Shown here: positions 1-64,000 of the stretch, one piece after another
Layout of the letters: the number at the start of each line of letters is the position of its first letter
How positions within the stretch are numbered: the stretch's first letter is position 1
Assembly: GCF_964194025.1 (NCBI RefSeq)
Contig: NC_134471.1
Span: 19,654,001 to 19,718,000 of the forward strand
From: Convolutriloba macropyga
Taxonomy: Eukaryota
Length of the DNA: 64,000 bases
Direction: 5' to 3'
Notes under the pieces: generated by a model
What the model saw: the letters and a program-made list of their open reading frames with translations, nothing else
What the model was told of the DNA's origin: nothing
The model's database searches: none
Translations under genes and position numbers: made by a program

Positions 1-125
1 AAAAATTGTTTGCGGGTGACAATTTTGCATATTGATCTAAATGTAACAAAATTAAGCGCAACGTAGGGAAAGTGACAAAGTCATCTGAGCATGTACTAAC
101 ACTTATACATGTCGCTGATCTTCAG

Positions 126-408
126 ACCTAATTCTGACAACCCATACATCCGGCTGTCCCAAGCAGAGGACGATTCCGACTACGAAGAGACAGCGATGCG
201 ACAGTTTGGCACAAATCGCAGTAACAACTCAAACTCGCCCGAACACGGGAGTGAAAACAACGAGAACACCTCGGAATTTGATCACGACAGTCCACGACGA
301 TCAGTGTCTCCAAGCAGTACCAATCCGAATTGGAGTGCAAATATCAGAAGGAAGCTGAATCCTTCATCATCGCCCACTCAAAGCAGCATGCAGAAGAGCA
401 TCGTTTGA
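126..408 (+). CDS. Probable terminal coding exon of a gene that starts upstream of the window (Ser/Asn/Pro-rich low-complexity C-terminus)
   Basis: Canonical branch point TACTAAC at 94-100 and acceptor ttcag at 121-125. The frame stays open to TGA at 408 and is more GC-rich than the flanks. No recognisable domain. Confidence 0.45.
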
Positions 409-1457
409 TTTTTGACGATTAATTGGGAATTCTGTATTTTGTATAATCGGCCTATTTGCTCTCCAAAACTTTGGTCATGAATTGAGGTTGCAGTCGCAAG
501 TGTAATTAAGCTCTTTTTGCATCCTTCAAATAACAGTAATGGTATCATTAACAGTCTTCCAAAATGAGATTGTATTATTAGTTAGCTTTTTATCGAGTGT
601 TCTGTTGCCAAGAATACTGTTTTTGGAAGCTGGCACTAAAGTATCAAAAATTGCATTTCATCTACAACTTTGCTAAGCGATTTAGGAGAATGATATTTCG
701 TCTTTGCTGGGTAAAATATTCTCTTTATTTGTTTGGTTGCTCTATTGGGTGTATCTAGAATATGTAAATAATACGACAGATTTCTCAATAACGGTCTGAA
801 ATTTAGTTTTATCAAGTTCTATTTTGATATTACTCAATACAATTGCCTGGCTTCAAAATTACTACTGTGTTCGTCATAACGCCAATTCAACATTTAATTC
901 AAGATTTTGTTTTTTATAATGATTGTAGAGTGTATTAGATGATGGCGATAATCCTAAATGTGTCAACAGCGCTCTGCTAATAGCGGCTTCCCATTTAAAA
1001 AGACACCTGAGTTTCACATTCATTTGCTCTCAAACAAAATTTGTAATAATGTTTTCAGGTATGTTTTTCTTTCAATTTTTTGACACATCGGTTTGACTGC
1101 TGATTGTATTTTCACTCTCAACTGTTGCTTAGTCTAAATTTCTGAAATTCATATTTCTGAGCAATTTGCGGCAGTTCACCACAATGAGGCCAATTAAAAA
1201 TGTACCGAAATTAGTTTCACGCCTCAATATGTAATAAATTTTTTATCCCGTTATCTGAAGCCCGACAGTGAAGCAACTCAGAAGCAACTCCCCGAGTTAC
1301 ACGGGCTTTACGAAAACTACCTCTCTATGAGGAGCGTGTTCCTTGACAGTTTAATCGCTTGTTGTGTTCGCTTCGGCTATCCAACAGGCTACGATTGAGC
1401 TGCAACTGTTTTTACGACTAGAAGGGGAGTATTGAGGGCACGTTAGGGTAGCTCTTC

Positions 1458-1810
1458 AATTGCTCTCAAACGAGTGAGCTCTAAAATTGGAAAAAATATA
1501 TTAGTCCTGCTGGTATTTTAATTCCAATTTTTCATATTGCCAATTTTTTGGCCAACTAACGACTTTGGGGGTGAGTTTTTGGCTTAGTCTTTGAGGTTTA
1601 GAGCATCAAACCGAACCCTACTGTGTAGGCTAATTTCATGGTGTAAATGTCAATTTCTTTTAGGTTAGATAACTGCCTCCTTTTATGCCACCGCCCTCGT
1701 TTTGTCTCCTCGCGTGAAGACAAGCTTCCTTGTCTTACGCTAGTTACTACCAAAGCCAGCCGCTCGTCAGTCGTTAGAGAGAAGTTCGTCTGAGATTAAT
1801 TAGTTATGTA
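1458..1810 (+). mobile_element. Degenerate Helentron/DINE-1-like non-autonomous element (HINE family A)
   Basis: Starts AATTGCTCTCAAACG (family 5' subTIR). Ends in a degenerate 3' subTIR cgttagagagaagtt followed by ...gttatgt. Confidence 0.4.
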
Positions 1811-1924
1811 GCCTCCGTCATCTTCTCAGCAGAATAATATTAACGGTCATATTTTTTCTTTTACTTCGTCCAACAAAATTTTTCACTTTACTCATTTTTC
1901 CCGCTTTTTTAACACTTTATAAAT

Positions 1925-2175
1925 CATTTTCTCTGGGCTGGTTTTATTCTACTCAACGTGCTTTCAAACGGCAGCAGCTCAGCAAAGAAATCAAAAATTG
2001 CCAGAGTCAATATCGAAAAACTAAATCAACAATAGAACCGATAAACAGAGCTCATTTTTAGATGCCCGGTACTTGACTTTTGTTCTAATTAGTCTTAGTT
2101 ATCAAATCTTGTGCTTATTGTTACTGATATTAATCCCTGTATCAGCTCATCAAGAAACAGCAGTGTGTCTGAATA
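1925..2175 (+). repeat. Dispersed repeat homologous to 18905-19180
   Basis: Shared blocks ctctgggct.gttttattct, gctcagcaaag, catttttagatgcccg.tacttga, tcttagtta and gtgcttattg. Confidence 0.65.
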
Positions 2176-2209
2176 CGAACTTCAAGCGAAAGAACGTTCC
2201 AATTTTTGT

Positions 2210-2602
2210 TTAATCGCTCTCGAACGAATTATTGTAAACGTGTCGGGCTTTCTTAAATGCAAATTTTTCGCCTGACCTTTTTTGCGCTTTTCTACTAGGA
2301 CATTTTTTTGACTTCTCAAATAACTGTTTCACTCTTTCGTTCTTCATTTTGGAGTGATCTCTTTTGCTCTCACTCCAAAGCGAAGCTTGTTGGTAAAATA
2401 AAACAGATGTGCAACAAGTAGGGCCTGATAGCCAATTGGGCACGGCTTCTGGTAAGGTATCGGGAGTTCCATGGTGCGAATCACGTGGTGGTTAACGATT
2501 TTGTGCACCCATAAAGAAAAGTTTATCTAGGCTACAGCACCTGAATTAAATTGCCTCGCCTATCGTTCGGGATCAATATTTCTGACATTAGTCGGTTTAT
2601 TT
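2210..2602 (+). mobile_element. HINE family A copy
   Basis: 5' TTAATCGCTCTCGAACGAATTATTG. 3' inverted subTIR cgttcgggatcaat (2564-2577), then hairpin ctgac-atta-gtcgg and a T-rich end. Same architecture as 52376-52794. Confidence 0.65.
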
Positions 2603-3440
2603 ACATTTTGTTCGGCTCTTGTTTCAATCGCAATTGGTATCATGGATCAATTACGGTTTTTGCAGGCAATGCTCGGTTTATGTTTTTTAATGAAATAAAT
2701 GTTACAAACTAAAACCAATTGATCAAAAAATATTTGAGCTATTTTTCCTCAGAAACTTGATTTTTGATCATTTTCGGGTCTCAGGTCCCAATACCAAGTT
2801 ACGTACAGACAAACAAGGACAATTGTTGACAGAATTTTGTCACAATCAATACTTTTTGGGTTGGGTATTCTTTGATAAGAATCTGTCACAAATATCATCT
2901 GTCTAATTAAATACGTTTGGAAAAATTTCAACATATTCTAAATGAGAAAAATTGATTGTCATCAAATTAAGAGAAAGAAACATTAAAAACTGATGCAAAC
3001 AATTATAATTAGACAGTTGTGTTAGTCTTCCAAAATGATAACAGCGTTGACCAACAGAAGCAAATGTTTCAAAGTTAGTCAGATCTGAGAACAAAATGAA
3101 GCTCGAAGTTTGTGTCTAAGGGTGAAATCAGACGCGCAGCATAAAGTATAAGCAATTCAAATAAACAGGAAATGCGAAAAAGGATATGGATAACGCCTTC
3201 GAAAAACTAACGTAGAGCAACTCTGATACCAATTGTGCTATCCTTTTCCTACCAGAAAATATTAACGTCATCAAAATATTAACTTTTTGAGAAAATTCAG
3301 AAAAGGTTTTAAGCAAACATTTCAGTCATTGAAATCTAATCGGAGTGTTGTACTCTCAGTCTTATTAATAGTGATGCGATTTTATTCAAAATCAGTAGTG
3401 CCCTTGTTTATATTCTTAAATTTTTTAAGATTTTGCATTA

Positions 3441-3764
3441 TGTAAACGGTCCGTAACCGTTTAGCCCCCCAATCCTTCCCCTTATTTAGTTCAAATTTAT
3501 TGAATTCATATTCATAATCGCTGTAAAAGTCATATCTCTAACTTTGATTTTTCATGACTTTCAATGCCAAAACTTTTCATTCATTATCATACATGAGTTT
3601 CATCGTGCCACACTTAACTTTGATCGTAAATGCGGGTTTAAACCACACCTTTGTAAGCTATTATTTAACAAGCATACAAGCTTATAGAAAGACACACAGC
3701 AAAATATACTCTTGAAAATCAGTCGTTGTCTCTGAAAGCGGATCAGACTAAAGAAAAGATAAAA
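3441..3764 (+). repeat. 5' LTR of BEL/Pao element
   Basis: Starts TGTAAACG. Differs from 10852-11176 by about 9 substitutions and 2 small indels. Terminal CA is mutated to AA. Confidence 0.93.
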
Positions 3765-4837
3765 AAATTTTGGCGCATCCTAGGTTTTAAAACCGAACCA
3801 TCGACTCACAATACAGAGACAACTTAAAATTTCTGACCTGTAGTTTTTCACTAAAACTTTAAAAAATCCCACCACCTAGCTGAATTAAACGTGCTATAGA
3901 TTTTTCCATCTGATATTTTTAGCACTTCAATTTTATAGGCTGTCAGGCTTTCTAAGTAAGTTACAGTTCGATTACCTTCCCCCTGCATCGTTCATTGCAC
4001 TCCGAACATTATGATGCAATCCGCTCAATGCAGTTCTCTATTCCATGCGGCTAGAGGTCTCACATTTGCTCATAAGATTGACTGGGGCCTGAGCGGGTGA
4101 GGCTGCGGGTTCTCTTTTGAACCAACGCATAGGCTTACGACGGGGATAGTCGAACATATACATCGGTAGCAAAGCCCGATCTTTCTTAGATTATAGCACG
4201 TTCTAGTTCAGCTAAAACTCTCTGACCCTAAGTCTAGCGAAAAAGCATTAAAAAATTCAGGGTTTGATTCAGCCCTTCTTACATTCAAACAGATAATCTA
4301 GCTGTTTCTGATTACAGTTTTGCACCTGCTGACACGCAAGTGCAAACGTTTTTGTTTCTAGGCACAAAATTTTCTAAAAGGTAAAGCAGTATCCTCCCCA
4401 GGTTAGGGTGTTTCTCTGCGACCGTGATCAGACAAAACCCTCCCCACAACGCAAAGCGTACATAAAATACTATAAAAAACAGCATTCAAGCAAGATTTGG
4501 TAAAACATAAGACAACCAAACCATTGTTAGCTGTCCACAAAAGCAACATAATTAACATTCAAGTTGTTTTAGATACAAAAAAAAATGATTACTAAGCGTT
4601 CTAACAACATTTTAAGTGCTAACTGTAAGTGCAGTGACTCATAACACTCATAGTGCAATAATTTTTTTGTGAATGGCATCGTGCAACCATAAACTAAGTA
4701 ACCATTAACCAATGAGACAAACCAAAGCCATCTCAAGCAAAACCAAAACAAAGTCAACCTCCAAGGCTCAACTCTTGCAACTATTGAAGTTCAAAGTCAT
4801 TTAGTGGGAAGCAGCACAAGACCTACTCGACGAACAA

Positions 4838-7800
4838 ATGCAACAAACAGAAGCAGCAGCAGACCTCCAAGAGCTCGTTGACAAACTTCGACTGCAAAAA
4901 GCGGAGCTTGATCGCATGTGTAATGAACTCATAGAACAACAGTTGACACAAGATGGTTTCGACACTGTTGCTGCAGTCTGCACGGAGAAATTGCAAATGG
5001 CTGAGAATCAAACAAAAAATCAGATTGCTTCATGGGTCAAACCATCAAAAGTTCATCTCCCAGACGTTAACAACCAAGCGGAATGAGACGTAAAACGCCA
5101 ATGCAAAATGCAGGTGAAAACGATGAGAGCTAGGATGAGGTGTTCAGTTCTGATGACCATGATGGTGTACCGTCCAAAAACAGTCATTGTGATCTTCAAA
5201 AAGAGAGAGCAAGTGTAGCAAAATACAACACTCAGCAACAGAAACAAAAAGAAAACAGTGAGATACAGGAGCATCGCAGCCTCAGTGAAGATGCGAAACA
5301 GGTTCAGAGTTGCCCAATTTTTGATGTGAATGTCCCAAATCAAGCTTTTGCTACCCTCAATATTTCAAGCGATCAACCATCAGACACTTTATACTGGAAT
5401 TCCGGTACAACACCTGGATTTCAACCTCGAGCAATGCCTGACAATTTCCCTCAACCGTTTGCAAACAATAACTATCCACGTGATCAGCAACAGGTACGTC
5501 CTTTGTTCGCTAGTCAACTGAATCACTCATTCCCAGAGACAAACAAAATGATGAACGCTCCCAACGCAGAGATTAATCGCCACTTAAATTTCATGCCACA
5601 GCAGTTTTCTGAGCAACAGTTCCCACAAGGACCCCACAATTTTGAGTGGACCAATCATCAAGTGATGATGAATGCTTTCAGTCTACCAACGATTAGTTTT
5701 GACCATTTCTCAGGCGATCCTTTGATGTGGCATCAATGGTACAGCTTTTTCAAGTCAACCATTCACGACAATCCAGCTCTTTCAACTGTTCAGAAAATGA
5801 CATACTTGCAAAACTCGGTAACTCACAAAGCAAGACTTCATCTGTGGTTACTCTTACAACGAAGACTTCTATGAGGAGGCACTTCAGGAACTTATCAGAA
5901 AGTTTGGAAAGCCGCAGCATGTTGTGAGTGCGTACCTCACACAACTTGAACAATGGCCTCAGACCAGAATGGATGATCCCAGCAGCTTTGTAAGTTTCGC
6001 ATCCTTCCTCAGACGTTTGGTACAGTTCTTTCGACTCCACCATTTTGAATCGGACCTAAAGGCGTCTGCGGTAGTTAAAGTTGCCAAGGAAAAGTTGACA
6101 ACACCAATGACGATTCTCTGGAATCAACATGTACGGAGCATGAGAATAGAGCAACCCAATTTGGCTGATTTTGCAGATTGGATAAGCACATATGCAGAGG
6201 CTTGCGAGGATGTTTCTCCACAAAGACCACAAAGAACAGGCCGGGTTGAACGGTTTTCCCAAGGCCATAAACACTCCAACATAATTCTTCAAGCCAGCTC
6301 AAATTGTCAACTATGCTCTGGAGATCACAACCTTGGTCGTTGCAAAGAATACCTGAGCAAGTCTGTAGCTGACCGTCAGCAATTGGTGAGGCATCACAAC
6401 TTGTGTGTCAATTGCTTGAAGAGACATGAGAGTGGATTCTGTAAGTCAAAAATTCGATGTCCTGTAGACAGATGCAATGGGTTTCATCATTCAACTCTCC
6501 ATCGAGACGACTTCAGGACTTTGCAGAGAACTGATTTCCAAGCAACGAGTAAAGGGGGATTTCAATCCAGGAACAACCCGGTGCATTCAAACTACGGTAG
6601 AAACTGCAGCCATACAACGTCTCAGCTTTCGTCAACAATCAGTAACACGCCAAATACCAACGACAGAAGGGGATACAAAACAATTTCAACCCTCGTAATC
6701 CAAACTATGGAAACAACAGCTCGCATCAAACTGCCAATCAGCAGCACAGCAATCCTCAGCAATCTAATGACAGAAGTAACACTCACTTTCGATCAGTGAC
6801 CAGCAACAAACTGATTGATGATTCATCAAAACTTCCACGCGTGCAAAACCACACATGCAGTAGAAATGGGGAACCCACATGGATCAGAGCTTTTATTCAA
6901 CTACAGGCAATACCAGTCACGCTCTTCTACAAAGACTGCAACATAGAGACTTATGCACTTTTGGACAGTGGAAGTGATAATACACAGATCACACAAAACA
7001 TTGCTGATGCTCTTCGAATTCGAGTCCCCAAAGATATAGAACTACCTCTAGCTTCGCTACATGGGGAGCACACGGTGACAACAGCTGATGTCATGATCGG
7101 AATTGGTTCACTTCGCAGCTCAAAACCGGTGACAAGTCTTCCTGTGTACGCAACCTCCATCGAGCAGTTCCAGATGCCAACTGTTCCCGCAAAAATGTTG
7201 AATAGACTTTGTAGAGACCATGATCATCTGGCAGAAGTCAATTTCCCTCAAATTCGTGACAACAAATTTGGAATACTCATAGGAGCTGATGCTTTTCTGG
7301 CTACTGTTCCAAGGCACTTCACTACCGGCAAACCAGGAACACCCTACGGAGTCAACACAATGTTAGGATGGACTTTGACAGGCCCTGTGCGACGAGAGTA
7401 CTTTCAACCAAACAATAAAGGAAGCAGCAACCTTCTACATCTGTTTTGGACCTTTGAAGGTGTCAACTTTAGTCAGGGTTCTAAAAAGGGACACAATGAA
7501 GAGGATCAAACGGCACTAAAGACTTTGGCAGAGACCACACTTCACAACGGGGAAAGATACGAGATTGGACTCCCTTGGCGAGAAAACGTCACACTGCCAA
7601 ACAACTACTTCATGGCAAGGGTTCAGTGGCACGGCCTGCAAAAGCGATTAGAAAGAGACAACCAACTGAAACAAAGGTATATGACCACTACCTTTGATGA
7701 TATGGATAAGGGATCCATGACAGCTGTTACGAACCAGGATGCAAAGAACACTTGGTATCTACCGCATCATCCCTTCATCAACAAGCAAAAACCAGACAAG

Positions 7801-10646
7801 ATAAGACGAGTGACAAATGCAGCCTCAAAATACAAAGGGGTTTCTTTGAACGATGCACTGCTAACGGGACCTGACCTTTTGTGCAATCTACATGGACTTC
7901 TTCTACGGTTGCGTCAGTACGAGTTTGCAGTTACAGCAGACATAGAGGCTATGTTCATGCAAGTTGGAATCAGAGAAGAAGACCAAGATGCTCTCCGTTT
8001 TTTGTGGAGCAACAATGATGAGGAGAGGACATCCAAATACCAACGACTCATTTTTGGAGCAACTTGTGCTCCCGCCTGCGCAATTTTTGTTCTGCAAAAG
8101 TGCGCCAACGATAACAGACAAGAACATCCAAAAATATTTGACTCAATCACAAAACAGTTCTACATGGATGACTTCATTCAAACATTTTCAACAGAGGAAG
8201 AGGCAGCAAATACAGCGACTGAGCTGAAACCTGTTCTCAAAACAGGGGGATTCAACCTCACCAAATTTCTCACCAATAACCCTGCTGTGCTGGAAAAGAT
8301 TCCTGAGGAAGACAGAATTGGAGTTCTAAAGTTGCTAAGGATTCTTGGCCAAAGATGGAACCCTGAATCCGATCAACTTCCTTTTGCGAAACCCAAACTG
8401 AGCTATGAAAAAGAGAATATCACACAGAAAGCTTCTCTCAATGGCTGCTTCTTTGTTTGATCCCATTGGGATAATCTCGCCTTTTGCAATTCGACTGAGA
8501 TGCAGCTTGCAAAAAGTCATCAAACAAGGACACAATTGGGACCAGCTGCTATCAAAGGAACGTTATAACGAAATTCAGCAATGGATGGAAGACTTCTAGA
8601 ATATGCCTCCAATTCAAATCCCCCGATGTCTAGTTCCCAACGTCGATGGAACGAGTTGCACACCTTCACAGATGCTTCACTTTCAGCAGTATCAGCAGTG
8701 GTGTACCTGATGGCAATCTCCGCTGACGGCTCAATAGCTACGCGCTACGTCATCAGCAAATCCAAGGTGGCACCAATCAAACAGTTGAGCATTCCCAAGT
8801 TGGAGCTCGAAGCAGCTACATTGGGAGCAGAACTGGCAGGCTTCTGTGAGACCGAGAAACAATAGATGTGAAGAGCAAAAAATTTTTGGACCGACTGCAC
8901 AGCAGTACTCAGCTGGATCAAATCAAAGAATCGACAGAAGATGTACATCGCAAATAGGCTCTACAAAATTGCTGAGAACTCAAACAAAGACGATTGGCGA
9001 CACGCACCAGGAAAAATGAACCCAGCTGATCATGGCACCAGAGGTCTAGCTCCATGCGATCTTCAAAAATTGTGGATAGTGGCACCTTCTTTCTTGATCA
9101 AACCTGAGAGCGAGTGGACATTCTCCGGTGACAAACCAGCTCAAACATACGCCACTCAAGTTGATGACAAGACCAGTGAAAAAACCGTTGGTAGATCCAA
9201 ACAGATTTTCAAACTGGCCTAGACTCTTTGGCACAATTAGGACAGTGTTTGGAGCAGTACGCGTACTGAAGAGGTTGATCAAACGTGACGTACCTTGCGA
9301 CTTGGACGACTTCGAGGCTGACGAAAACAAGGCTCGAACCTTTCTGTTGAGGATATCTCAGTCCACACACTTCAAGGACACAGTTTCTCGACTTCAAAGT
9401 CAACTACCCCTAGACAAGAAGGACAAACTTTTACAATATACACCCTTTCTGGATAGTGACGGACTCCTTAGGGTTGAGGGACGAATTCAGAAATCTGGAT
9501 TGCCGTTTCAGAGCAAACATCCGGTGATACTCCACAGCAAGTGCAGAGTTGCCAAACTGCTTATCTAGAAAGCACATCACGACTGCGGGCATCATGGAAT
9601 TGAACATGTTCGTGCACATATCCAAGCAACGTTCATGATAGTTGGAATCCGCAGAGCTCTAAGAACTTTAGGGAAGTACTGCTTCATCTGCAGACGCTGG
9701 CGAGCAGACAATGTCAGACCCAAGGTGGCTCCTCTACCAAATTTTTGCTTTCCGGAGCACTCCAAACTCTACCCTTTTGTGAATACTGGAATGGACATGT
9801 TCGGTCCTTTTCACATTGAAAAATCCAGAACCCAGACAGAACTCAGTTATGTCTGCATGTTGACATGCTTGGTCACACGAGCAGTACACTTAGAAGTTTG
9901 TGAGGACCTCTCCACTGACTGTCTACTAATGGCTATTCGACGTTTTGTATCCAGACGAGGATACCCTGATGTCATTGTTTCGGACAACGGAAAAAACTTT
10001 GTTGGAGCTAACCAGGCAATGAAACTCAATTTTCAGGAAAACTACAATCCAGACAACAACTACATGTGTCTCCAGCTGGCGCAACAGAACATCCAGTGGA
10101 CGTTCAACCCACCTCTGGCACCGCACTTCGGAGGGGTTTGGGAACGACTTATCCAGTCGGCTAAACGAAGCCTACTTGTTGTCCTCGGAAGCCGCCGACT
10201 AAACTTTTCAGTCTTCCATACAGTCGTAGCTGAGGCAGAAGGAATTCTTAATTCACGCCCACTGACGCATGTTGGGAGCACTTTGATCGACGAGGAACCA
10301 TTAACACCGAATCATTTCCTGATGAGAAGACGCCACTTCTGCCTAAAACCTCTGGCAAACAACAGAACCAGGTTCTCAATTAAAGACTTCAAGGAGTCAG
10401 ACCCTGTTGGACCACTATTGGTCTCGTCTTCTCAAAGAGTTTGTACCGGAACTTAGCAGACGGACAAAATGGCAGCAAGCCAACGCTGAGCTCAAGGAAG
10501 ACGATGTTGTTTGGTTCCACAAAGATTTCACACCTCGAGGAATTTGGCCCATTGGTCGGATCGTCAAAGCACATATGAGTGGCAAGAAGCTTCGACATCA
10601 AGACCAGTACTGGCATAGTGCAATGTCCCGCAGTGAGATTGGGTAA
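4838..10646 (+). pseudogene. Disrupted gag-pol polyprotein of the BEL/Pao element
   Basis: Gag region FSGDPLMWHQWYSFF; zinc knuckles CQLCSGDHNLGRC, CVNCLKRHESGFC and CPVDRCNGFHHSTLH; protease ALLDSGS; RT QFYMDDFI; RNase H LHTFTDAS...IPKLELEAA; integrase MDMFGPF/SDNGKNF/WERLIQSAK. Broken by about 10 frameshifts or stops (e.g. stops at 5086, 8599, 9568). Confidence 0.92.
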
Positions 10647-10851
10647 AGTGTTTGAAACTGACCATGATGCTTCTTCTTCGTTGGCTGCGGAGGGTGAATG
10701 AATACTCCTTCAATCATGTCAACCTTCAATCATGACGCATAAAACTCACTCAAGCGGAATCTTGTGAAGCAGTAAATTTGAATTTCTGATGTCAATAATT
10801 TGTTCTTTTCCGATAAATTTATTTGCTAAGTTTTGTTGTTGCTTGCCGGAG

Positions 10852-11176
10852 TGTAAACGATCCGTAACCGTTTAGCCCCCCAATCCTTCCCCTTGTTATT
10901 TAGTTCAAATTTATTGTGTTCATATTCATAATCGCTGTAAAAGTCATATCTCTGACTTTGATTTTTCATGACTTTCAATGCCAAACCTTTTCATTCATTA
11001 TCATACATGAGTTTCATCGTGCCACACTTAACTTTGATCGTAAATGCGGGTATAGACCACACCTTTGTAAGCTATTATTTAACAAGCATACAAGCTTATA
11101 GAAAGACACACAGCAAAATAAACTCTTGAAAATCAGTCGTTGTCTCTGAAAGCGGATCAGATAAGAAAAGATAACA
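10852..11176 (+). repeat. 3' LTR of BEL/Pao element
   Basis: TG...CA termini; AATAAA at 11117-11122; near-identical to 3441-3764. Confidence 0.93.
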
Positions 11177-11453
11177 CAGTAAAAACTCCTTCCTCCCGAA
11201 GAGCGCGAGGGATTCATTTGAAAGTTTTTGCAAATGTAATATTTTCAAATAAAATTTTTTTCTGGAAAAGTAATGCAAGAACTCCACTGAGGGTCGATTC
11301 TCGCTCGAATCGCTGGAACTAATACATCGTTTTTTCTCCTAATTTTGCATAGACTTATTTGTTGTGTTCGGTTGGTTTTACAATGTTTTGGTGTGGTTTT
11401 TTGGGCATTTTCCAATTGTGTGAGCAATGGCCTAATTAGCTTACAGAGAAATC

Positions 11454-12038
11454 ATGTTTTCTGAAGTTGAAATCAACATTATTCTGGCCGATTTTATGAT
11501 TCACAATCTCAGCTCAGCTGATGAAGAGTCGCAAATTTTAAAACCTTACCGTATAGTAGACGAAAAAGCTCAATTTTCATACGTGGGCAGTATTACATTC
11601 TGTCCGAAACAATCGAAAACTAGTCGCGGGATTCTAAAGAGCCCTCCGAAGAGACAATTGAGCGGCTTAAGTCCAGTCAAAAAGACAAATAACGCTACGA
11701 AGCAGAATAAATTTGCATCACCGCCTACCAAACAAGTTGAAAGCCCAATGCCAAGTTCTGTTGCACCGAAAATTGACGTGAGATCTATGATGTCAGTAAC
11801 TCTAAATATGAGTAATAACGAGAAAAGTTATAAGTGTTCATTTTGTAGTCAGGAAACAGCTTTGTTGACTTCAATGAAGCGCCATATTGAGACGAAACAC
11901 TTGCCTAGTACAGCTTCGTTTGAGTGTCGAAACTGTGAGTACAAAACAAAGCTCAAGTTTATGCTGAAGAAACATTACATGAATAAACATGCAATGCCAG
12001 AACCAGCAGCGCAAGGAATGATGACTTGCTATAACTGA
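11454..12038 (+). CDS. Two-finger C2H2 zinc-finger protein, paralog 1 (194 aa)
   Basis: Intact ORF. Fingers CSFC-x12-HIETKH and CRNC-x12-HYMNKH. Acceptor ttacag at 11441-11446; AATAAA at 12237. Confidence 0.85.
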   Translation: MFSEVEINIILADFMIHNLSSADEESQILKPYRIVDEKAQFSYVGSITFCPKQSKTSRGILKSPPKRQLSGLSPVKKTNNATKQNKFASPPTKQVESPMPSSVAPKIDVRSMMSVTLNMSNNEKSYKCSFCSQETALLTSMKRHIETKHLPSTASFECRNCEYKTKLKFMLKKHYMNKHAMPEPAAQGMMTCYN

Positions 12039-12599
12039 GTTGGGAAAAAATGGAAGTTGGCTGAACGACTGTTACTAACATAGTAGAAAAGTTAAGGCTG
12101 ATAATTCGGTGAAGTAAATTGGTGACGTTAACTGTTTCAGTTAGATTTAATCAGAAAGATTTAATCACCTCTTTTTTCTTGCCAAACCATGCGGTTTACT
12201 TTATCATCTGTGACGTGAATCAATTAAAATGTTTGCAATAAATGTTGGAACTTTTTAAAACGAGGAAGAATTTAGTTTTGTTGATTCAGATGTTGACTCT
12301 TACGAGGATGGCCCTGATGCAGGGATATTTGACGGTCTTTTTTTCTGGCATTTTTTCAATAGAGAAATGTCTGGGGAAACGGTAATAATTAGTCGGAAAA
12401 ACTAGAACATTTTTAAAACATTCAAGTTTTATTTTCTGTTTGAGATTGGGTTTTGAAATTGCAAGTGGTGGGCTGTTGCTTAAATTTAACATTTAACTGG
12501 AGTTTATCTTAACAATATACTAAAATGTAGTGGTTCTTTGGTCTGCGGAATTGGCTCATACTTTTCAAAACATTGAAATATTTTTAATTTTGTTTATAT

Positions 12600-13184
12600 A
12601 GTGAGCTTTTTAAGTTTGTAGCAATTATATTATATAAAATATAAATATCCGGTCTGTCTTGTTTTATGCAATTTTTTGCTTGACCGATTCGTCTGACCCA
12701 CTTGACTTTTCGTCCTCAAAAACTGGATAAACAGGTAGCGTCCAGCGGGCGTTAAGTTCTCTTAGAGCCATTCAGCTCACTAGTCTCCAAGTATGCGATT
12801 CACAGAAACTGCTTTGGAGACTTATACTCATGGTGTGAAGGGCGGTTCTTTGAAGTTTACCCCCCACCCCCCCCCCCAGAACAACCCCCCCCCCACACAC
12901 ACACACAGCAGGCCCCCCCCCCCCCCCGCAATCCTGACCCGTACACATCGTTCAGGTCGTAAGGGCCCCCATGCAGCCAAAGTCCCACAGCCCCCCCCCC
13001 ACACACACACACACTGTTGACCACAGCCCCCCCCCCACACACACACACACTGTTGACCACAGCCCCCCCCCGGTGCACCCCAGAGCAGCGCTCACCTCAC
13101 ACCCTTTCAATTAAGCTAAAGCTGGCCTCACTAAAACTGGCTAGCTACTGTCAAAGCCAACCGCTCGCCTGTCGGTTATGTTTT
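12600..13184 (+). mobile_element. HINE family A copy with central C/CA-rich tandem repeats
   Basis: Remnant aagttt..agcaatta 5' inverted repeat. Core aacaggta...aagttctcttagagcc...actagtctc.aagtatgcgattc is shared with 15910, 31540 and 35808. Ends gtcggttatgtttt like 52781. Tandem cacagcccc..cacacacactgttgac at about 12986-13070. Confidence 0.65.
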
Positions 13185-14649
13185 GAATTCTGCCCGTTTA
13201 CAATGAAGAAACTTATAATGACTGTAAATCTGATCAGACTTTCCATTCGCTACAGTCTTCAGTAATTGTCGCAGCTGTTCTTCAGTTCCCGGGAAAAAGA
13301 TGGGTGACGGTTAATGTCAAATTGAGTTTTGTTGCAAACTGCATTTTTTCGCTTTTTTAAAATCTACTTTGACCAGTCTTATCTTCATAACACATCCTAA
13401 AACCTAATTCATGTACATCATCATATCGTAAAACCTAACCTTCGTGTTAACAATTTTCCTTAATTGGAAATTTGAAAGATAGTGGAATTGCGAGTGTGAA
13501 GTTTATAAACTACTTTGATAAGTAGTTTATATACGTGTTCCAACATTTTCAAAGAGCTCTTTTTCTGCAGGCAGGTCAGGCTGTTTTTCTCCATTAGAAA
13601 TCATCTTTTTTGGAATGCTAAAGAGATGAGACTGACTGTAACTATAATAAAATGCCAAAAGAAAAACTTCGAATTGTTGAACATTCGTCCAACATTTAAA
13701 TGCAGGTGCATAGACGAAACATGAAAACAAGCGTTATTGCTTGCTATGATATGTTGGCCACATTTATAATATGTTGGCCACTATAATATGTTGGCGTCGG
13801 GAAATAATTTTTGTTCGGTAGATTCATGAGTAAATAAATTGACTTAAAAAAAATTAATTTGGTTTTTGTGTAGTTAGAAATAAAATCGAATTTTTTGTTT
13901 CAATCAAGTTGATTTCCCGTTGCTGTCATAATTTCCTCCTGGTTGCCTTGTCAGTAATTAATCAACGTTTTAGATTTTTGGAAGGTTTACCCCGGAATAG
14001 TTTAATAAAAAAATGTCTGAATTAACTTCTGTAAGATAATTGTGTGCTTCCGGATGATTAGAATTTTTTAATATATCGAACATGTGTGTTCGGTTTGTAT
14101 CCGGGAACGCGGTTTGTTTCTTGTTTGTAGGTGCTTAGAAGAATTTTCAGTTAAAAATTTGGGGACCTAAGATGGATATTCACTTCCTTATTGTAAAAAA
14201 TAGAAAGAGTAATTGACAAAAGTTTTCCTAATGGTCTGATTTGTGAACTGATTTGTACTAATAATGTCATCATATTTGCGTTATATCATTCAAATTTTCT
14301 ATTTTACAATCTCAAAGTGAGAGAAATTATTTATCCGAGAGGTATAATTTTCGATAAAAATTAATGATAAACAATTATTTTCATTTTTAGTCAGAGATAC
14401 GCTTGTCATTTTTTTAAGATACTTTAACTGTTAATGTTGCTCTAGGCAATGCACATAGTTTTTAATAGCTGTGACAGCGATGAGTTATTGGTCGTCTCTT
14501 GGTTTTCGTACAATCCAAATGTTTTGGATTGTATTGGTAGGCGACTTCACACAACTCGAAGTGGAGTATTATCAATCAGAACCCCTGTCTACCACCCCAT
14601 CTACCCCCTACATACCCCCCACCTACCCCCTTCAAACTACCCCCACTCC

Positions 14650-15829
14650 TCCCCCACCCCGACTACCTACACACCATAGGCGTCTATCTACCCCCTTCCT
14701 ACACCCCTTCCAATCTAACCCTTCAAATACCTATCCCCCACCTACACCTAGGTAACCTTGGTATTTTTAGTAGCAGCCGTCAGCTTCTCAAGGGTTATTA
14801 TTTAGGCGCTCTCCTTTTTTAAGTCCTTTTTTAAAGTACTTTTTGATCACGTTTTTTGTTTTACTTAAGTCACGATTTTCACGCTTGACTTCTGACTTTT
14901 TTCACTCTGTTTCAACTGAATGGATTTTAAATTCTTTCACGTATTGAATTTCGCAATTTGGTGAATACAGTCCAAGTCAAACGAGCAAATCATTAGAAAC
15001 GGGGTTAACCGATAAAGCCCGGTCATTAAATCATAGTGCATTACGTTATCAAAGTTCATTTGAGCAATTGCCAGCTGACATTATTGGTAAGCTTAATGGC
15101 TTTCAGTTTAAGTAGAGTTTTAGAATCTGACAAACTGCACACTGAATAAGAACACTTTTTGAGCTTTTTTAAAATTCATTTTTATCTCATCTCCTTTCTC
15201 TTTCAATCCCGATGTGCGTGCCCCCGTCATACCCCCCCCCCCCCCCCCCCCGACTACCTACCCCCCATGAACGTCTATCTACCCCCTTCGTACACCCCTA
15301 CAACCTACAACACACCCTTCAAATACCTATCCCTCACCTACAACTAGCCATCCTTGGTATTTTTAGTAGCCAGCGTCAGCCTCTCAACGGCTGTTATTTA
15401 GGCGCTCTCCTTTTTTTAATTCGCTTTAGCTTTTGATCGCGTTTTTCGTAAGTCACGATTTTCGCGCTTGACTTCTGGCTTGCTTCACTCACGGTTTCAA
15501 CTGAATGGATTTTAACTTCTTTCACGTTTTGAATTACGCAATTTGTCGAATACAACAGTCAAAGTCAAAAGAGCAAATCAATAGAAACTGGATTAACCGA
15601 TAAAGCCCGGTCATTAAGTCATAGTGCATTACTTTATCAAAGTTCATTAGAGCAATTGCTATCTGACATTATTAGTAAGCTTAATTGCTTTCAGTTCGAA
15701 GACTAAATAAGTATAGTTTTAGAATCTAACTGAAACTGCACACCGAATAAGAAGTCTTTAAAGCTGAAAAAAGTATGTCGATTTTTTTTCTCTCCTTTTT
15801 TCTGTTTTTCTCTTAATCCCGATGTGCGT
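14650..15829 (+). repeat. Two-copy tandem duplication, ~590-bp unit (C-rich flank plus HINE family B body)
   Basis: 14650-15219 aligns with 15240-15829 (cgactaccta...ttcaaatacctatcc...ggtatttttagtagc...aatcccgatgtgcgt). Confidence 0.85.
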
Positions 15830-15870
15830 CAACGGCGGCTATTTTCCGGCAATCTGCCGGCTATGTTTTG
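15365..15870 (+). mobile_element. HINE family B copy
   Basis: 5' tttagtagcc..; 3' cggcggctat followed by perfect hairpin CCGGCA-atc-TGCCGG and ctatgtttt. Confidence 0.6.
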
Positions 15871-16139
15871 ATTTTACTGAAATGGGTAATGTTAGTTAAG
15901 AGTTTTGCGCGATAAGCAGGTAAAGAGCGGGGCATGAAGTTCTCTTAAAGCCTTGCAGATCACTAGTCTCTAAGTATGCGATTCATCGAAACTCTCTAAG
16001 AGACATGAATTCTTGGTGTTTGTCTTATTAACACCCCCCCCCCCCCCACCTCCTCCACGGTCACGTGACTTACCTCGCTCTAAAAGATGAGTACCTCTCT
16101 CTCAAGGAGACTTTGTGCTCACTTCAATTGATGGAGAAG

Positions 16140-16325
16140 TCGCCCGAGTGTACGTTAACTCTAATTGAAGGTTTTTCCATTGCTGCTAATAGAAATCTTT
16201 TCAAATCATACCATTTCATCAAAAAGTAGAAACTGAAGTTTTTCTGTCTTTTTTATTATCTTTTTGATACTGTGGATCTACGAAAGCCCGCAAAGCTATT
16301 TTCTGGCAATCTGTCATCTATGTAT
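16140..16325 (+). mobile_element. 3' part of a HINE family B copy
   Basis: Aligns to 23895-24080 (actctaattgaaggtt...tatctttttga.actg..gatctacgaa...gctatt..ctggcaatctg...ctatgt). Confidence 0.55.
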
Positions 16326-16422
16326 CTATTGCGCACTTGTATCTCTGCACATTGCGTTGTACATGTGTTCCGTTTAATGAAATAGCATATAGCGATGTAT
16401 GGATTGAGCTTACAGATTGACT

Positions 16423-17028
16423 ATGAGTACTGTTGCATATGACTTACAGATTCAGTTTCAGCCCTCAATTTTTGATGACTTCCCTCTTGACTGTAAGTTG
16501 AGCTCCTCTTCTGTCTGTAAGGAGTACCAAATTATTGATTATGTTAACTCGATAATCGTAGGTATTATTTCTCTTAATCCAACACTAGTTGCACCTGCTG
16601 ATGAATTCGAAAATTTCAAACAAAATATTAAACATTTTTGTGCACCTACTATTGCAATGAAAGCTCCGATCAAAAGACAAAGTGTGCCGAGAGCTCCTAA
16701 AGCGTTGCAACCACCTTCTAAACAAATTCAATCCATTCCGATGAACCCCAATGCTCCCAAAATTGACGTGACCTCTATGATGTCAATAACTCAAAATATG
16801 AGTACTAACGAGAGAAGTTATAAATGTTCATTTTGCGGACAAGACACGGTTCTGTTGTCTTCTATGAAGCGACATATTGAGACAAAACACTTGCCGAGTA
16901 CAGCCTCTTTTGCGTGTCAGAATTGTGATTACACGACTAAGTTGAGATACGTATTAAAGAATCATTACATTGGAAAACATGGAATGCCAGAATTAGCTGC
17001 TCGAGGCATGATGGCTTATTACAGTTGA
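16423..17028 (+). CDS. Two-finger C2H2 zinc-finger protein, paralog 2 (201 aa)
   Basis: Intact ORF from ATG 16423. Fingers CSFC...HIETKH and CQNC...HYIGKH. Acceptor ttacag ends at 16415. Confidence 0.85.
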   Translation: MSTVAYDLQIQFQPSIFDDFPLDCKLSSSSVCKEYQIIDYVNSIIVGIISLNPTLVAPADEFENFKQNIKHFCAPTIAMKAPIKRQSVPRAPKALQPPSKQIQSIPMNPNAPKIDVTSMMSITQNMSTNERSYKCSFCGQDTVLLSSMKRHIETKHLPSTASFACQNCDYTTKLRYVLKNHYIGKHGMPELAARGMMAYYS

Positions 17029-18904
17029 GTTTATAATTTAGACTGCCATGAATACTAGTTTGTAAAGTGCTTATTTACCTGCAATTTAGAAATTAAATGA
17101 GCTACTACTTTGTAACTGTTAGTGCAAAACTGGGGAAAGTTCGTACCAAAATTAGTAAAGTGACTAAAGTGTGGATTTATTTTTACACTGTATCGAGCGT
17201 GGATGTAGATGTAATGTGTATTCTGAAATTGACTGAAAGTCTGGATCGAATTCCGTTTGTTATAATCTCATGGTTGACGGGAAGTAATTTGCTCTGGAGA
17301 TAAATCTGGAGTTGATTTTTTGCAACATTCGTTTTATTGATGCGAGTTTTTGACAATCAACGAAGAGAACGCTCTTGGCAGGACAGCACGTTTATTGAAA
17401 TCGGTTAAAATATGTTGACAGTTACCAATTGTTGCTCAAAGAAAACGTATGCGTACTCAAAAAGAACCACAAAAGGTGGCGATCCAAAACCCGGTAATTA
17501 GGAAGCAAATTTTTCTTTTCACTGGCGTGAATTTCAGTTGGCAAAGACCACTGTATGGTGTTCCTGAAAATCGAACGATGTTCAGTAAAAAAAACTTGAT
17601 GTCTTGTAAGAAATTTAGAATTTTCAAAAAATCTAATTAAGAATATATAATTTTCAGTAAATTAATTATCACAAAAAATGGTTTTGAAGCTAGCACCTGT
17701 TGATGTTCAAAGATTTTAGTTCAATACAAAACTATTTAAAGCAGGAATTGTGGTTTTACTCATTGTGGTGAAACTTTATTTTTTGTCTCTGCTTGCTTGC
17801 TTGTAACATTTTTTTCGAATTCACTTCAAATCTTCTTGACTGTCAATTTTTTTCTGATAATGCCAATTGAAGCCACTGGCCAATTCACGTGCTAGCACCC
17901 ACTGGCTTCTACATTCTCCTCCCCCTTGTCCTATACGGTTAGAACGCACTTTTGTAGTTTGGAAGCTAGCACCTGTTGATATTCGAATATCAAATCTGGA
18001 AGATTGAAAATATTGATCGCTTTGGTAGTTTTTGCTTACTGTTGCTTCTCATACAATCAGTGCAGTATCCAGTTTTTGTTGCATATGCTGAAAGCTTTTG
18101 AATCTAAAGACAATTCTGTTTTCAGCATTCGCTTTTGTTTGAGTTTTTTTCTTTGATTTTCAGAAATCTGTCTGGGCTCTTATAGATAAAAAAAGGAGTT
18201 AAGACTTATTAATTACTTTTGGAGGCTGGTTTTGAAAATATTGAAGCCGAAAAATATGGAAGCTTCTGCTGCCTAGTCTTTTAAAATTTTTATGTCAAAA
18301 TTTTTCTCTCACTGGTGTTTGTAAGGCTCTTGGAAATCGAAAAACTTATACTTCTTGCTGATTTTTTTAAACTCGGACAGTATATGTGTTCCTGTCTCAA
18401 TATAAGCTTTTCTTAATCTTGGTATTGTTTGATAATTTTCTTTATTTTTAATTATTTCTGTATTTTTGATCATGTATACCAAAATAATCGATTGGATTTT
18501 GCGTCGGAGTGAAGAAAGGTCTTTTTTGAAGAACTTTGAACAGAAAAATGGAAGTTATTTCTGTGTTAGTGACCAATTGTATGAAAAATTCTCTTAGTTG
18601 CCTATTTGGTTCCTATTGATAAAAGAGGTTTCTCTCCGTAGGACTTGTTACTTTTGGTTGCATAAGGTATTCATAGCTAAGAGAGTTTTTTCTGCTGTCA
18701 AGATCTTTTTAGGTTTCTTTTATTGGCTTCCAGTGATGTGAGCCCGTTCTTTTTAAGTTGCAGGCTTCTTCAGATTTATGCACCAGCTATTGGTTTTATA
18801 AAGTAGCGATAAGAAATTATTTCAACAATCATTTTGGCTCTATCTTTTCGTTTTTTCTGGCGATGGTCCAGTTGTCTTCGAGAATTTTGTATGAAATCTT
18901 TTTA

Positions 18905-19317
18905 ACTTCTCTGGGCTAGTTTTATTCTTCGCTCATTCTGCTCAAAGTGTTCCGTAACATTATAAAACATTAGTTGCTCAGCAAAGCAATTTGAAGTGAA
19001 CAGAATCAGTATCAAAAAACGAAATAGAGATTAGAAACCGGGATCAACCCTTAAAAGCCCATTTTTAGATGCCCGCTACTTGAACTTTGTTCTTAGAAAT
19101 CTTAGTTACCATCTCCAGTGCTTATTGGTTTTGATACTTGCCCTTGTATCCTCTCGACACGAAGCAGGAGTATGTCCAATGAAATCAAAACAGTTCGCAC
19201 TTTAAAAATGGTTTTGTGCATCAATCAATTTTTTTCCATTTCTTTTCTTTGTCAATGCTAATCGGGGTAATGGGACTTAAGGGAGGCCATTTTCCGGCAA
19301 TCTACCGGGTATGTTTG
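18905..19317 (+). mobile_element. Repeat ending in a HINE family B-type hairpin
   Basis: Body similar to 1925-2175. Ends ggccattttccggcaatctaccgggtatgttt. Confidence 0.5.
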
Positions 19318-19431
19318 AAATAATGTTACCAGACGCCGGTGTCCATGCTATGAAAATGGAGTATACCAAGTAACGTTAGAAACGTCGCTTACGTTTTCTC
19401 ACGTTAAATTAGATTAAGCTTGTAGGTGAAA

Positions 19432-20025
19432 ATGTTCAATGCATACGAGTTTCAACTCCAAATGTTATCTGATTTTGTTAACGACTTGTCTTCAACCAAT
19501 GACCTGGCCTCTGAATCTAGGCAGTATACAATTCTTGATCATCAAACAGAGGTCATCGGAAAAATTTCTATAACCCCGAAACAAATAGAAACAAATACTA
19601 ATGCTTTTGAGAATTTCAAACCAAATTTGAAGCGTTCTATCGGTCAAGCTGTCGCTCAGCCTCCTGTCAAAAAACAAAGTGCTCCGAAAGTTCCGAAAGT
19701 CTCACAACAACCAACGAAGCCAGTTCAAGCTATGCCGGTAAATTCAAATGCTCCGAAAATTGACGTGACCTCAATGATGTCAGTAACCCAAAACATGAGC
19801 ACTCAGGAGAAAAGCTACAGATGCTCATTTTGCGGATCAGAAAGCTCCCATTTGACATCGATGAAGCGCCACATTGAGACGAAACACTTGCCTAGTACAA
19901 CTTCATTTGACTGTCGAAACTGTGAGTACAAAACAAAACTCAAGTTTATGCTGAAGAGACATTACATGAATAAACATGCAATGCCAGAACCAGCAGCGCA
20001 AGGAATGATGACTTGCTATAACTGA
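19432..20025 (+). CDS. Two-finger C2H2 zinc-finger protein, paralog 3 (197 aa)
   Basis: Intact ORF from ATG 19432. Fingers CSFC...HIETKH and CRNC...HYMNKH. Acceptor ttgtag ends at 19425. Confidence 0.85.
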   Translation: MFNAYEFQLQMLSDFVNDLSSTNDLASESRQYTILDHQTEVIGKISITPKQIETNTNAFENFKPNLKRSIGQAVAQPPVKKQSAPKVPKVSQQPTKPVQAMPVNSNAPKIDVTSMMSVTQNMSTQEKSYRCSFCGSESSHLTSMKRHIETKHLPSTTSFDCRNCEYKTKLKFMLKRHYMNKHAMPEPAAQGMMTCYN

Positions 20026-21049
20026 AGCAAAAAGGAACTTTGAAAAATTTAAACTTGAGATTGAAACTGATCGGAAGTTTTAGTTTAAATTTATTTGAAT
20101 GTAATCAGTTTGATCTACTTTTGTGTGTAAGTAGACAGTTCTTGCGTCAAGCGAGTTTTTGAAAGTTTTATCCATTTTAGACTAGATTACTAAAACTTTT
20201 TGTTTACCATCTTAGGTATGAAGCTAATTTTAACTGAGTGTGAGACTTCCAAAAATTGTTAAGTTCTGATCAAACCCTAAAGCAAGCCGAGCAGCTTATT
20301 AAAAAGACTTGCGAGGAGGGTTAGTTTTGTGTTTTTAATACGTTACCTTCTGAGACAGTAAAGAAAACGGATCGCACGTGGAACTTCGGTTGTGTATTGT
20401 ATCCAATAGTGTTCTCGCCTTTTTATTCCTTTGGTATCTTATACAAAACAATAAATTGATTTAAGTTAAAGGGAAACAATTTATTATAAATGAAGTTTTT
20501 TTCAGGGATATATTTTTTGAAGATCGGCATTTTTGGTCGGCAATATTTTATTGTTTCAAATTTTTTTAGTGGTTAAGAATTAAATTGCTTTGTAAAAAGG
20601 AAAAAGTTGTCGCCTGGACATGATTTGTCATTCTGAAGTTTGCCATTGCTCTCTTGTCTTGGAAATTTGTCAACTTTTGTACGAGGTGTCCATTGATTTT
20701 AGTTTTGACAAGCATATCACTGGTAAAAGCTTCAGAAACTATCGTATTGTGTCTAATATTTATAAACTGAAGGCATTCCTATCATTTAACTTTTCCTCTA
20801 GTTTCGTTTGCAGCACTTCTTCACTGTTCCCGTCTTGTTGCGTTTTTCTGGTGCTTTAATATTAACGAGGCTTTTCTTTTTGATGTTTCTTTGAAGGTGG
20901 AAATGCTATTTTTAGTAGATTGAAATGGCTCATTTCGGCATCATTTTTGCGGTCTTTTTGGTTAAAAATGCGCTAACCACAGTTGCAAATTTTTCAATGC
21001 AGAAAATTTAAAATACTTCAAAATCCCGTTGAAAATAACATCAACAAAA

Positions 21050-24000
21050 GCAACTTTAATAGGTAGTGTAGGCAAGAGCAAAGGAAGAAATAAATAAATC
21101 AAATGTAACTATGAAAACTTAAAATATTTCAATGGTGCCTTGCCGTACGACGCCTTATTCGAGTTTTGTTTAAATAATTGAAAGGAAACATATGAAAATG
21201 CTTCTTAAAAGCTAATGGACTTGCATCCATTTCCATTATGTTTTTAAAAAAGCTTACATTAAGAAATTTTTTATGGGGGATTGAGCCGATATTCAGGGTA
21301 GCGTTTTCTAGTGCAGATGAGTTTTATTTGTGATTGACGCAGTATTTTTTGGTTCGCTGGCTGTAGCGCAGATATGATGTTGGTAAGGGTATTTTTCGAA
21401 AATTGGGAGCTAGTTTCATAAAATAATTTAGTGCTTTGCATTCCAAGAAAAACTTTATTGGTAGAATTCTATGTTTAAGTTTCTGATCAGAAGAACTGTC
21501 GTATTTTTTGTGATTGTAGCACGTCTTCACAGCCCAGCTTAATTGTTTTTCCAAAATATTGATGCAGCTCTTTCTCAAACTGTCTAGTAAATGACCGTAA
21601 TTGACTAATCACTAAGGCGTTCAGAACTAGTAATCTTGTCTGCTCAGGGAACGGGTAAAGAACGGGTATGTTCTAATGTTTTTATTCTTGCCGCTATTTT
21701 GCGCAATATGCGTTTAAGTTGTTCTTTAAAACTTAAGGTGTAATCAAGATATACACCAAGGTATTTTACGCAATTGACATTTGGTATTTTATAACCAATC
21801 AAAAAATTGTTTCTTTTCGTCTCTTCTAGTATGAATTGTTTGAGCATGTAATAAATTCAGTCTTTGAGTGATTGAGCAGCATTCGACTGTGCGTTTAATA
21901 ATTTTCAGATATCTTTTTTAGGGATTGTTCAAGATTTTGTGTTGCTACTTTTAGGTCAGTTTTGTGTGTAAGAATGAGTATCATCGGCGTGTTGATTTTT
22001 TTTTGCAGTAGAAGGTATTTGTTGGTCCAAGTCGTTAATATAAAGGTTGAAAAAAAGGACACAAAATTGTCCCCTATTTGACACCTTGATATAGTTCAAT
22101 CCAATCAGATTTGACATGATTCACTGGTTTTTTGTAGCCTGTGTGATAGATAACTATTGATTAGGTTTACTGCTTTTCGAGAAAATCCTAAATCATGCAG
22201 TTTATGGAGAATAATCTTATAGATCTGTCAAAGTTGAAGTGATAAGTTTCTGTTATATGTGCTACCTTATAGTTTCAATACAGTAAACGAGCGCGTCATT
22301 CGTTGAGACTTTGGTACGAAAACCAAATTGTTTATGGGGAAGCAATACAAACTTTTCAAGATATTTTAAGGTTTGATGTTGAAGCAAACGCTCAAAAAAT
22401 TTTGCGAGTGAGCTTTGATCGATATTGGTCTGTAATTTTCAGGCAAAGAGTTTTCTCTTTTTTAAAAAAATTTGGAACAATTTGATTTTTTGAGATCATC
22501 AGGAAATTTTCTTTCAGCTTAGAACTGGTTAAATGCAACTCAATTTGCTCAGCGAAAAAGAAAAAACATCTTTAAGAGCCCATGATGGGATACATATGGA
22601 CCTGACGGTTTATTTGAGTTTATTTTTTTCAGACTCATTAAAATTTCTTTCGTAGTTACGAATCTAAAATCAGAATTGTTTTTAGATGTTCTATGAATAG
22701 TGGGGAAAATGTTGCAAGCACTTCCAAGGCAATAACTTAATTTAGAAAATTTTTAAATGGGAAACTGGGCCAATTTGTACTTGTCAGTAATAACACCAAA
22801 ACAGTTTTGATGCAGAAGATATTGTGGGAGAACTTGGTTGAGTTTCTTGACTTGTTTATAATATTCCATTTTTCACTCAGCTTTTTAGAGGTGCTCTTTA
22901 AAAATTCGTTGCTCTCTATTTTAGTTAAGGTTTTTTCCGTCCGTATGGAAACCATTTTTATATGGGCATGATTGAGTGAAAATCTTCTTATAGATACGAT
23001 ACATGTCTTCAGCATCAGGTTGTGTGTACGGTACATCCCAATCAATTTGTTTCAGGTCTTGTATAAATTTTTACAGCATTTTGAATTATCAAAAAGAATT
23101 TATCTTCTTTGAGGCCGCTTCTTATGATTATATTCGTTATCCTTGCAATAGCTTTGTGATCCGATGTAATAGGCGATTCAAATGAAAAGACTTGGGAATG
23201 TGTCAGCTCATCATCTTTGATTATAAAATCAATTAGATCCCGCCACCCTGTAAGCCTTTTGTTGACAATGGATATACCATATGGTACGAGAATTGTGTCA
23301 ATTTTGTTTCTTTCATTAAGATTGAAATAGTTTGTATTGAAATCGCCATGTAGCAAAATTTTTTGCTTTGTTCCATAATCTAATTGCAATGCTAACTCTT
23401 TGAGAAATGTTGCTGTTTTAGGTTTTTCAGTCTTATACAAGATATTCACAAGCAGTGGAGGAATTTTTTGTAGGGTAGAGTTAGCTCAAAGAGTTTCGAA
23501 GTCTTTGCTCGTTTTTGGAAAGTAATAACGGTTTTTTTGGATTGATAATTTTGGGGATTAATAGAATTACCCCACCCCCTTGACTTTTTGATAGCCGCAC
23601 AGCGATAGCTGGCGCAATTATTGGCCTTCTCTTGATTTCTTGTTTCGTCAAGATTTTTGTTACCTGCATATGACGTCACTACCACGTCAAATCTGCTTTT
23701 GCATTCGTTGTTGCAATTTCAGCTGAGTTGCGTGTTTGACTACATTTTTCACTCTTAGTGGAGCGAGTTTTTTGCTCGAGTGATAAAATTATTGGTCACA
23801 CTTCTCTTACCTCACTCTCAAAAATGACTTCCTTACTCTTCAATTGACTTTTCTTGAGTTTTATTCAAAGAGATACGGTCAATTGGGTCTGTGTCACTCT
23901 AATTGAAGGTTATTTGAGAGCATCTAATTGAAGCAGCAATAAGTTATACAGATTCAATTTCAAAAAATATTATCTTCGAACTTAATATCAACTTTTTTTC

Positions 24001-24260
24001 GTCTGTTTTTACTATCTTTTTGAGACTGAAGATCTACGAAGCTATTGCGGCTATTTGCTGGCAATCTGCCAGCTATGTTCATACATTCGGTCACTTTTGA
24101 AGCCAGAATAATATTTGCTATCTTTATAAAATAGAATATCATCTTCGTTGGTAAACCATGTTTCCGTAAAGCCAAATACAGTATTGTTTGAGCATTCTCT
24201 AATCATTTTTTTCAGTTGTTCTTTTATTGACTAAACTCCGGCAATTTAATTGAAAGAAGC
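21050..24260 (-). mobile_element. Decayed non-LTR retrotransposon (CR1/L2/Daphne-like LINE ORF2, APE endonuclease plus RT)
   Basis: Minus-strand motifs in order: LNCRSLVNK (~24240), GFTETW (~24160), GGGVIL (~23570), GDFN, SPITSDHKAI, GV..G (~22075), HADDT (~21980), YLGVYLD. Many stops and frameshifts; interrupted by the HINE at 23590-24080. Confidence 0.85.
23590..24080 (+). mobile_element. HINE family B copy inserted into the LINE endonuclease
   Basis: 5' subTIR atagccgca after a T-run; 3' inverted tgcggctat followed by hairpin gctggca-atc-tgccagc and tatgtt. The LINE frame (..KSDRMY / KKSRG..) resumes on both sides. Confidence 0.7.
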
Positions 24261-24621
24261 ATAATTGCAATGCCGAACGTTAAATCATAATTCACTTGCA
24301 CAATGCGTGGTTTAAATTGGTGAAGCCAATATGGATAGTCATTTAAATTTTTGGCTAATATCGCGAAATGGTACGCTGTTCCTGGTTATTATGCGAGTGC
24401 AGCTTCATAATTTCAGCGTCTTCTAAATACTGTTTTTTTAAACTTATGAACAAGGGTAGCAATATTTGGTGGTAGTTCTGCAAGCTATCAAAGTTAAAAT
24501 ACGTTATTAGTGGACAACTGAAGTATTTGGTGGAAACTATAAGAATTCTCAGAAAAGGACATTTGAGAGCATTTTGGGACATTGTTGAGGACACGGTTTT
24601 TACCAACCATACAAAGTTGGC

Positions 24622-24949
24622 GGTGTCAGGACAATTTACCCAATTCCATTTTACCCAACCTGCCATTTTACCCAATGTCAACTTACCCAATTTACCCTAT
24701 TGCTAAATTAACCAGAACAACTATTTAGCCGACTATAAAATAAATGGCCCGTGGGACTTGATATGAAACTATCACAACCGAACTTGGGATTGGATTATAT
24801 TGTCCACAAATATTTAAAATCATCCGTGTAATAGCGACTGCTAATTTGTAATCGGATAATTGAACGAAAAGATCAAAGAGCATTGGGTAAGTTGGTGTTG
24901 GATAAAATGGCGTAGAGTAAAATGGCATTGGGTGAATTGTCATGTAACC
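24622..24949. mobile_element. Mutator-like MITE (328 bp)
   Basis: Perfect 9-bp TSD aaagttggc at 24613-24621 and 24950-24958. TIRs ggtgtcaggacaatttaccc / gggtgaattgtcatgtaacc. Subterminal ttacccaa repeats mirrored at both ends. Confidence 0.85.
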
Positions 24950-25051
24950 AAAGTTGGCTGCCATTGATTTTCTGTGCCGATGCTAAGTTGTTCAAAATTG
25001 TCCTATGGAAAATAAAAATTTCAGATGTAATTTAACGGCTGTTCTCCCAAA

Positions 25052-27425
25052 ATGTTGATGGAACAAGTGTACAAAACCAACGCAAACACAGAATTAATTC
25101 TGAAATGTCACGAACAGTTCGCAGTTCAGATCGGAATCTCAGCGTCTGTATTCCAAGTCTCCATTAAACTTTGGCGGGCTGTTTTTGACCTGAACCCGGA
25201 GCTAGACTTGGAGGCAACTCAATGGTTTGCCGCTATTGTGTTGATATCAGCATTGAATTCGCGTATCAGTTCAGAATCGCGGTTACAAGTAAATGTCACA
25301 ACGCTACTTCGTAAAAGCAACATGTCTGTGTTGTCGTTAATGAATAAATTGAAGTACTTAAGAGAAATTGTTTACCTGAGCCAACGATCAATTGACGGTA
25401 TTTTGGACTTTCAAAGAAAGTTTTGCGTCTCGGCAGCAATTTTTGATCGGTTTTGTAAAATTTACGGCGATATTTTTGCAATTGATGTCGAGCGGTCAAA
25501 TGAGGAATTGGACCAAAATTATGTCTTCGATATACCGGAACCAAAACAGGCCTGTTGGTTAATATATTTACTAGCCAAAGATGAAATGCCTATTGCCCAT
25601 ACTCAAATTTTTCTATCTTTTCAAGTACTATTATGCGCTATTGATTTCGTCATGCGAGGCACACAAAAGTTTTTGCTTTTGAATGAATTCTCGATGGCTT
25701 TAGAAAACGAATCTCAAACTGTGGAAGCATTCTCAGAGCTTACTCCAGTTTTGAAACTTTTATGTAATAAATACGGCTGTGACGCTTCAGAAATGGTACA
25801 TGTCAAAAAGAAGCTGGACTCTACTTTTTTTGTTTCGTTTCTGAAAAAGTCAATTTCTGATAAAACTTTATCCAGTTCGTTAGCAGGGGATATTTTTCTC
25901 CCAAACTCGAATGAATTACATGGTCGGTACTGGGAAATATTGGATCGATATTTCGAACTCGACGAAACTTTGTTTTTAGCTCAAGATCCAATCATTGCGT
26001 TGCAAAATAGTTCTCAGCCATCGACAAAAAGCGCATCCAAGAAATCGGAAAACTCGTTAGAAAGTGATCACCCAAAACCCCTTGATGAAAACCCCGTAAT
26101 TGAACAAAATTCAAGTTCTAGTAATGAATTGAATTCAAATTTACGCTCTGAAATTGATCAGCTTTTAGCTAATTTGGACTTGACTCTAACGGAGATTCTG
26201 TCCAACTTTTTCACTAATTCAGAGAAATTATGCGATTCAAATGTAGATGATTTGAAAGAGAATTGCAAAAAGTTGATGTTTGAGGTTGTAGAAGCAATTA
26301 ATAAAAAACAGCCGTCGGAAACCGCCTCAGAAATTGAAGATAATTTTTCGGTTGATAACTTAGATTGTTTGTATGCGATTTGCGTAATTTCTTGTTTAGT
26401 TAATACGTTCCCTTTACCAGTTGCACAAAATTCCGAAAGTCAAATTGACGATGTTAAAGCATTGACTGTTCTTGAATCGTTACGAATATCGTTGCCTCTT
26501 TTAGTAAAGAAAATTGACATTATCGAAGAATATGTTGAAATTTTCTCAACATTGCAATTGTCTAGACTCAAATGTATCGAAGAACGCTGTATCGAGTTTC
26601 ACGTTTTTAAAGATAGCTCATTTATTAAATTATTCATGCAGCAAAAAACGCTGAGTAAGTCGACTGCTTATGAGTTGGAAAATGGCCGAAAGGTTTACTT
26701 GGCCGAATTGGCGATTTTTTCTAACAAAATCTGCAGATTAGCGTACAGAAGATTGCAGCAGTTATGCAAGTTGCTAAATATTGTCTCAGAACTAGAAGCC
26801 AAAATTTGGGAGTGCTTTGAGCATTGCTTATTCGAACGGACATTCCTATTTGAAAACCGCCACTTAGATCAAATTGTCATGTGCTCGATTTACGCAATTT
26901 GCAAAGTGTCTGATAATGAAAGAAAGTTCAAAAATATCACCCAAGCGTACAGAAAAATACCAAACACTGCAGCTGAAGTTTTCAAAAAAGTGAAAATCTT
27001 TGAAGAAAGCAATTCGTATGACTCGATTATAGCATTTTACAATAAGGTTTTCATGCAGACGTTGAAAAACTTCATTCTTCAGTACTCGACAATCGGAAAT
27101 TCAGAAGCTAACAACCCCGAACAACAACCAACAGTCACAAATGTCTTGAAACGAGTAAATCCAAATGTATTGATTCGCAACGCGCTCAACAAGCCAGCAG
27201 TCCACCAACCACCCGCAATCTCAACTTGCAGTGGAAAGGGTAGCCAGATAACTGGGGTCAGTCCGAAGTTCTGGCCAACTGCACCTGGTGGATTGCCCTC
27301 GGATGAACAGTTGCCATTACGTCATATGGCTTCAGCAATAGTGGCGAATAAAGAATACCAGCAGTCGAATCGGAAGAACAAATATACCAGTCGAGAAACG
27401 AAAGTTATTGGGTTTCAGTCAACAG
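25052..27425 (+). CDS. RB1: Retinoblastoma-family pocket protein (RB1-like), large coding exon 1
   Basis: RbN motifs (CWLIYLLAK, LSFQVLLCAIDF, FELDETLFL). Pocket B closely matches RB1 (RLAYRRL, RHLDQIVMCSIYAICKV, YDSIIAFYNKVFMQTLK). Phase-1 donor g|gttggt at 27426. Confidence 0.9.
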
Positions 27426-27989
27426 GTTGGTTTTTCTGTATTTTTGTGGACGGGTTGTTTTGAGTTGCTTTTGTAAAAATTAGAGAAGACCACTGTGGTA
27501 AAGTAAGATGATGAGTGGTGTCTGATTCCCCTATCAAAATTTTAGTTTTAATTTACATGGTTTTTGCGCGGTTTTTTGCACCAATGCGCACTTTTTTTGT
27601 AATAATGCGCGCTTTTTGCACTGATGGTTGGTAGTATAGTGTAACCTAATAACATGTGGACTGACTGTTTCAAAAATGCGACCAAGGAACTTAATGCCCG
27701 GGGAAAAAATATCACTTCGCGTTTCTTTTCGCATTCGAAAAATACTTGCAATGTGTAAAGTTTTTAAGGAGTTACTTAGCCTTTGAAGTTAGTTTAGTCT
27801 CCGACAACACAAGCCTTGAAAGATGAACTGTGCAAAAGACCTTTAGTATTAGGGCGATTTAAGTTATGTTATCAAAATGAAACAATCGCATTTATATATA
27901 CCACGAGGAAACTTCCAACAAACTATAATGTAGTAACAACTTTAAGGAGCAAAGGTATTCAAAGTTTTAAAAAGCTAAGCACGCTTTTT

Positions 27990-28880
27990 TCATGCTATGA
28001 ATTACGCTGATAATTCATTCAAATCCCCACTATGTCGAACAGGTGTCCCAATGACCTGCTATATTGTTTTTGTCAGAGTGTTTATAATGCTTGCGATAAG
28101 TCAATACCTCATTTAACAAAACGCCGGCTTGAGGTACCATTTTACATGTCTTCCCATAGTGTACACATGGAAAACAAGTTGAAGACGCTAAGGAAAGCAA
28201 ACAAAGACCAGAGAAAATTAGAAATTCACACGTGGAGTTGAATTTATCGTTGTTTAAGGACTAACAAAATTTTATCGAGGGTTTACGTATTTGCACAAAC
28301 AACGATGCATACAAATTTTTGCGCAAACTAAAGCAAGCACAAATTTTCCCCAAAGAAAATGAAACGTAGCGGTCTAGATATAAAAGGTTCTCAACAAATT
28401 GCGGAGTGTTTCAACGAGCATTTCTCGTAAGTTTTTGTCGAAGATAATTCTGACATTGTTGTGCCTGAAACAGCCAAAACAGATACTTCTCTAGACGATA
28501 TCACTTTCAACGCAAAAGAACTGCTAGAAGAAATATCACATTTTAAATCTGACGCGAAGTCATGGTCAGATAACACCATCACTCCTTAAAGCCTCAGCGC
28601 CGTACGTCATAAACGGTATCTTATATATATTTAGCTGCATTATTAACGCTTGCCATTTTCCCAATGTCTTGAAAAACGTACACGTGCGTCCTCATCACAA
28701 AAATGGTAGCAGAATGGAAATTAAAAATTACAGACTAATTGCAATGCTCTGTGCAATTTCTATGGTTTTCGAAAGAATAGTTTACAAACAAATTAAGAAG
28801 ACAGTCGAAAGAAAGCTTTGCACTGAGCAACATGGTTTTCGGCAAAAGCATTCAACAGTTTATTTGAAAATTACTTGAAA
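27990..28880 (+). mobile_element. Decayed LINE ORF2 fragment in the RB intron
   Basis: RT N-terminal motifs VRPHHKNG..KNYRLIAML..FERIV..EQHGFRQKHST; multiple stops upstream. Confidence 0.75.
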
Positions 28881-29385
28881 ATGTTTAATGTTGTCCGATT
28901 TGTTCCTTCTAACCGGCTTTCAAATTTTATTGTTTTTGATTTTTTCCAATACGTTTCGGCTGTTAGTTTATGTTGGTTGTTACTTTGCTTTTAGTGTTTG
29001 AACATGTTAGTGCTCATTATAGCCAAATTTTGCTTGAATTGTTTAAGTTGCCAACATTTTTGTCTGAAATTGAACTCGCTAATTTTCTATTTGACTTATA
29101 GACACAGACACAAAATGTTCAAGTTGATACCGTATGCGTTGGCTGTCTCTTAACAAAAAACTTTTCTGACATAATTCTATTGTTTTCCAAGAATATCAGA
29201 CATTAATAGATTTTTTCGGCTGTCGTGCGTGCCTAAGTTTACCGATACTTCAACGAATTTGTATAGATGGAGAACCATTGGCTTTCGTCGCTATAGCACG
29301 TATCTAGAAGTAAAACTTATATATTTGTTTTTCACCATAATTTCACGCGTCTCTCAAAAGTGCTAAATTTGTCGAGGTGTTTTAG

Positions 29386-29627
29386 ATGGTCGACCTCATC
29401 AAAAAACAGGTGGAAGCACAAGTGCAATTGACAGTGATCAGCCGCAAGGCAAGGTCAGAATTTTGCAAGCACCCTCGTCTTTAACCACGCGTATGAACAA
29501 ATCATCTGCCGCTCGAGGGAGAGATTCGTCCGAGTCAAGCGAAGATGAAGAAGAGGCCAGAGCCAATCAAGACATTTACAATCGCATTTTGAACAGTGGA
29601 CTCAAATACGTTCACAAGCCGAAGTGA
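29386..29627 (+). CDS. RB1: Probable terminal coding exon of the RB-like gene
   Basis: Acceptor ttttag. In phase 1 with the 27426 donor, it reads open for about 80 codons (DGRPHQK...SSESSEDEEE...YVHKPK*) and is GC-richer than the intron. Confidence 0.65.
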
Positions 29628-31430
29628 ATCAAGTTTGTCTCACAACCCTGTGTTCTCAGAATGTTTTCAAATAATGAAGTGTTCAAACCAAAAGATTGAG
29701 CTATCGGTTACAGCACTCATAAAGAAGGTCATCCTGGATGAAGAACGAAGGTGAAAAAATTATCGGAAATTAAAAACAATGATAAAGATATAAACAATGC
29801 CATAAATTCTGAAGTCTTGTTTCATGAAACCAGTACTGTTTTCTGTTGCCTTACTTCTAGATATTTGAATCCATTATTCTTTGAATAGCTTTTCTCGTAG
29901 TTAGACTAATGTTTTTATGCTGGCTGTGCAAGCCAATTTTTTTTATCAAGCTGAGGTTACAAGTTTAGTTTAGCAACTTAAAGGTTGACAAAATTAAGTT
30001 TTGACAACATCTTATATTGATGTCGGCGACATGACATGAAAAATCAGAGCAGGTAAAAACGTGAATGAATGAATGGACATCTGATGATCCTAAAAAATAG
30101 TTTCTTTTAAAAAAAATAAGATGCTATCGAAATTTATTCACCTTATCTTGCCAAGTGTTTTCACGGCCGGAGTTACTAACTCCGAAGCTCAAAACTGTTA
30201 AGGCTTATAATTAAATTTTTTGTTCCGAGCTTGATAATTACTCTGGTCATTTAGTCCAACCAATTGTCCCTGCTGATGGTTATAAATATGAACAGGCCAT
30301 TAAACAAATCGGAGCTAATGGTTTATTGCGGTTAGTTTCTGCTATTTTCTGCGCCAGTGACCTAATTTGCGCCATTATTGTTCCAACATTTGCGAGGCGG
30401 GCTTTTTTCGTTGGCCAATTTTTAACTTTTATTTATTTACGCATTATAGAGATGGAAAGAAACTTTATTTTGTAGCTCATTTTATCGCTCCTTGAGTCTA
30501 TTTTTGATTCATACATTTTTAAATTAAACAAATGTTTGAAAAGGTGGAACACTTTCCAGTTAGATTAGGGGTAGTTGGGAATTTTCAAAGCTTCAAATTC
30601 CAGAGTTTATGCAGATGCACCCTTGCCGTAATTATCCTGGCAAAATTGCTGTTCAAAAAAATTTAAGGCACCCGTTTTCCGTTTTGTTTTTACAGCTATC
30701 TTTGAAAAAGAATCATGGGCTCCAGATCTCTAAAGTTCAATTCAGCTACAACAACATAGACATCACAAGTATGCATTTCGAATATAATACAATAGAAATA
30801 CGAAAACAAAAATGTGGAAGCTTCATCTCATGTGGATTTCTATGAAATCTTTTCTGTGATTCTTATCGGGAAAAGGCTTCTCCTTTTCCGTTTAGATTTA
30901 ACCATGTTTAAGCAAAACTACAGAAAATAACTGAAAACAGGCTGTGAAATAGAAGAAAGGTCATCGAATTCATTTTTACAAAAGATCAAGAACGAATTTT
31001 TTTTGGCTCTTTTCTACTCTCATGTCTTACCAAACTTGTCTCTAAAAGTACTTAATATAATTAATGTGGAGCTTCACTTTATTTAAAAAGCTCAAAAGTA
31101 AGACGAGGTTCATGATTTTTGTCTACGAAACCTTGTTTGCAGATGTTTTTTTAATTGTTTCGCCGAATTTTTCATATGATCAAAATATAGTTTTTCGATT
31201 TCTGTATAAAATCTTCATTTTTGATGGTCAAATATTTATCCAATTTTGATCAATAAAGAAAGAGAATACTAAAGTTCTGACAAAAACGAATTGCACAAAG
31301 TTTTGACATGGTATCTTCAGAATTTATGAAATTCACATCAAAAGGTTTGGTTTGTCACTTTAATTGGTGTTCCTTAATCATCGAAATCTTGAAATCCTAG
31401 AAAATACAGTATTCGATAAAGCCTAGTTCT

Positions 31431-31734
31431 TAATTGCTCTCAAACGAGAGTTGCTCTCAACTGCGGTCTTTTTAATGCAATTTTTGGCTTGACCGATTTT
31501 TCGTCTGCTCTATTTTGTTTTTCGTCCTCAGAAACTGGGCAAACAGGTAACGCTCGGAGGACCATAAGTTCTCTTCGATCCTTACGCTTAACCAGTGTCT
31601 AAGAAAGCGATTCCCAAAACTTTTTCAGGAGACATTTTCATAGTGCAAAATGCGGTTCTTAATTTTGAAAGTTTGACCTCACAGTCATTCCCCCAAAACA
31701 TCCACATTCCTCCCTTTTCTAAGTGGCGGTGCGA

Positions 31735-31805
<71 letters not shown>

Positions 31806-31954
31806 CCTCCCGCCGCTCTATCCCTCCTTGTTGCTTGAGCCCTCCCCCAGTCGCTGAACCTCCCTATGCAAGCATCTCTAAGCCTCAGCTGGGTACTACC
31901 GAAGCCAACCGCTGGCAGCTCGTTTGAGATTAATCGCACGTCGTTAGTCGGTTA
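31431..31954 (+). mobile_element. HINE family A copy with central (CT)n
   Basis: 5' TAATTGCTCTCAAACG; shared core; (CT)n at 31738-31802; 3' cgtttgagattaat followed by ttagtcggtta. Confidence 0.7.
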
Positions 31955-33269
31955 CAATTGCTCTGAGTTAATCCTGGAATTGAGTCTTTACTTTTCCAGA
32001 ATCGTTAATTATATCCTTTCTTAATAATGTTTTACTTATAAATGAGAAGTGGTTGCGAAAATATGAAGGAAAACTTCTTCACCCACTCCCTTATTTTTTA
32101 ATATAACCGAGGAGCTTTGCGTAATTGAGAAATTCGAACGCTCAAGAATCTTTGGACTGGAGCGTTCGAATTTCGACACTTTGGAGTAGAAATGGTGCAA
32201 AATAGAATTTTTTGCAAAAACTATCAATTTTTTTGCTCAAATTCATCATTTTATGTTTGAAATAACTTTTTTCCAGGTCTTTACTTTTGTCAGCTAATTG
32301 AGTTTCTCGCCTCCAATTGTCCATATTGAGATTTTAAAAATTTTCTATTGTTAACTCACGTGTTTTCAAATTTACTTTAAAGGTTCTGATATAGCTGATT
32401 TGGTGTTCAGCAATCATTGAAAGGGAAGAGTCATCGCCAAAGTAAAAGGTTTTAAAAGAGATTTTTTTGATGGTTTTTGGAAGATGATTTCATTGCTAGC
32501 CTGACTTGCCAAAGTCCCTATAATTGTTTTTGTTTTTCTGCTAAGAGTGATGAGGAGTATTTTTCTTTTTATTATCTTGCAGTGGCTTAAGTTATAGGTT
32601 AGAATTTGCTGTTAGATTGGCATTAAACCGTTAAATTTAAAATTCATTCATTTGATTTCGCTCCGAATTTCATAGCGAATTGGTTTTATTTTCATTTGCC
32701 AAACCACTGTTATAGTTTGATGGTAGGAATGGTATATTGTCTGGCTGCCAAATTGAAATCAAATGTCAGTTTAAGCGTATATTTAAGAAACGCAACTAAA
32801 CTGCTGTTAGACGCAACTAAAGTATTAGTTAGATACGCCTGAACTATAGAATTGTTTTCATTTTCCTTTTATTTTTTTATTAACTATATTTTCAGTTGAG
32901 GATCCGTTGTTTTGCGTTTTTGAAGCCATTTAGTCGTTCAAGGCATTCATCCGGGTTTGAGTTTTTGGAATGTTCACTCAGTATTGTCTAATTCTTGTTC
33001 AAGTTCTGCCGAAGAAGCAGTTAGTTTCTGATTTTTTAAAATAAGCGGCAAGTAGGTATTAATATTCTGTAATGACATGTAAAATATAAGTCCTAAATAT
33101 AAAATTGTAAGTACACAAGACAGAGGAGTACTGAACACTTTTCCGTAAGAAACTGCTGCTAGATTCGCCAGGATAATTGTAAGAAACCTTTTTAATCGCA
33201 AATAAAAACTTTTAGAAGCACGAGAGGTGTGTTGAAACATTCTAGTACGAGTCGTCTTATATAGAATTT

Positions 33270-33422
33270 GATATCTATTCTGCCCCCCCCCCCCCCAGAT
33301 TAGTGGTCATAATTTTTTTACGCCACACAGGTGCACGTGTTATTTTTCACGTAACATGCTATATAACGACACATAAAATGTAATTGGGGCATTAAAAACA
33401 CTGGAGGGGAATAGAAGAGATC
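33270..33422. mobile_element. Small MITE with 8-bp TSD (hAT-like)
   Basis: TSD tagaattt at 33262-33269 and 33423-33430. Imperfect TIRs gatatctattctgcccc / ggggaatagaagagatc. Related ccccccag.ttagtggtca block also at 61305. Confidence 0.6.
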
Positions 33423-34180
33423 TAGAATTTATTTGTGATATTATAGCACGTGTGCCTGGATGCTTTTAAGGTAGATTTCAGGTAAAAAAAATTGGTGTCT
33501 TTCCCCATTAAAGCCCCTCCAGCTTAGATAACCTATAGCCCCAACCCCCCCCCCCCCCCCAACCCCAATCATTTCAAATTTCACTTTTCATTTGGTGGAA
33601 TGTTTTTTTTCGAAATGTCATCTGTAGATAGTACAGAGGGAATTCGTTTGGTACCGCCAAGCGCACTTGCCATAGTTTTACATAATGGCATGATATAATA
33701 GAACTTGGTCTGTAAGTGTGAGTAAATAACTTACTGGGGTATGCAGAATGTACTTGGGTGCAGTAAAGGAAAAGATCGGAGTTTTATTTGGATGACACTC
33801 AACGAATAATGGATTAATCGTTTCTGTTTTCCTGCTGTATTCTCTCCATTGTTAATCCAATAAGTCAAAGAATTGGTGGAACAGTTATGTGATGAGGTTT
33901 GCTTTTCAGACTTTTCAAACATTTTTTGAGGTATCCTGTAAACAATTGACGTTGTACATCGAAGAACTCTGAACGCAAATTAATTCCATTGTTTCTTCTC
34001 ATAGTACTTCTTGGTAGCTCTTCTCAGAGCCACTCGAATTTCTTATTCTAAAGAAAATGTCATTGTGAAGGTTGATTGGGTTACAATTGTCTACCTTGCA
34101 AATTCAGTTTCATGGACCAAAAAATTTAGAAGCTACGGTCTGCAAATGTACAAAAAATTGTCAAAAGTAACCCTTAATAG

Positions 34181-34182
<2 letters not shown>

Positions 34183-34242
<60 letters not shown>
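34183..34242. repeat. Compound (CT)n(CA)n microsatellite
   Basis: Directly visible. Confidence 0.95.
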
Positions 34243-34243
<1 letters not shown>

Positions 34244-34244
34244 G

Positions 34245-35295
34245 AGTGCGTTTGACGCTATGCATCACAAACTTCTACTAAGCGTACTGGAAAAGCGTTT
34301 GGGAGTTACAGACAGCATTGAATTTCTCTGAAACGTATTTAACTGACAGATCTATAAAAGTGTTAATAGAAAACTCCTGTTCTAATGACAAAATCAGTAC
34401 AAAGGGTGTGAGTCTCGGGTCTATTTTCGGTCCCAATTTATTCGCTCTTTTCCTTTTACCTTTATTCGATTTCACGTGGCCTTCCTTAGCACTTTTATAC
34501 TGACGACACTCAGTTTGGTTCTGATTTAGCCAATTGGACTTCTCATCGGATAGCAACGATCTTAGGCGATGTTTAAAGCTGATTCTCTTCTTTAAAATGG
34601 CAAGTAATATGCGCTAAAACTGAAATCGTTATATTTTCGTGAGCATTTTGCTAAATGGCAAACATAACATTCAACGTATGTGGACATCGTCAATCGGTAA
34701 AAGTGCTTGGTTTCCATTCCGAGTACTCACTGTCCTTCGAAGAGCAAGTGAACAGAACATGTCAATTATGTTACTCAACTGAAACGACTATACGCTGCTC
34801 GTTCTTATCTTGGTTTCGAGTAAAAACTTTTAGCAGTCAGTTTTTACTATGTTACAAAGAGTTCTAAGTGCTGTTGCTAAATTTGTTTCAGGATGCAAAA
34901 CAGAAGGCTCTGCAGGCATCCTGAAAAATGCATTGGCTTCAGTTCAAGAAAGGATCCGTTTCAAGTTCGCTTGCATCATGTTTAAATTTCATCATAACCG
35001 GAAACGCCCGACTTACATGTACGACCTGTATGAAAGGAACGTCTGATCAAAAATTTTTCATAGGAAACAGCAATTCGTAGTGCATTATTTTTAAACAATT
35101 TTATCACAAATAGCTTTCAGTTATAAAGTTATAATGGCGCTGAACTATGGAATGGTCTGTCAATTTTTTTTCGCGAGGAATACAACTATGCTGCTTAAAA
35201 GATCTTGAAAACATACCTGTTCTGCGATGCTTTCTGAGGAAAGTCTGCTATCCCACTCTTGCACTTATGGAAAGAGTGGCTAAGCACATTATTAT
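34245..35295 (+). mobile_element. 5'-truncated decayed L2-like LINE
   Basis: SAFDAMHHKLLLSVLE, GVSLGSIFGPNLF, YTDDTQ (34497), VKVLG, VQERIRFKFAC. L2-like 3' tail gcacttatggaaagagtg..attatta. Confidence 0.75.
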
Positions 35296-35710
35296 CACGT
35301 CTATCCTAAAAATTGGTAATGACTTTATGAAAATTGAAAATTTTGTAAGCTTATTTTTCTGAGTTCTGACCATCTTTGAAAACATCCTTTGTGTGATAGA
35401 AATTTTGCACACAAAAAATCGTACCTTTTAGGAAAAATGGTAAATTGAAAAATTTTTTGTCAACTGTAAGAGTTTCTTTGTAACTCAAATTTCGAAGATT
35501 TTTAATTTGCTTGTTTCCTAAACGAATTCAACGAAAATCTTTAAATGCTTGTGATGAGATGTTTTCTATCTATTTGAGCAATTATTGAATATGTATTTGA
35601 GCAATTATTTCATTTTGCGGTGTGTTTTAAGTATCAGTTCAATTTGTTCCCAAAATGTCATTCAAATTATTATTTAGAATTTATTTCAAACTGTTTTGCT
35701 TTGAGAAGTT

Positions 35711-36070
35711 TTAATTGCTCTTATACGAAGTTTGTAGCGATTTTATTAGTCCTGTGGTTTTTTTCGTTTTTTGTCTGACCCTTCAGTTTTTTACCCTTGA
35801 ACACGAGATAAACAGTTAAAGCACTGAAGGCAATAACCGGCTGAGCTATTCTCTTAGAGCCTTACTCCTTACTAGTCTAATAATGCAATTCACCAAAATG
35901 GTATGAATGGAGATTCCTTATCTTATAATTTTGAACCCTCCGCACCTCAGCCCGATCACCTTCAGTCACCCCCAATAACCCCCCCCACCAAATTCCTGTA
36001 CCTGGCAATCTGGATACCCCTTTCATTCAGCCCCTCCTAGCCCCCGTGTCTTGACCCCCAATCTACGGGG
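35711..36070 (+). mobile_element. HINE family A copy (3' end unclear)
   Basis: 5' TTAATTGCTCTTATACGAAGTTTGTAGCGATT; core ttctcttagagcctt..actagtct; C-rich centre. Confidence 0.55.
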
Positions 36071-38820
36071 CTAAACAATACAAAAAGGCTGATTTACTTG
36101 TTAGTTGTTCCGTCTTCATGTTTCTTAATCAAATGACAGATTCAGTAATAATTTTGTTTTGATAAGTTTTATTTTCATAGAATCAAATATAATTGCCAGA
36201 ATTTGTGTTGTCTTGTTGTGTTGACATAATTGATAATTGAACTTGCCTATTTTTCCCAAAAACTTTTAAGATGCGACAACGTTGAGCTAGGTTTTTCTCT
36301 TCGCTATTTGCCAGGAGTGTTCGAAAATTGATTCAAACTAGAAGGTTCTTTAATGTGCGTTTGCACATGATGTTCCGACCCGCGCTCATCTACATTTTTC
36401 ACTTAACTGTCAACCAAATGAAGAGAAAATCAAAAATAGATCTTTGAATTTAACAAAATCGTTACACAAACTACTAAATGAGTTAAATAATGCCATGCCT
36501 CATTACAGCACTCACGGGATCGGCCATTAATAAAACTACACGAGAAAAAAAACAAGCAACAAAATGAGCAAAAACAAAAACATTTTCTACGGCAAAAATT
36601 CAACATCTAAACTTAAAAGCACGTAGTAACAACATCGAAATATAATCAGATAAAACCTTAACTACACAAAATAATTTTTTTTACTACAAAGCGGATGGGA
36701 CTTTCTTTATATTAATGAAACTCGGCAAAAAGTCAAAAAGAACAAATGGTTGGCCGTGACTCAAGAATCAACCAAAATAATTAAAACCAATTGTTTTCAA
36801 ACGTCTTGATAACCATTAGCTTTTAACGAACAAATTCTTGATACATTTACTAAAAAGTCAGTAACCAATCAAACGGACCTTTCCTTGGTTAAAATAAGCC
36901 ACGGAAACGGGCTAAAGATGAAGCGAAACTGAAAAAAATTACAAACAGTTTGCTAAAACACAAATTATTGAAGCCATTAAAATCTTTCCATGTTATCTGA
37001 ATTTTATGTTTTTTGTTTCAAATGTTTTTTAAACTAATTCTTTAAATTAAACTGAAAGATTAATTATGTTTACTTGGACTTCATTCGAAAACTATTGGAA
37101 TCTGGTGTTACGCGAATGTGCTTAAAGAAGAGAAAAGGAACACAAACATTGACCACCAAAAAAACTTCTATTAAAACGCATATTGTCCAACGAACAAAAA
37201 ATCGGTTACGACGTAATATCAAAAAACACGCTAATTTTTGAATTACAAGGAAGTGGATAGGGCATTTCGATGATGAGAAATAGATACAATTTGACTAATA
37301 TAACAACAAAAACTTAAAGTTTTTTAAAAATTTTGAAAAGGAATAATATCAAAAACTTTAAGGCTATTTGCTATAAATTTAATGCATTGAGCAACTTCAT
37401 TTTTTCAACCCTCAATTAGAAGCCTCTGAAATTTTTCGGCATTTTACGACTACATAAAGAATAAAAAACTGGCAGAAACATTAAATTGAAAAAAAAATTG
37501 AAAGAAATGTGTCGTTAAAGAAAGCCGTTAAAAAATGAACCATTCAGTAAAAACTTTTTCATTTTCAAATCAGTTTTCAACAACAATAGAGTTTTTAATT
37601 GGAAATTTTTGACTTCAAAACAACCAACATATGAACAAGTAATTTTAAACCCCGAAATTTTGAGAAAAGCCGTAATATCAAAGCCATAAAATTCTATAGC
37701 TTTCAACGGAAGTCAATAAATAATAAAGTATAATAAATTTTGCCTCAATGGGAAGGAAATGATTTTTGTCAATCTTAAACCATCAATAAGTCCTGACAAT
37801 AATTCGTTTGACTATGAAAACTACCACAAATGCAGGTAAAAACCAAAAAATCAGTAGAAAAGTGCAAGAAGACAGTGTCGAGGCCATCAAAACCATACGT
37901 TTTTCTCGGAAAAACCTTTCTTTGATCAGTTGAACGTCTTTTCTAAGGCAATGGGAACTGTCAATAATAAGATAATTGGATAAGATTCCAATGGGAACCA
38001 AAATTGTGAAATAACCAAGAATTTAAAAAAAACTTTTTGAAAAGTTCTAACATTGAAGTCATGAAGACAATAGTTAGAAGATAGGACCGCTAAGTAGATT
38101 AATTCTGGTTTTATTTTGGTTGCAGTAAAAAGGAAGTGAGCCCTGTCAATATGAGACTGGCTTAGAGTTAACAAAAACAAGTTTAATATCTGTAAATATT
38201 CAAAAAAATTTTGGAAAAATTTTTTTTAAAGTCTTAACAGCCATTAGCTGTGCACTCAATTTTCCAAATCATTTCACTTCAGGCTCTTTAGGAAGCCTAT
38301 GGTACTTTTAGTCAACAATTCTATGCCATGTGATTTCAAAATTTTTCTGAAATCTCGAAAAGAAACTCAAAATTTAATTAAAAATTGCGAAAACTCATAT
38401 TCGGAGCATAAAAAACATGAGTGACTCTTGAAAACGAATTGTTTGTTCTTTGGACATCTTTTCACTGTAAATGAGTTTTTTTTCAAGAGAACCTTTTTTT
38501 GAAAGGTGTCCACTCTCTATATGACTTGAAAAAAATATGAAAGGTTTTTAAAAAAAAAACAGCTCTCAAATAGAAATAAAATTTTTTTGATAGTGAACTT
38601 CCCTATGAGACAAAAACTAGCGTTTTTATGGCCTTTTTGCCTGTTAGAAAAACAGAATTGTTTTATTTGTACTATAAAGTGTATTTTGATTTAAGTTTGT
38701 AATTGAAAAAAATCTTAATTTGAACAAAATTTATGCTAAAAGTGAACTAAACATGACAAACATCAAGTGTTCACGCAAAATTTTAAAACTCAATTACTCC
38801 TCGAAAAAAAAACGAAATTC

Positions 38821-39674
38821 AAAAAAATCTTTTTAATTCTGAACTCTACGCTGGACGAGCTTTTTAGTGATACCGCTCACATTTCTCTACGATGATTATA
38901 TCGATCGGACAAATTTGAATTAGAGCGTTGATTTGAATTGTTCGGTTCTTTAATTAATATAAAAAAGATCGATTTTTTTTAAAAAGACCGTTCGATTACA
39001 ATCCGAATTATGTTTGGATTGTAACTTTCCAAGATTTGTCCAAATCTAGCACTGCTAATCTTGTTTTGTCCATTTGGAACACTTAATTTTTCAAATGTTA
39101 TAGAAACAGATAATTTATTAGTTAAAAAATCAAAAAAGACGCTGCGTTTTTGATAATCAACAAGTAAAGTTCGCAAAAAACGGCACAGTTTTAATTTCAG
39201 AGCAATCTCAACGGATGTTGATGTACAAATAGCCCCCTTTTGAGTCTACAAAGATTGTGTTAGTGGTGTTTGGTTGTATGCTTCAGACAAATTTAATCAA
39301 AGTGGACTAAAGGAGCCTATTTTGTGCTGTTTTTGATGAAAAAAAACTGTATTTCGAAATGTTTAGCCACAATTTTTGACAAAAAATAAAATAAAAATAG
39401 TCGACAACGTTTTTTGATTTTAAAAATAAAATCAGCAGCACTATTTATAAAAAAAATTAACAAGTTTTAGCAAAATTGAGGAAATTTTGGGCAAAATTAC
39501 CGGAAAATCTGAATAAAAACAACGGAATTCACTCAATTTTAATCAGAAGTCTAAACCTCGATAACTCCTTGTAAAAAACAAAAATAAAAAATCTTTTTAA
39601 TCCCATATTCTACGCTGGACAAGCTTTCTAATGATACCAGTCTCACTCAACTCTCTACGATGAATATATCGATC
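38821..39674 (+). repeat. ~85-bp direct repeat pair (38821-38906, 39586-39674), probably DNA-transposon debris
   Basis: aaaatctttttaat...tctacgctggac.agcttt..a.tgatacc...ctctacgatga.tatatcgatc occurs twice. Confidence 0.6.
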
Positions 39675-39810
39675 CCCCAAAATTGTCTGAACAAAAAAAC
39701 CCATTTGAGTATATAGTTCCTCCCCCCACAAGTGGAGTTGGAGCAATAACCAAAGGAAAGGAACTGTTTTATCTGAAAATGAAATTGATCATTTCGAATG
39801 TGGTATTTTT

Positions 39811-40468
39811 TTTAAATTGGTTGATTTTTTAGCCCCTTTTCAATAAAAATTTTTAAATGCGCATCTTTTGATTTAATTTGAAATTTGAACTGTTTAGTTT
39901 TGCTTTTCTCTGGTTTATCTTCGACGACAGTATTTGTTTTAAAATGTTCGATGAATTATCAAGTAATAACGCCCTTTCTCAACAAAAATTTTGAATTGTG
40001 CATCATTTGATTTGATTTGAAATGCGAACTGTTTAGTTTTGCTGTTTTTGGTTTATCCTCGAAGGCAGTATATGTTTTAATTTGGTTAATGCGTTATTTT
40101 CAAGTAATATCGCACCTTTTCAACAAAAATTTTGGATTCCGCTTCATTTGATTTGATTTGAAATGTGTGGTTAGTTTTGCTGTTTTTGGTTTATATTCGA
40201 AGCTAATATTTGTTTAAAATTGGTTGATGAATGATTTTCAAGTAATAGCGCACCTTTTCAACAAAAATTTTGAAATGCGCATCATTTGATTTGAAATGTG
40301 AACTGTCTAGTTTTACTGTTTTTTTGTTTCTATTCGGAGTTAATATTTGTTTTAAATTGGTTGATAAATTATCAAGCGATAGAGCGCCTTTTCAACAAAA
40401 ATTTCGACATGTTCATCATTTGATTTGATTTTAAATGTGAACTTCTTCGTTTTGGTGTTTTTTGGTTT
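39811..40468. repeat. ~140-bp minisatellite, ~4.7 diverged copies
   Basis: Anchor cc.ttt.caac/taaaaattt recurs at about 39833, 39972, 40114, 40253 and 40387. Confidence 0.85.
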
Positions 40469-41749
40469 TAAACATTTTTTTATTTTTGTCAAGTGGCTGA
40501 GAGTTTATCTTCGTTTATTTTTTTGATTTTTTTTGTAAAAGAACTCAAATTTGTTGTTTTATTGTTATTACAAGTATTGGTGGCACTTTGTAAAATTTTG
40601 TTTTAAACTTATTAGCTTTAAATTTGCGGTATTGTTGTATGGTAATCTACTGTGGCAGTTTTGTTAGCTAATTTTGTTTTGGTATACATTGAGCTTAGTT
40701 TTGAAATCAAAATGCGTAATTTTTGTGTACACATAAGCTTTCCCTTTCAAAGTGATTTTGGTTACTCTAACTGGAGGGCGTAACATCACTTTATGCATCA
40801 CACTGTAATCAAAGCTTAAACGAAGTCAAGATTGTAAACTCATCCATTTTTGAAACAAATTCATGGATTCATAAAAATTGAGATGTAATATGTTTTTATT
40901 CTATCTCTCATCTCTTTTTCTCGAAAAGACTGCAGCGAATTATAAGTGAGCAGTTGAGCCGGTTTTCTTAGATCAAATTTTATTTGTGTTTTTGGGTTTT
41001 TTAGCAGTTTGTTTCTTTAATCAATCCCTGTTGATCTTTTTTGGCATGAAAATGATTTATGTACTCATTTTTGGAAATTTCAGCTTTTCAAAAGGTTTCT
41101 TGTACTTTGGAAGGTTTCAGTTATTCAAAAATTTTTTGTCATTTTTTAAGAAGATTCTTGGTTTTTCGTGATTCTTGTTTTTCGTAATGAAGTTGCCTAA
41201 TAAGATCTGTTTTTATAGCTGACGAATACTGCTGGTTTTTCTATTGCTTTTCCTTTTTGCGTTTAAATTGCAACTGTAGAAAACACCTTGTGTTTTTTTT
41301 AAAACAAAAAGTAAATTTTTGATAGTTGCGATGACATAAAAAGGTACAGTTGTTATACAGGTTTGGATGTTGTGCCACTTGTTTTTTTTTGTTTGACAAG
41401 TGTAGCAGCATATGTTCAGATTTCCTTTCTGTTAGCAACTCTAGTATAGAAAATTGGCTGTTCTGTCTCTCTTATATTTTAAACTGTGGATAAAGTGACG
41501 CAAAGCACTATTAGCGTGGAGACTTCTAAAAACTTTCGAAACAGTTGCTTTCATTTGTTGATGTCTGTATATACGGGTAACATAGTGCAGCTGTAGGAAT
41601 TCATTTATTAGTTCATTATTTCTGGTCTCAATATTACTGCATACAGGTCAGGTCTTGGAGCAGCACAGTTTTGTCCCGTTTCCTATCCTTTCCAGGTGTA
41701 TGTAAAATAAATAATCTGTTTGTGTTTAACTTGATTGCCTGGCTGAATA

Positions 41750-41751
<2 letters not shown>

Positions 41752-41825
<74 letters not shown>

Positions 41826-41826
41826 A
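41752..41826. repeat. (CT)n microsatellite
   Basis: Directly visible. Confidence 0.95.
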
Positions 41827-41980
41827 ATAAGTTTAGTTAAATTTCGAAAACTGACAATTTGGAAAATATTGAGTTTTCAAAAATGCTTATGAAAACTTGG
41901 TATGTACACCTTGCGCTATCCTAATTTTAAAACTGATGATTGAATAAAGTATTTTACTAAAAAAATCCAGAATAATTTTG

Positions 41981-44900
41981 TGAAATATGTTGTTGACCTA
42001 TTTAATCTCGTCCGTTTCACCCTCTCGCAGAACTTAAAACTAATAAATAGCACAAATGGCTCTGATTGTTTTAACAAAAAGCCTCTCGATAAAGCATAGA
42101 AATATAGAAAGAAAAACTTAATCAATTTATCATCTTGAAACACTTATGACAACACTCTTGTATGAAGGGCATAAAAAAGAAAAACTTTTGCTAATTCTTA
42201 TGTCTATTTTTCCTACAAAATATAATTAAGTCCTGCCAACAGCAGTGTTGAGTACATAGAAAAAACTTACAGAACTGTTAAGATTTGTTTTGCAACATTT
42301 TCTATTATCATGTACAAGAAACTGCTGAATAGTGAGTTTGAAGGATCAGTTAATTTATCAAGAAAGCAAAACTCGGTACGTTAAAGTCAAATCTTATGAG
42401 ACTTGAGTTGCAATTTGAATTGCGTTTCGGAGAGGAAATTTGTGACGCAAACTGATTTCAACCCTTGATAAAAATTAAGTGTAATCTTCTGGAGTAAATT
42501 TCTAAAACTTTATAATTAGTTCCAAAGATAGCAGAATCAGTTATTTTTATCAAAGAAGGAGAAATTGATTGTCGGAACTAACACAGCTCACTAAGCAAGT
42601 TTCGTGGCCATTTGAATTGCGATTTGAAGAGAGAATGTATGACGCGAATCGATTTAAAAAAAATCTAATCTTTCTGAATAAATTTCAAAGCCACATCATG
42701 AAGCCTTTTTGTTTATATACAATAAGATACTACATTTATGAGTTTTTGAGACAAATTTTTACGTAGTTTATTTTTTTAATAACAGCCAAATTGAATGGTT
42801 ATTTAGAGCAATATGCAATAGCTTTCTGATGAGTATAAAACGAGTGTAACTTACTGAATAGTGTAACGAATTTGCCAAAAATGCAAAGAGGCAAGAGTTA
42901 AAGAACGCTTTTTAATTGCTCTTGAATGAATATGTTGTTGAGCTAATTAATCTCGTCCGTTTCACCCTCTCACAGAACTTAAAACTAATCAATTACACAA
43001 ATGGCTGTGATTGTTTTAACAAAAAAGGCTCTCGATCAAGCATCGAAAAATAGAAAGAGAATTTAATCAGTTTATCAACTTGAAACACATATGACCACAC
43101 TCTGTTATGAAACGCATAAAAAAGAAAACGTTTTGCTAATTCTCATGTCTATTTTTCCTACAAATTCTAAATAAGTGCTGCCAATAGCACAGTTGACTAC
43201 ATAGAAAAAATTTACAGAACTGTTAAATTTTGTTTTGCAACATTTTATATTATCATGTACAAGAAACTGCTGAATCGTGAGTTTGAAGAATCACTTAATT
43301 TATCAAGAAAGCAAAACTCGATAAGTTAAAGGTAAATCTTATGAGACTTGAGTTGGAATTTGAATTGCGTTTCGGAGAGTAAATTTTTGACACAAACTGA
43401 TTTTAACCTTTGATAAAAATTAAGTGTAATCTTCTGGAGTAAATTTCTAAAACTTTGTAATTAGTTCCAAAGATAGCAGAATCAGTTATTTTTAGCACAG
43501 AAGGAGAAATTGATTGTCGGAAGTAACACAGCTCACTAAGCTAAGCAAGTTTCGTGGCCATTTGAATTGCGATTTGAAGAGAGAATTTATGACGCGAATC
43601 GATTTTAAAAAAAAATAAAATCTAATCTTTCTGAATAAATTTCAAAGCCACATCATGAAGCCTTTTTGTTTATATACAATAAGATACTACCATTTATGAG
43701 TTTTTGTGACAAATTTTTACGTAGTTTTTTTAAATAACAGCCAAATTGAATGGTTATTTAGAGCAATATGCAATAGCTTTCTGATGAGTATAAAACGAGT
43801 ATAACTTACTAAATAGTGTAACGAAGTTGCCATAAATTCAAGGAGGCAAGAGTAAAGAACGCTTTTTGATTGCTCTTGAATGAATACGTTGTTGACCTAT
43901 TTAATCTCGTCCGTTTCACCCTCTCGCAGAACTTAAAACTAATTAATTACACAAATGCCTCTGATTGTTTTAACAAAAAGCTTCTCGATCAAGCATAGAA
44001 AAATAGAAAGAAAAAATTAATCATTTTATCATCTTGAAACACTTATGACAACACTCTTGTATGAAGGGCATAAAAAAAGAAAAAGTTTTGCTAATTCTTA
44101 TGTCTATTTTTTCTACAAAATATAAATAAGTCCTGCCAGCAGCAGGGTTGAGTACATAGAAAAAACTTACAGAACTGTTAAGATTTGTTTTGCAACATTT
44201 TATATTATCATGTACAAGAAACTGCTGAATCGTGAGTTTGAAGAATCAGTTAATTTATCAAGAAAGCAAAACTCGGTACGTTAAAGTCAAATGTTATGAG
44301 ACTTGAGTTGCAATTTGAATTGCGTTTCGGAGAGGAAATTTGTGACACAAACTCATTTCAACCTTTGATAAAAATTCAGTGTAATCTTCTGGAGTAAATT
44401 TCTAAAACTTTCTAATTAGTTCCAAAGATAGCAGAATCAGTTATTTTTATCAAAGAAGGAGAAATTGATTGTCGGAAGTAACAGAGCTCACTAAGCAAGT
44501 TTTGTGGCTGTTTGAATTGCGATTTGAAGACAGAATTTATGACGCGAATCGATTTAAAAAAAATCTAATATTTCTGAATAATTTTCAAAGCCACATCATG
44601 AAGCCTTTTTGTTTATATACAATAAGATACTACCATTTATGAGTTTTTGTGACCGATTTTTACGTAGTTTTTTTTAATAACAGCCAAATTGAATGGTTTT
44701 TTAGAGCAATATGAAATAGCTTTCTGATGAGTATAAAACGAGTGTAACTTTCTAAAAAGTGTAACGAAGTTGCCAAAAATTCAGGGAGGCAAGAGTTAAA
44801 GAACGCTTTTTAATTGCTCTTGAATGAATATGTTGTTGACCTATTTAATCTCGTCCGTTTCACCCTCTCGCAGAACTTAAAACTTATTATTTACACAAAT

Positions 44901-47900
44901 GGCTGTGATTGTTTTAACAAAAAGCCTATCGATCAATCATAGAAAAATAGAAAGAAAAATTTATTCAGTTTATCATCTTGAAACATTTATGACAACACTC
45001 TTGTATGAAAGGCATAAAAAAGAAAAAGTTTTGCTAATTCTTATTTCTATTTTTCCTACAAAATATAAATAAGTCCTGCCAACAGCAGAGTTGAGTACAT
45101 AGAAAAGACTTACAGAACTGTTAAGATTTGTTTTGCAACATTTTATATTATCATGTACAAGAAACTGCTGAATCGTGAGTTTGAAGAATCACTTAATTTA
45201 TCAAGAAAGCAAAACTCGGTACGTTAAAGGTAAATTTTATGAGACTTGAGTTGCAATTTGAATTGCGTTTTGGAGAGGAAATTTGTGACACAAACTGATT
45301 TCAACCTTTGATAAAAATTAAGTGTAATCTTCTGGAGTAAATTTCTAAAACTTTCTAATTAGTTCCAAAGATAGCAGAATCAGTTATTTTTATCAAAGAA
45401 GGAGAAATTGATTGTCTGAAGTAACACAGCTCACTAAGCAAGTTTCGTGGCTGTTTGAATTGCGATTTGAAGACAGAATTTATGACGCGAATTGATTTAA
45501 AAAAAATAATATATAATATTTCTGAATAAATTTCAAAGCCACATCATGAAGCCTTTTTGTTTTTTTTACAATAAGATACTACCATTTATGAGTTTTTGAG
45601 ACAAATTTTTTTCGTAGTATCTTTTTTTAATAACAGCCAAATTGAATGGTTATTTAAAGCAATTTGCAATAGCTTTCTGATGAGTATAAAACGAGTGTAA
45701 CTTACTAAATAGTGTAACGAATTTGCCAAAAATCCAGAGAGGCAAGAGTTAAAGAACGCTTTTTAATTGCTCTTGAATGAATATGTTGTTGAGCTATTTA
45801 ATCTCGTCCGTTTCACCCTCTCGCAAAACTTAAAACTTATTAATTACACAAATGGCTGTGATTGTTTTAACAAAAAGCCTCTCGATCAATCATAGAAAAA
45901 TAGAAAGAAGAATTTATTCAGTTTATCATCTTGAAACATTTATGACAACACTCTTGTATGAAAGGCATAAAAAAGAAAAAGTTTTGCTAATTCTTATGTC
46001 TATTTTTCCTACAAAATATAAATAAGTCCTGCCAACAGCAGAGTTGAGTACATAGAAAAAACTTACAGAACTGTTAAGATTTGTTTTGCAACATTTTATA
46101 TTATCATGTACAAGAAACTGCTGAATCGTGAGTTTGAAGAATCACTTAATTTATCAAGAAAGCAAAACTCGATACGTTAAAGGTAAATCTTATGAGACTT
46201 GAGTTGCAATTTGAATTGCATTTCCGAGAGGAAATTTGTGACACAAACTGATTTCAACCCTTGATAAAAATTAAGTGTAATCTTCTGGAGTAAATTTCTA
46301 AAACTTTGTAATTAGTTCCAAAGATAGCAGAATCAGTTATTTTTATCAAAGAAGGAGAAATTGATTGTTGGAAGTAATACAGCTAACTAAACAAGTTTCG
46401 TGGCCATTTGAATTGCGATTTAAAGAAATAAAATCATGTTTCTGAATAAATTTTAAAGCCACATCATGAAGCCTTTTTGTTTATATACAATAAGATACTA
46501 CAATTTATGAGTTTTTGAATCAAGTTTTTACGTAGTTTCTTTTTTTGATAACAGCCAAATTGAATGGTTATTTAGAGCAATATGCAATAGCTTTCTGATG
46601 AGTATAAAACGAGTGTAACTTACTAAATAGTGTAACGAAGTTGCCAAAAATGCAAAGAGGCAAGAGTTAAAGAACGCTTTTTAATTGCTCTTGAATGAAT
46701 ATGTTGTTGACCTATTTAATCTCGTCCCTTTCACCCTCTCGCAGAACTTAAAACTAATCAATTACACAAATGGCTCTGATTGTTTTGACAAAAAGCCTCT
46801 CGATCAAGCATAGAAAAATAGAAAGAAAAATTTATTCAGTTTATCATCTTGAAACACTTATGACAAAACTCTTGTATGAAACGCATAAAATTGAAAACGT
46901 ATTGCTAATTCTTATGTCTATTTTTCCTACAAAATCTAAATAAGTGCTGCCAATAGCACAGTTGACTACATAGAAAAAATTTTACAGAACTGTTAATTTT
47001 TGTTATGCAACATTTTATATTATCAAGTACAAGAAACTGCTGAATCGTGAGTTTGAAGAATCACTTAATTTATTAAGAGAGCAAAACTCGATACGTTAAG
47101 GTTAAACCTTATGAGACTTGAGTTGCAATTTGAACTGCGTTTCGGAGAGGAAATTTTTGACACAAACTGATTTCAATCTTTGATAAAAAATTAAGTGTAA
47201 TCTTGTGGACTAAATTTCTAAAACTTTGTAATTAGTTCCAAAGATAGCAGAATCAGTTGTTTTTATCAAAGAAGGAGAAATTGATTGTCGGAAGTAACAC
47301 AGCTCACTAAGCAATCTTCGTGGCCATTTGAATTGTGATGTGAAGACAGACTTTATGACTCGAATCGATTTTTAAAAAAATTAAAATCTAATATTTCTGA
47401 ATAAATTTCAGAGCCACATTATGAAGCCTTTTTGTTTATATACAATAAGATACTACATTTATGAGTTTTTGAGACAAATTTTTACGTAGTTTATTCTATT
47501 AATAACAGTCAAATTGAATGGTTATTTAGAGCAATATGCAATAGCTTTCTGATGAGTATAAAACGAGTGTAACTTACTAAATAATGTAATGAGTTGCCAA
47601 AAATGCAAAGAGGCAAGAGTTAAAGAACGCGTTTTAATTGCTCTTGAATGAATATGTTGTTGACCTATTTAATCTCGTCGGTTTCACCCTCTCGCAGAAT
47701 TTAAAACTTATTAATTACACAAATGGCTCTGATTGTTTTAACAAAAAGCCTCTCGATCAAGCATAGAAAAATAGAAAGAAAATTTAATCAGTTTATCATC
47801 TTGAAACACTTATGACAACACTCTGGTATGAAACGCATAAAAAAGAAAACCTTTTGTTAATTCTCATGTCTATTTTCCCTACAAAATCTAAATAAGTGCT

Positions 47901-50900
47901 GCCAATAGCACAGTTGACTACATAGAAAAAATTTTACAGAACTGTTAATTTTTGTTATGCAAAATTTTATATGATCATTTACAAGAAACTGCTGAATCGT
48001 GAGTTTGAAGAATCACTTAATTTACCAAGAAAGCAAAACTCGATACGTTAAAGGTAAATATTATGAGACTTGAGTTGCAATTTGAATTGCGTCTCGGAGA
48101 GGAAATTTGTGACGCAAACTGATTTTAACCTTTGATAAAAATTAAGTTTAATCTTCTGGAGTAAATTTCTACAACTTTGTAATTAGGTCCAAAATAGCAG
48201 AATCGGTTATTTTTATCAAAGAAGGAGAAATTGATTGTCGGAAGTAACACAGCTCACTAAGCGAGTTTCGTGGCCATTTGAATTGCGATTTGAAGACAGA
48301 ATTTATGACGCGAATTGATTTAAAAAAATAAAATCATCTTTCTGAATAAACTTCAAATTCACATCATGAAGCCTTTTTTTAATATACAATAAGATACTAC
48401 CATATATGAGTTTTTGAGACAAATTTTTACGTAGTATCTTTTTTTAATAACAGCCAAATTGAATGGTTATTTAGAGCAATATGCAATAGCTTTCTGATGA
48501 GTATAAAAGGAGTATAACTTGCTAATTAGTGTAACGAAGTTGCCAAAAATTCAAGGAGGCAAATGTTAAAGAACGCTTTTTAATTGCTCTTGAATGAATA
48601 TGTTGTTGACCTATTTAATCTCGTGCGTTTCTCCCTCTCGCTGAACTTAAAACTAATCAATTGCACAAATGGCTCTGATTGTTTTAACAAAAAGCCTCTC
48701 GATCAAGCATAGAAAAATATAAAGAAAAATTTAATCAGTTTATCATCTTTAAACAGTTATGACAACACTCTGGTATGAAACGCATAAAAAAGAAAAAGTT
48801 TTGCTAATTCTCATGTCTGTTTTTTCTACAAATTCTAAAGAAGTGCTGCCAACACCACAGTTGACTACATAGAAAAAACTTACCGAACCGTTAAAATTTG
48901 TATTGCAACATTTTATATTATGTACAAGAAGCTGCTGAATCGTGAGGTTGAAGAATCACTTAATTTATCAAGAAAGCAAAACTCGATACGTTAAAGGTAA
49001 ATCTTATGAGACTTGAGTTGCAATTCGAATTGCGTCTCGGAGAGGAAATTTGCGACGCAAACTGATTTTAACCTTTGATAAAAATTAAGTGTAATCTTCT
49101 GGAGTAAAGTTCTAAAACTTTGTAATTAGGTCCAAAGATAGCAGAATCAGTTATTTTTATCAAAGAAGGAGAAATTGATTGTCGGAAGTAACACAGCTCA
49201 CTAAGCGAGTTTCGTGGCAATTTGAATTGCGATTTGAAGACAGATTTTATGACGCGAATTGATTTTAAAAAAATAAAATCATCTTTCTGAATAAACTTCA
49301 AAGTTACATCATGAAGACTTTTTGTTTATATACAATAAGATACTACCATATATGAGTTTTTGAGACAAATTTTTACGTAGTATCTTTTTTAATAACAGCC
49401 AAATTGAATGGTTATTTAGAGCAATATGCAATAGCTTTCTGATGAGTATAAAACGAGTGTAACTTAATAAATAGTGTAACGAAGTTGCCAAAAATGCAAA
49501 GAGGCAAGAGTTAAAGAACGCTGTTTAATTGCTCTTGAATGAATATGTTGTTGACCTATTTAATCTCGTGCGTTTCTCCCTCTCGCTGAACTTAAAACTA
49601 ATCAATTGCACAAATGGCTCTGATTGTTTTAACAAAAAGCCTCTCGATCAAGCATAGAAAAATAGAAAGAAAAATTTATTCAGTTTATCATCTTGAAACA
49701 CTTATGACAAAACTCTTGTATGAAACGCATAAAATTGAAAACGTATTGCTAATTCTTATGTCTATTTTTCCTACAAAATCTAAATAAGTGCTGCCAATAG
49801 CACAGTTGACTACATAGAAAAAATTTTACAGAACTGTTAATTTTTGTTATGCAACATTTTATATTATCATGTACAAGAAACTGCTGAATCGTGAGTTTGA
49901 AGAATCACTTAATTTATCAAGAAAGCAAAACTTGATACGTTAAAGGTAAATCTTATGAGACTTGAGTTGCAATTTGAATTGCGTTTTGGAGAGGAAATTT
50001 GTGACGCAATTTGATTTTAACCTTTGATAAAAAATTAAGTGTAATCTTCTGGAGTAAGTATTTAAAACTTTGTAATTAGGTCCGAAGATAGCAGAATCAG
50101 TTAATTTTATCAAGGAAGGAGAAATTGATTGTCGGAAGTAACACAGCTCACTAAGCAAGTTTCGTGGGCATCTGAATTGCGATTTGAAGACAGACTTTAT
50201 GACGCGAATCGATTTTTAAAAAAATTAAAGTCTAATCCTTCTGAATAAGTTTCAAAGCCACATCATGAAGCCTTTTTGTTTTTATACAAAAAGATACTAC
50301 ATTTATGAGTTTTTGAGACAAATTTTTACGTAGTTTATTTTTTTAATAACAGCCAAATTGAATGGTTATTTAGAGCAATATGCAATAGCTTTCTGATGAG
50401 TATAAAACGAGTGTAACTTACTAAATAGTGTAACGAAGTTGCCAAAAATGCAAAGAGGCAAGAGTTAAAGAACGCTTTTTAATTGCTCTTGAATGAATAT
50501 GTTGTTGACCTATTTAATCTCGTGCTTTTCTCCCCCTCGCTGAACTTAAAACTAATCAATTGCACAAATGGCTCTGATTGTTTTAACAAAAAGCCTCTCG
50601 ATCAAGCATAGAAAAATAGAAAGAAAAATTTAATCAGTTTATCATCTTTAAACTGTTATGACAACGCTCTGGTATGAAACGCATAAAGAAGAAAAAGTTT
50701 TGCTAATTCTCATGTCTAATTTTTCTACAAAATCTAAAGAAGTGCTGCCAACAGCACAGTTGACTACATAGAAAAAAGTTACCAAACTGTTAAAATTTGT
50801 TTTGCAATATTTTATTTTATGTACAAGAAACTGCTGAATCATGAGTTTGAAGAATCACTCAATTTATCAAGAATGCAAAACTCGATACGTTAAATGTAAA

Positions 50901-52389
50901 TCTTATGAGACTTGAGTTGCAATTTGAATTGCGTTTCGGAGAGGAAATTTGTGACGCAAACTGATTTTAACATTTGATAAAAAATTAAGTGTAATCTTCT
51001 GGAGTAAAGTTCTAAAACTTTGTAATTAGGTTCAAAGATAGCAGAATCAGTTATTTTTTGATCAAAGAAGGAGAAATTGATTGTCGGAAGTAACACAGCT
51101 CACTAAGCAAGTTTCGTGGCCATTTGAATTGCAATTTGAAGACAGAATTTATGACGCGAATCGATTTAAAAAAAAATAAAATCATCTTTCTGAATAAACT
51201 TCAAAGCCACATCATGAAGCCTTTTTGTTTATATACATTACGATACTACCATTTGTGAGTTTTTGAGACAAATTTTTACGTAGTATCTTTTTTTAAAAAC
51301 AGCCAAATTGAATGGTTATTTAAAGCAATTTGCAATAGCTTTCTGATGAGTATAAAACCAGTGTAACTTACTAAATAGTGTAACGAAGTTGCCAAAAATG
51401 CAAAGAGGCAAGAGTTAAAGAACGCTTTTTAATTGCTCTTGAATGAATATGTTGTTGACCTATTTAATCTCGTCCCTTTCACCCTCTCGCAGAACTTAAA
51501 ACTAATCAATTACACAAATCGCTCTGATTGTTTTAACAAAAAGCCTCTCGATCAAGCATAGAAAAATTGAAAGAAAAATTTGATCAGTTTATCATCTTGA
51601 AACACTTATGACAACACTCTGGTATGAAACGCATAAAAAAGAAAACGTTTTGTTAATTCTCATGTCTATTTTCCCTACAAAATCTAAATTAACGCTGCCA
51701 ATAGCACAGTTGACTACATAGAAAAAACTTACCGAAATGTTAAAAATTGTTTTGCAACATTTTATATTATCATGTACAAGAAACTGCTGAATCGTGAGTT
51801 TGAAGAATCACTTAATTTATTAAGAGAGCAAAACTCGATACGTTAAAGGTAAATCTTATGAGACTTGAGTTGCAATTTGAATTGCGTTTCGGAGAGGAAA
51901 ATTGTGACACAAACTGATTTCAATCTTTGATAAAAAATTAATTGTAATCTTCTGGAGTAAATTTCTAAAACTTTGTAATTGGTTCCAAAGATAGCAGAAT
52001 CAATTATTTTTATCAAAGAAGGAGAAATCGATTGTCGGAAGTAACACAGCTCACTAAGCAAGTTTCGCGGCCATTTGGATTGCGATTTGAAGACAGAATT
52101 TATGACGCTAATGGATTTAACAAAATAAAATCATCTTTCTGAATAAATTTCAAAGCCACATCTTGAAGCCTTTTTGTTTATATACAAAAAGATACTACCA
52201 TTTATGAGTTTTTGAGACAAATTTTTACGTAGTTTCTTTTTTTTAATAACAGCCAAATTGAATGGTTTTTTAGAGCAATATGAAATAGCTTTCTGATGAG
52301 TATAAAACGAGTATAACTTAAAAGTGTAACGAAGTTGCCAAAAATGCAAAGAGGCAAGAGTTAAAGAACGCTTGTTAATTGCTCTTGAA
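41981..52389. repeat. Tandem array of 11 complete ~950-bp units (macrosatellite, 10.4 kb)
   Basis: Unit starts (atatgttgttga) at 41985, 42930, 43884, 44828, 45781, 46699, 47652, 48598, 49543, 50497 and 51447. Unit lengths 918-954 bp; units differ by several percent. Confidence 0.97.
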
Positions 52390-52794
52390 CGAAGTTCACA
52401 GCAATTATTGTAGAGGTGTGTGTCTTTTTTATGCAAAATTTTCGCTTGACAATTTTGACTTTTCGAGTGACTTTTACGTCCTTGACTTTTTGCGTTTTGC
52501 GTGATCTAAAATTTTCTCTCAATCACAATTTCAAGCAGCTAAAATCCAATTAGCGGCACTTTATTACTAAAAGTCAAATGAAAAGTGCGCCGAAACTGGT
52601 GCCATTTGTTACTTTAAATCTTATATACTGTGGTACATTTTAACCTCTAATGTGGTTATTTGAAGCCCACTATTGAACTTCTTAGTCCCATTTAGCCCCC
52701 CCCCCCCCCCGACTGAAGCAGGCTGCTGCAATTGATTAGAGCTCCCACTAGTCGTTCGAGAGCAATTATATCAACATTTAGTCGGTTATGTTTT
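52376..52794 (+). mobile_element. Best-preserved HINE family A copy (Helentron/DINE-1-like)
   Basis: 5' subTIR TAATTGCTCTTGAACG with adjacent inverted repeat AAGTTCACAGCAATTA; gtgtgtgtc microsatellite; C-run; 3' subTIR CGTTCGAGAGCAATTA at 52753-52768; terminal gtcggttatgtttt. Confidence 0.75.
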
Positions 52795-54458
52795 CAAGAA
52801 GTAATCCCATTCATTTAAGGTTTTGAAGATGGTTAGGTTTTAAGCGAATAATTTTTTTCGGTGGTTGATTTTTTTTCAGGGAAAAAATCGGCCATTTGTA
52901 TAATTTGTGTAAAGTAGTTTATATTTCTCAATTTCAGAAAAAAAATTGACCAAAAATATTATTACAATTGCCAAAAGAACCCAGAAAGTAGTTAAATTTT
53001 TGAAAGAATTTGTTACAAGAGAACTGTTTTTGTTATAGAAAGGATTGAGTAATGAACAAAATCTTGGAAAATGTGATCAATTTTTTTTTAATTTATGGCC
53101 AGATTAACCTTAATAGAGCCAAATTAGGCCGAAATTTTTGTCTTCACAAACCTTAGTCGAAAGCTAATTTCGTGAATTATATTGCGGCTGAAAGTTGAAT
53201 TCTAGACGTAGAGCTTTAAAATGATGCCATCAATGTATGTTATGATTTGACAACGGATTTGATAACAATGTGATCAATATCTAATTCGCAATTTTGACAA
53301 TTTTGAACTTTGAAAATATTTTCCACGCATTAACCTGAAAAATTCTTGTGGGGGCTAGATATACGTTTGCGCCATACAGATGTGAGTTGAATAAATAAAC
53401 TCCTTAACACAGTCTGTTTATAATGACCAGTTTGAGAATCTTTTGCCCCATTTAACGACTTAACAAACCATTAATTATTTGCCCTTTCCCTTGCGTCCAT
53501 GTCTACCGAAAAATTCTTTGAAAATCACTTTAATAAATAAACTGGCGATCTGTACAACTTAAACATTTCTGCTTCAAATCAAACAACAGTTTGTTTGAGA
53601 ACAGAGCTCAGCTTCAGAATAATAAAGACGCGATTGAAGTTTTACGACGCTTGTTCTGTTGATGTTTTAGTGTACTGTTTCGGGATTAATGATTTATATT
53701 GTTGTAAAGTTAAATTTAAAATTTATAATCAAGTGTAAATTATCAGCTTTTGTATTGAGTTTCACTTCCCGTACACCACCTGTTAATGTTTTTTGTATCA
53801 CGCCTTTTATTACACTTCTATCGCTAAAAGCGATACTTTTTACTGTTGCGAAACTTTCAGGTCCTTCCTGAGAACGATACGTAAAAAAGTTTTTTATATA
53901 TATTAACCAAGTTTGTTTTTTTTTGCAAAATAAAAACTGTCTCAATATTTGTTCATACGTCATTTCACACAAATAAACAGAAGAATCTTCATTTTTTTAC
54001 TGTCGGTTGAAGTGAAAAGACAAACGGATTTCAGCCAATCAGAATGCAGCATTTGCTTTAGTAATTCCTTCGCATATCTGAGCTTTAAAACCTCTTAAAA
54101 TACAATTCATTGAGCAAATTTAAAGTAACACAATTAAGCATTTGTCACAAATTGTAAAACAAAAGTCAACTTGAGTAAATTTTAACTTGCTCCCTAAAAA
54201 TTTACCTGGAATAATTTAAATTGATTGCTTCCATAAACAAAAGTAATTTTGCTCTTTCATCCAAAATTCCAGCAACATATCTAGTCTGTTTTATCCTGCT
54301 TTGCATTTTTGAAGTTGCATTAACAAATTTTGAAGCTAAAATTAATTGGAAAAACAAGCGTTTGTAGTCATAGCTACTGTTTACCAATTTGAAATTTGTT
54401 CATTTTTTGTTGCTTACTTGATTACAAATTCGACAATTACTGAAAAACGGTGTTTGGA

Positions 54459-54528
54459 ATGACGTTACTTCGGGGACTATCTTTCCCTGTTTTTGTGGTA
54501 CTGCTATGTGTACCGAACATTCGTTGTG
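54459..54528 (+). CDS. Eph: Eph receptor tyrosine kinase, exon 1 (signal peptide)
   Basis: MTLLRGLSFPVFVVLLCVPNIRC; donor g|gtaagt, phase 1. Confidence 0.65.
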
Positions 54529-55712
54529 GTAAGTTTCCAGTATATTTTAACATTTTCTAAATGAGGAAAATTATACTTGAATAACAATTAGATCCATCCG
54601 GTTATGGGACCATGGGTAATATATTTCAGTTTTTTAATGGTTTTTTTTTAAATTTTGCCGAATAGTCGTACCTCTTAAGCCATACAAAACATTATCGATG
54701 GAAACAAGCATTAGTTTGTTCGAACATGAGAACAAAAATTTTGTTTACCGGGAAAAAAAAGATAGATTTCCCCAGTTAGATTTTTATTACTCGATATTTA
54801 TCACCCTGAAAGGATAACCCTTTTCCAGTTTTGCGTCGTGTTCAATCAGTTATTCTTGTAGGAAATCTTTAATATTTTTCATTCAGTTTGTCAGTCATTT
54901 CTGCTGCTTTTTTAGAACACTGACGATACTTTATTTTTCAAGTAATTGTGGTATACCAACTTGCATCCGTCACAAATAATGTCAATTCCTTTCATTTTGA
55001 ATAAATATTAACAGAACTGATCGGGTGATCGGCCTTTAGTTTTAATTTTGGGTACGTATGATAGTTGTGATGTGATCAGGGAACCAAGTCAACCAGAGCT
55101 TGTTCCGCTCAAGTCACTGTTGGTGGAGTTTGTAAAAACTTGGTTTGATAGTTCCTTTTGGCACGATATGCCTCAGCTGCAAACCATCCAATTATAAACC
55201 TTTATCTATATACCAGAAATCAACATTTTGACGTAGTTCATCAATTTTTAAAGTTTTTTGATCACGCATCAAGGGGATAAGAACAAACTGAAAAGACGAT
55301 TTACGTTTTTAGAACTGAGGGCTATCGTAAAAATGGTTTGCGTTTGAAGCGTCACTCAGTAAAATGACAAGGTTGACAAGTTCTTTAACATTAACTGTTT
55401 CCTTTTTCTGACGTGAACGGTATTCTTGTTTATGTGAACAAGGTAATGGACATATGTTCCTATGTTTTTACCGCCCGTTAGAAGGGCTGCTAGCGCCATA
55501 CGTTAAAATTCGAAAACAATGCCCTCCACTTTTTCAAAAAATACAATTTTGGAAGAAAGGCTTTAATGAACCCTACCGGATACGGCATTAGTTATTATAG
55601 ATCTCTATTATAAAGTTGATTTAATAATATGATAGTTCAAATATTTCGACCATCAGTTATAGATACTCATTTTTGTTTTGTATTTTGAGGTGCTATTTTG
55701 TGATTGTTTCAG

Positions 55713-55789
55713 CTAAAGAGTACCTGTGGAACAAAAGGAGTGAATCATTTCAATCTCGACAAGCGACGGGTCATTCTGCCTTCAACAAG
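55713..55789 (+). CDS. Eph: Eph receptor, exon 2
   Basis: tttcag acceptor; AKEYLWNK...AFNK; phase 1 to 0, bridging exons 1 and 3 in frame. Confidence 0.6.
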
Positions 55790-56659
55790 GTATCATATTT
55801 ATTATAAGAAACATCATATTTATTCTCATAACCAGATGAAACTTGAATCGGTAGATTTTTTGGCAGTATAAACAAAAGACGCTTTCAATCAAACATGCTA
55901 ATTAAGTATCACTTTTATGTTTTTCTGGACGGCGTATTAATTGTAGTTTTGATACTCTGAGAAACCAGTTTTGGATTTTATTTATATTTTTGATTACTGG
56001 GTTGTGAATTTGTAACTGAGCTATGAGAAACTCAGTTATTTGGTCTGATAATTACGACAATTAGACTTTCAAAGATCATCTATGTATAAATACAAATGTT
56101 TTTATTCCTTTACTGGTTCACAGGTTGTTGTGAATATTTGAATTAATTTCTGTTATGACTTTTCATAGACGATGATTTTTTAATTAACTGCTCTTCACAA
56201 AAGTGGTCTATCTGTTCTAAGATCATAATAATGTTTAACTAATGTTTGTGACATGAAAGAAACTCATGTTTATGACATGATCTGTGAAACAATGATTCAT
56301 GGCCTTTTTTTTGTTTATTTTTTTACTTTCTCAGGTAACCGAGAGACTTTTTTTTTAATTTTGTTCAGATGTTAAGATGGGGTATAAAATCTCTTCATTT
56401 CTGTTCTTTGATTTGACACTTTTTATTTAGTTCTTACCTATTTATATTCGGGACAACAATAGACATTCTGTACAAAAAAATGCGGCCGTCAATTCGCGAA
56501 TTGCAAGAAATGCCAATTTTAGGAACTGAAGATAAGTTGAACTGCTGAAGCATGATTCATTGAACTGAAATTATTGCTGTTTATAAACATAGTTATTATA
56601 ACCAAGTTACTTGTCAATTTAAAAGTATTTAGCTTCCATTTAAAATCTGTTTTTTTCAG

Positions 56660-56847
56660 TGGGAGCAAGTGTATGACAACCAGCTAATGGGACAACAAGT
56701 GGCAGAAGGGGAAACTTTCTCAGTGTGTAATTTTGACAACTTGAACGGAGGGGTGTCCGGGCGAACAGCCGAAGCAGTCCAGAACTACCTGGTTTCGCCT
56801 CAGATCGCAGTTCCAGAACAAGCTTCTTTTGTTCAACTCAACTACAG
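56660..56847 (+). CDS. Eph: Eph receptor, exon 3 (ligand-binding domain, N-terminal part)
   Basis: WEQV...TFSVCN...QNYLVSPQI...FVQLNY, compare Eph WEE..TYQVCN..NNWLRT..YVELKF. Phase 0 to 2. Confidence 0.8.
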
Positions 56848-58145
56848 GTCAGTTCATTGTATTCTCTGTTTGTGGAGTTAAACCCCCACCAACCCCCCCC
56901 CCCCCCCTCCTCTCCACCCCCACAACCATACACATCACAGGCCCACACTCCTAAACAAAAACATCTCTCTTATAATACATTCACATTTATTTCGATGGGT
57001 TCACATTTTAAAAAGTTTAACTTGTACCAATTTCCTTAAAGAATGATGATTTTTAGGTTTGTATTTCGGGCTGATGTAACGAAATACGTCATAAATTTGT
57101 TTTCGTCTGTTTTCTGATTTATGCATTTTTAATGCGACAATTAACGCTACGCCGCAAGCGATAAATATAGTTAACTCCTCCGGTTCTGGAGATAAATTAT
57201 GCCTCATTTTTGTTTTCACTCCATTGCCAACTTTGCCCTAATTAAGTTGATTGATACAACCTCTTCGCTATACCAAAGTTCATTTCGCCAATGGGAAAAC
57301 TTAACTTGGGTTATACTTTCCCAATGGAGTCATGATTAGCGCTGCTTTCTTCCTGGTGTAATTTTCCCTCATTTTTTCGCCTAATCCTCACAAAAGCTGA
57401 TGAGAATCTTTTCATTGTTAGTTCAGTCCCGAGGTCAGCCTTGGAAATGAATAGCGTGCTGAACTCCCACTAATTTTGTTCATTTCCTGTGGAATATTTA
57501 GTTGATCATGCCTAATGTGGTGATAATCCGTGAAGACAACATTTAGGTGTCTAATTAGGGCTGAAATCTGTCAACTAAATCAAAACCACTTGCGGAATTA
57601 CTGAGACAAGGAAAACTTAATTAGAACGCATTTTCAGCTATTTAATTTCCTTAATGCTTCTTAATCCATAAATGAAAAATGCATTCTTTAATTTTGGGAA
57701 TTTTTTGATAGCTAAAAGCATAAGTGCCTAGTTTTTGAAGGCATTTACAATGAAATGAATTGAATTAGAAACGCGTTATCTTCTTCAAAGTTATTTTTTG
57801 CAGATAATTTTATTTGATGTTTTGAGTATTTATAAAAGCTTTCAAGACAATTTTGCAACGCTGTTACGCCTAACTGTTTCAAAAGGAGCAATTTCAACGT
57901 TTTAAAGGTTTCTTGAAAAATTAAATTTTCAAGGAAAAGAAATTTGTTGTTTGATGCAAATATTTAAAATTGATTACAAATTGTTTTGTTCTGAGATTCA
58001 ACATCCAATTATTAGAAAGCAACGGTCAGTTTAGGAGAAATAATTGAAGCCTGCACAACTGCTGAGGGTCATAAAATCCGCAAATTAAAGATTAAGAAAA
58101 GTTAAATAAATTTACGTATTATGATTTAAATAATTTTTGTTTTAG

Positions 58146-58660
58146 CATGGACATAACGAAGCCTAAAAGTATGTCAAGTTCGCTCAAAGTTCTCAAGTAC
58201 GAAACGTCGCGCTACATCGAAAGTGACATTGACCTCATAAAATTCGAATCGTTTGAGTTTGTGAACGGAGAGTATTTCGACATGCTGGATGGCAATGCCG
58301 TTTTGACAGTTCCTGTCAGGCAGAAATACGTCTTCATCGCTCTACACGATACCGGTTATTGTGGCTCAATTTCAATCCATTCTATTCACACAAATGTATG
58401 TCCGGAGCAACAATTTGGGTCAATTTTAATGCCCAAAACATATTCGCAACTGTCTAAGACGAGAATATCGCTCGATTCCCGGACGATCAGTTGCGCCCCA
58501 AACGCAAAGGTGTCAAATTTGGACGAGCAAATAGTGAAGTTTTGTCGTTTTGACGGAGTGTGGGAGAAACGAACCCCCGCCGAGCGAGATGAGGAGTTTT
58601 GCATCTGTCGACCTGGATACTATGGCGTTTTTGAGAAAGACGGAAAAATTATTTGCTCAC
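58146..58660 (+). CDS. Eph: Eph receptor, exon 4 (ligand-binding domain C-terminal part plus sushi/Cys-rich region)
   Basis: YVFIALHDTGYC...VCP (compare FYLAFQDxGAC..CP), CAPNA, FCRFDGVW, CICRPGY. Donor c|gtgagt; phase 2 to 1. Confidence 0.88.
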
Positions 58661-59815
58661 GTGAGTCTTCGCTAGTAGCACAATTATGCTATGTTTTTTA
58701 GGGGCCATTTGAAAACTTAGGAGGAAAATTAAGGTTTTGTCAAAGATCTTCTTGATTGATTTTGTTAAAAGTTTTGGTTTTTATTGATTCATAATTGATC
58801 ATTTTCATAATTGATAATATTCATAATTTATACTCGAAAAAAATCGTTTTTGATATTCTGTGAATATATTGCTAGTTATTGTTTTGAGTGTTTTTAGTGT
58901 TGACAATACTTCTTTAATCGTACTATGTTGTTGTTTTACCCACTTTTGAGGCGAGTAACAGGGTCAAGTAAACATCTTTTAGGTCGATTAGTAAACTTTT
59001 ATCACATTTTTGCCTAATTGTTATCCTCAGATGAGAGAATTCAAGGACTAAATTGAATTCCGTCCGTTATACTCGCGCCTTAATTCTCGCGCCGCTTTTT
59101 GCAAATTTTTAGGCCGTAGTTTGTTAATTTTAAGGATAAGAGGCTTTTTAGCCGCTTCTAAAATGAGCCCTTGATCTATCATTCGGTTCTAAAGTGCATT
59201 GTAGCATTGATGAGTGAACAAAAGGAGAAAAGCCCCAGGGTGAAAATTTAGTCCCTATTTTGGGCTTCTTTCGCTAAAAGGTGTCACTAGCTATCCCGCT
59301 ATGCGGCGCTCTAAGAGGCCTCTTGATAATTTGGAGTATCGTTCTGATATTGATTTTGGCGCCCGTGCTTCAAAGTGTTTTCAGAACGCTCCCCAGTGAA
59401 AATATTGCTGGGTGAAATGAGAAGGAAAGAACCCAATTCCTGGAAATGGCACTGTTCTATCTGCATATTTAATCCGTTTTATATGATGACATAAAATGAT
59501 TTCCACGTTTTATGTGGAAAGGCACAAAATAAGTTAAGATCAGGTGGGAATCATGAAAGTAATAAATTTTTGACAATTAATTTTTACTGCGGCATTTTCC
59601 CTGAATATGCGTGCCATCTTTCTTGACTTTTCCTTGTATTTGGTTGCGATTACTATGGAAGTAGCAGTTTTATTGAGTCATAAAGACATAATTACTGCGT
59701 GATAACCGTTTTCAGGCCAATCAGTATGTAATCATTAATAGGTCTCTTTTTATGACACGGAATTATGTTCTCCGTTTGCACGTATTTTAACCAGGAGCAT
59801 TTTGTTCATTTCCAG

Positions 59816-59987
59816 GATGCGCAGCTGGTGAGATTAAAAACGAGGCTGGCAATTCATACTGCAGAACGTGTCCGGTCAACTCGAGAGCTAACAGAGATCA
59901 GACATTTTGTGAATGCAATGATAAGTATTACAAGGCCGACAAGACCAGCCCATACATGAGTTGCTTCGCGCCGCCTATTTTGCCAGT
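59816..59987 (+). CDS. Eph: Eph receptor, exon 5 (EGF-like Cys-rich region)
   Basis: CAAGEIKNEAGNSYCRTCPVNS...CECNDKYYKADKTSPYMSCFAPP; phase 1 to 2. Confidence 0.88.
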
Positions 59988-60411
59988 GTTAGTTTTTTTA
60001 CCCTCACCTTGGATGGTTAAAGATGCTTCCTTAGTAAATGAACTAAATGAAATTTTCAGGCTATTTTCGAATAAGCTGAACCGCAATTACATCATTTACA
60101 TACATGTTTGTTAACTTTAGGGAACCAAATCTCTGAAAGAAGAATCTTACAAAATCTGATCTACTCGGTTTCAGAATGGATTTCGAATTCCTTATTCCTA
60201 CAATGTTATTGTAATAAAATGATTTAATCTAAAGACTTCATTTTAATTTAGATCCCAAGTCATCGCTAGATTTGAAAAGCCTTATCTAGTGATACCTTGA
60301 AACATGTTGAAATATTAAAGTCCGTTGTCCAAGCTCAATCCTGCGCCATTGTAGAGATGTAAGAGTATCTATGATGTCAACATTCGATGACTTGTAATTT
60401 TTCGTTTGCAG

Positions 60412-60532
60412 AAAAGTGAAGGCGCGTGTGACATTCACTAATGTGGAGATATCGTGGATTGAGCCAACGACAGTTCAGCCACAGTGGTACACTATCAAAT
60501 GTCTCTCATGTCGTGGCCAGGGGACCTCACAG
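60412..60532 (+). CDS. Eph: Eph receptor, exon 6 (FN3-1, first half)
   Basis: NVEISWIEP..WYTIKCLSC; phase 2 to 0. Confidence 0.8.
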
Positions 60533-60991
60533 GTACTTCAAAGTCCTTTTTCACTAGAATGTCTGAAAAGGACCACGTCTTGACGTCTTTTCATGTTCGA
60601 TTAATTACTGGAGTCAAAAATCTGAAAATGTCCAGAACTTATGTGTTCCAAATTGATCGCATGTTTCAACGATTAAAAAATTATTGAAAATTTAAACATA
60701 GAAAGCTTGAATCTTCGCTCCTTGAAACATTTATAGAATGAAGTCCGAATAATTTGATTGTTCTTCTTTCGTGATTAACTTTTGTCGAGATTCTGTGCAG
60801 ACATTTTCGAGTGATTGGTCAACATTATTGCTCCAGTTCCTACTGTATCGAGTTTCATCCATGAATCATCACCGACAGCATCAGGATTACCTTCTCAAAT
60901 ATAAATTCTTTCTCATTCTACAGTGATAATATCATACAGATAAAATTAGTCTATAGTTAGTTCTGTGTGTCTATGACTACTTTTCTTTAAG

Positions 60992-61154
60992 GTGTTCGAA
61001 GCTTTGTCAGCCGTGCAAGGCAATCCGATTGTGATCAAAGATCTGGAACCGGAGACGGATTACACTCTTGTGCTGGAAGTGCACTCGGCTGTCGTCGAAC
61101 CCAATGACCTCATTGTCCCAACTCACGAGATCAAATTCACCACGTCATACAAAT
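60992..61154 (+). CDS. Eph: Eph receptor, exon 7 (FN3-1, second half)
   Basis: IKDLEPETDYTLVLEV...FTT; donor t|gtaagt, phase 1. Confidence 0.8.
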
Positions 61155-61286
61155 GTAAGTTGCTCTAGTCTTCTTCGCCGCACAGATAGCTAAAATCTAC
61201 ACCATAAACACCCCCCACCCCATAGGTACCCCCCCCACGCCACACAACACCCACTGCACCGCCCCGAACCCGTTGAACCAAAAATA

Positions 61287-61397
61287 GGGCCTTTCCCATT
61301 ATAGCCCCCCAGCTTAGTGGTCAGATAACATATACCCCCCCCCCTCATCATGGTACATATACCATAATGGGGGGGGGGGGTATAATGGGAAGGATCC
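61287..61397. mobile_element. Small MITE-like element
   Basis: TIR-like gggcctttcccattata / tataatgggaaggatccc. Similar to 33497-33545. No clear TSD. Confidence 0.45.
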
Positions 61398-62073
61398 CAA
61401 ATTTAAATGTCAATATTAAAAGCGTCACCAACGTTTTGGCCAATTGATTTTTTTAGAGGATCGCGCTTCAAATGGATAATTTTTTTCCACTCTGTAAACC
61501 AAAGATTGTTGCGACATCGAATTAATTTTGCAAATGTATGTCAGCTTAGTCTTCCTTCACGTCATAAATTTGCAAAATCCCCCCCCCCCTCCCCAACCGC
61601 CCTGCCCACCCCGAACTCGTTGACCGAACCCGTTGACCCGTTGAATAAATGTCAGCAGCTTTAAAAGGTTCACCAAAGTTTTGGCTTATTGATTTTTTAA
61701 AATGATTTTGCAACAAATGGATAATTTTTTTCATCACTGTCGGCATCGAATTATAATTTTGCTTGCTGAATTTTGCCTGATGAACATATTCTATCCAGCT
61801 GATAACTATTGCTTAAGTAAATCGGTCTTAGTTATTTGCGTTACATGTACGTTTTGTCTAATACTTTACATGTACTGTTCAAGTTCAGGTGCTGATCAAA
61901 ATGACATTTAAAGTTCAGAATTAATGACATTACTAATCACTACTTTTCAATGAGGTGGAATTATGTAATCATTGTAGAATTTATAATTGAGGTAGTTTTA
62001 TAAATTTTACTTTCATCTTATGACAAATGATTCATTACTCATTCTGTCACAAATTTTTTCAATCTTTTTCCAG

Positions 62074-62180
62074 ACCTTTTTTTCACGGACGCGCCTAATG
62101 GGAAAACTTCACAAACATCTGTTTGTTTATCCATCTCGAATAACGGTTTTAGCGCTTCACAGAATTACTCAATTCAAAAT
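62074..62180 (+). CDS. Candidate Eph exon 8 (start of FN3-2)
   Basis: ttccag acceptor. The phase-1 frame is open: YLFFTDAPNGKTSQTSVCLSISNNG..YSIQN. Donor uncertain. Confidence 0.35.
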
Positions 62181-64000
62181 GTTGGGAGTTTCCTGCAAAA
62201 ATGCGGATCGGCAGAATTTTTCAAGGCCAGCCAATGAATGTTTGAATAGATTAAAAATTAAAATAGACACTTGAAATTTATTCTCTCAGATCTGAATGAA
62301 GAAACGCCTCGGACAAAAGTTTACGTTCCGCATATGTTTTCACGTTTAGTCTAGCTATTTTCACATGAGGGGCTTAATTATGGTCCGGAGAATCATAAAC
62401 GCTCTTTGAATGGTCAAACTTGAGCTAGAATTCGGGGCTATCTCTGTTTTTGAAATAGGGATTTACAATTTGTCACAAATTTGTTCAATTTTCTTTGTTT
62501 TTCCAAACCGCAGTGAATTGCATCTGTTTTCAATCGGCCTGAACTCTAAGTTGGTGACTTTTTGTGCGATCTCCTGTAAATTTTGTTGCTTATTTTGAAA
62601 GGATTTCGCTGTTTTCCGATTTAGTTCACGCAGTGTCGCGTGCATTTTATAATCCTCGTCTATTGAAAATAGCCCAGCGAGCCTAATTCAATTCACATTT
62701 ATACCATTGAGAACAGCCAAAAAGCAATGGGATAAAATCATAAAGTTTATTAATGAATTTTTATTATAACTGACCCGGGTTATCTGTTTAATATTGCCTT
62801 TTTCTCGCGAAGATAGTAATTTAAAGCCTTGATCTAAGCTTAAAGTTAAATTCAATTATCAAACTTCAAAATCATTTTTATGAGTTTATGTTTCGATATT
62901 TTTAACTGCCTAGCTAGGTGTTTGTTATTTTCATAAGAGCTATGATTCATTTTGCTTTTTGCTTTAAAGGTTTTAGTGTTTGTTAGGGGTGAAAGGCGAG
63001 GCTTGCTCGATTAGTTGCTTAACAAATGTTTGAGTTTCAAGTCAACTTTGTAAATAATCAAAAAGTGTCTTTGACTGTTTATTCAAATTTTAAGTCTTAA
63101 CTCGCCTGTCAACACAGACTCTTTTGTAAATTTGACTTCTCTCTAAACTAATTGGTAAGATTCCGCTTTCGGCTGACAGTCTCAGATCTAAGCATGTGTT
63201 TAAGCACCCCTTTTGTTTACCCGAACTACTCCTATTCACAAACAAACATTCCATGCCCCTTTAAGTCAAGCCTGAATGTTTTCACAACCCCCCCCCCCCC
63301 CCCCCCTCTAACCCCCCTCTCTCTCTGCAACTTTATAGGTTCCGTTCAAAAATGACAAAAACTTTATTGTTCAATAATGACAAGAACTTTAAAATCATAA
63401 AAATGTACTTGACTTTTAATGTTTAAAAGATCAGAAGAAATTATAGATATTTATATGTACATAAATGTCTGTCGATATTTTGAAATTGTTGATAATGACC
63501 TTCTTGGGCTAATTTTTGTTAGTCAGTTTTATATTTGAAGGTGCTCGGAGGGAGGTTGAGTTGATTGAAAGTAAGCGAGCCTTCAAAGAAAGTTTTAGTG
63601 GTCTTATAATTTTGCTAGTAGCATCTTAATGTCGTTTTGCTGTCTAGTTTCGAAAGTAGGGGGGCCGATACAAGTATCGAACATCAAAGAACTCCTTTGA
63701 ATGTCAGTGTGCGTTGTTTATATTAGCCGACGTGTCCTAGGCTACAAAAGGAAAATATGAGATATTTTGTATACATTTCTGCGGTAGAGAAATCATATAG
63801 ATAACTGTTTTAGATTATCGACCGCTGTTTATCAAAGTTAAAACCAATAATCTGTTTTATAATGGTCTTGCGTAAACAAATAGCTCTAATTTTGGGTTTT
63901 ATCATTTCGGCCCCAAGCTAACCACCAAAAACAGAAACCAAGAATTAAGAAAAGCGTAACAATTGGGATGAGTTTGTAAGTTGTTTCGACTTTTTTTGCC

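What the first reader, a model, noticed from the sequence alone, without database searches (positions are those of the whole stretch)
25052..29627. Atypical retinoblastoma protein: intact LxCxE cleft, degenerate pocket A, almost no CDK sites
Seen: pocket B is highly RB1-like, including residues equivalent to the LxCxE cleft (SIYAICKV and FYN, compare Y709, K713, Y756, N757). Pocket A aligns only weakly: YYK/RxxE becomes MFEVVE, FYKVIE becomes LVKKID, FPW is lost and the AW motif becomes VF. The pocket-B motif FYKK becomes FSNK. The spacer is only ~20 aa. The ~870-aa product has just two S/T-P motifs (ELTP, VSPK), and the conserved TPV (T373-like) before pocket A reads NPV. Established: E2F transactivation domains bind the A-B groove, and CDKs inactivate RB through many S/T-P sites. 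Inference: a CDK-uncoupled, possibly E2F-independent chromatin adaptor, either a specialised paralog or a sign of rewired G1/S control.
Basis: partly seen in the sequence, partly recalled or inferred. Interest (0 to 1): 0.75.

Follow-up and report, generated by a model that had tools for sequence, protein, structure and literature searches.

The report
Acoel RB1 without CDK sites
This is the acoel worm's version of the retinoblastoma tumour-suppressor gene RB1: a real, selected gene that keeps the groove for LxCxE partner proteins but has lost every conserved CDK phosphorylation site and most residues that normally hold the E2F activation domain, so it may show what RB does apart from E2F and CDKs.

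Summary
Window 25052-27425 plus 29410-29627 encodes an 863-aa pocket protein of the acoel Convolutriloba macropyga.

- **Domains:** Pfam finds RB_B (1e-33) and the RbN domain. It finds no RB_A and no Rb_C.
- **Pocket A:** it still folds (AlphaFold2, hhalign 95%) but shares only 12-15% identity with other RB proteins. It evolves four to seven times faster than pocket B within acoels.
- **LxCxE cleft:** 10 of 10 positions checked are identical to the family consensus.
- **E2F groove:** the A-side contacts E464, R467, I536, K537 and K548 are lost. The K530 position reads K/C/E/E across acoels and is K/N polymorphic in this species.
- **CDK sites:** none of 12 conserved RB1 S/T-P sites remains. 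The canonical C-terminal domain is unrecognisable.
- **Orthology:** it is not an extra paralogue. A tree places it inside RB1, and the only other pocket gene is p107/p130-type with a canonical pocket A.
- **Clade-wide:** Symsagittifera and two unnamed relatives show the same features in unbroken reading frames.
- **Selection:** synonymous sites are saturated, and within-species pN/pS is 0.12.
- **Context:** acoel E2F keeps a canonical pocket-binding tail. The p107/p130-type gene has also lost most conserved CDK sites.

No RNA data and no binding test were available. I class it as a new variant of a known kind; its function is inferred.

The parts
25052..27425 (+). Exon 1 of the RB1-type pocket-protein gene: codons 1-791 plus the first base of codon 792
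   Evidence: ORF. The start and N-terminus are conserved with orthologues. The ORF tail after 27425 (GWFFCIFVDGLF) is not conserved, and a GT donor sits at 27426.
25079..25981 (+). RbN domain (aa 10-310), strongly conserved among acoels
   Evidence: Pfam DUF3452 6.4e-17. AF2 pLDDT is mostly >90. Foldseek vs 2qdj gives TMt 0.81. Identity among acoels is 61-73%. pN is 0.16.
25982..26110 (+). N-to-A linker (aa 311-353), disordered. It has NPV where other RB1s have the T373-type TPV site
   Evidence: pLDDT <50 for aa 320-349. The conserved T-P column (21 of 23 RB1s) is not kept. pN is 0.48.
26111..26647 (+). Pocket A (aa 354-532): the fold is kept, the sequence is degenerate and evolves fast
   Evidence: No Pfam RB_A. 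AF2 shows helices with pLDDT about 88-93. Foldseek vs 1gux_A gives TMt 0.67 at 14% identity. hhalign vs canonical A domains gives 95.3% probability at 12% identity. Identity among the more distant acoel pairs is 23-33%, against 69-79% for B.
26507..26509 (+). Codon 486 (Lys), equivalent to human K530. It is K/N polymorphic in the reads
   Evidence: Alignment mapping. SNP 26509 G>C changes AAG to AAC, K>N. K530A abolishes E2F-TAD binding in human RB (PMC1762320).
26648..26698 (+). Very short A-B spacer (aa 533-549) without the S608/S612-type sites
26699..27091 (+). Pocket B (aa 550-680) with an intact LxCxE cleft: Y614, K618, F626, I660, Y663, N664, M668, K672
   Evidence: Pfam RB_B 116.7 bits. 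48% identity and TMt 0.86 to 1gux_B. 10 of 10 cleft positions are identical. pN is 0.11. Five polymorphisms, all synonymous.
27092..27425 (+). First part of an acoel-specific C-terminal region. Conserved motifs are NVLKRVNPNVL.RN.L.KP and PLR..ASAIVA. It has no canonical RbC
   Evidence: Invariant columns. hhalign vs canonical RbC gives 0.2% probability. No Pfam Rb_C, unlike other RB1s.
27426..29409 (+). Putative 1984-nt GT..AG intron, phase 1, absent from the three orthologues
   Evidence: Sequence. Orthologue ORFs are continuous. Only DNA reads cover it, so no splice evidence exists.
28018..28860 (.). Fragment of a high-copy repeat inside the intron, overlapping a reverse-transcriptase remnant
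   Evidence: At least 40 genomic copies at 84-87% identity over query positions 593-1435; the flanking intron sequence is single-copy. RVT_1 3.9e-4 for 28669-28875.
29410..29627 (+). Exon 2: the last 72 codons, with the conserved acidic tail SSESSEDEEEARANQDIYNRI, and the stop codon
   Evidence: Open frame and in-frame junction. The tail is nearly identical to the Symsagittifera orthologue, where it is contiguous with the rest of the ORF.

Best explanation
Shown. The locus is the RB1-type retinoblastoma orthologue of the acoel Convolutriloba macropyga. It is an intact gene with one intron, under purifying selection. The same architecture occurs in Symsagittifera roscoffensis and in two further unnamed relatives that cluster with them. 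It keeps a well-conserved RbN domain, a pocket B whose LxCxE cleft matches the family consensus, and a pocket A that still folds against B. It has lost all conserved S/T-P (CDK) sites, the long regulatory spacer and the recognisable RbC domain. It has also lost most basic and hydrophobic A-domain residues that hold the E2F transactivation domain in human RB. Pocket A keeps drifting within acoels.

Inferred. The protein probably no longer works as a CDK-switched clamp on the E2F activation domain. Pocket A would mainly scaffold pocket B. The protein would act as a constitutive adaptor, regulated some other way (abundance, or the CK2-like acidic serine tail). It would use the LxCxE cleft and RbN to bring chromatin or other partners together. 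Masking of the still-canonical acoel E2F tail would fall to the p107/p130-type paralogue, whose pocket A is canonical. That paralogue has also lost most conserved CDK sites, so the change looks like a lineage-wide loosening of CDK control over pocket proteins, not the specialisation of one gene copy.
For: Identity and orthology:
- Pfam RB_B and DUF3452.
- Best PDB hit is human RB at 3e-39, against p107 at 2.6e-26.
- In the tree the acoel clade (support 100) lies inside the RB1 side of the RB1/RBL split (support 100), on a stem of 1.45 substitutions per site.
- The upstream zinc-finger neighbour is shared with Symsagittifera.
- The genome was identified from assembly length and a 98% match to a named C. 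macropyga protein (PMC13650328).

Only two pocket genes were found: this one and a gene on C8 with at least 11 exons, which scores 376 bits with an RBL profile against 231 with an RB1 profile. The C8 gene has canonical A-domain motifs.

Selection:
- pS is saturated at 0.74-0.9.
- pN against Symsagittifera is 0.11 (B), 0.16 (N), 0.30 (C) and 0.42 (A).
- Within the species there are 16 synonymous and 7 non-synonymous SNPs, pN/pS 0.12.

Pocket A:
- No RB_A hit in the three acoel proteins, against 41 of 44 sampled pocket proteins with one.
- The fold is kept.
- The A/B identity ratio is 0.33 for acoel x RB1 pairs, against a median of 0.84 for normal RB1 pairs.

E2F groove:
- E464, R467, F482, I536, K537 and K548 are replaced.
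- The K530 position is K/C/E/E among acoels and K/N polymorphic here.
- The contact list comes from PMC2898629; the K530A effect from PMC1762320.

LxCxE cleft: 10 of 10 positions identical.

CDK sites: 0 of 12 conserved columns kept. Counts are at or below chance.

RbC: hhalign 0.2% probability, and no Pfam Rb_C.

Context: the acoel E2F tail is canonical and conserved in four species. The RBL gene keeps only 2 of 8 assessable conserved S/T-P columns.
Against: - No RNA run was available, so expression, the splice and the exact acceptor are unverified.
- No binding evidence of any kind exists; the complex prediction gave no verdict.
- Part of the groove is kept: E554, D at the E533 position, K653, R656, and K at the K530 position in this species. 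An invariant RLK..E.R..E.H helix lines it. An altered mode of E2F binding is therefore possible.
- The contact mapping rests on 12-15% identity alignments. Two methods agree on helices alpha8 and alpha9, but they differ by one position around R467.
- The RBL gene model is approximate, built from exon fragments only, so its loss of CDK sites is provisional.
- A cyclin D-like exon exists in the genome (weak), so the upstream kinase module may well be present.
Confidence: 0.5

Rival explanations
1. Still an E2F repressor, with a remodelled interface. The acoel RB1 still binds E2F, either through a co-evolved A-B groove or through its new conserved C-terminal motifs contacting E2F-DP. Cell-cycle control would come from something other than S/T-P phosphorylation: transcription, degradation, or the CK2-type acidic serine cluster.
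For: - E554, D489 (the E533 position), K559 (K653) and R562 (R656) are kept in all four acoels, and an invariant RLK..E.R..E.H helix lines the groove.
- Pocket A is still under some constraint, with dN/dS about 0.18.
- The C-terminal region has strongly conserved acoel-specific motifs.
- The acoel E2F keeps a canonical tail that needs a partner.
Against: - The E2F tail has not changed, so co-evolution is not visible. A canonical partner, the RBL gene, exists.
- The basic residues that complement the acidic tail (R467, K537, K548) are gone in all four proteins. The K530 position varies between species and within this species.
- Pocket A is only 23-33% identical among the more distant acoel pairs, which fits poorly with a conserved peptide-binding surface.
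Confidence: 0.3
2. Ordinary fast evolution with no change of function. Acoels are long-branch animals, and the odd features are neutral drift in a protein that works as usual. CDK control would be exerted through non-consensus or few sites, such as the conserved T231-P.
For: - The stem branch is long, 1.45 substitutions per site.
- The RBL gene and other acoel genes are also divergent.
- One T-P (TPVLK) is conserved in all four acoel proteins.
Against: - The divergence is domain-specific, not general. B and RbN are very well conserved (B is 47% identical to other RB1s, 69-79% among the more distant acoel pairs), while A, RbC and all 12 CDK columns are lost.
- Observed over expected S/T-P is about 0.5, against about 2 in other pocket proteins.
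- T231 lies at a helix start inside RbN and is not a known CDK-site column.
Confidence: 0.12
3. Incomplete gene model or decaying gene. Unseen exons would supply the missing parts, or the 2-kb insertion near the 3' end has truncated a gene that is on its way out in this species.
For: - There is no RNA evidence.
- The insertion interrupts an ORF that is continuous in the relatives, and it carries transposon debris.
- Read depth over 27392-29591 is only about 0.55-0.6 of exon depth.
Against: - The orthologues are complete single ORFs of 834-860 aa. One is in the same 90% cluster and has the same length as a RefSeq protein model.
- Both N- and C-termini align end to end.
- The boundaries are in-frame GT..AG, and the exon 2 tail is almost identical to Symsagittifera.
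- pN/pS is 0.12 within the species.
Confidence: 0.05

Closest known systems
Human/vertebrate RB1 (pRb) and invertebrate 'retinoblastoma-associated protein-like' RB1 orthologues (amphioxus, echinoderms, hemichordate, molluscs)
   Same: - Same clade in the tree.
- Same order of RbN, A, B and a C-terminal tail.
- Pocket B is 46-56% identical.
- The LxCxE cleft is identical at 10 of 10 positions.
- The RB1-type residues N, K, R stand at positions 652, 653, 656, and there is no RBL-type insert in B.
- The predicted pocket superposes on 1N4M and 3POM with TMt 0.75-0.77.
   Different: - No Pfam RB_A or Rb_C.
- Pocket A is only 12-15% identical.
- The A-side E2F contacts E464, R467, I536, K537 and K548 are replaced.
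- 0 of 12 conserved CDK sites remain.
- The spacer is about 17-20 aa.
- There is no RbC core and no conserved KxLKF docking motif.
- New conserved C-terminal motifs are present.
- The coding region is almost intronless.
Drosophila Rbf2-like pocket proteins. P0110, P0130 and P0146 are named only 'retinoblastoma family protein' or 'hypothetical'; calling them Rbf2 rests on my knowledge of its size and paralogy.
   Same: They are the only other pocket proteins in the top 150 hits with S/T-P counts at chance level: 2-3 sites in about 790-815 aa. So a pocket protein with few CDK sites has a precedent.
   Different: - They belong to the p107/p130 (RBL) side of the tree and are a lineage-specific extra copy.
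- They keep a strong RB_A domain of 114-122 bits.
- The acoel protein is the RB1 orthologue itself and has a degenerate pocket A.
Engineered human RB separation-of-function mutants (K530A, E2F-pocket-dead; N757F, LxCxE-cleft-dead; PMC1762320)
   Same: The acoel protein resembles a natural mutant of the E2F-groove class: the A-side groove is altered and the LxCxE cleft is intact.
   Different: It is natural, clade-wide and multi-residue, and it is combined with loss of the CDK sites and RbC. In this species the K530-equivalent residue is still Lys on the reference allele.
p107/p130-type paralogue of the same genome (G000:C8:11329047-11380629, minus strand)
   Same: It is a pocket protein with the LxCxE-cleft residues. 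It has also lost several conserved S/T-P columns.
   Different: It has many exons. Its A-domain motifs are canonical: R at position 467, FPW, Y-R-I-I-E, V-I-K-H-L and AW. It is therefore the likelier holder of the E2F tail.

Membership tests
Pocket-protein family, RB1 subfamily (membership by descent) | Groups with RB1 orthologues, not with p107/p130, in a phylogeny | tested here: met
   the RB1/RBL split has support 100, and the acoel clade (support 100) lies inside the RB1 side. RB 3e-39 against p107 2.6e-26. Caveats: long stem branch, and the tree used the quick LG+G4 method.
Pocket-protein family, RB1 subfamily | RbN domain (Pfam DUF3452) | tested here: met
   61.9 bits against a cut-off of 26.3. 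TMt 0.81 to 2qdj.
Pocket-protein family, RB1 subfamily | Pocket B (Pfam RB_B) with the LxCxE-cleft residues Y709, K713, Y756, N757 | tested here: met
   116.7 bits; 10 of 10 cleft positions identical in all four acoel proteins.
Pocket-protein family, RB1 subfamily | Pocket A recognisable by sequence (Pfam RB_A above threshold) | tested here: not met
   no hit at E<=1. RB_A in 41 of 44 proteins, missing only in three acoel proteins; a weak hit in the fourth (P0004).
Pocket-protein family, RB1 subfamily | Pocket A present as a cyclin-fold domain packed against B | tested here: met
   helices over aa 354-531 with pLDDT about 88-93; the whole pocket gives TMt 0.73-0.77 to RB pockets, and A alone gives 0.67; hhalign 95.3%. 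This rests on a predicted structure only.
Pocket-protein family, RB1 subfamily | Conserved E2F-transactivation-domain contacts in the A-B groove (E464, R467, K530, E533, K537, K548, E554, K653, R656) | tested here: not met
   E464, R467, K537 and K548 are replaced in all four proteins. K530 is K/C/E/E. Kept are E554, K653, R656 and D for E533. K486N polymorphism at the K530 position.
Pocket-protein family, RB1 subfamily | Clusters of S/T-P CDK sites in the linker, spacer and C-terminus | tested here: not met
   0 of 12 conserved columns kept; 2 sites against 4.4 expected by chance and 13-25 in typical members.
Pocket-protein family, RB1 subfamily | RbC domain (Pfam Rb_C; the core that binds the E2F-DP marked box; a cyclin-docking KxLKF motif) | tested here: not met
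   no Rb_C in the acoel proteins; hhalign 0.2% probability against canonical RbC.
Pocket-protein family, RB1 subfamily | Physical binding of E2F and of LxCxE proteins; phosphorylation by cyclin-CDKs | not testable with these tools
   One search gave no verdict. There are no RNA or proteomic data.
Drosophila Rbf2-type CDK-site-poor pocket proteins | Membership of the p107/p130 (RBL) clade as a lineage-specific duplicate | tested here: not met
   the Drosophila proteins lie on the RBL side and the acoel protein on the RB1 side. The resemblance (few S/T-P sites) is convergent.

The most novel reading that the evidence does not exclude
Acoels have uncoupled both of their pocket proteins from CDK phosphorylation. 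Their RB1 orthologue has become a natural separation-of-function RB: it no longer clamps the E2F activation domain and works only through the LxCxE cleft, RbN and a new C-terminal module. The canonical cyclin-CDK -> RB -| E2F switch at G1/S would then be replaced in this early-branching, highly regenerative bilaterian lineage.
Probability: 0.3. Interest if true: 0.8.

Novelty: new variant of a known kind. Interest (0 to 1): 0.55.

Why it matters
What RB does apart from E2F, and apart from CDK control, has mostly been studied with engineered mouse and human mutants. Here a whole animal clade appears to carry such a protein naturally. The LxCxE cleft and RbN are under strong constraint. The E2F-groove side of pocket A, the CDK sites and RbC have been let go.

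If binding assays confirm this, three things follow:
- Acoels would offer a natural system for the non-canonical functions of RB. Related acoels are used for regeneration and stem-cell work, though I checked no paper on this.
- It would show that the cyclin-CDK-RB-E2F switch is not fixed across bilaterians.
- It would show which parts of RB are indispensable over long evolutionary time.

If the protein still binds E2F, it becomes a useful case of a remodelled interface. Either way the gene models are already in public annotation as 'retinoblastoma-associated protein-like'. A full-text search found no paper dealing with an acoel RB.

Tried and rejected
- **Complex prediction** of the pocket (aa 350-690) with the 50-residue C-terminus of the acoel E2F: score 0.01, 'no answer'. 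It counts neither for nor against binding.
- **RNA evidence**: only four DNA runs from one study hold the locus. No expression or splice data could be obtained.
- **Retrogene idea.** The nearly intronless RB1 beside a many-exon RBL suggested an old retrocopy. I downgraded this because the E2F genes are also single ORFs and earlier notes list many intronless genes in this genome.
- **Transposon-made intron with target-site duplication.** Both intron ends share ACAGGT, but only the middle 845 nt is repetitive and the flanks are single-copy. A simple TE-insertion origin is not supported.
- **Presence/absence polymorphism of the intron.** Half depth over 27392-29591 could equally be a second haplotype more than 5% divergent and filtered out. 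Unresolved.
- **dN/dS per domain.** Synonymous sites are saturated in every pair, so only pN and approximate ratios are usable.
I replaced it with 36 rows under LG+G4.
- **Absence of cyclin D.** A Cyclin_N scan found 11 loci, and one exon is weakly D-like. Absence is not supported, and CDK4/6 was not searched.
- **Full RBL protein.** The protein-search length rules did not let me retrieve one, so the RBL analysis uses exon fragments.

Full report
**What is there.** The window is G000:C4:19654001-19718000 of a 1,175.98-Mb assembly. That size matches the published Convolutriloba macropyga genome (PMC13650328). An E2F encoded elsewhere in the genome is 98% identical to a protein named C. macropyga. 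The finding sits on one long ORF, 25052..27463(+), 803 aa. Pfam finds RB_B (1.1e-33, aa 553-672) and the RbN domain DUF3452 (6.4e-17), but no RB_A even at E<=1. The best solved relatives are human RB (4elj, 3e-39, aligned over aa 166-680), then p107 (2.6e-26).

**Gene model.**
- Three orthologues exist as unbroken single ORFs of 860, 834 and about 808 aa, at 60, 50 and 48% identity.
- The 860-aa one shares a 90% cluster with a RefSeq protein of the same length, 'retinoblastoma-associated protein-like [Symsagittifera roscoffensis]'.
- In these orthologues the acidic C-terminal motif SSESSEDE.EAR.N..IY is contiguous with the rest.
- In the window that motif lies at 29410-29627, behind 1984 nt bounded by cag|gttggt and acag|gtgg. 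Joining 27425 to 29410 is in frame and gives 863 aa.
- The non-conserved tail of the first ORF and the near-identity of exon 2 with Symsagittifera argue that the intron is spliced.
- A second in-frame acceptor, 60 nt downstream, cannot be excluded.
- Only the middle 845 nt of the intron is a high-copy repeat with a reverse-transcriptase remnant; its flanks are single-copy.
- Only DNA runs hold the locus, so expression and splicing are unverified.

**Orthologue, not extra paralogue.**
- A search of 1.84 billion representatives gives the acoel proteins and then a large gap: 606 bits, then 213 bits.
- The next hits are RB1 orthologues of a hemichordate, echinoderms, amphioxus, a nemertean and a priapulid.
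- In a 36-protein tree, RB1 and p107/p130 (RBL) split with support 100. The acoel clade (support 100) lies within RB1 on a stem of 1.45 substitutions per site.
- The genome has only one other pocket locus, on C8. It spans about 51 kb with at least 11 exons and scores 376 bits with an RBL profile against 231 with an RB1 profile.
- A small C2H2 zinc-finger gene lies just upstream of RB in both C. macropyga and Symsagittifera (42% identity, 6e-55). The locus is therefore positionally orthologous.

**A real, constrained gene.**
- Synonymous sites are saturated in all pairs (pS 0.74-0.9), while pN is far lower.
- Against Symsagittifera, pN is 0.11 in B, 0.16 in RbN, 0.30 in the C-region, 0.42 in A and 0.48-0.62 in the linkers.
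- The DNA runs show 23 SNPs in exon 1: 16 synonymous and 7 non-synonymous, pN/pS 0.12. All five SNPs in B are synonymous.

**Pocket A.**
- Of 44 aligned pocket proteins, 41 carry Pfam RB_A. The three that do not are acoel. The fourth acoel protein has only a weak hit.
- The domain is not gone. AlphaFold2 (mean pLDDT 77, pTM 0.75) predicts helices over aa 354-531 at pLDDT about 88-93.
- The whole pocket superposes on RB pockets with TMt 0.73-0.77. A alone gives TMt 0.67 at 14% identity. B alone gives TMt 0.86 at 48% identity.
- A profile of the four acoel A domains aligns to canonical A domains with 95.3% probability at 12% identity.
- A is 23-33% identical among the more distant acoel pairs, against 69-79% for B and 61-73% for RbN. 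Even the closest pair (P0003/P0004) is 63% in A against 95% in B.
- The A/B identity ratio is 0.33 for acoel-versus-RB1 pairs, against a median of 0.84 (range 0.55-1.29) for ordinary RB1 pairs.
- Relaxation of A is thus specific and ongoing. It is not a side effect of a generally long branch.

**E2F groove and LxCxE cleft.** I used the published contact list for 1N4M (PMC2898629) and the finding that K530A alone abolishes E2F-TAD binding while N757F abolishes LxCxE binding (PMC1762320). I mapped these residues through two independent alignments, which agree on helices alpha8 and alpha9. Residues are given in the order P0001/P0002/P0003/P0004.

| Human position | State in the four acoel proteins |
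|---|---|
| E464 | Q/S/S/T |
| R467 | E/G/N/Y |
| F482 | L/L/K/K |
| K530 | K/C/E/E |
| I536 | E/E/S/S |
| K537 | E/A/N/N |
| K548 | S/S/T/A |
| E533 | D in all four |
| E554, K653, R656 | kept in all four |
| K652 | N in all four, also the commonest state in the sampled non-acoel RB1s (13 of 23) |

- The K530-equivalent codon (26507-26509) is itself K/N polymorphic in the reads.
- All ten LxCxE-cleft positions examined are identical to the family consensus in all four acoel proteins.

**CDK sites and C-terminus.**
- The spliced protein has two S/T-P motifs, against 4.4 expected from composition. The orthologues have 3-5.
- Typical pocket proteins have 13-25, about twice their expectation.
- Twelve alignment columns carry S/T-P in at least 12 of 23 non-acoel RB1s. 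By my memory of human numbering they include the equivalents of T373, S608, S780 and T826. The window's protein keeps none of the twelve.
- The spacer is about 17-20 aa.
- The C-terminal region has no Pfam Rb_C and no detectable profile similarity to canonical RbC (hhalign 0.2%).
- It lacks the MTPRSR..LYSFGE core and the KRLKF-type docking motif seen in the other RB1s. It has its own invariant motifs instead.
- The only other pocket proteins with chance-level S/T-P in the top 150 are Drosophila proteins that I take to be Rbf2-like. They lie on the RBL side of the tree and keep RB_A at 114-122 bits.

**Context in the same genome.**
- Two near-identical single-ORF E2F genes on C6 end in TDYRLALDDSETLFDLYC. 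This matches the pocket-binding motif of the human E2F1 activation domain position by position; that comparison rests on my knowledge of the E2F1 sequence. The motif is conserved in the E2Fs of three other acoel-like sources.
- A pocket protein with a working groove is therefore expected. The RBL gene has the canonical A motifs: an R at position 467, FPW, Y-R-I-I-E, V-I-K-H-L and AW.
- In a provisional model built from exon fragments, the RBL gene keeps only 2 of the 8 conserved RBL S/T-P columns that could be assessed. For example, SPRR has become AARR and ISP has become LMP.
- Cyclin E-, A-, B- and C-like genes are present by my reading of the motifs. One exon is weakly cyclin-D-like.

**Interpretation.**
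- Shown: this is an RB1 orthologue under purifying selection. RbN and B with its LxCxE cleft are conserved. The A side of the E2F groove, all canonical CDK sites, the long spacer and RbC have been lost or remodelled. These features are shared by Convolutriloba, Symsagittifera and two unnamed relatives.
- Inferred, about 50%: the protein is no longer a CDK-switched clamp on the E2F activation domain. It acts as a constitutive adaptor through the LxCxE cleft and RbN, with pocket A serving as a scaffold for B. The RBL paralogue handles the E2F tail. CDK control of pocket proteins is loosened lineage-wide.
- Main rival, about 30%: a remodelled but still functional E2F interface with a different regulatory input.
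- Minor rivals: plain drift without functional change (about 12%), and a wrong or decaying gene model (about 5%).

**Limits.** There is no RNA, no binding data, and the complex prediction gave no verdict. The contact mapping rests on low-identity alignments and a predicted structure. The RBL model is fragmentary. Two of the four orthologues are unnamed metagenome contigs. The half depth across 27392-29591 is unexplained.

**Verdict.** This is a new variant of a known kind, of moderate to high interest.

Noticed in passing
window 26507-26509 (SNP at 26509): The Lys codon equivalent to human RB K530, whose K530A mutation abolishes E2F-TAD binding, is K/N polymorphic in the DNA runs. Two further non-synonymous SNPs (L401F, C508Y) also fall in pocket A. 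All five SNPs in pocket B are synonymous.
   Followed up: partly
window 27392-29591: Contig depth over the putative intron and the start of exon 2 is only about 0.55-0.6 of the depth of exon 1, in all four runs. Either the second haplotype is more than 5% divergent here and was filtered out, or the insertion is heterozygous.
   Followed up: partly
window 11454-12038, 16417-17028, 19426-20025 (+): Three tandem copies of a roughly 200-aa C2H2 zinc-finger gene lie upstream of RB. A single orthologue (42% identity) lies just upstream of RB in Symsagittifera (L010:4810-5400). The neighbourhood is conserved and the gene is triplicated here.
   Followed up: partly
window 24497-24890: A very high-copy repeat lies roughly 160-550 nt upstream of the start codon. 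Summed contig depth reaches about 300,000, against about 65 for the gene, and the contig joints are messy.
   Followed up: no
window 25019-25051: A tttcag acceptor-like site lies 27 nt upstream of the ATG, followed by a two-codon ATG-TAA mini-ORF. It could be a spliced-leader or 5'-UTR acceptor, as earlier notes propose for other genes of this genome.
   Followed up: no
window 5140-10456 (+): A GC-richer stretch (0.42-0.45) holds retrotransposon ORFs: DUF1759 gag-like, RVT_1 and an integrase core.
   Followed up: partly
G000:C8:11367049-11368415 and 11375084-11376421 (L016-L018): The p107/p130-type gene contains a roughly 8-kb internal tandem duplication that repeats two coding exons almost exactly. 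This could be a real duplication or an assembly artefact.
   Followed up: no
L024 and L025 (G000:C6:36.66 Mb and 36.27 Mb): Two near-identical (~98%) single-ORF E2F genes lie about 390 kb apart. Both end in a canonical pocket-binding activation-domain motif. A third E2F-like single ORF of 752 aa (L022) has no obvious such motif.
   Followed up: partly
L021/L023 (G000:C3844) and L035 (G000:C1556): Small contigs carry a two-DNA-binding-domain E2F7/DEL-like ORF and a cyclin. L035 has 54% GC. They look unlike the host genome and may come from the Tetraselmis symbiont, not the worm.
   Followed up: no
L042 (G000:C11:56803496-56803678): An exon encodes ...YQLLGATCLFIATKYD. Its best matches are viral D-type cyclins and human cyclin D1 (E 1e-4 to 3e-4), so it is a possible cyclin D gene.
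   Followed up: partly
L011:3992-4867: In one unnamed relative, a complete ribosomal protein L5 (uL18) ORF without introns lies about 1.1 kb upstream of the RB orthologue.
   Followed up: no

Follow-up and report, generated by a model that had tools for sequence, protein, structure and literature searches.

Satellites with large monomers can arise from a transposon fragment and other genomic DNA, as in the potato satellite Sobo, and breaks or stalls at hairpins or palindrome centres, as well as microhomology-mediated template switching (FoSTeS/MMBIR), are established general mechanisms. In Drosophila, exon 1 of hydra and an adjacent partial DINE-1 element underwent nine tandem duplications, for which the authors invoke unequal crossing-over rather than transposition, since the host DNA concerned flanks the element instead of being carried within it (Chen et al., 2007, PMC1904467). 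Truncated plant Helitrons amplified by rolling circle form arrays with many 5' ends and one 3' end, as a review summarises the work (Xiong, Dooner and Du, 2016, via PMC12628747), and satellites have expanded from the internal repeats of HINE/DINE-1-type elements, as with Cg_HINE of the oyster (PMC7492417; review PMC12628747). HINEs are recognised by subterminal inverted repeats of 12-15 bp or longer, the 5' one a few nucleotides from the 5' end and the 3' one set back from the 3' end and followed by a short palindrome or stem-loop; they have a T-run or TT boundary and no target-site duplication, are non-coding, occur at several scattered sites, often enclose a microsatellite or tandem repeat at their centre, and have as counterpart an autonomous Helentron (Rep-helicase-endonuclease) with the same ends (Thomas et al., 2014, PMC4067079).

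The locus studied here lies in a 64-kb stretch of DNA (the window). As at hydra, host sequence by a HINE-type element has been duplicated in tandem with part of that element; unlike there, only 13 nt of the element take part, the ~946-bp unit is non-coding, the breakpoint falls at the tip of a terminal hairpin, and the array appears old and static. The oyster satellites are likewise satellite-like arrays tied to a Helentron-type non-autonomous element, but they sit between the element ends and travel along, whereas the array here is outside the element. With Sobo it shares a kilobase-scale monomer made of a transposon piece and non-transposon sequence, although the transposon share is 13 nt and the parent element still stands at the array edge.

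An in-register repeat search found a long unit repeated head-to-tail with a period of ~946 bp and sharp edges, that is, a macrosatellite, which TRF had missed because its longest period was 500. The array and its units are as follows.

41981..52389, plus strand: macrosatellite, 11 head-to-tail units of 918-954 bp, non-coding, 30% G+C (from spacing, coordinates and identity)
41826..41980, no strand: left flank, between a (TC)37 microsatellite and the array, without homology to the unit end
41981..42926, plus strand: unit 1 (left edge)
42927-43880: unit 2
43881-44824: unit 3
44825-45777: unit 4
45778-46695: unit 5
46696-47648: unit 6
47649-48594: unit 7
48595-49539: unit 8
49540-50493: unit 9
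50494-51443: unit 10
51444..52389, plus strand: unit 11, adjoining the complete element C, without a close partner among the units (92.3-93.4%)
42407..42690, plus strand: old internal direct repeat present in each unit, in unit 1 coordinates (unit-consensus self-BLAST, E 1e-6)

The initial annotation had counted exactly 11 whole units, and the 11 in-register copies bear this out; wholeness is automatic for arrays grown from one duplicated segment, whose breakpoints set the phase. Pairwise identity between units is 91.0-95.4%, and the internal direct repeat (consensus 426-524 against 623-711, spacing about 197 bp) is 69% identical. Homology stops at both array edges (local alignment, shuffle p 0.18-0.74), the best local alignments of 150 nt and 400 nt of left flank to the unit having shuffle p 0.18-0.20. 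Within the units there is neither an Rfam family nor a tRNA, and none of their ORFs is conserved from unit to unit; ten ORFs of the units are absent from the record and found no match in a protein search. Inverted repeats within the unit are at chance level. The monomer had been taken for unique host sequence, which holds for the 64-kb window, the scope of the check (no match outside the array at E<0.01); metagenome pattern scans returned nothing related to it.

Immediately to the right lies element C, listed here with its parts and with the other family copies of the window.

52376..52789, plus strand: element C, HINE-like (non-autonomous Helentron/Helitron2-type), ~414 bp, with T, 5' subterminal inverted repeat, C15 tract, 3' subterminal inverted repeat and 3' motif
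52376..52392, plus strand: 5' inverted repeat TAATTGCTCTTGAACGA, 17 nt, 94% complementary to 52752-52768
52377..52406, plus strand: predicted 5' terminal hairpin, stems 1-7/24-30 and 10-14/18-22, loop nt 15-17, -7.5 kcal/mol
52696..52710, plus strand: C15 homopolymer at the element centre, where copy B has a (TC)n tract
52752..52768, plus strand: 3' subterminal inverted repeat TCGTTCGAGAGCAATTA
52778..52789, plus strand: conserved 3' motif TTAGTCGGTTAT, common to copies A (2588) and B (31944)
2212..2599, plus strand: family copy A, without the 11-nt inverted terminus copy
31432..31955, plus strand: family copy B, with 10 nt of its own terminus repeated in direct orientation at +20 and with a (TC)n tract inside
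35713..35765, plus strand: 5' end of related copy D, with an inverted terminus copy as in C and a degenerate hairpin
1458..1801, plus strand: related copy E

Element C carries the paired inverted repeats of a HINE, and related pairs occur in A and B; its 5' boundary is of the HINE kind, flanking-base duplication was not seen, and it is non-coding, with no ORF and at least five copies in 64 kb. Its 5' inverted-repeat motif is enriched in the window, at 24 matches (10 of them the array copies) against 3.9 expected. The 3' end, approximate and set against copies A and B, falls at about 52789 and not at 52794 as first annotated; some 22 nt, holding the TTAGTCGGTTAT motif, extend beyond the 3' repeat. 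The 3' hairpin described there proved weak, since the sole stem after the repeat has 5 bp and -1.0 kcal/mol, and 137 of 200 shuffles fold equally well. The window holds no Rep/helicase ORF; ORFs of at least 120 aa belong to a BEL/Pao-like retroelement, zinc-finger genes and an Rb gene. Elements of this type abound in the genome, and a scan of all of it could be expected to yield a few coincidences by chance.

The array and the element meet in a junction that recurs through the array. Every unit ends in T+AATTGCTCTTGAA, that is, T and the first 13 nt of the element terminus; TTGCTCTTGAA terminates 11/11 units and TAATTGCTCTTGAA all except unit 2, which has TGATT... instead. The copies within the array are these.

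42913..42926, plus strand: T and first 13 nt of the terminus, end of unit 1
43867-43880, 44811-44824, 45764-45777: the same 14 nt, ends of units 2-4
46682-46695, 47635-47648, 48581-48594: the same 14 nt, ends of units 5-7
49526-49539, 50480-50493, 51430-51443: the same 14 nt, ends of units 8-10

From there units 1-10 continue with TGAATA(T/C)GTTGTTGA, and unit 11 with CGAAGTTCACAGCAATTA, which is element body. At the left edge, unit 1 starts as TGAAATATGTTG at 41981; it begins TGAAATATG, with one extra A compared with the TGAATATG of all other units. There is no terminus at the start of this leftmost unit and no remnant of one in the left flank. Unit coordinates and junctions agree here with the earlier description, by which every unit closes on the first 14 nt of the HINE or a near copy (10/11 exact), units 1-10 return to the left-edge sequence and unit 11 enters the full element. 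The TGAA microhomology proposed for the join has to be abandoned, because the junction CTCTTGAA|TGAATATG still has both copies of TGAA; read most simply, the ends were joined bluntly at +13 and a single A was later gained or lost, with GAA at +15 to +17 making the breakpoint ambiguous between +13 and +17.

Comparison of the five family copies (5' ends at 1458, 2212, 31432, 35713 and 52377) places this junction with respect to the element. All five begin AATTGCTCT/AATCGCTCT right after T or TT, and the terminus is common to them. Because their upstream flanks are unrelated, the family boundary must be T|AATTGCTCT, which puts the array junction inside the element, at +13 to +17. For the same reason the monomer consists of 5' flank and 13 nt of terminus, as had been proposed: about 933 bp, then T and the 13 nt. 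Neither the body of the element nor the other family copies resemble the unit body, and TTAGTCGGTT is not present in the units. The element was inserted before the duplication took place, because T and the 13 nt stand in every unit and no partial unit lies beyond the element.

The first 30 nt of element C fold into a predicted hairpin with z -4.11 (0/200 shuffles fold as well), and the junction, at +13/+14 or up to +17, falls at its tip. Equally strong hairpins occur at only 17 loci in 64 kb (34-nt windows). At the internal array junctions this hairpin is not possible (0 kcal/mol), and a hairpin between flank and terminus is not significant (z -0.2 to -0.7). Lacking the inverted terminus copy, copy A has no 5' hairpin. 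At +17 to +19 family members carry an inserted copy of the terminus, direct in B and E and inverted in C and D, which suggests that this is a rearrangement-prone spot. For random two-breakpoint events the chance of landing within 4 nt of such a hairpin tip is about 0.6%, a figure that is post hoc because the hairpin was sought only after the junction had been flagged. This is one locus, and chance placement at about 0.4-0.6% per array is not rare across a whole-genome scan.

The relationships among units tell how the array grew. Shared-variant sites number 79 and private ones 158, and the pattern of sharing departs strongly from random (variance 14.4, simulated 2.1; 0/2000 simulations reach 14.4). 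The clades {1,3,4,5}, {6,9} and {8,10} have support of at least 96/97, internal branches measure at most 0.013, and terminal branches 0.023-0.037. The genealogy is thus hierarchical, neither a pure star nor polar. Since there are sister units that are not adjacent, unequal exchange must have involved several units at a time, and since unit 11 has no close partner (92.6% to unit 10, 93.4% to its best match), units were not added repeatedly from the element side. The marks of a hydra-type event, an element-side flank co-duplicated with a partial element and a hierarchical genealogy, are both found here. The near-star shape of the tree, with its short internal and long terminal branches, is also compatible with one amplification burst of another kind.

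We tentatively favour, at somewhat less than even odds, an origin of the array in an old and unique local duplication, set off by a break or stall at the hairpin tip and followed by copy growth through unequal exchange and then by stasis. A small HINE-like element would have inserted about 933 bp downstream of 41981, and one ~946-bp segment, from 41981 to 13-17 nt inside the element, would then have been duplicated in tandem. The hairpin may have caused either a replication stall with template switching or a break at its tip, the end joining the upstream site, on the sister strand or chromatid, through no more than 3 nt of homology and, in the simplest reading, none. Out-of-register exchange or slippage, some of it in multi-unit steps, could over a short period have raised the number of copies from 2 to 11, and the array would have been static since, each unit gathering 2-4% of private changes. 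On this reading, the element contributed a fragile structure and not an enzyme. The junction would resemble known palindrome-centre and FoSTeS/MMBIR breakpoints in its position at a stable hairpin apex and its 0-3 nt of homology; it differs from them in that the hairpin has only 30 nt and comes from a transposon end, and its causal role, like the repair pathway that acted, is our inference.

It is rather unlikely that the position is a coincidence, with an ordinary tandem duplication and unequal exchange in which terminus and hairpin had no role. Of random two-breakpoint events, about 0.4% would land in the opening 17 nt of one of the window's six family 5' ends, and among hundreds of arrays in an element-dense genome about one chance case is expected. 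The terminus copies, moreover, show no robust extra conservation: 1 of 14 columns varies (binomial p 0.08, not significant), and p ranges from 0.002 to 0.27 across window sizes. Its position within the terminus is, however, a particular one: hairpins of comparable strength number only 17 in the 64 kb, and the breakpoint falls at the tip of one of them; the terminus copies inserted at +17 to +19, moreover, suggest a rearrangement-prone spot.

The mechanism first put forward, by which the terminus was nicked or replication re-initiated there, or the flank amplified by rolling circle, we regard as improbable. A cut by Rep, or re-initiation, at the element's 5' end would set off re-replication of the flank, or a ~946-bp circle (flank and 13 nt, with the T|A nick site retained) would be copied by rolling circle and recombined back into the locus. 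Read in the alternative phase, the array does offer ten extra 5' termini, each after a T-run, and a single 3' end, the pattern of the rolling-circle-amplified truncated plant Helitrons as the review presents them (Xiong et al., 2016, via PMC12628747); eleven copies of the first 13 nt here face one 3' repeat and motif. The tree is also near a star, its terminal branches being 2-3 times as long as those inside it, and a nick-primed strand stalling at the hairpin and switching upstream would yield the exact junction. Unlike the array here, those plant arrays, so far as the review describes them, repeat element-internal sequence and begin with a 5' end, whereas this body is upstream of the element and unrelated to it and the first unit lacks the terminus. 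The evidence leans against the mechanism on further points: the junction lies inside the element and not at the boundary where family copies begin and a nick for rolling-circle replication would be expected, synthesis would run into the element and away from the amplified flank, there is no polarity between units 11 and 10, three well-supported clades and the 79 shared variants contradict a single burst of identical copies, and a Rep/helicase gene is absent from the window.

Very unlikely is a reading of the monomer as a Helentron-type module in its own right, mobile or composite (5' terminus and a body of about 933 bp ending in a T-run), and of the array as a head-to-tail concatemer of truncated elements. 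The phase-shifted unit would open with the canonical terminus after a T-run, and its central pair of old direct repeats recalls many HINEs (Thomas et al., 2014, PMC4067079), but the unit body is unlike the five family copies and the rest of the window, the units have no 3' inverted repeat or 3' motif, and the leftmost one is missing the terminus. That the array or its copy number comes from mis-assembly is scarcely credible even though long tandem repeats are hard to assemble, since artefactual copies would be near-identical, whereas between these units there are differences of 5-9%, which include 158 private substitutions and unit-specific indels (918-954 bp).

A broader proposition, which we consider decidedly doubtful, is that in this Helentron-rich genome HINE-like hairpin-capped 5' ends are recurrent seeds that turn adjacent unique DNA into macrosatellites. 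On reaching the hairpin tip, 13-17 nt into the element, a strand primed at the nick of the transposase, or else an ordinary replication fork, would stall and switch back upstream. If this were true, the direct and inverted terminus copies at +17 to +19 would have arisen in the same way, on a small scale.

The array was recovered by a direct-repeat search as 11 in-register copies with a spacing of 918-954 bp, from 41981 to 52389; Tandem Repeats Finder is blind to it, its longest period being 500. Cutting at the recurring TGCTCTTGAA yields 11 units of 918-954 bp (numbered from left to right) with pairwise identities of 91.0-95.4%, so that the exactly 11 whole units counted in the initial annotation are confirmed. 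This integer is in itself uninformative, since any array built from one duplicated segment consists of integer units whose phase is set by the two original breakpoints. All 11 units end in TTGCTCTTGAA, and all except unit 2, which has G at the second base, in TAATTGCTCTTGAA (10/11). Unit 1 starts at 41981 with TGAAATATGTTG, units 1-10 are directly followed by TGAATA(T/C)GTTGTTGA, and unit 11 runs on into CGAAGTTCACAGCAATTA, the body of the neighboring element C. Neither flank resembles the unit beyond the array edges; a degraded terminus looked for in the left flank was not significant, nor was the similarity of element C and the right flank to the unit. The unit contains an old internal direct repeat (~100 nt, 69% identical), and a scan of the array for RNA families (Rfam), tRNAs and an ORF common to the units found none. 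A sub-threshold match to a bacterial sRNA at 54208-54311 was dismissed as chance. With its 918 bp, unit 5 (45778-46695) falls ~30 bp short of the others, owing to a deletion within alignment columns 661-720, an A-rich stretch in which the units vary most.

Element C carries 17-nt inverted repeats at 52376-52392 and 52752-52768 (94% complementary) and belongs to a family with the following members in the window, the stretches in brackets covering the terminus and the sequence right after it:

1458, + strand, 5' end of copy E (1458-1490)
2212, + strand, 5' end of copy A (2212-2245)
12656-12850, + strand, fragment
13140-13174, + strand, fragment
15914-16006, + strand, fragment
31432, + strand, 5' end of copy B (31432-31465)
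35713, + strand, 5' end of copy D (35713-35746)
52377, + strand, 5' end of element C (52377-52410)

In the window the motif AATTGCTCTYRAACGA occurs more often than expected (24 matches, including the 10 array copies, versus 3.9; 0/100 shuffles), and outside the array it marks the 5' ends at 1458, 2212, 31432, 35713 and 52377. These five ends all lie on the + strand, each directly after T or TT. Copies A, B and C have in common a 3' inverted repeat set back from the end, with TTAGTCGGTT ~10 nt further on; the element centers hold a (TC)n tract in B and a C15 tract in C. By these features the family agrees in most respects with HINEs (non-autonomous partners of Helentrons) as structurally defined by Thomas et al. 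(2014, PMC4067079); the 3' stem-loop of element C is not significant, and no autonomous Helentron partner was found within the window. All copies and fragments share the + strand across several genes; for five full copies this has a chance of ~6%. In copy B, at 31944-31975, the 3' motif (TTAGTCGGTTAC) runs directly into AATTGCTCTGAG, the first 9 nt of a family 5' terminus, and then into unrelated sequence starting with TT, an arrangement resembling a head-to-tail joint or else a rolling-circle product of excess length whose second 5' end is truncated.

The upstream 200 nt of the five family copies have no mutual similarity. The family therefore starts at AATTGCTCT, directly after a T, an element boundary further upstream is not indicated, and the ~933 bp preceding the terminus of element C lie outside the element family. 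Neither the five elements nor the rest of the window match the unit significantly, BLAST matches in the window being at chance level only. Together, these results support the anatomical reading proposed initially, namely that the monomer is 5' flank plus the element terminus. There is no partial unit beyond the element, which implies that insertion of the element came first and was followed by duplication of a segment that extends 13 nt into the element. None of ten unit ORFs had an exact match on record, a weak negative as the references contained stop codons as well as non-ATG starts; when a 72-aa unit ORF was used to search for homologues, no candidate emerged, and a metagenome scan for the junction pattern gave nothing. 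Two metagenome matches to an internal 20-mer (L001 and L002) are unrelated and due to chance.

Both founding breakpoints are readable to within ~4 nt. The TGAA microhomology proposed for the junction was not borne out: the joint of CTCTTGAA to TGAATATG retains both TGAA copies, so neither was consumed. Read most simply, element position +13 was joined bluntly to 41981 and one A was later gained or lost; since the element continues with CGAA where the unit starts with TGAA, the breakpoint may lie at any position between +13 and +17. We also made a new observation, a predicted hairpin in the first 30 nt of element C (stems 1-7/24-30 and 10-14/18-22, loop at nt 15-17; -7.5 kcal/mol, z -4.1, with 0/200 shuffles folding as well). 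Given this loop, the array junction sits at the hairpin tip. Equally strong folds occur at only 17 loci in 64 kb (34-nt windows), and a random two-breakpoint event would fall within 4 nt of such a tip in ~0.6% of cases, or inside the outermost 17 nt of any of the six family 5' ends in ~0.4%. The hairpin exists because of an inverted copy of the terminus, 11-13 nt long in C and the related D, right after +17. Subfamilies differ after the shared 16-nt terminus, this copy being inverted in C and D, direct in B (TTGCTCTCAA twice) and E, and absent in A. Such direct and inverted copies are subfamily traits older than the insertion of element C, and +17 to +19 is a spot repeatedly rearranged in the family; the copies may represent Rep-binding repeats or have arisen through recurrent template switching. 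Flank and terminus pair no better than shuffles, conservation of the junction region depends on window size and is not robust, and the array-internal copies of the terminus show no significant excess of conservation over the remaining sequence.

The units differ at 79 shared and 158 private sites, and the sharing of variants is non-random (variance 14.4 versus 2.1 simulated, maximum 18 versus at most 10; 0/2000 simulations reach these values). A maximum-likelihood tree supports three clades, {1,3,4,5}, {6,9} and {8,10}, with internal branches of at most 0.013 and terminal ones of 0.023-0.037. This pattern indicates that the array grew in several steps, some of which moved blocks of units, as sister units are not neighbors; growth was confined to a short period, followed by long stasis. 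Unit 11, which adjoins the element, has no close partner (92.3-93.4% to other units). If units had been added by repeated re-initiation at the element end, the youngest and most similar ones should be found there; their absence counts against this process.

As the most likely origin of the array we tentatively favor a stall or break at the hairpin tip, one tandem duplication, and then unequal exchange. The terminal hairpin of element C would stall a fork or break at its tip; the end would be joined to the sister strand or chromatid at a site 946 bp upstream, which would give the duplication, and unequal exchange would later raise the copy number. A coincidence in which the hairpin has no role is possible but clearly less probable, and one such case is expected in a genome-wide scan. 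We consider unlikely the mechanism first proposed, a nick or re-initiation at the terminus with rolling-circle amplification of the flank. It is in keeping with the near-star tree of units and with the combination of many 5' ends and one 3' end, which recalls plant Helitron arrays as they are summarized in a review (Xiong et al., 2016, via PMC12628747). However, family boundaries place the nick at position 0 and not at +13 to +17, the direction of rolling-circle synthesis is into the element, a terminus is lacking in the first unit, and the array has no polarity. It is very improbable that the monomer is a mobile or composite module, as the unit has no terminal inverted repeats of its own above chance and no significant match elsewhere in the window. 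An assembly artefact is hardly credible, since the units are 5-9% divergent and carry indels of their own. The nick mechanism is thus not supported, and the hairpin-tip breakpoint takes its place as a more specific and testable reading. That HINE 5' caps are, more generally, recurrent seeds of macrosatellites seems doubtful to us.

Tandem duplication next to a HINE is already known, and the array adds one clean new instance of it. Its closest counterpart is Drosophila hydra, with nine duplications of exon 1 together with a partial DINE-1 adjacent to it; the authors favor unequal crossing-over because the host DNA flanks the element instead of being contained in it (PMC1904467). This anatomy has to be contrasted with the well-described satellites that lie inside HINEs, such as oyster Cg_HINE (PMC7492417; reviewed in PMC12628747). 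Few satellites retain the founding junction and the attached parent sequence, and this array has both, with one breakpoint at the tip of a transposon-end hairpin, which sharpens the initial hypothesis. If the hairpin association were general, it would offer a concrete and testable way in which single-copy DNA can become a macrosatellite, and would add a new kind of impact that Helentron-type elements have on genomes.

The array lies in a stretch (36-56 kb) that is AT-rich throughout (29-33% G+C) and has no ORF of at least 120 aa. A 138-bp minisatellite (39835-40468; 4.6 copies, 80% matches) is found 1.5 kb upstream of it, and a (TC)37 microsatellite (41752-41825) 155 bp upstream. Two C-rich copies of ~535 bp (14626-15158 and 15221-15759; 82% identical, 62 nt apart) with long poly-C/CCCA-like tracts are probably neighboring copies of another short element, and were rejected as a second comparable array. 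A G+C-richer block (0.42-0.45) at 5140-10456 is a BEL/Pao-type LTR retroelement remnant, with consecutive + strand ORFs matching DUF1759, reverse transcriptase and integrase. Three C2H2 zinc-finger ORFs of ~195-203 aa (11454-12038, 16417-17028 and 19426-20025) are tandem paralogs, spaced by 5.0 and 3.0 kb and 69-73% identical in DNA over 300 nt; at least two of the duplicated blocks contain a HINE fragment of the copy B type (12656-12850, 15914-16006). Finally, an 803-aa ORF at 25052-27463 has strong matches to RB_B (1e-33) and DUF3452 (Rb N-terminal), and represents a retinoblastoma-family gene.
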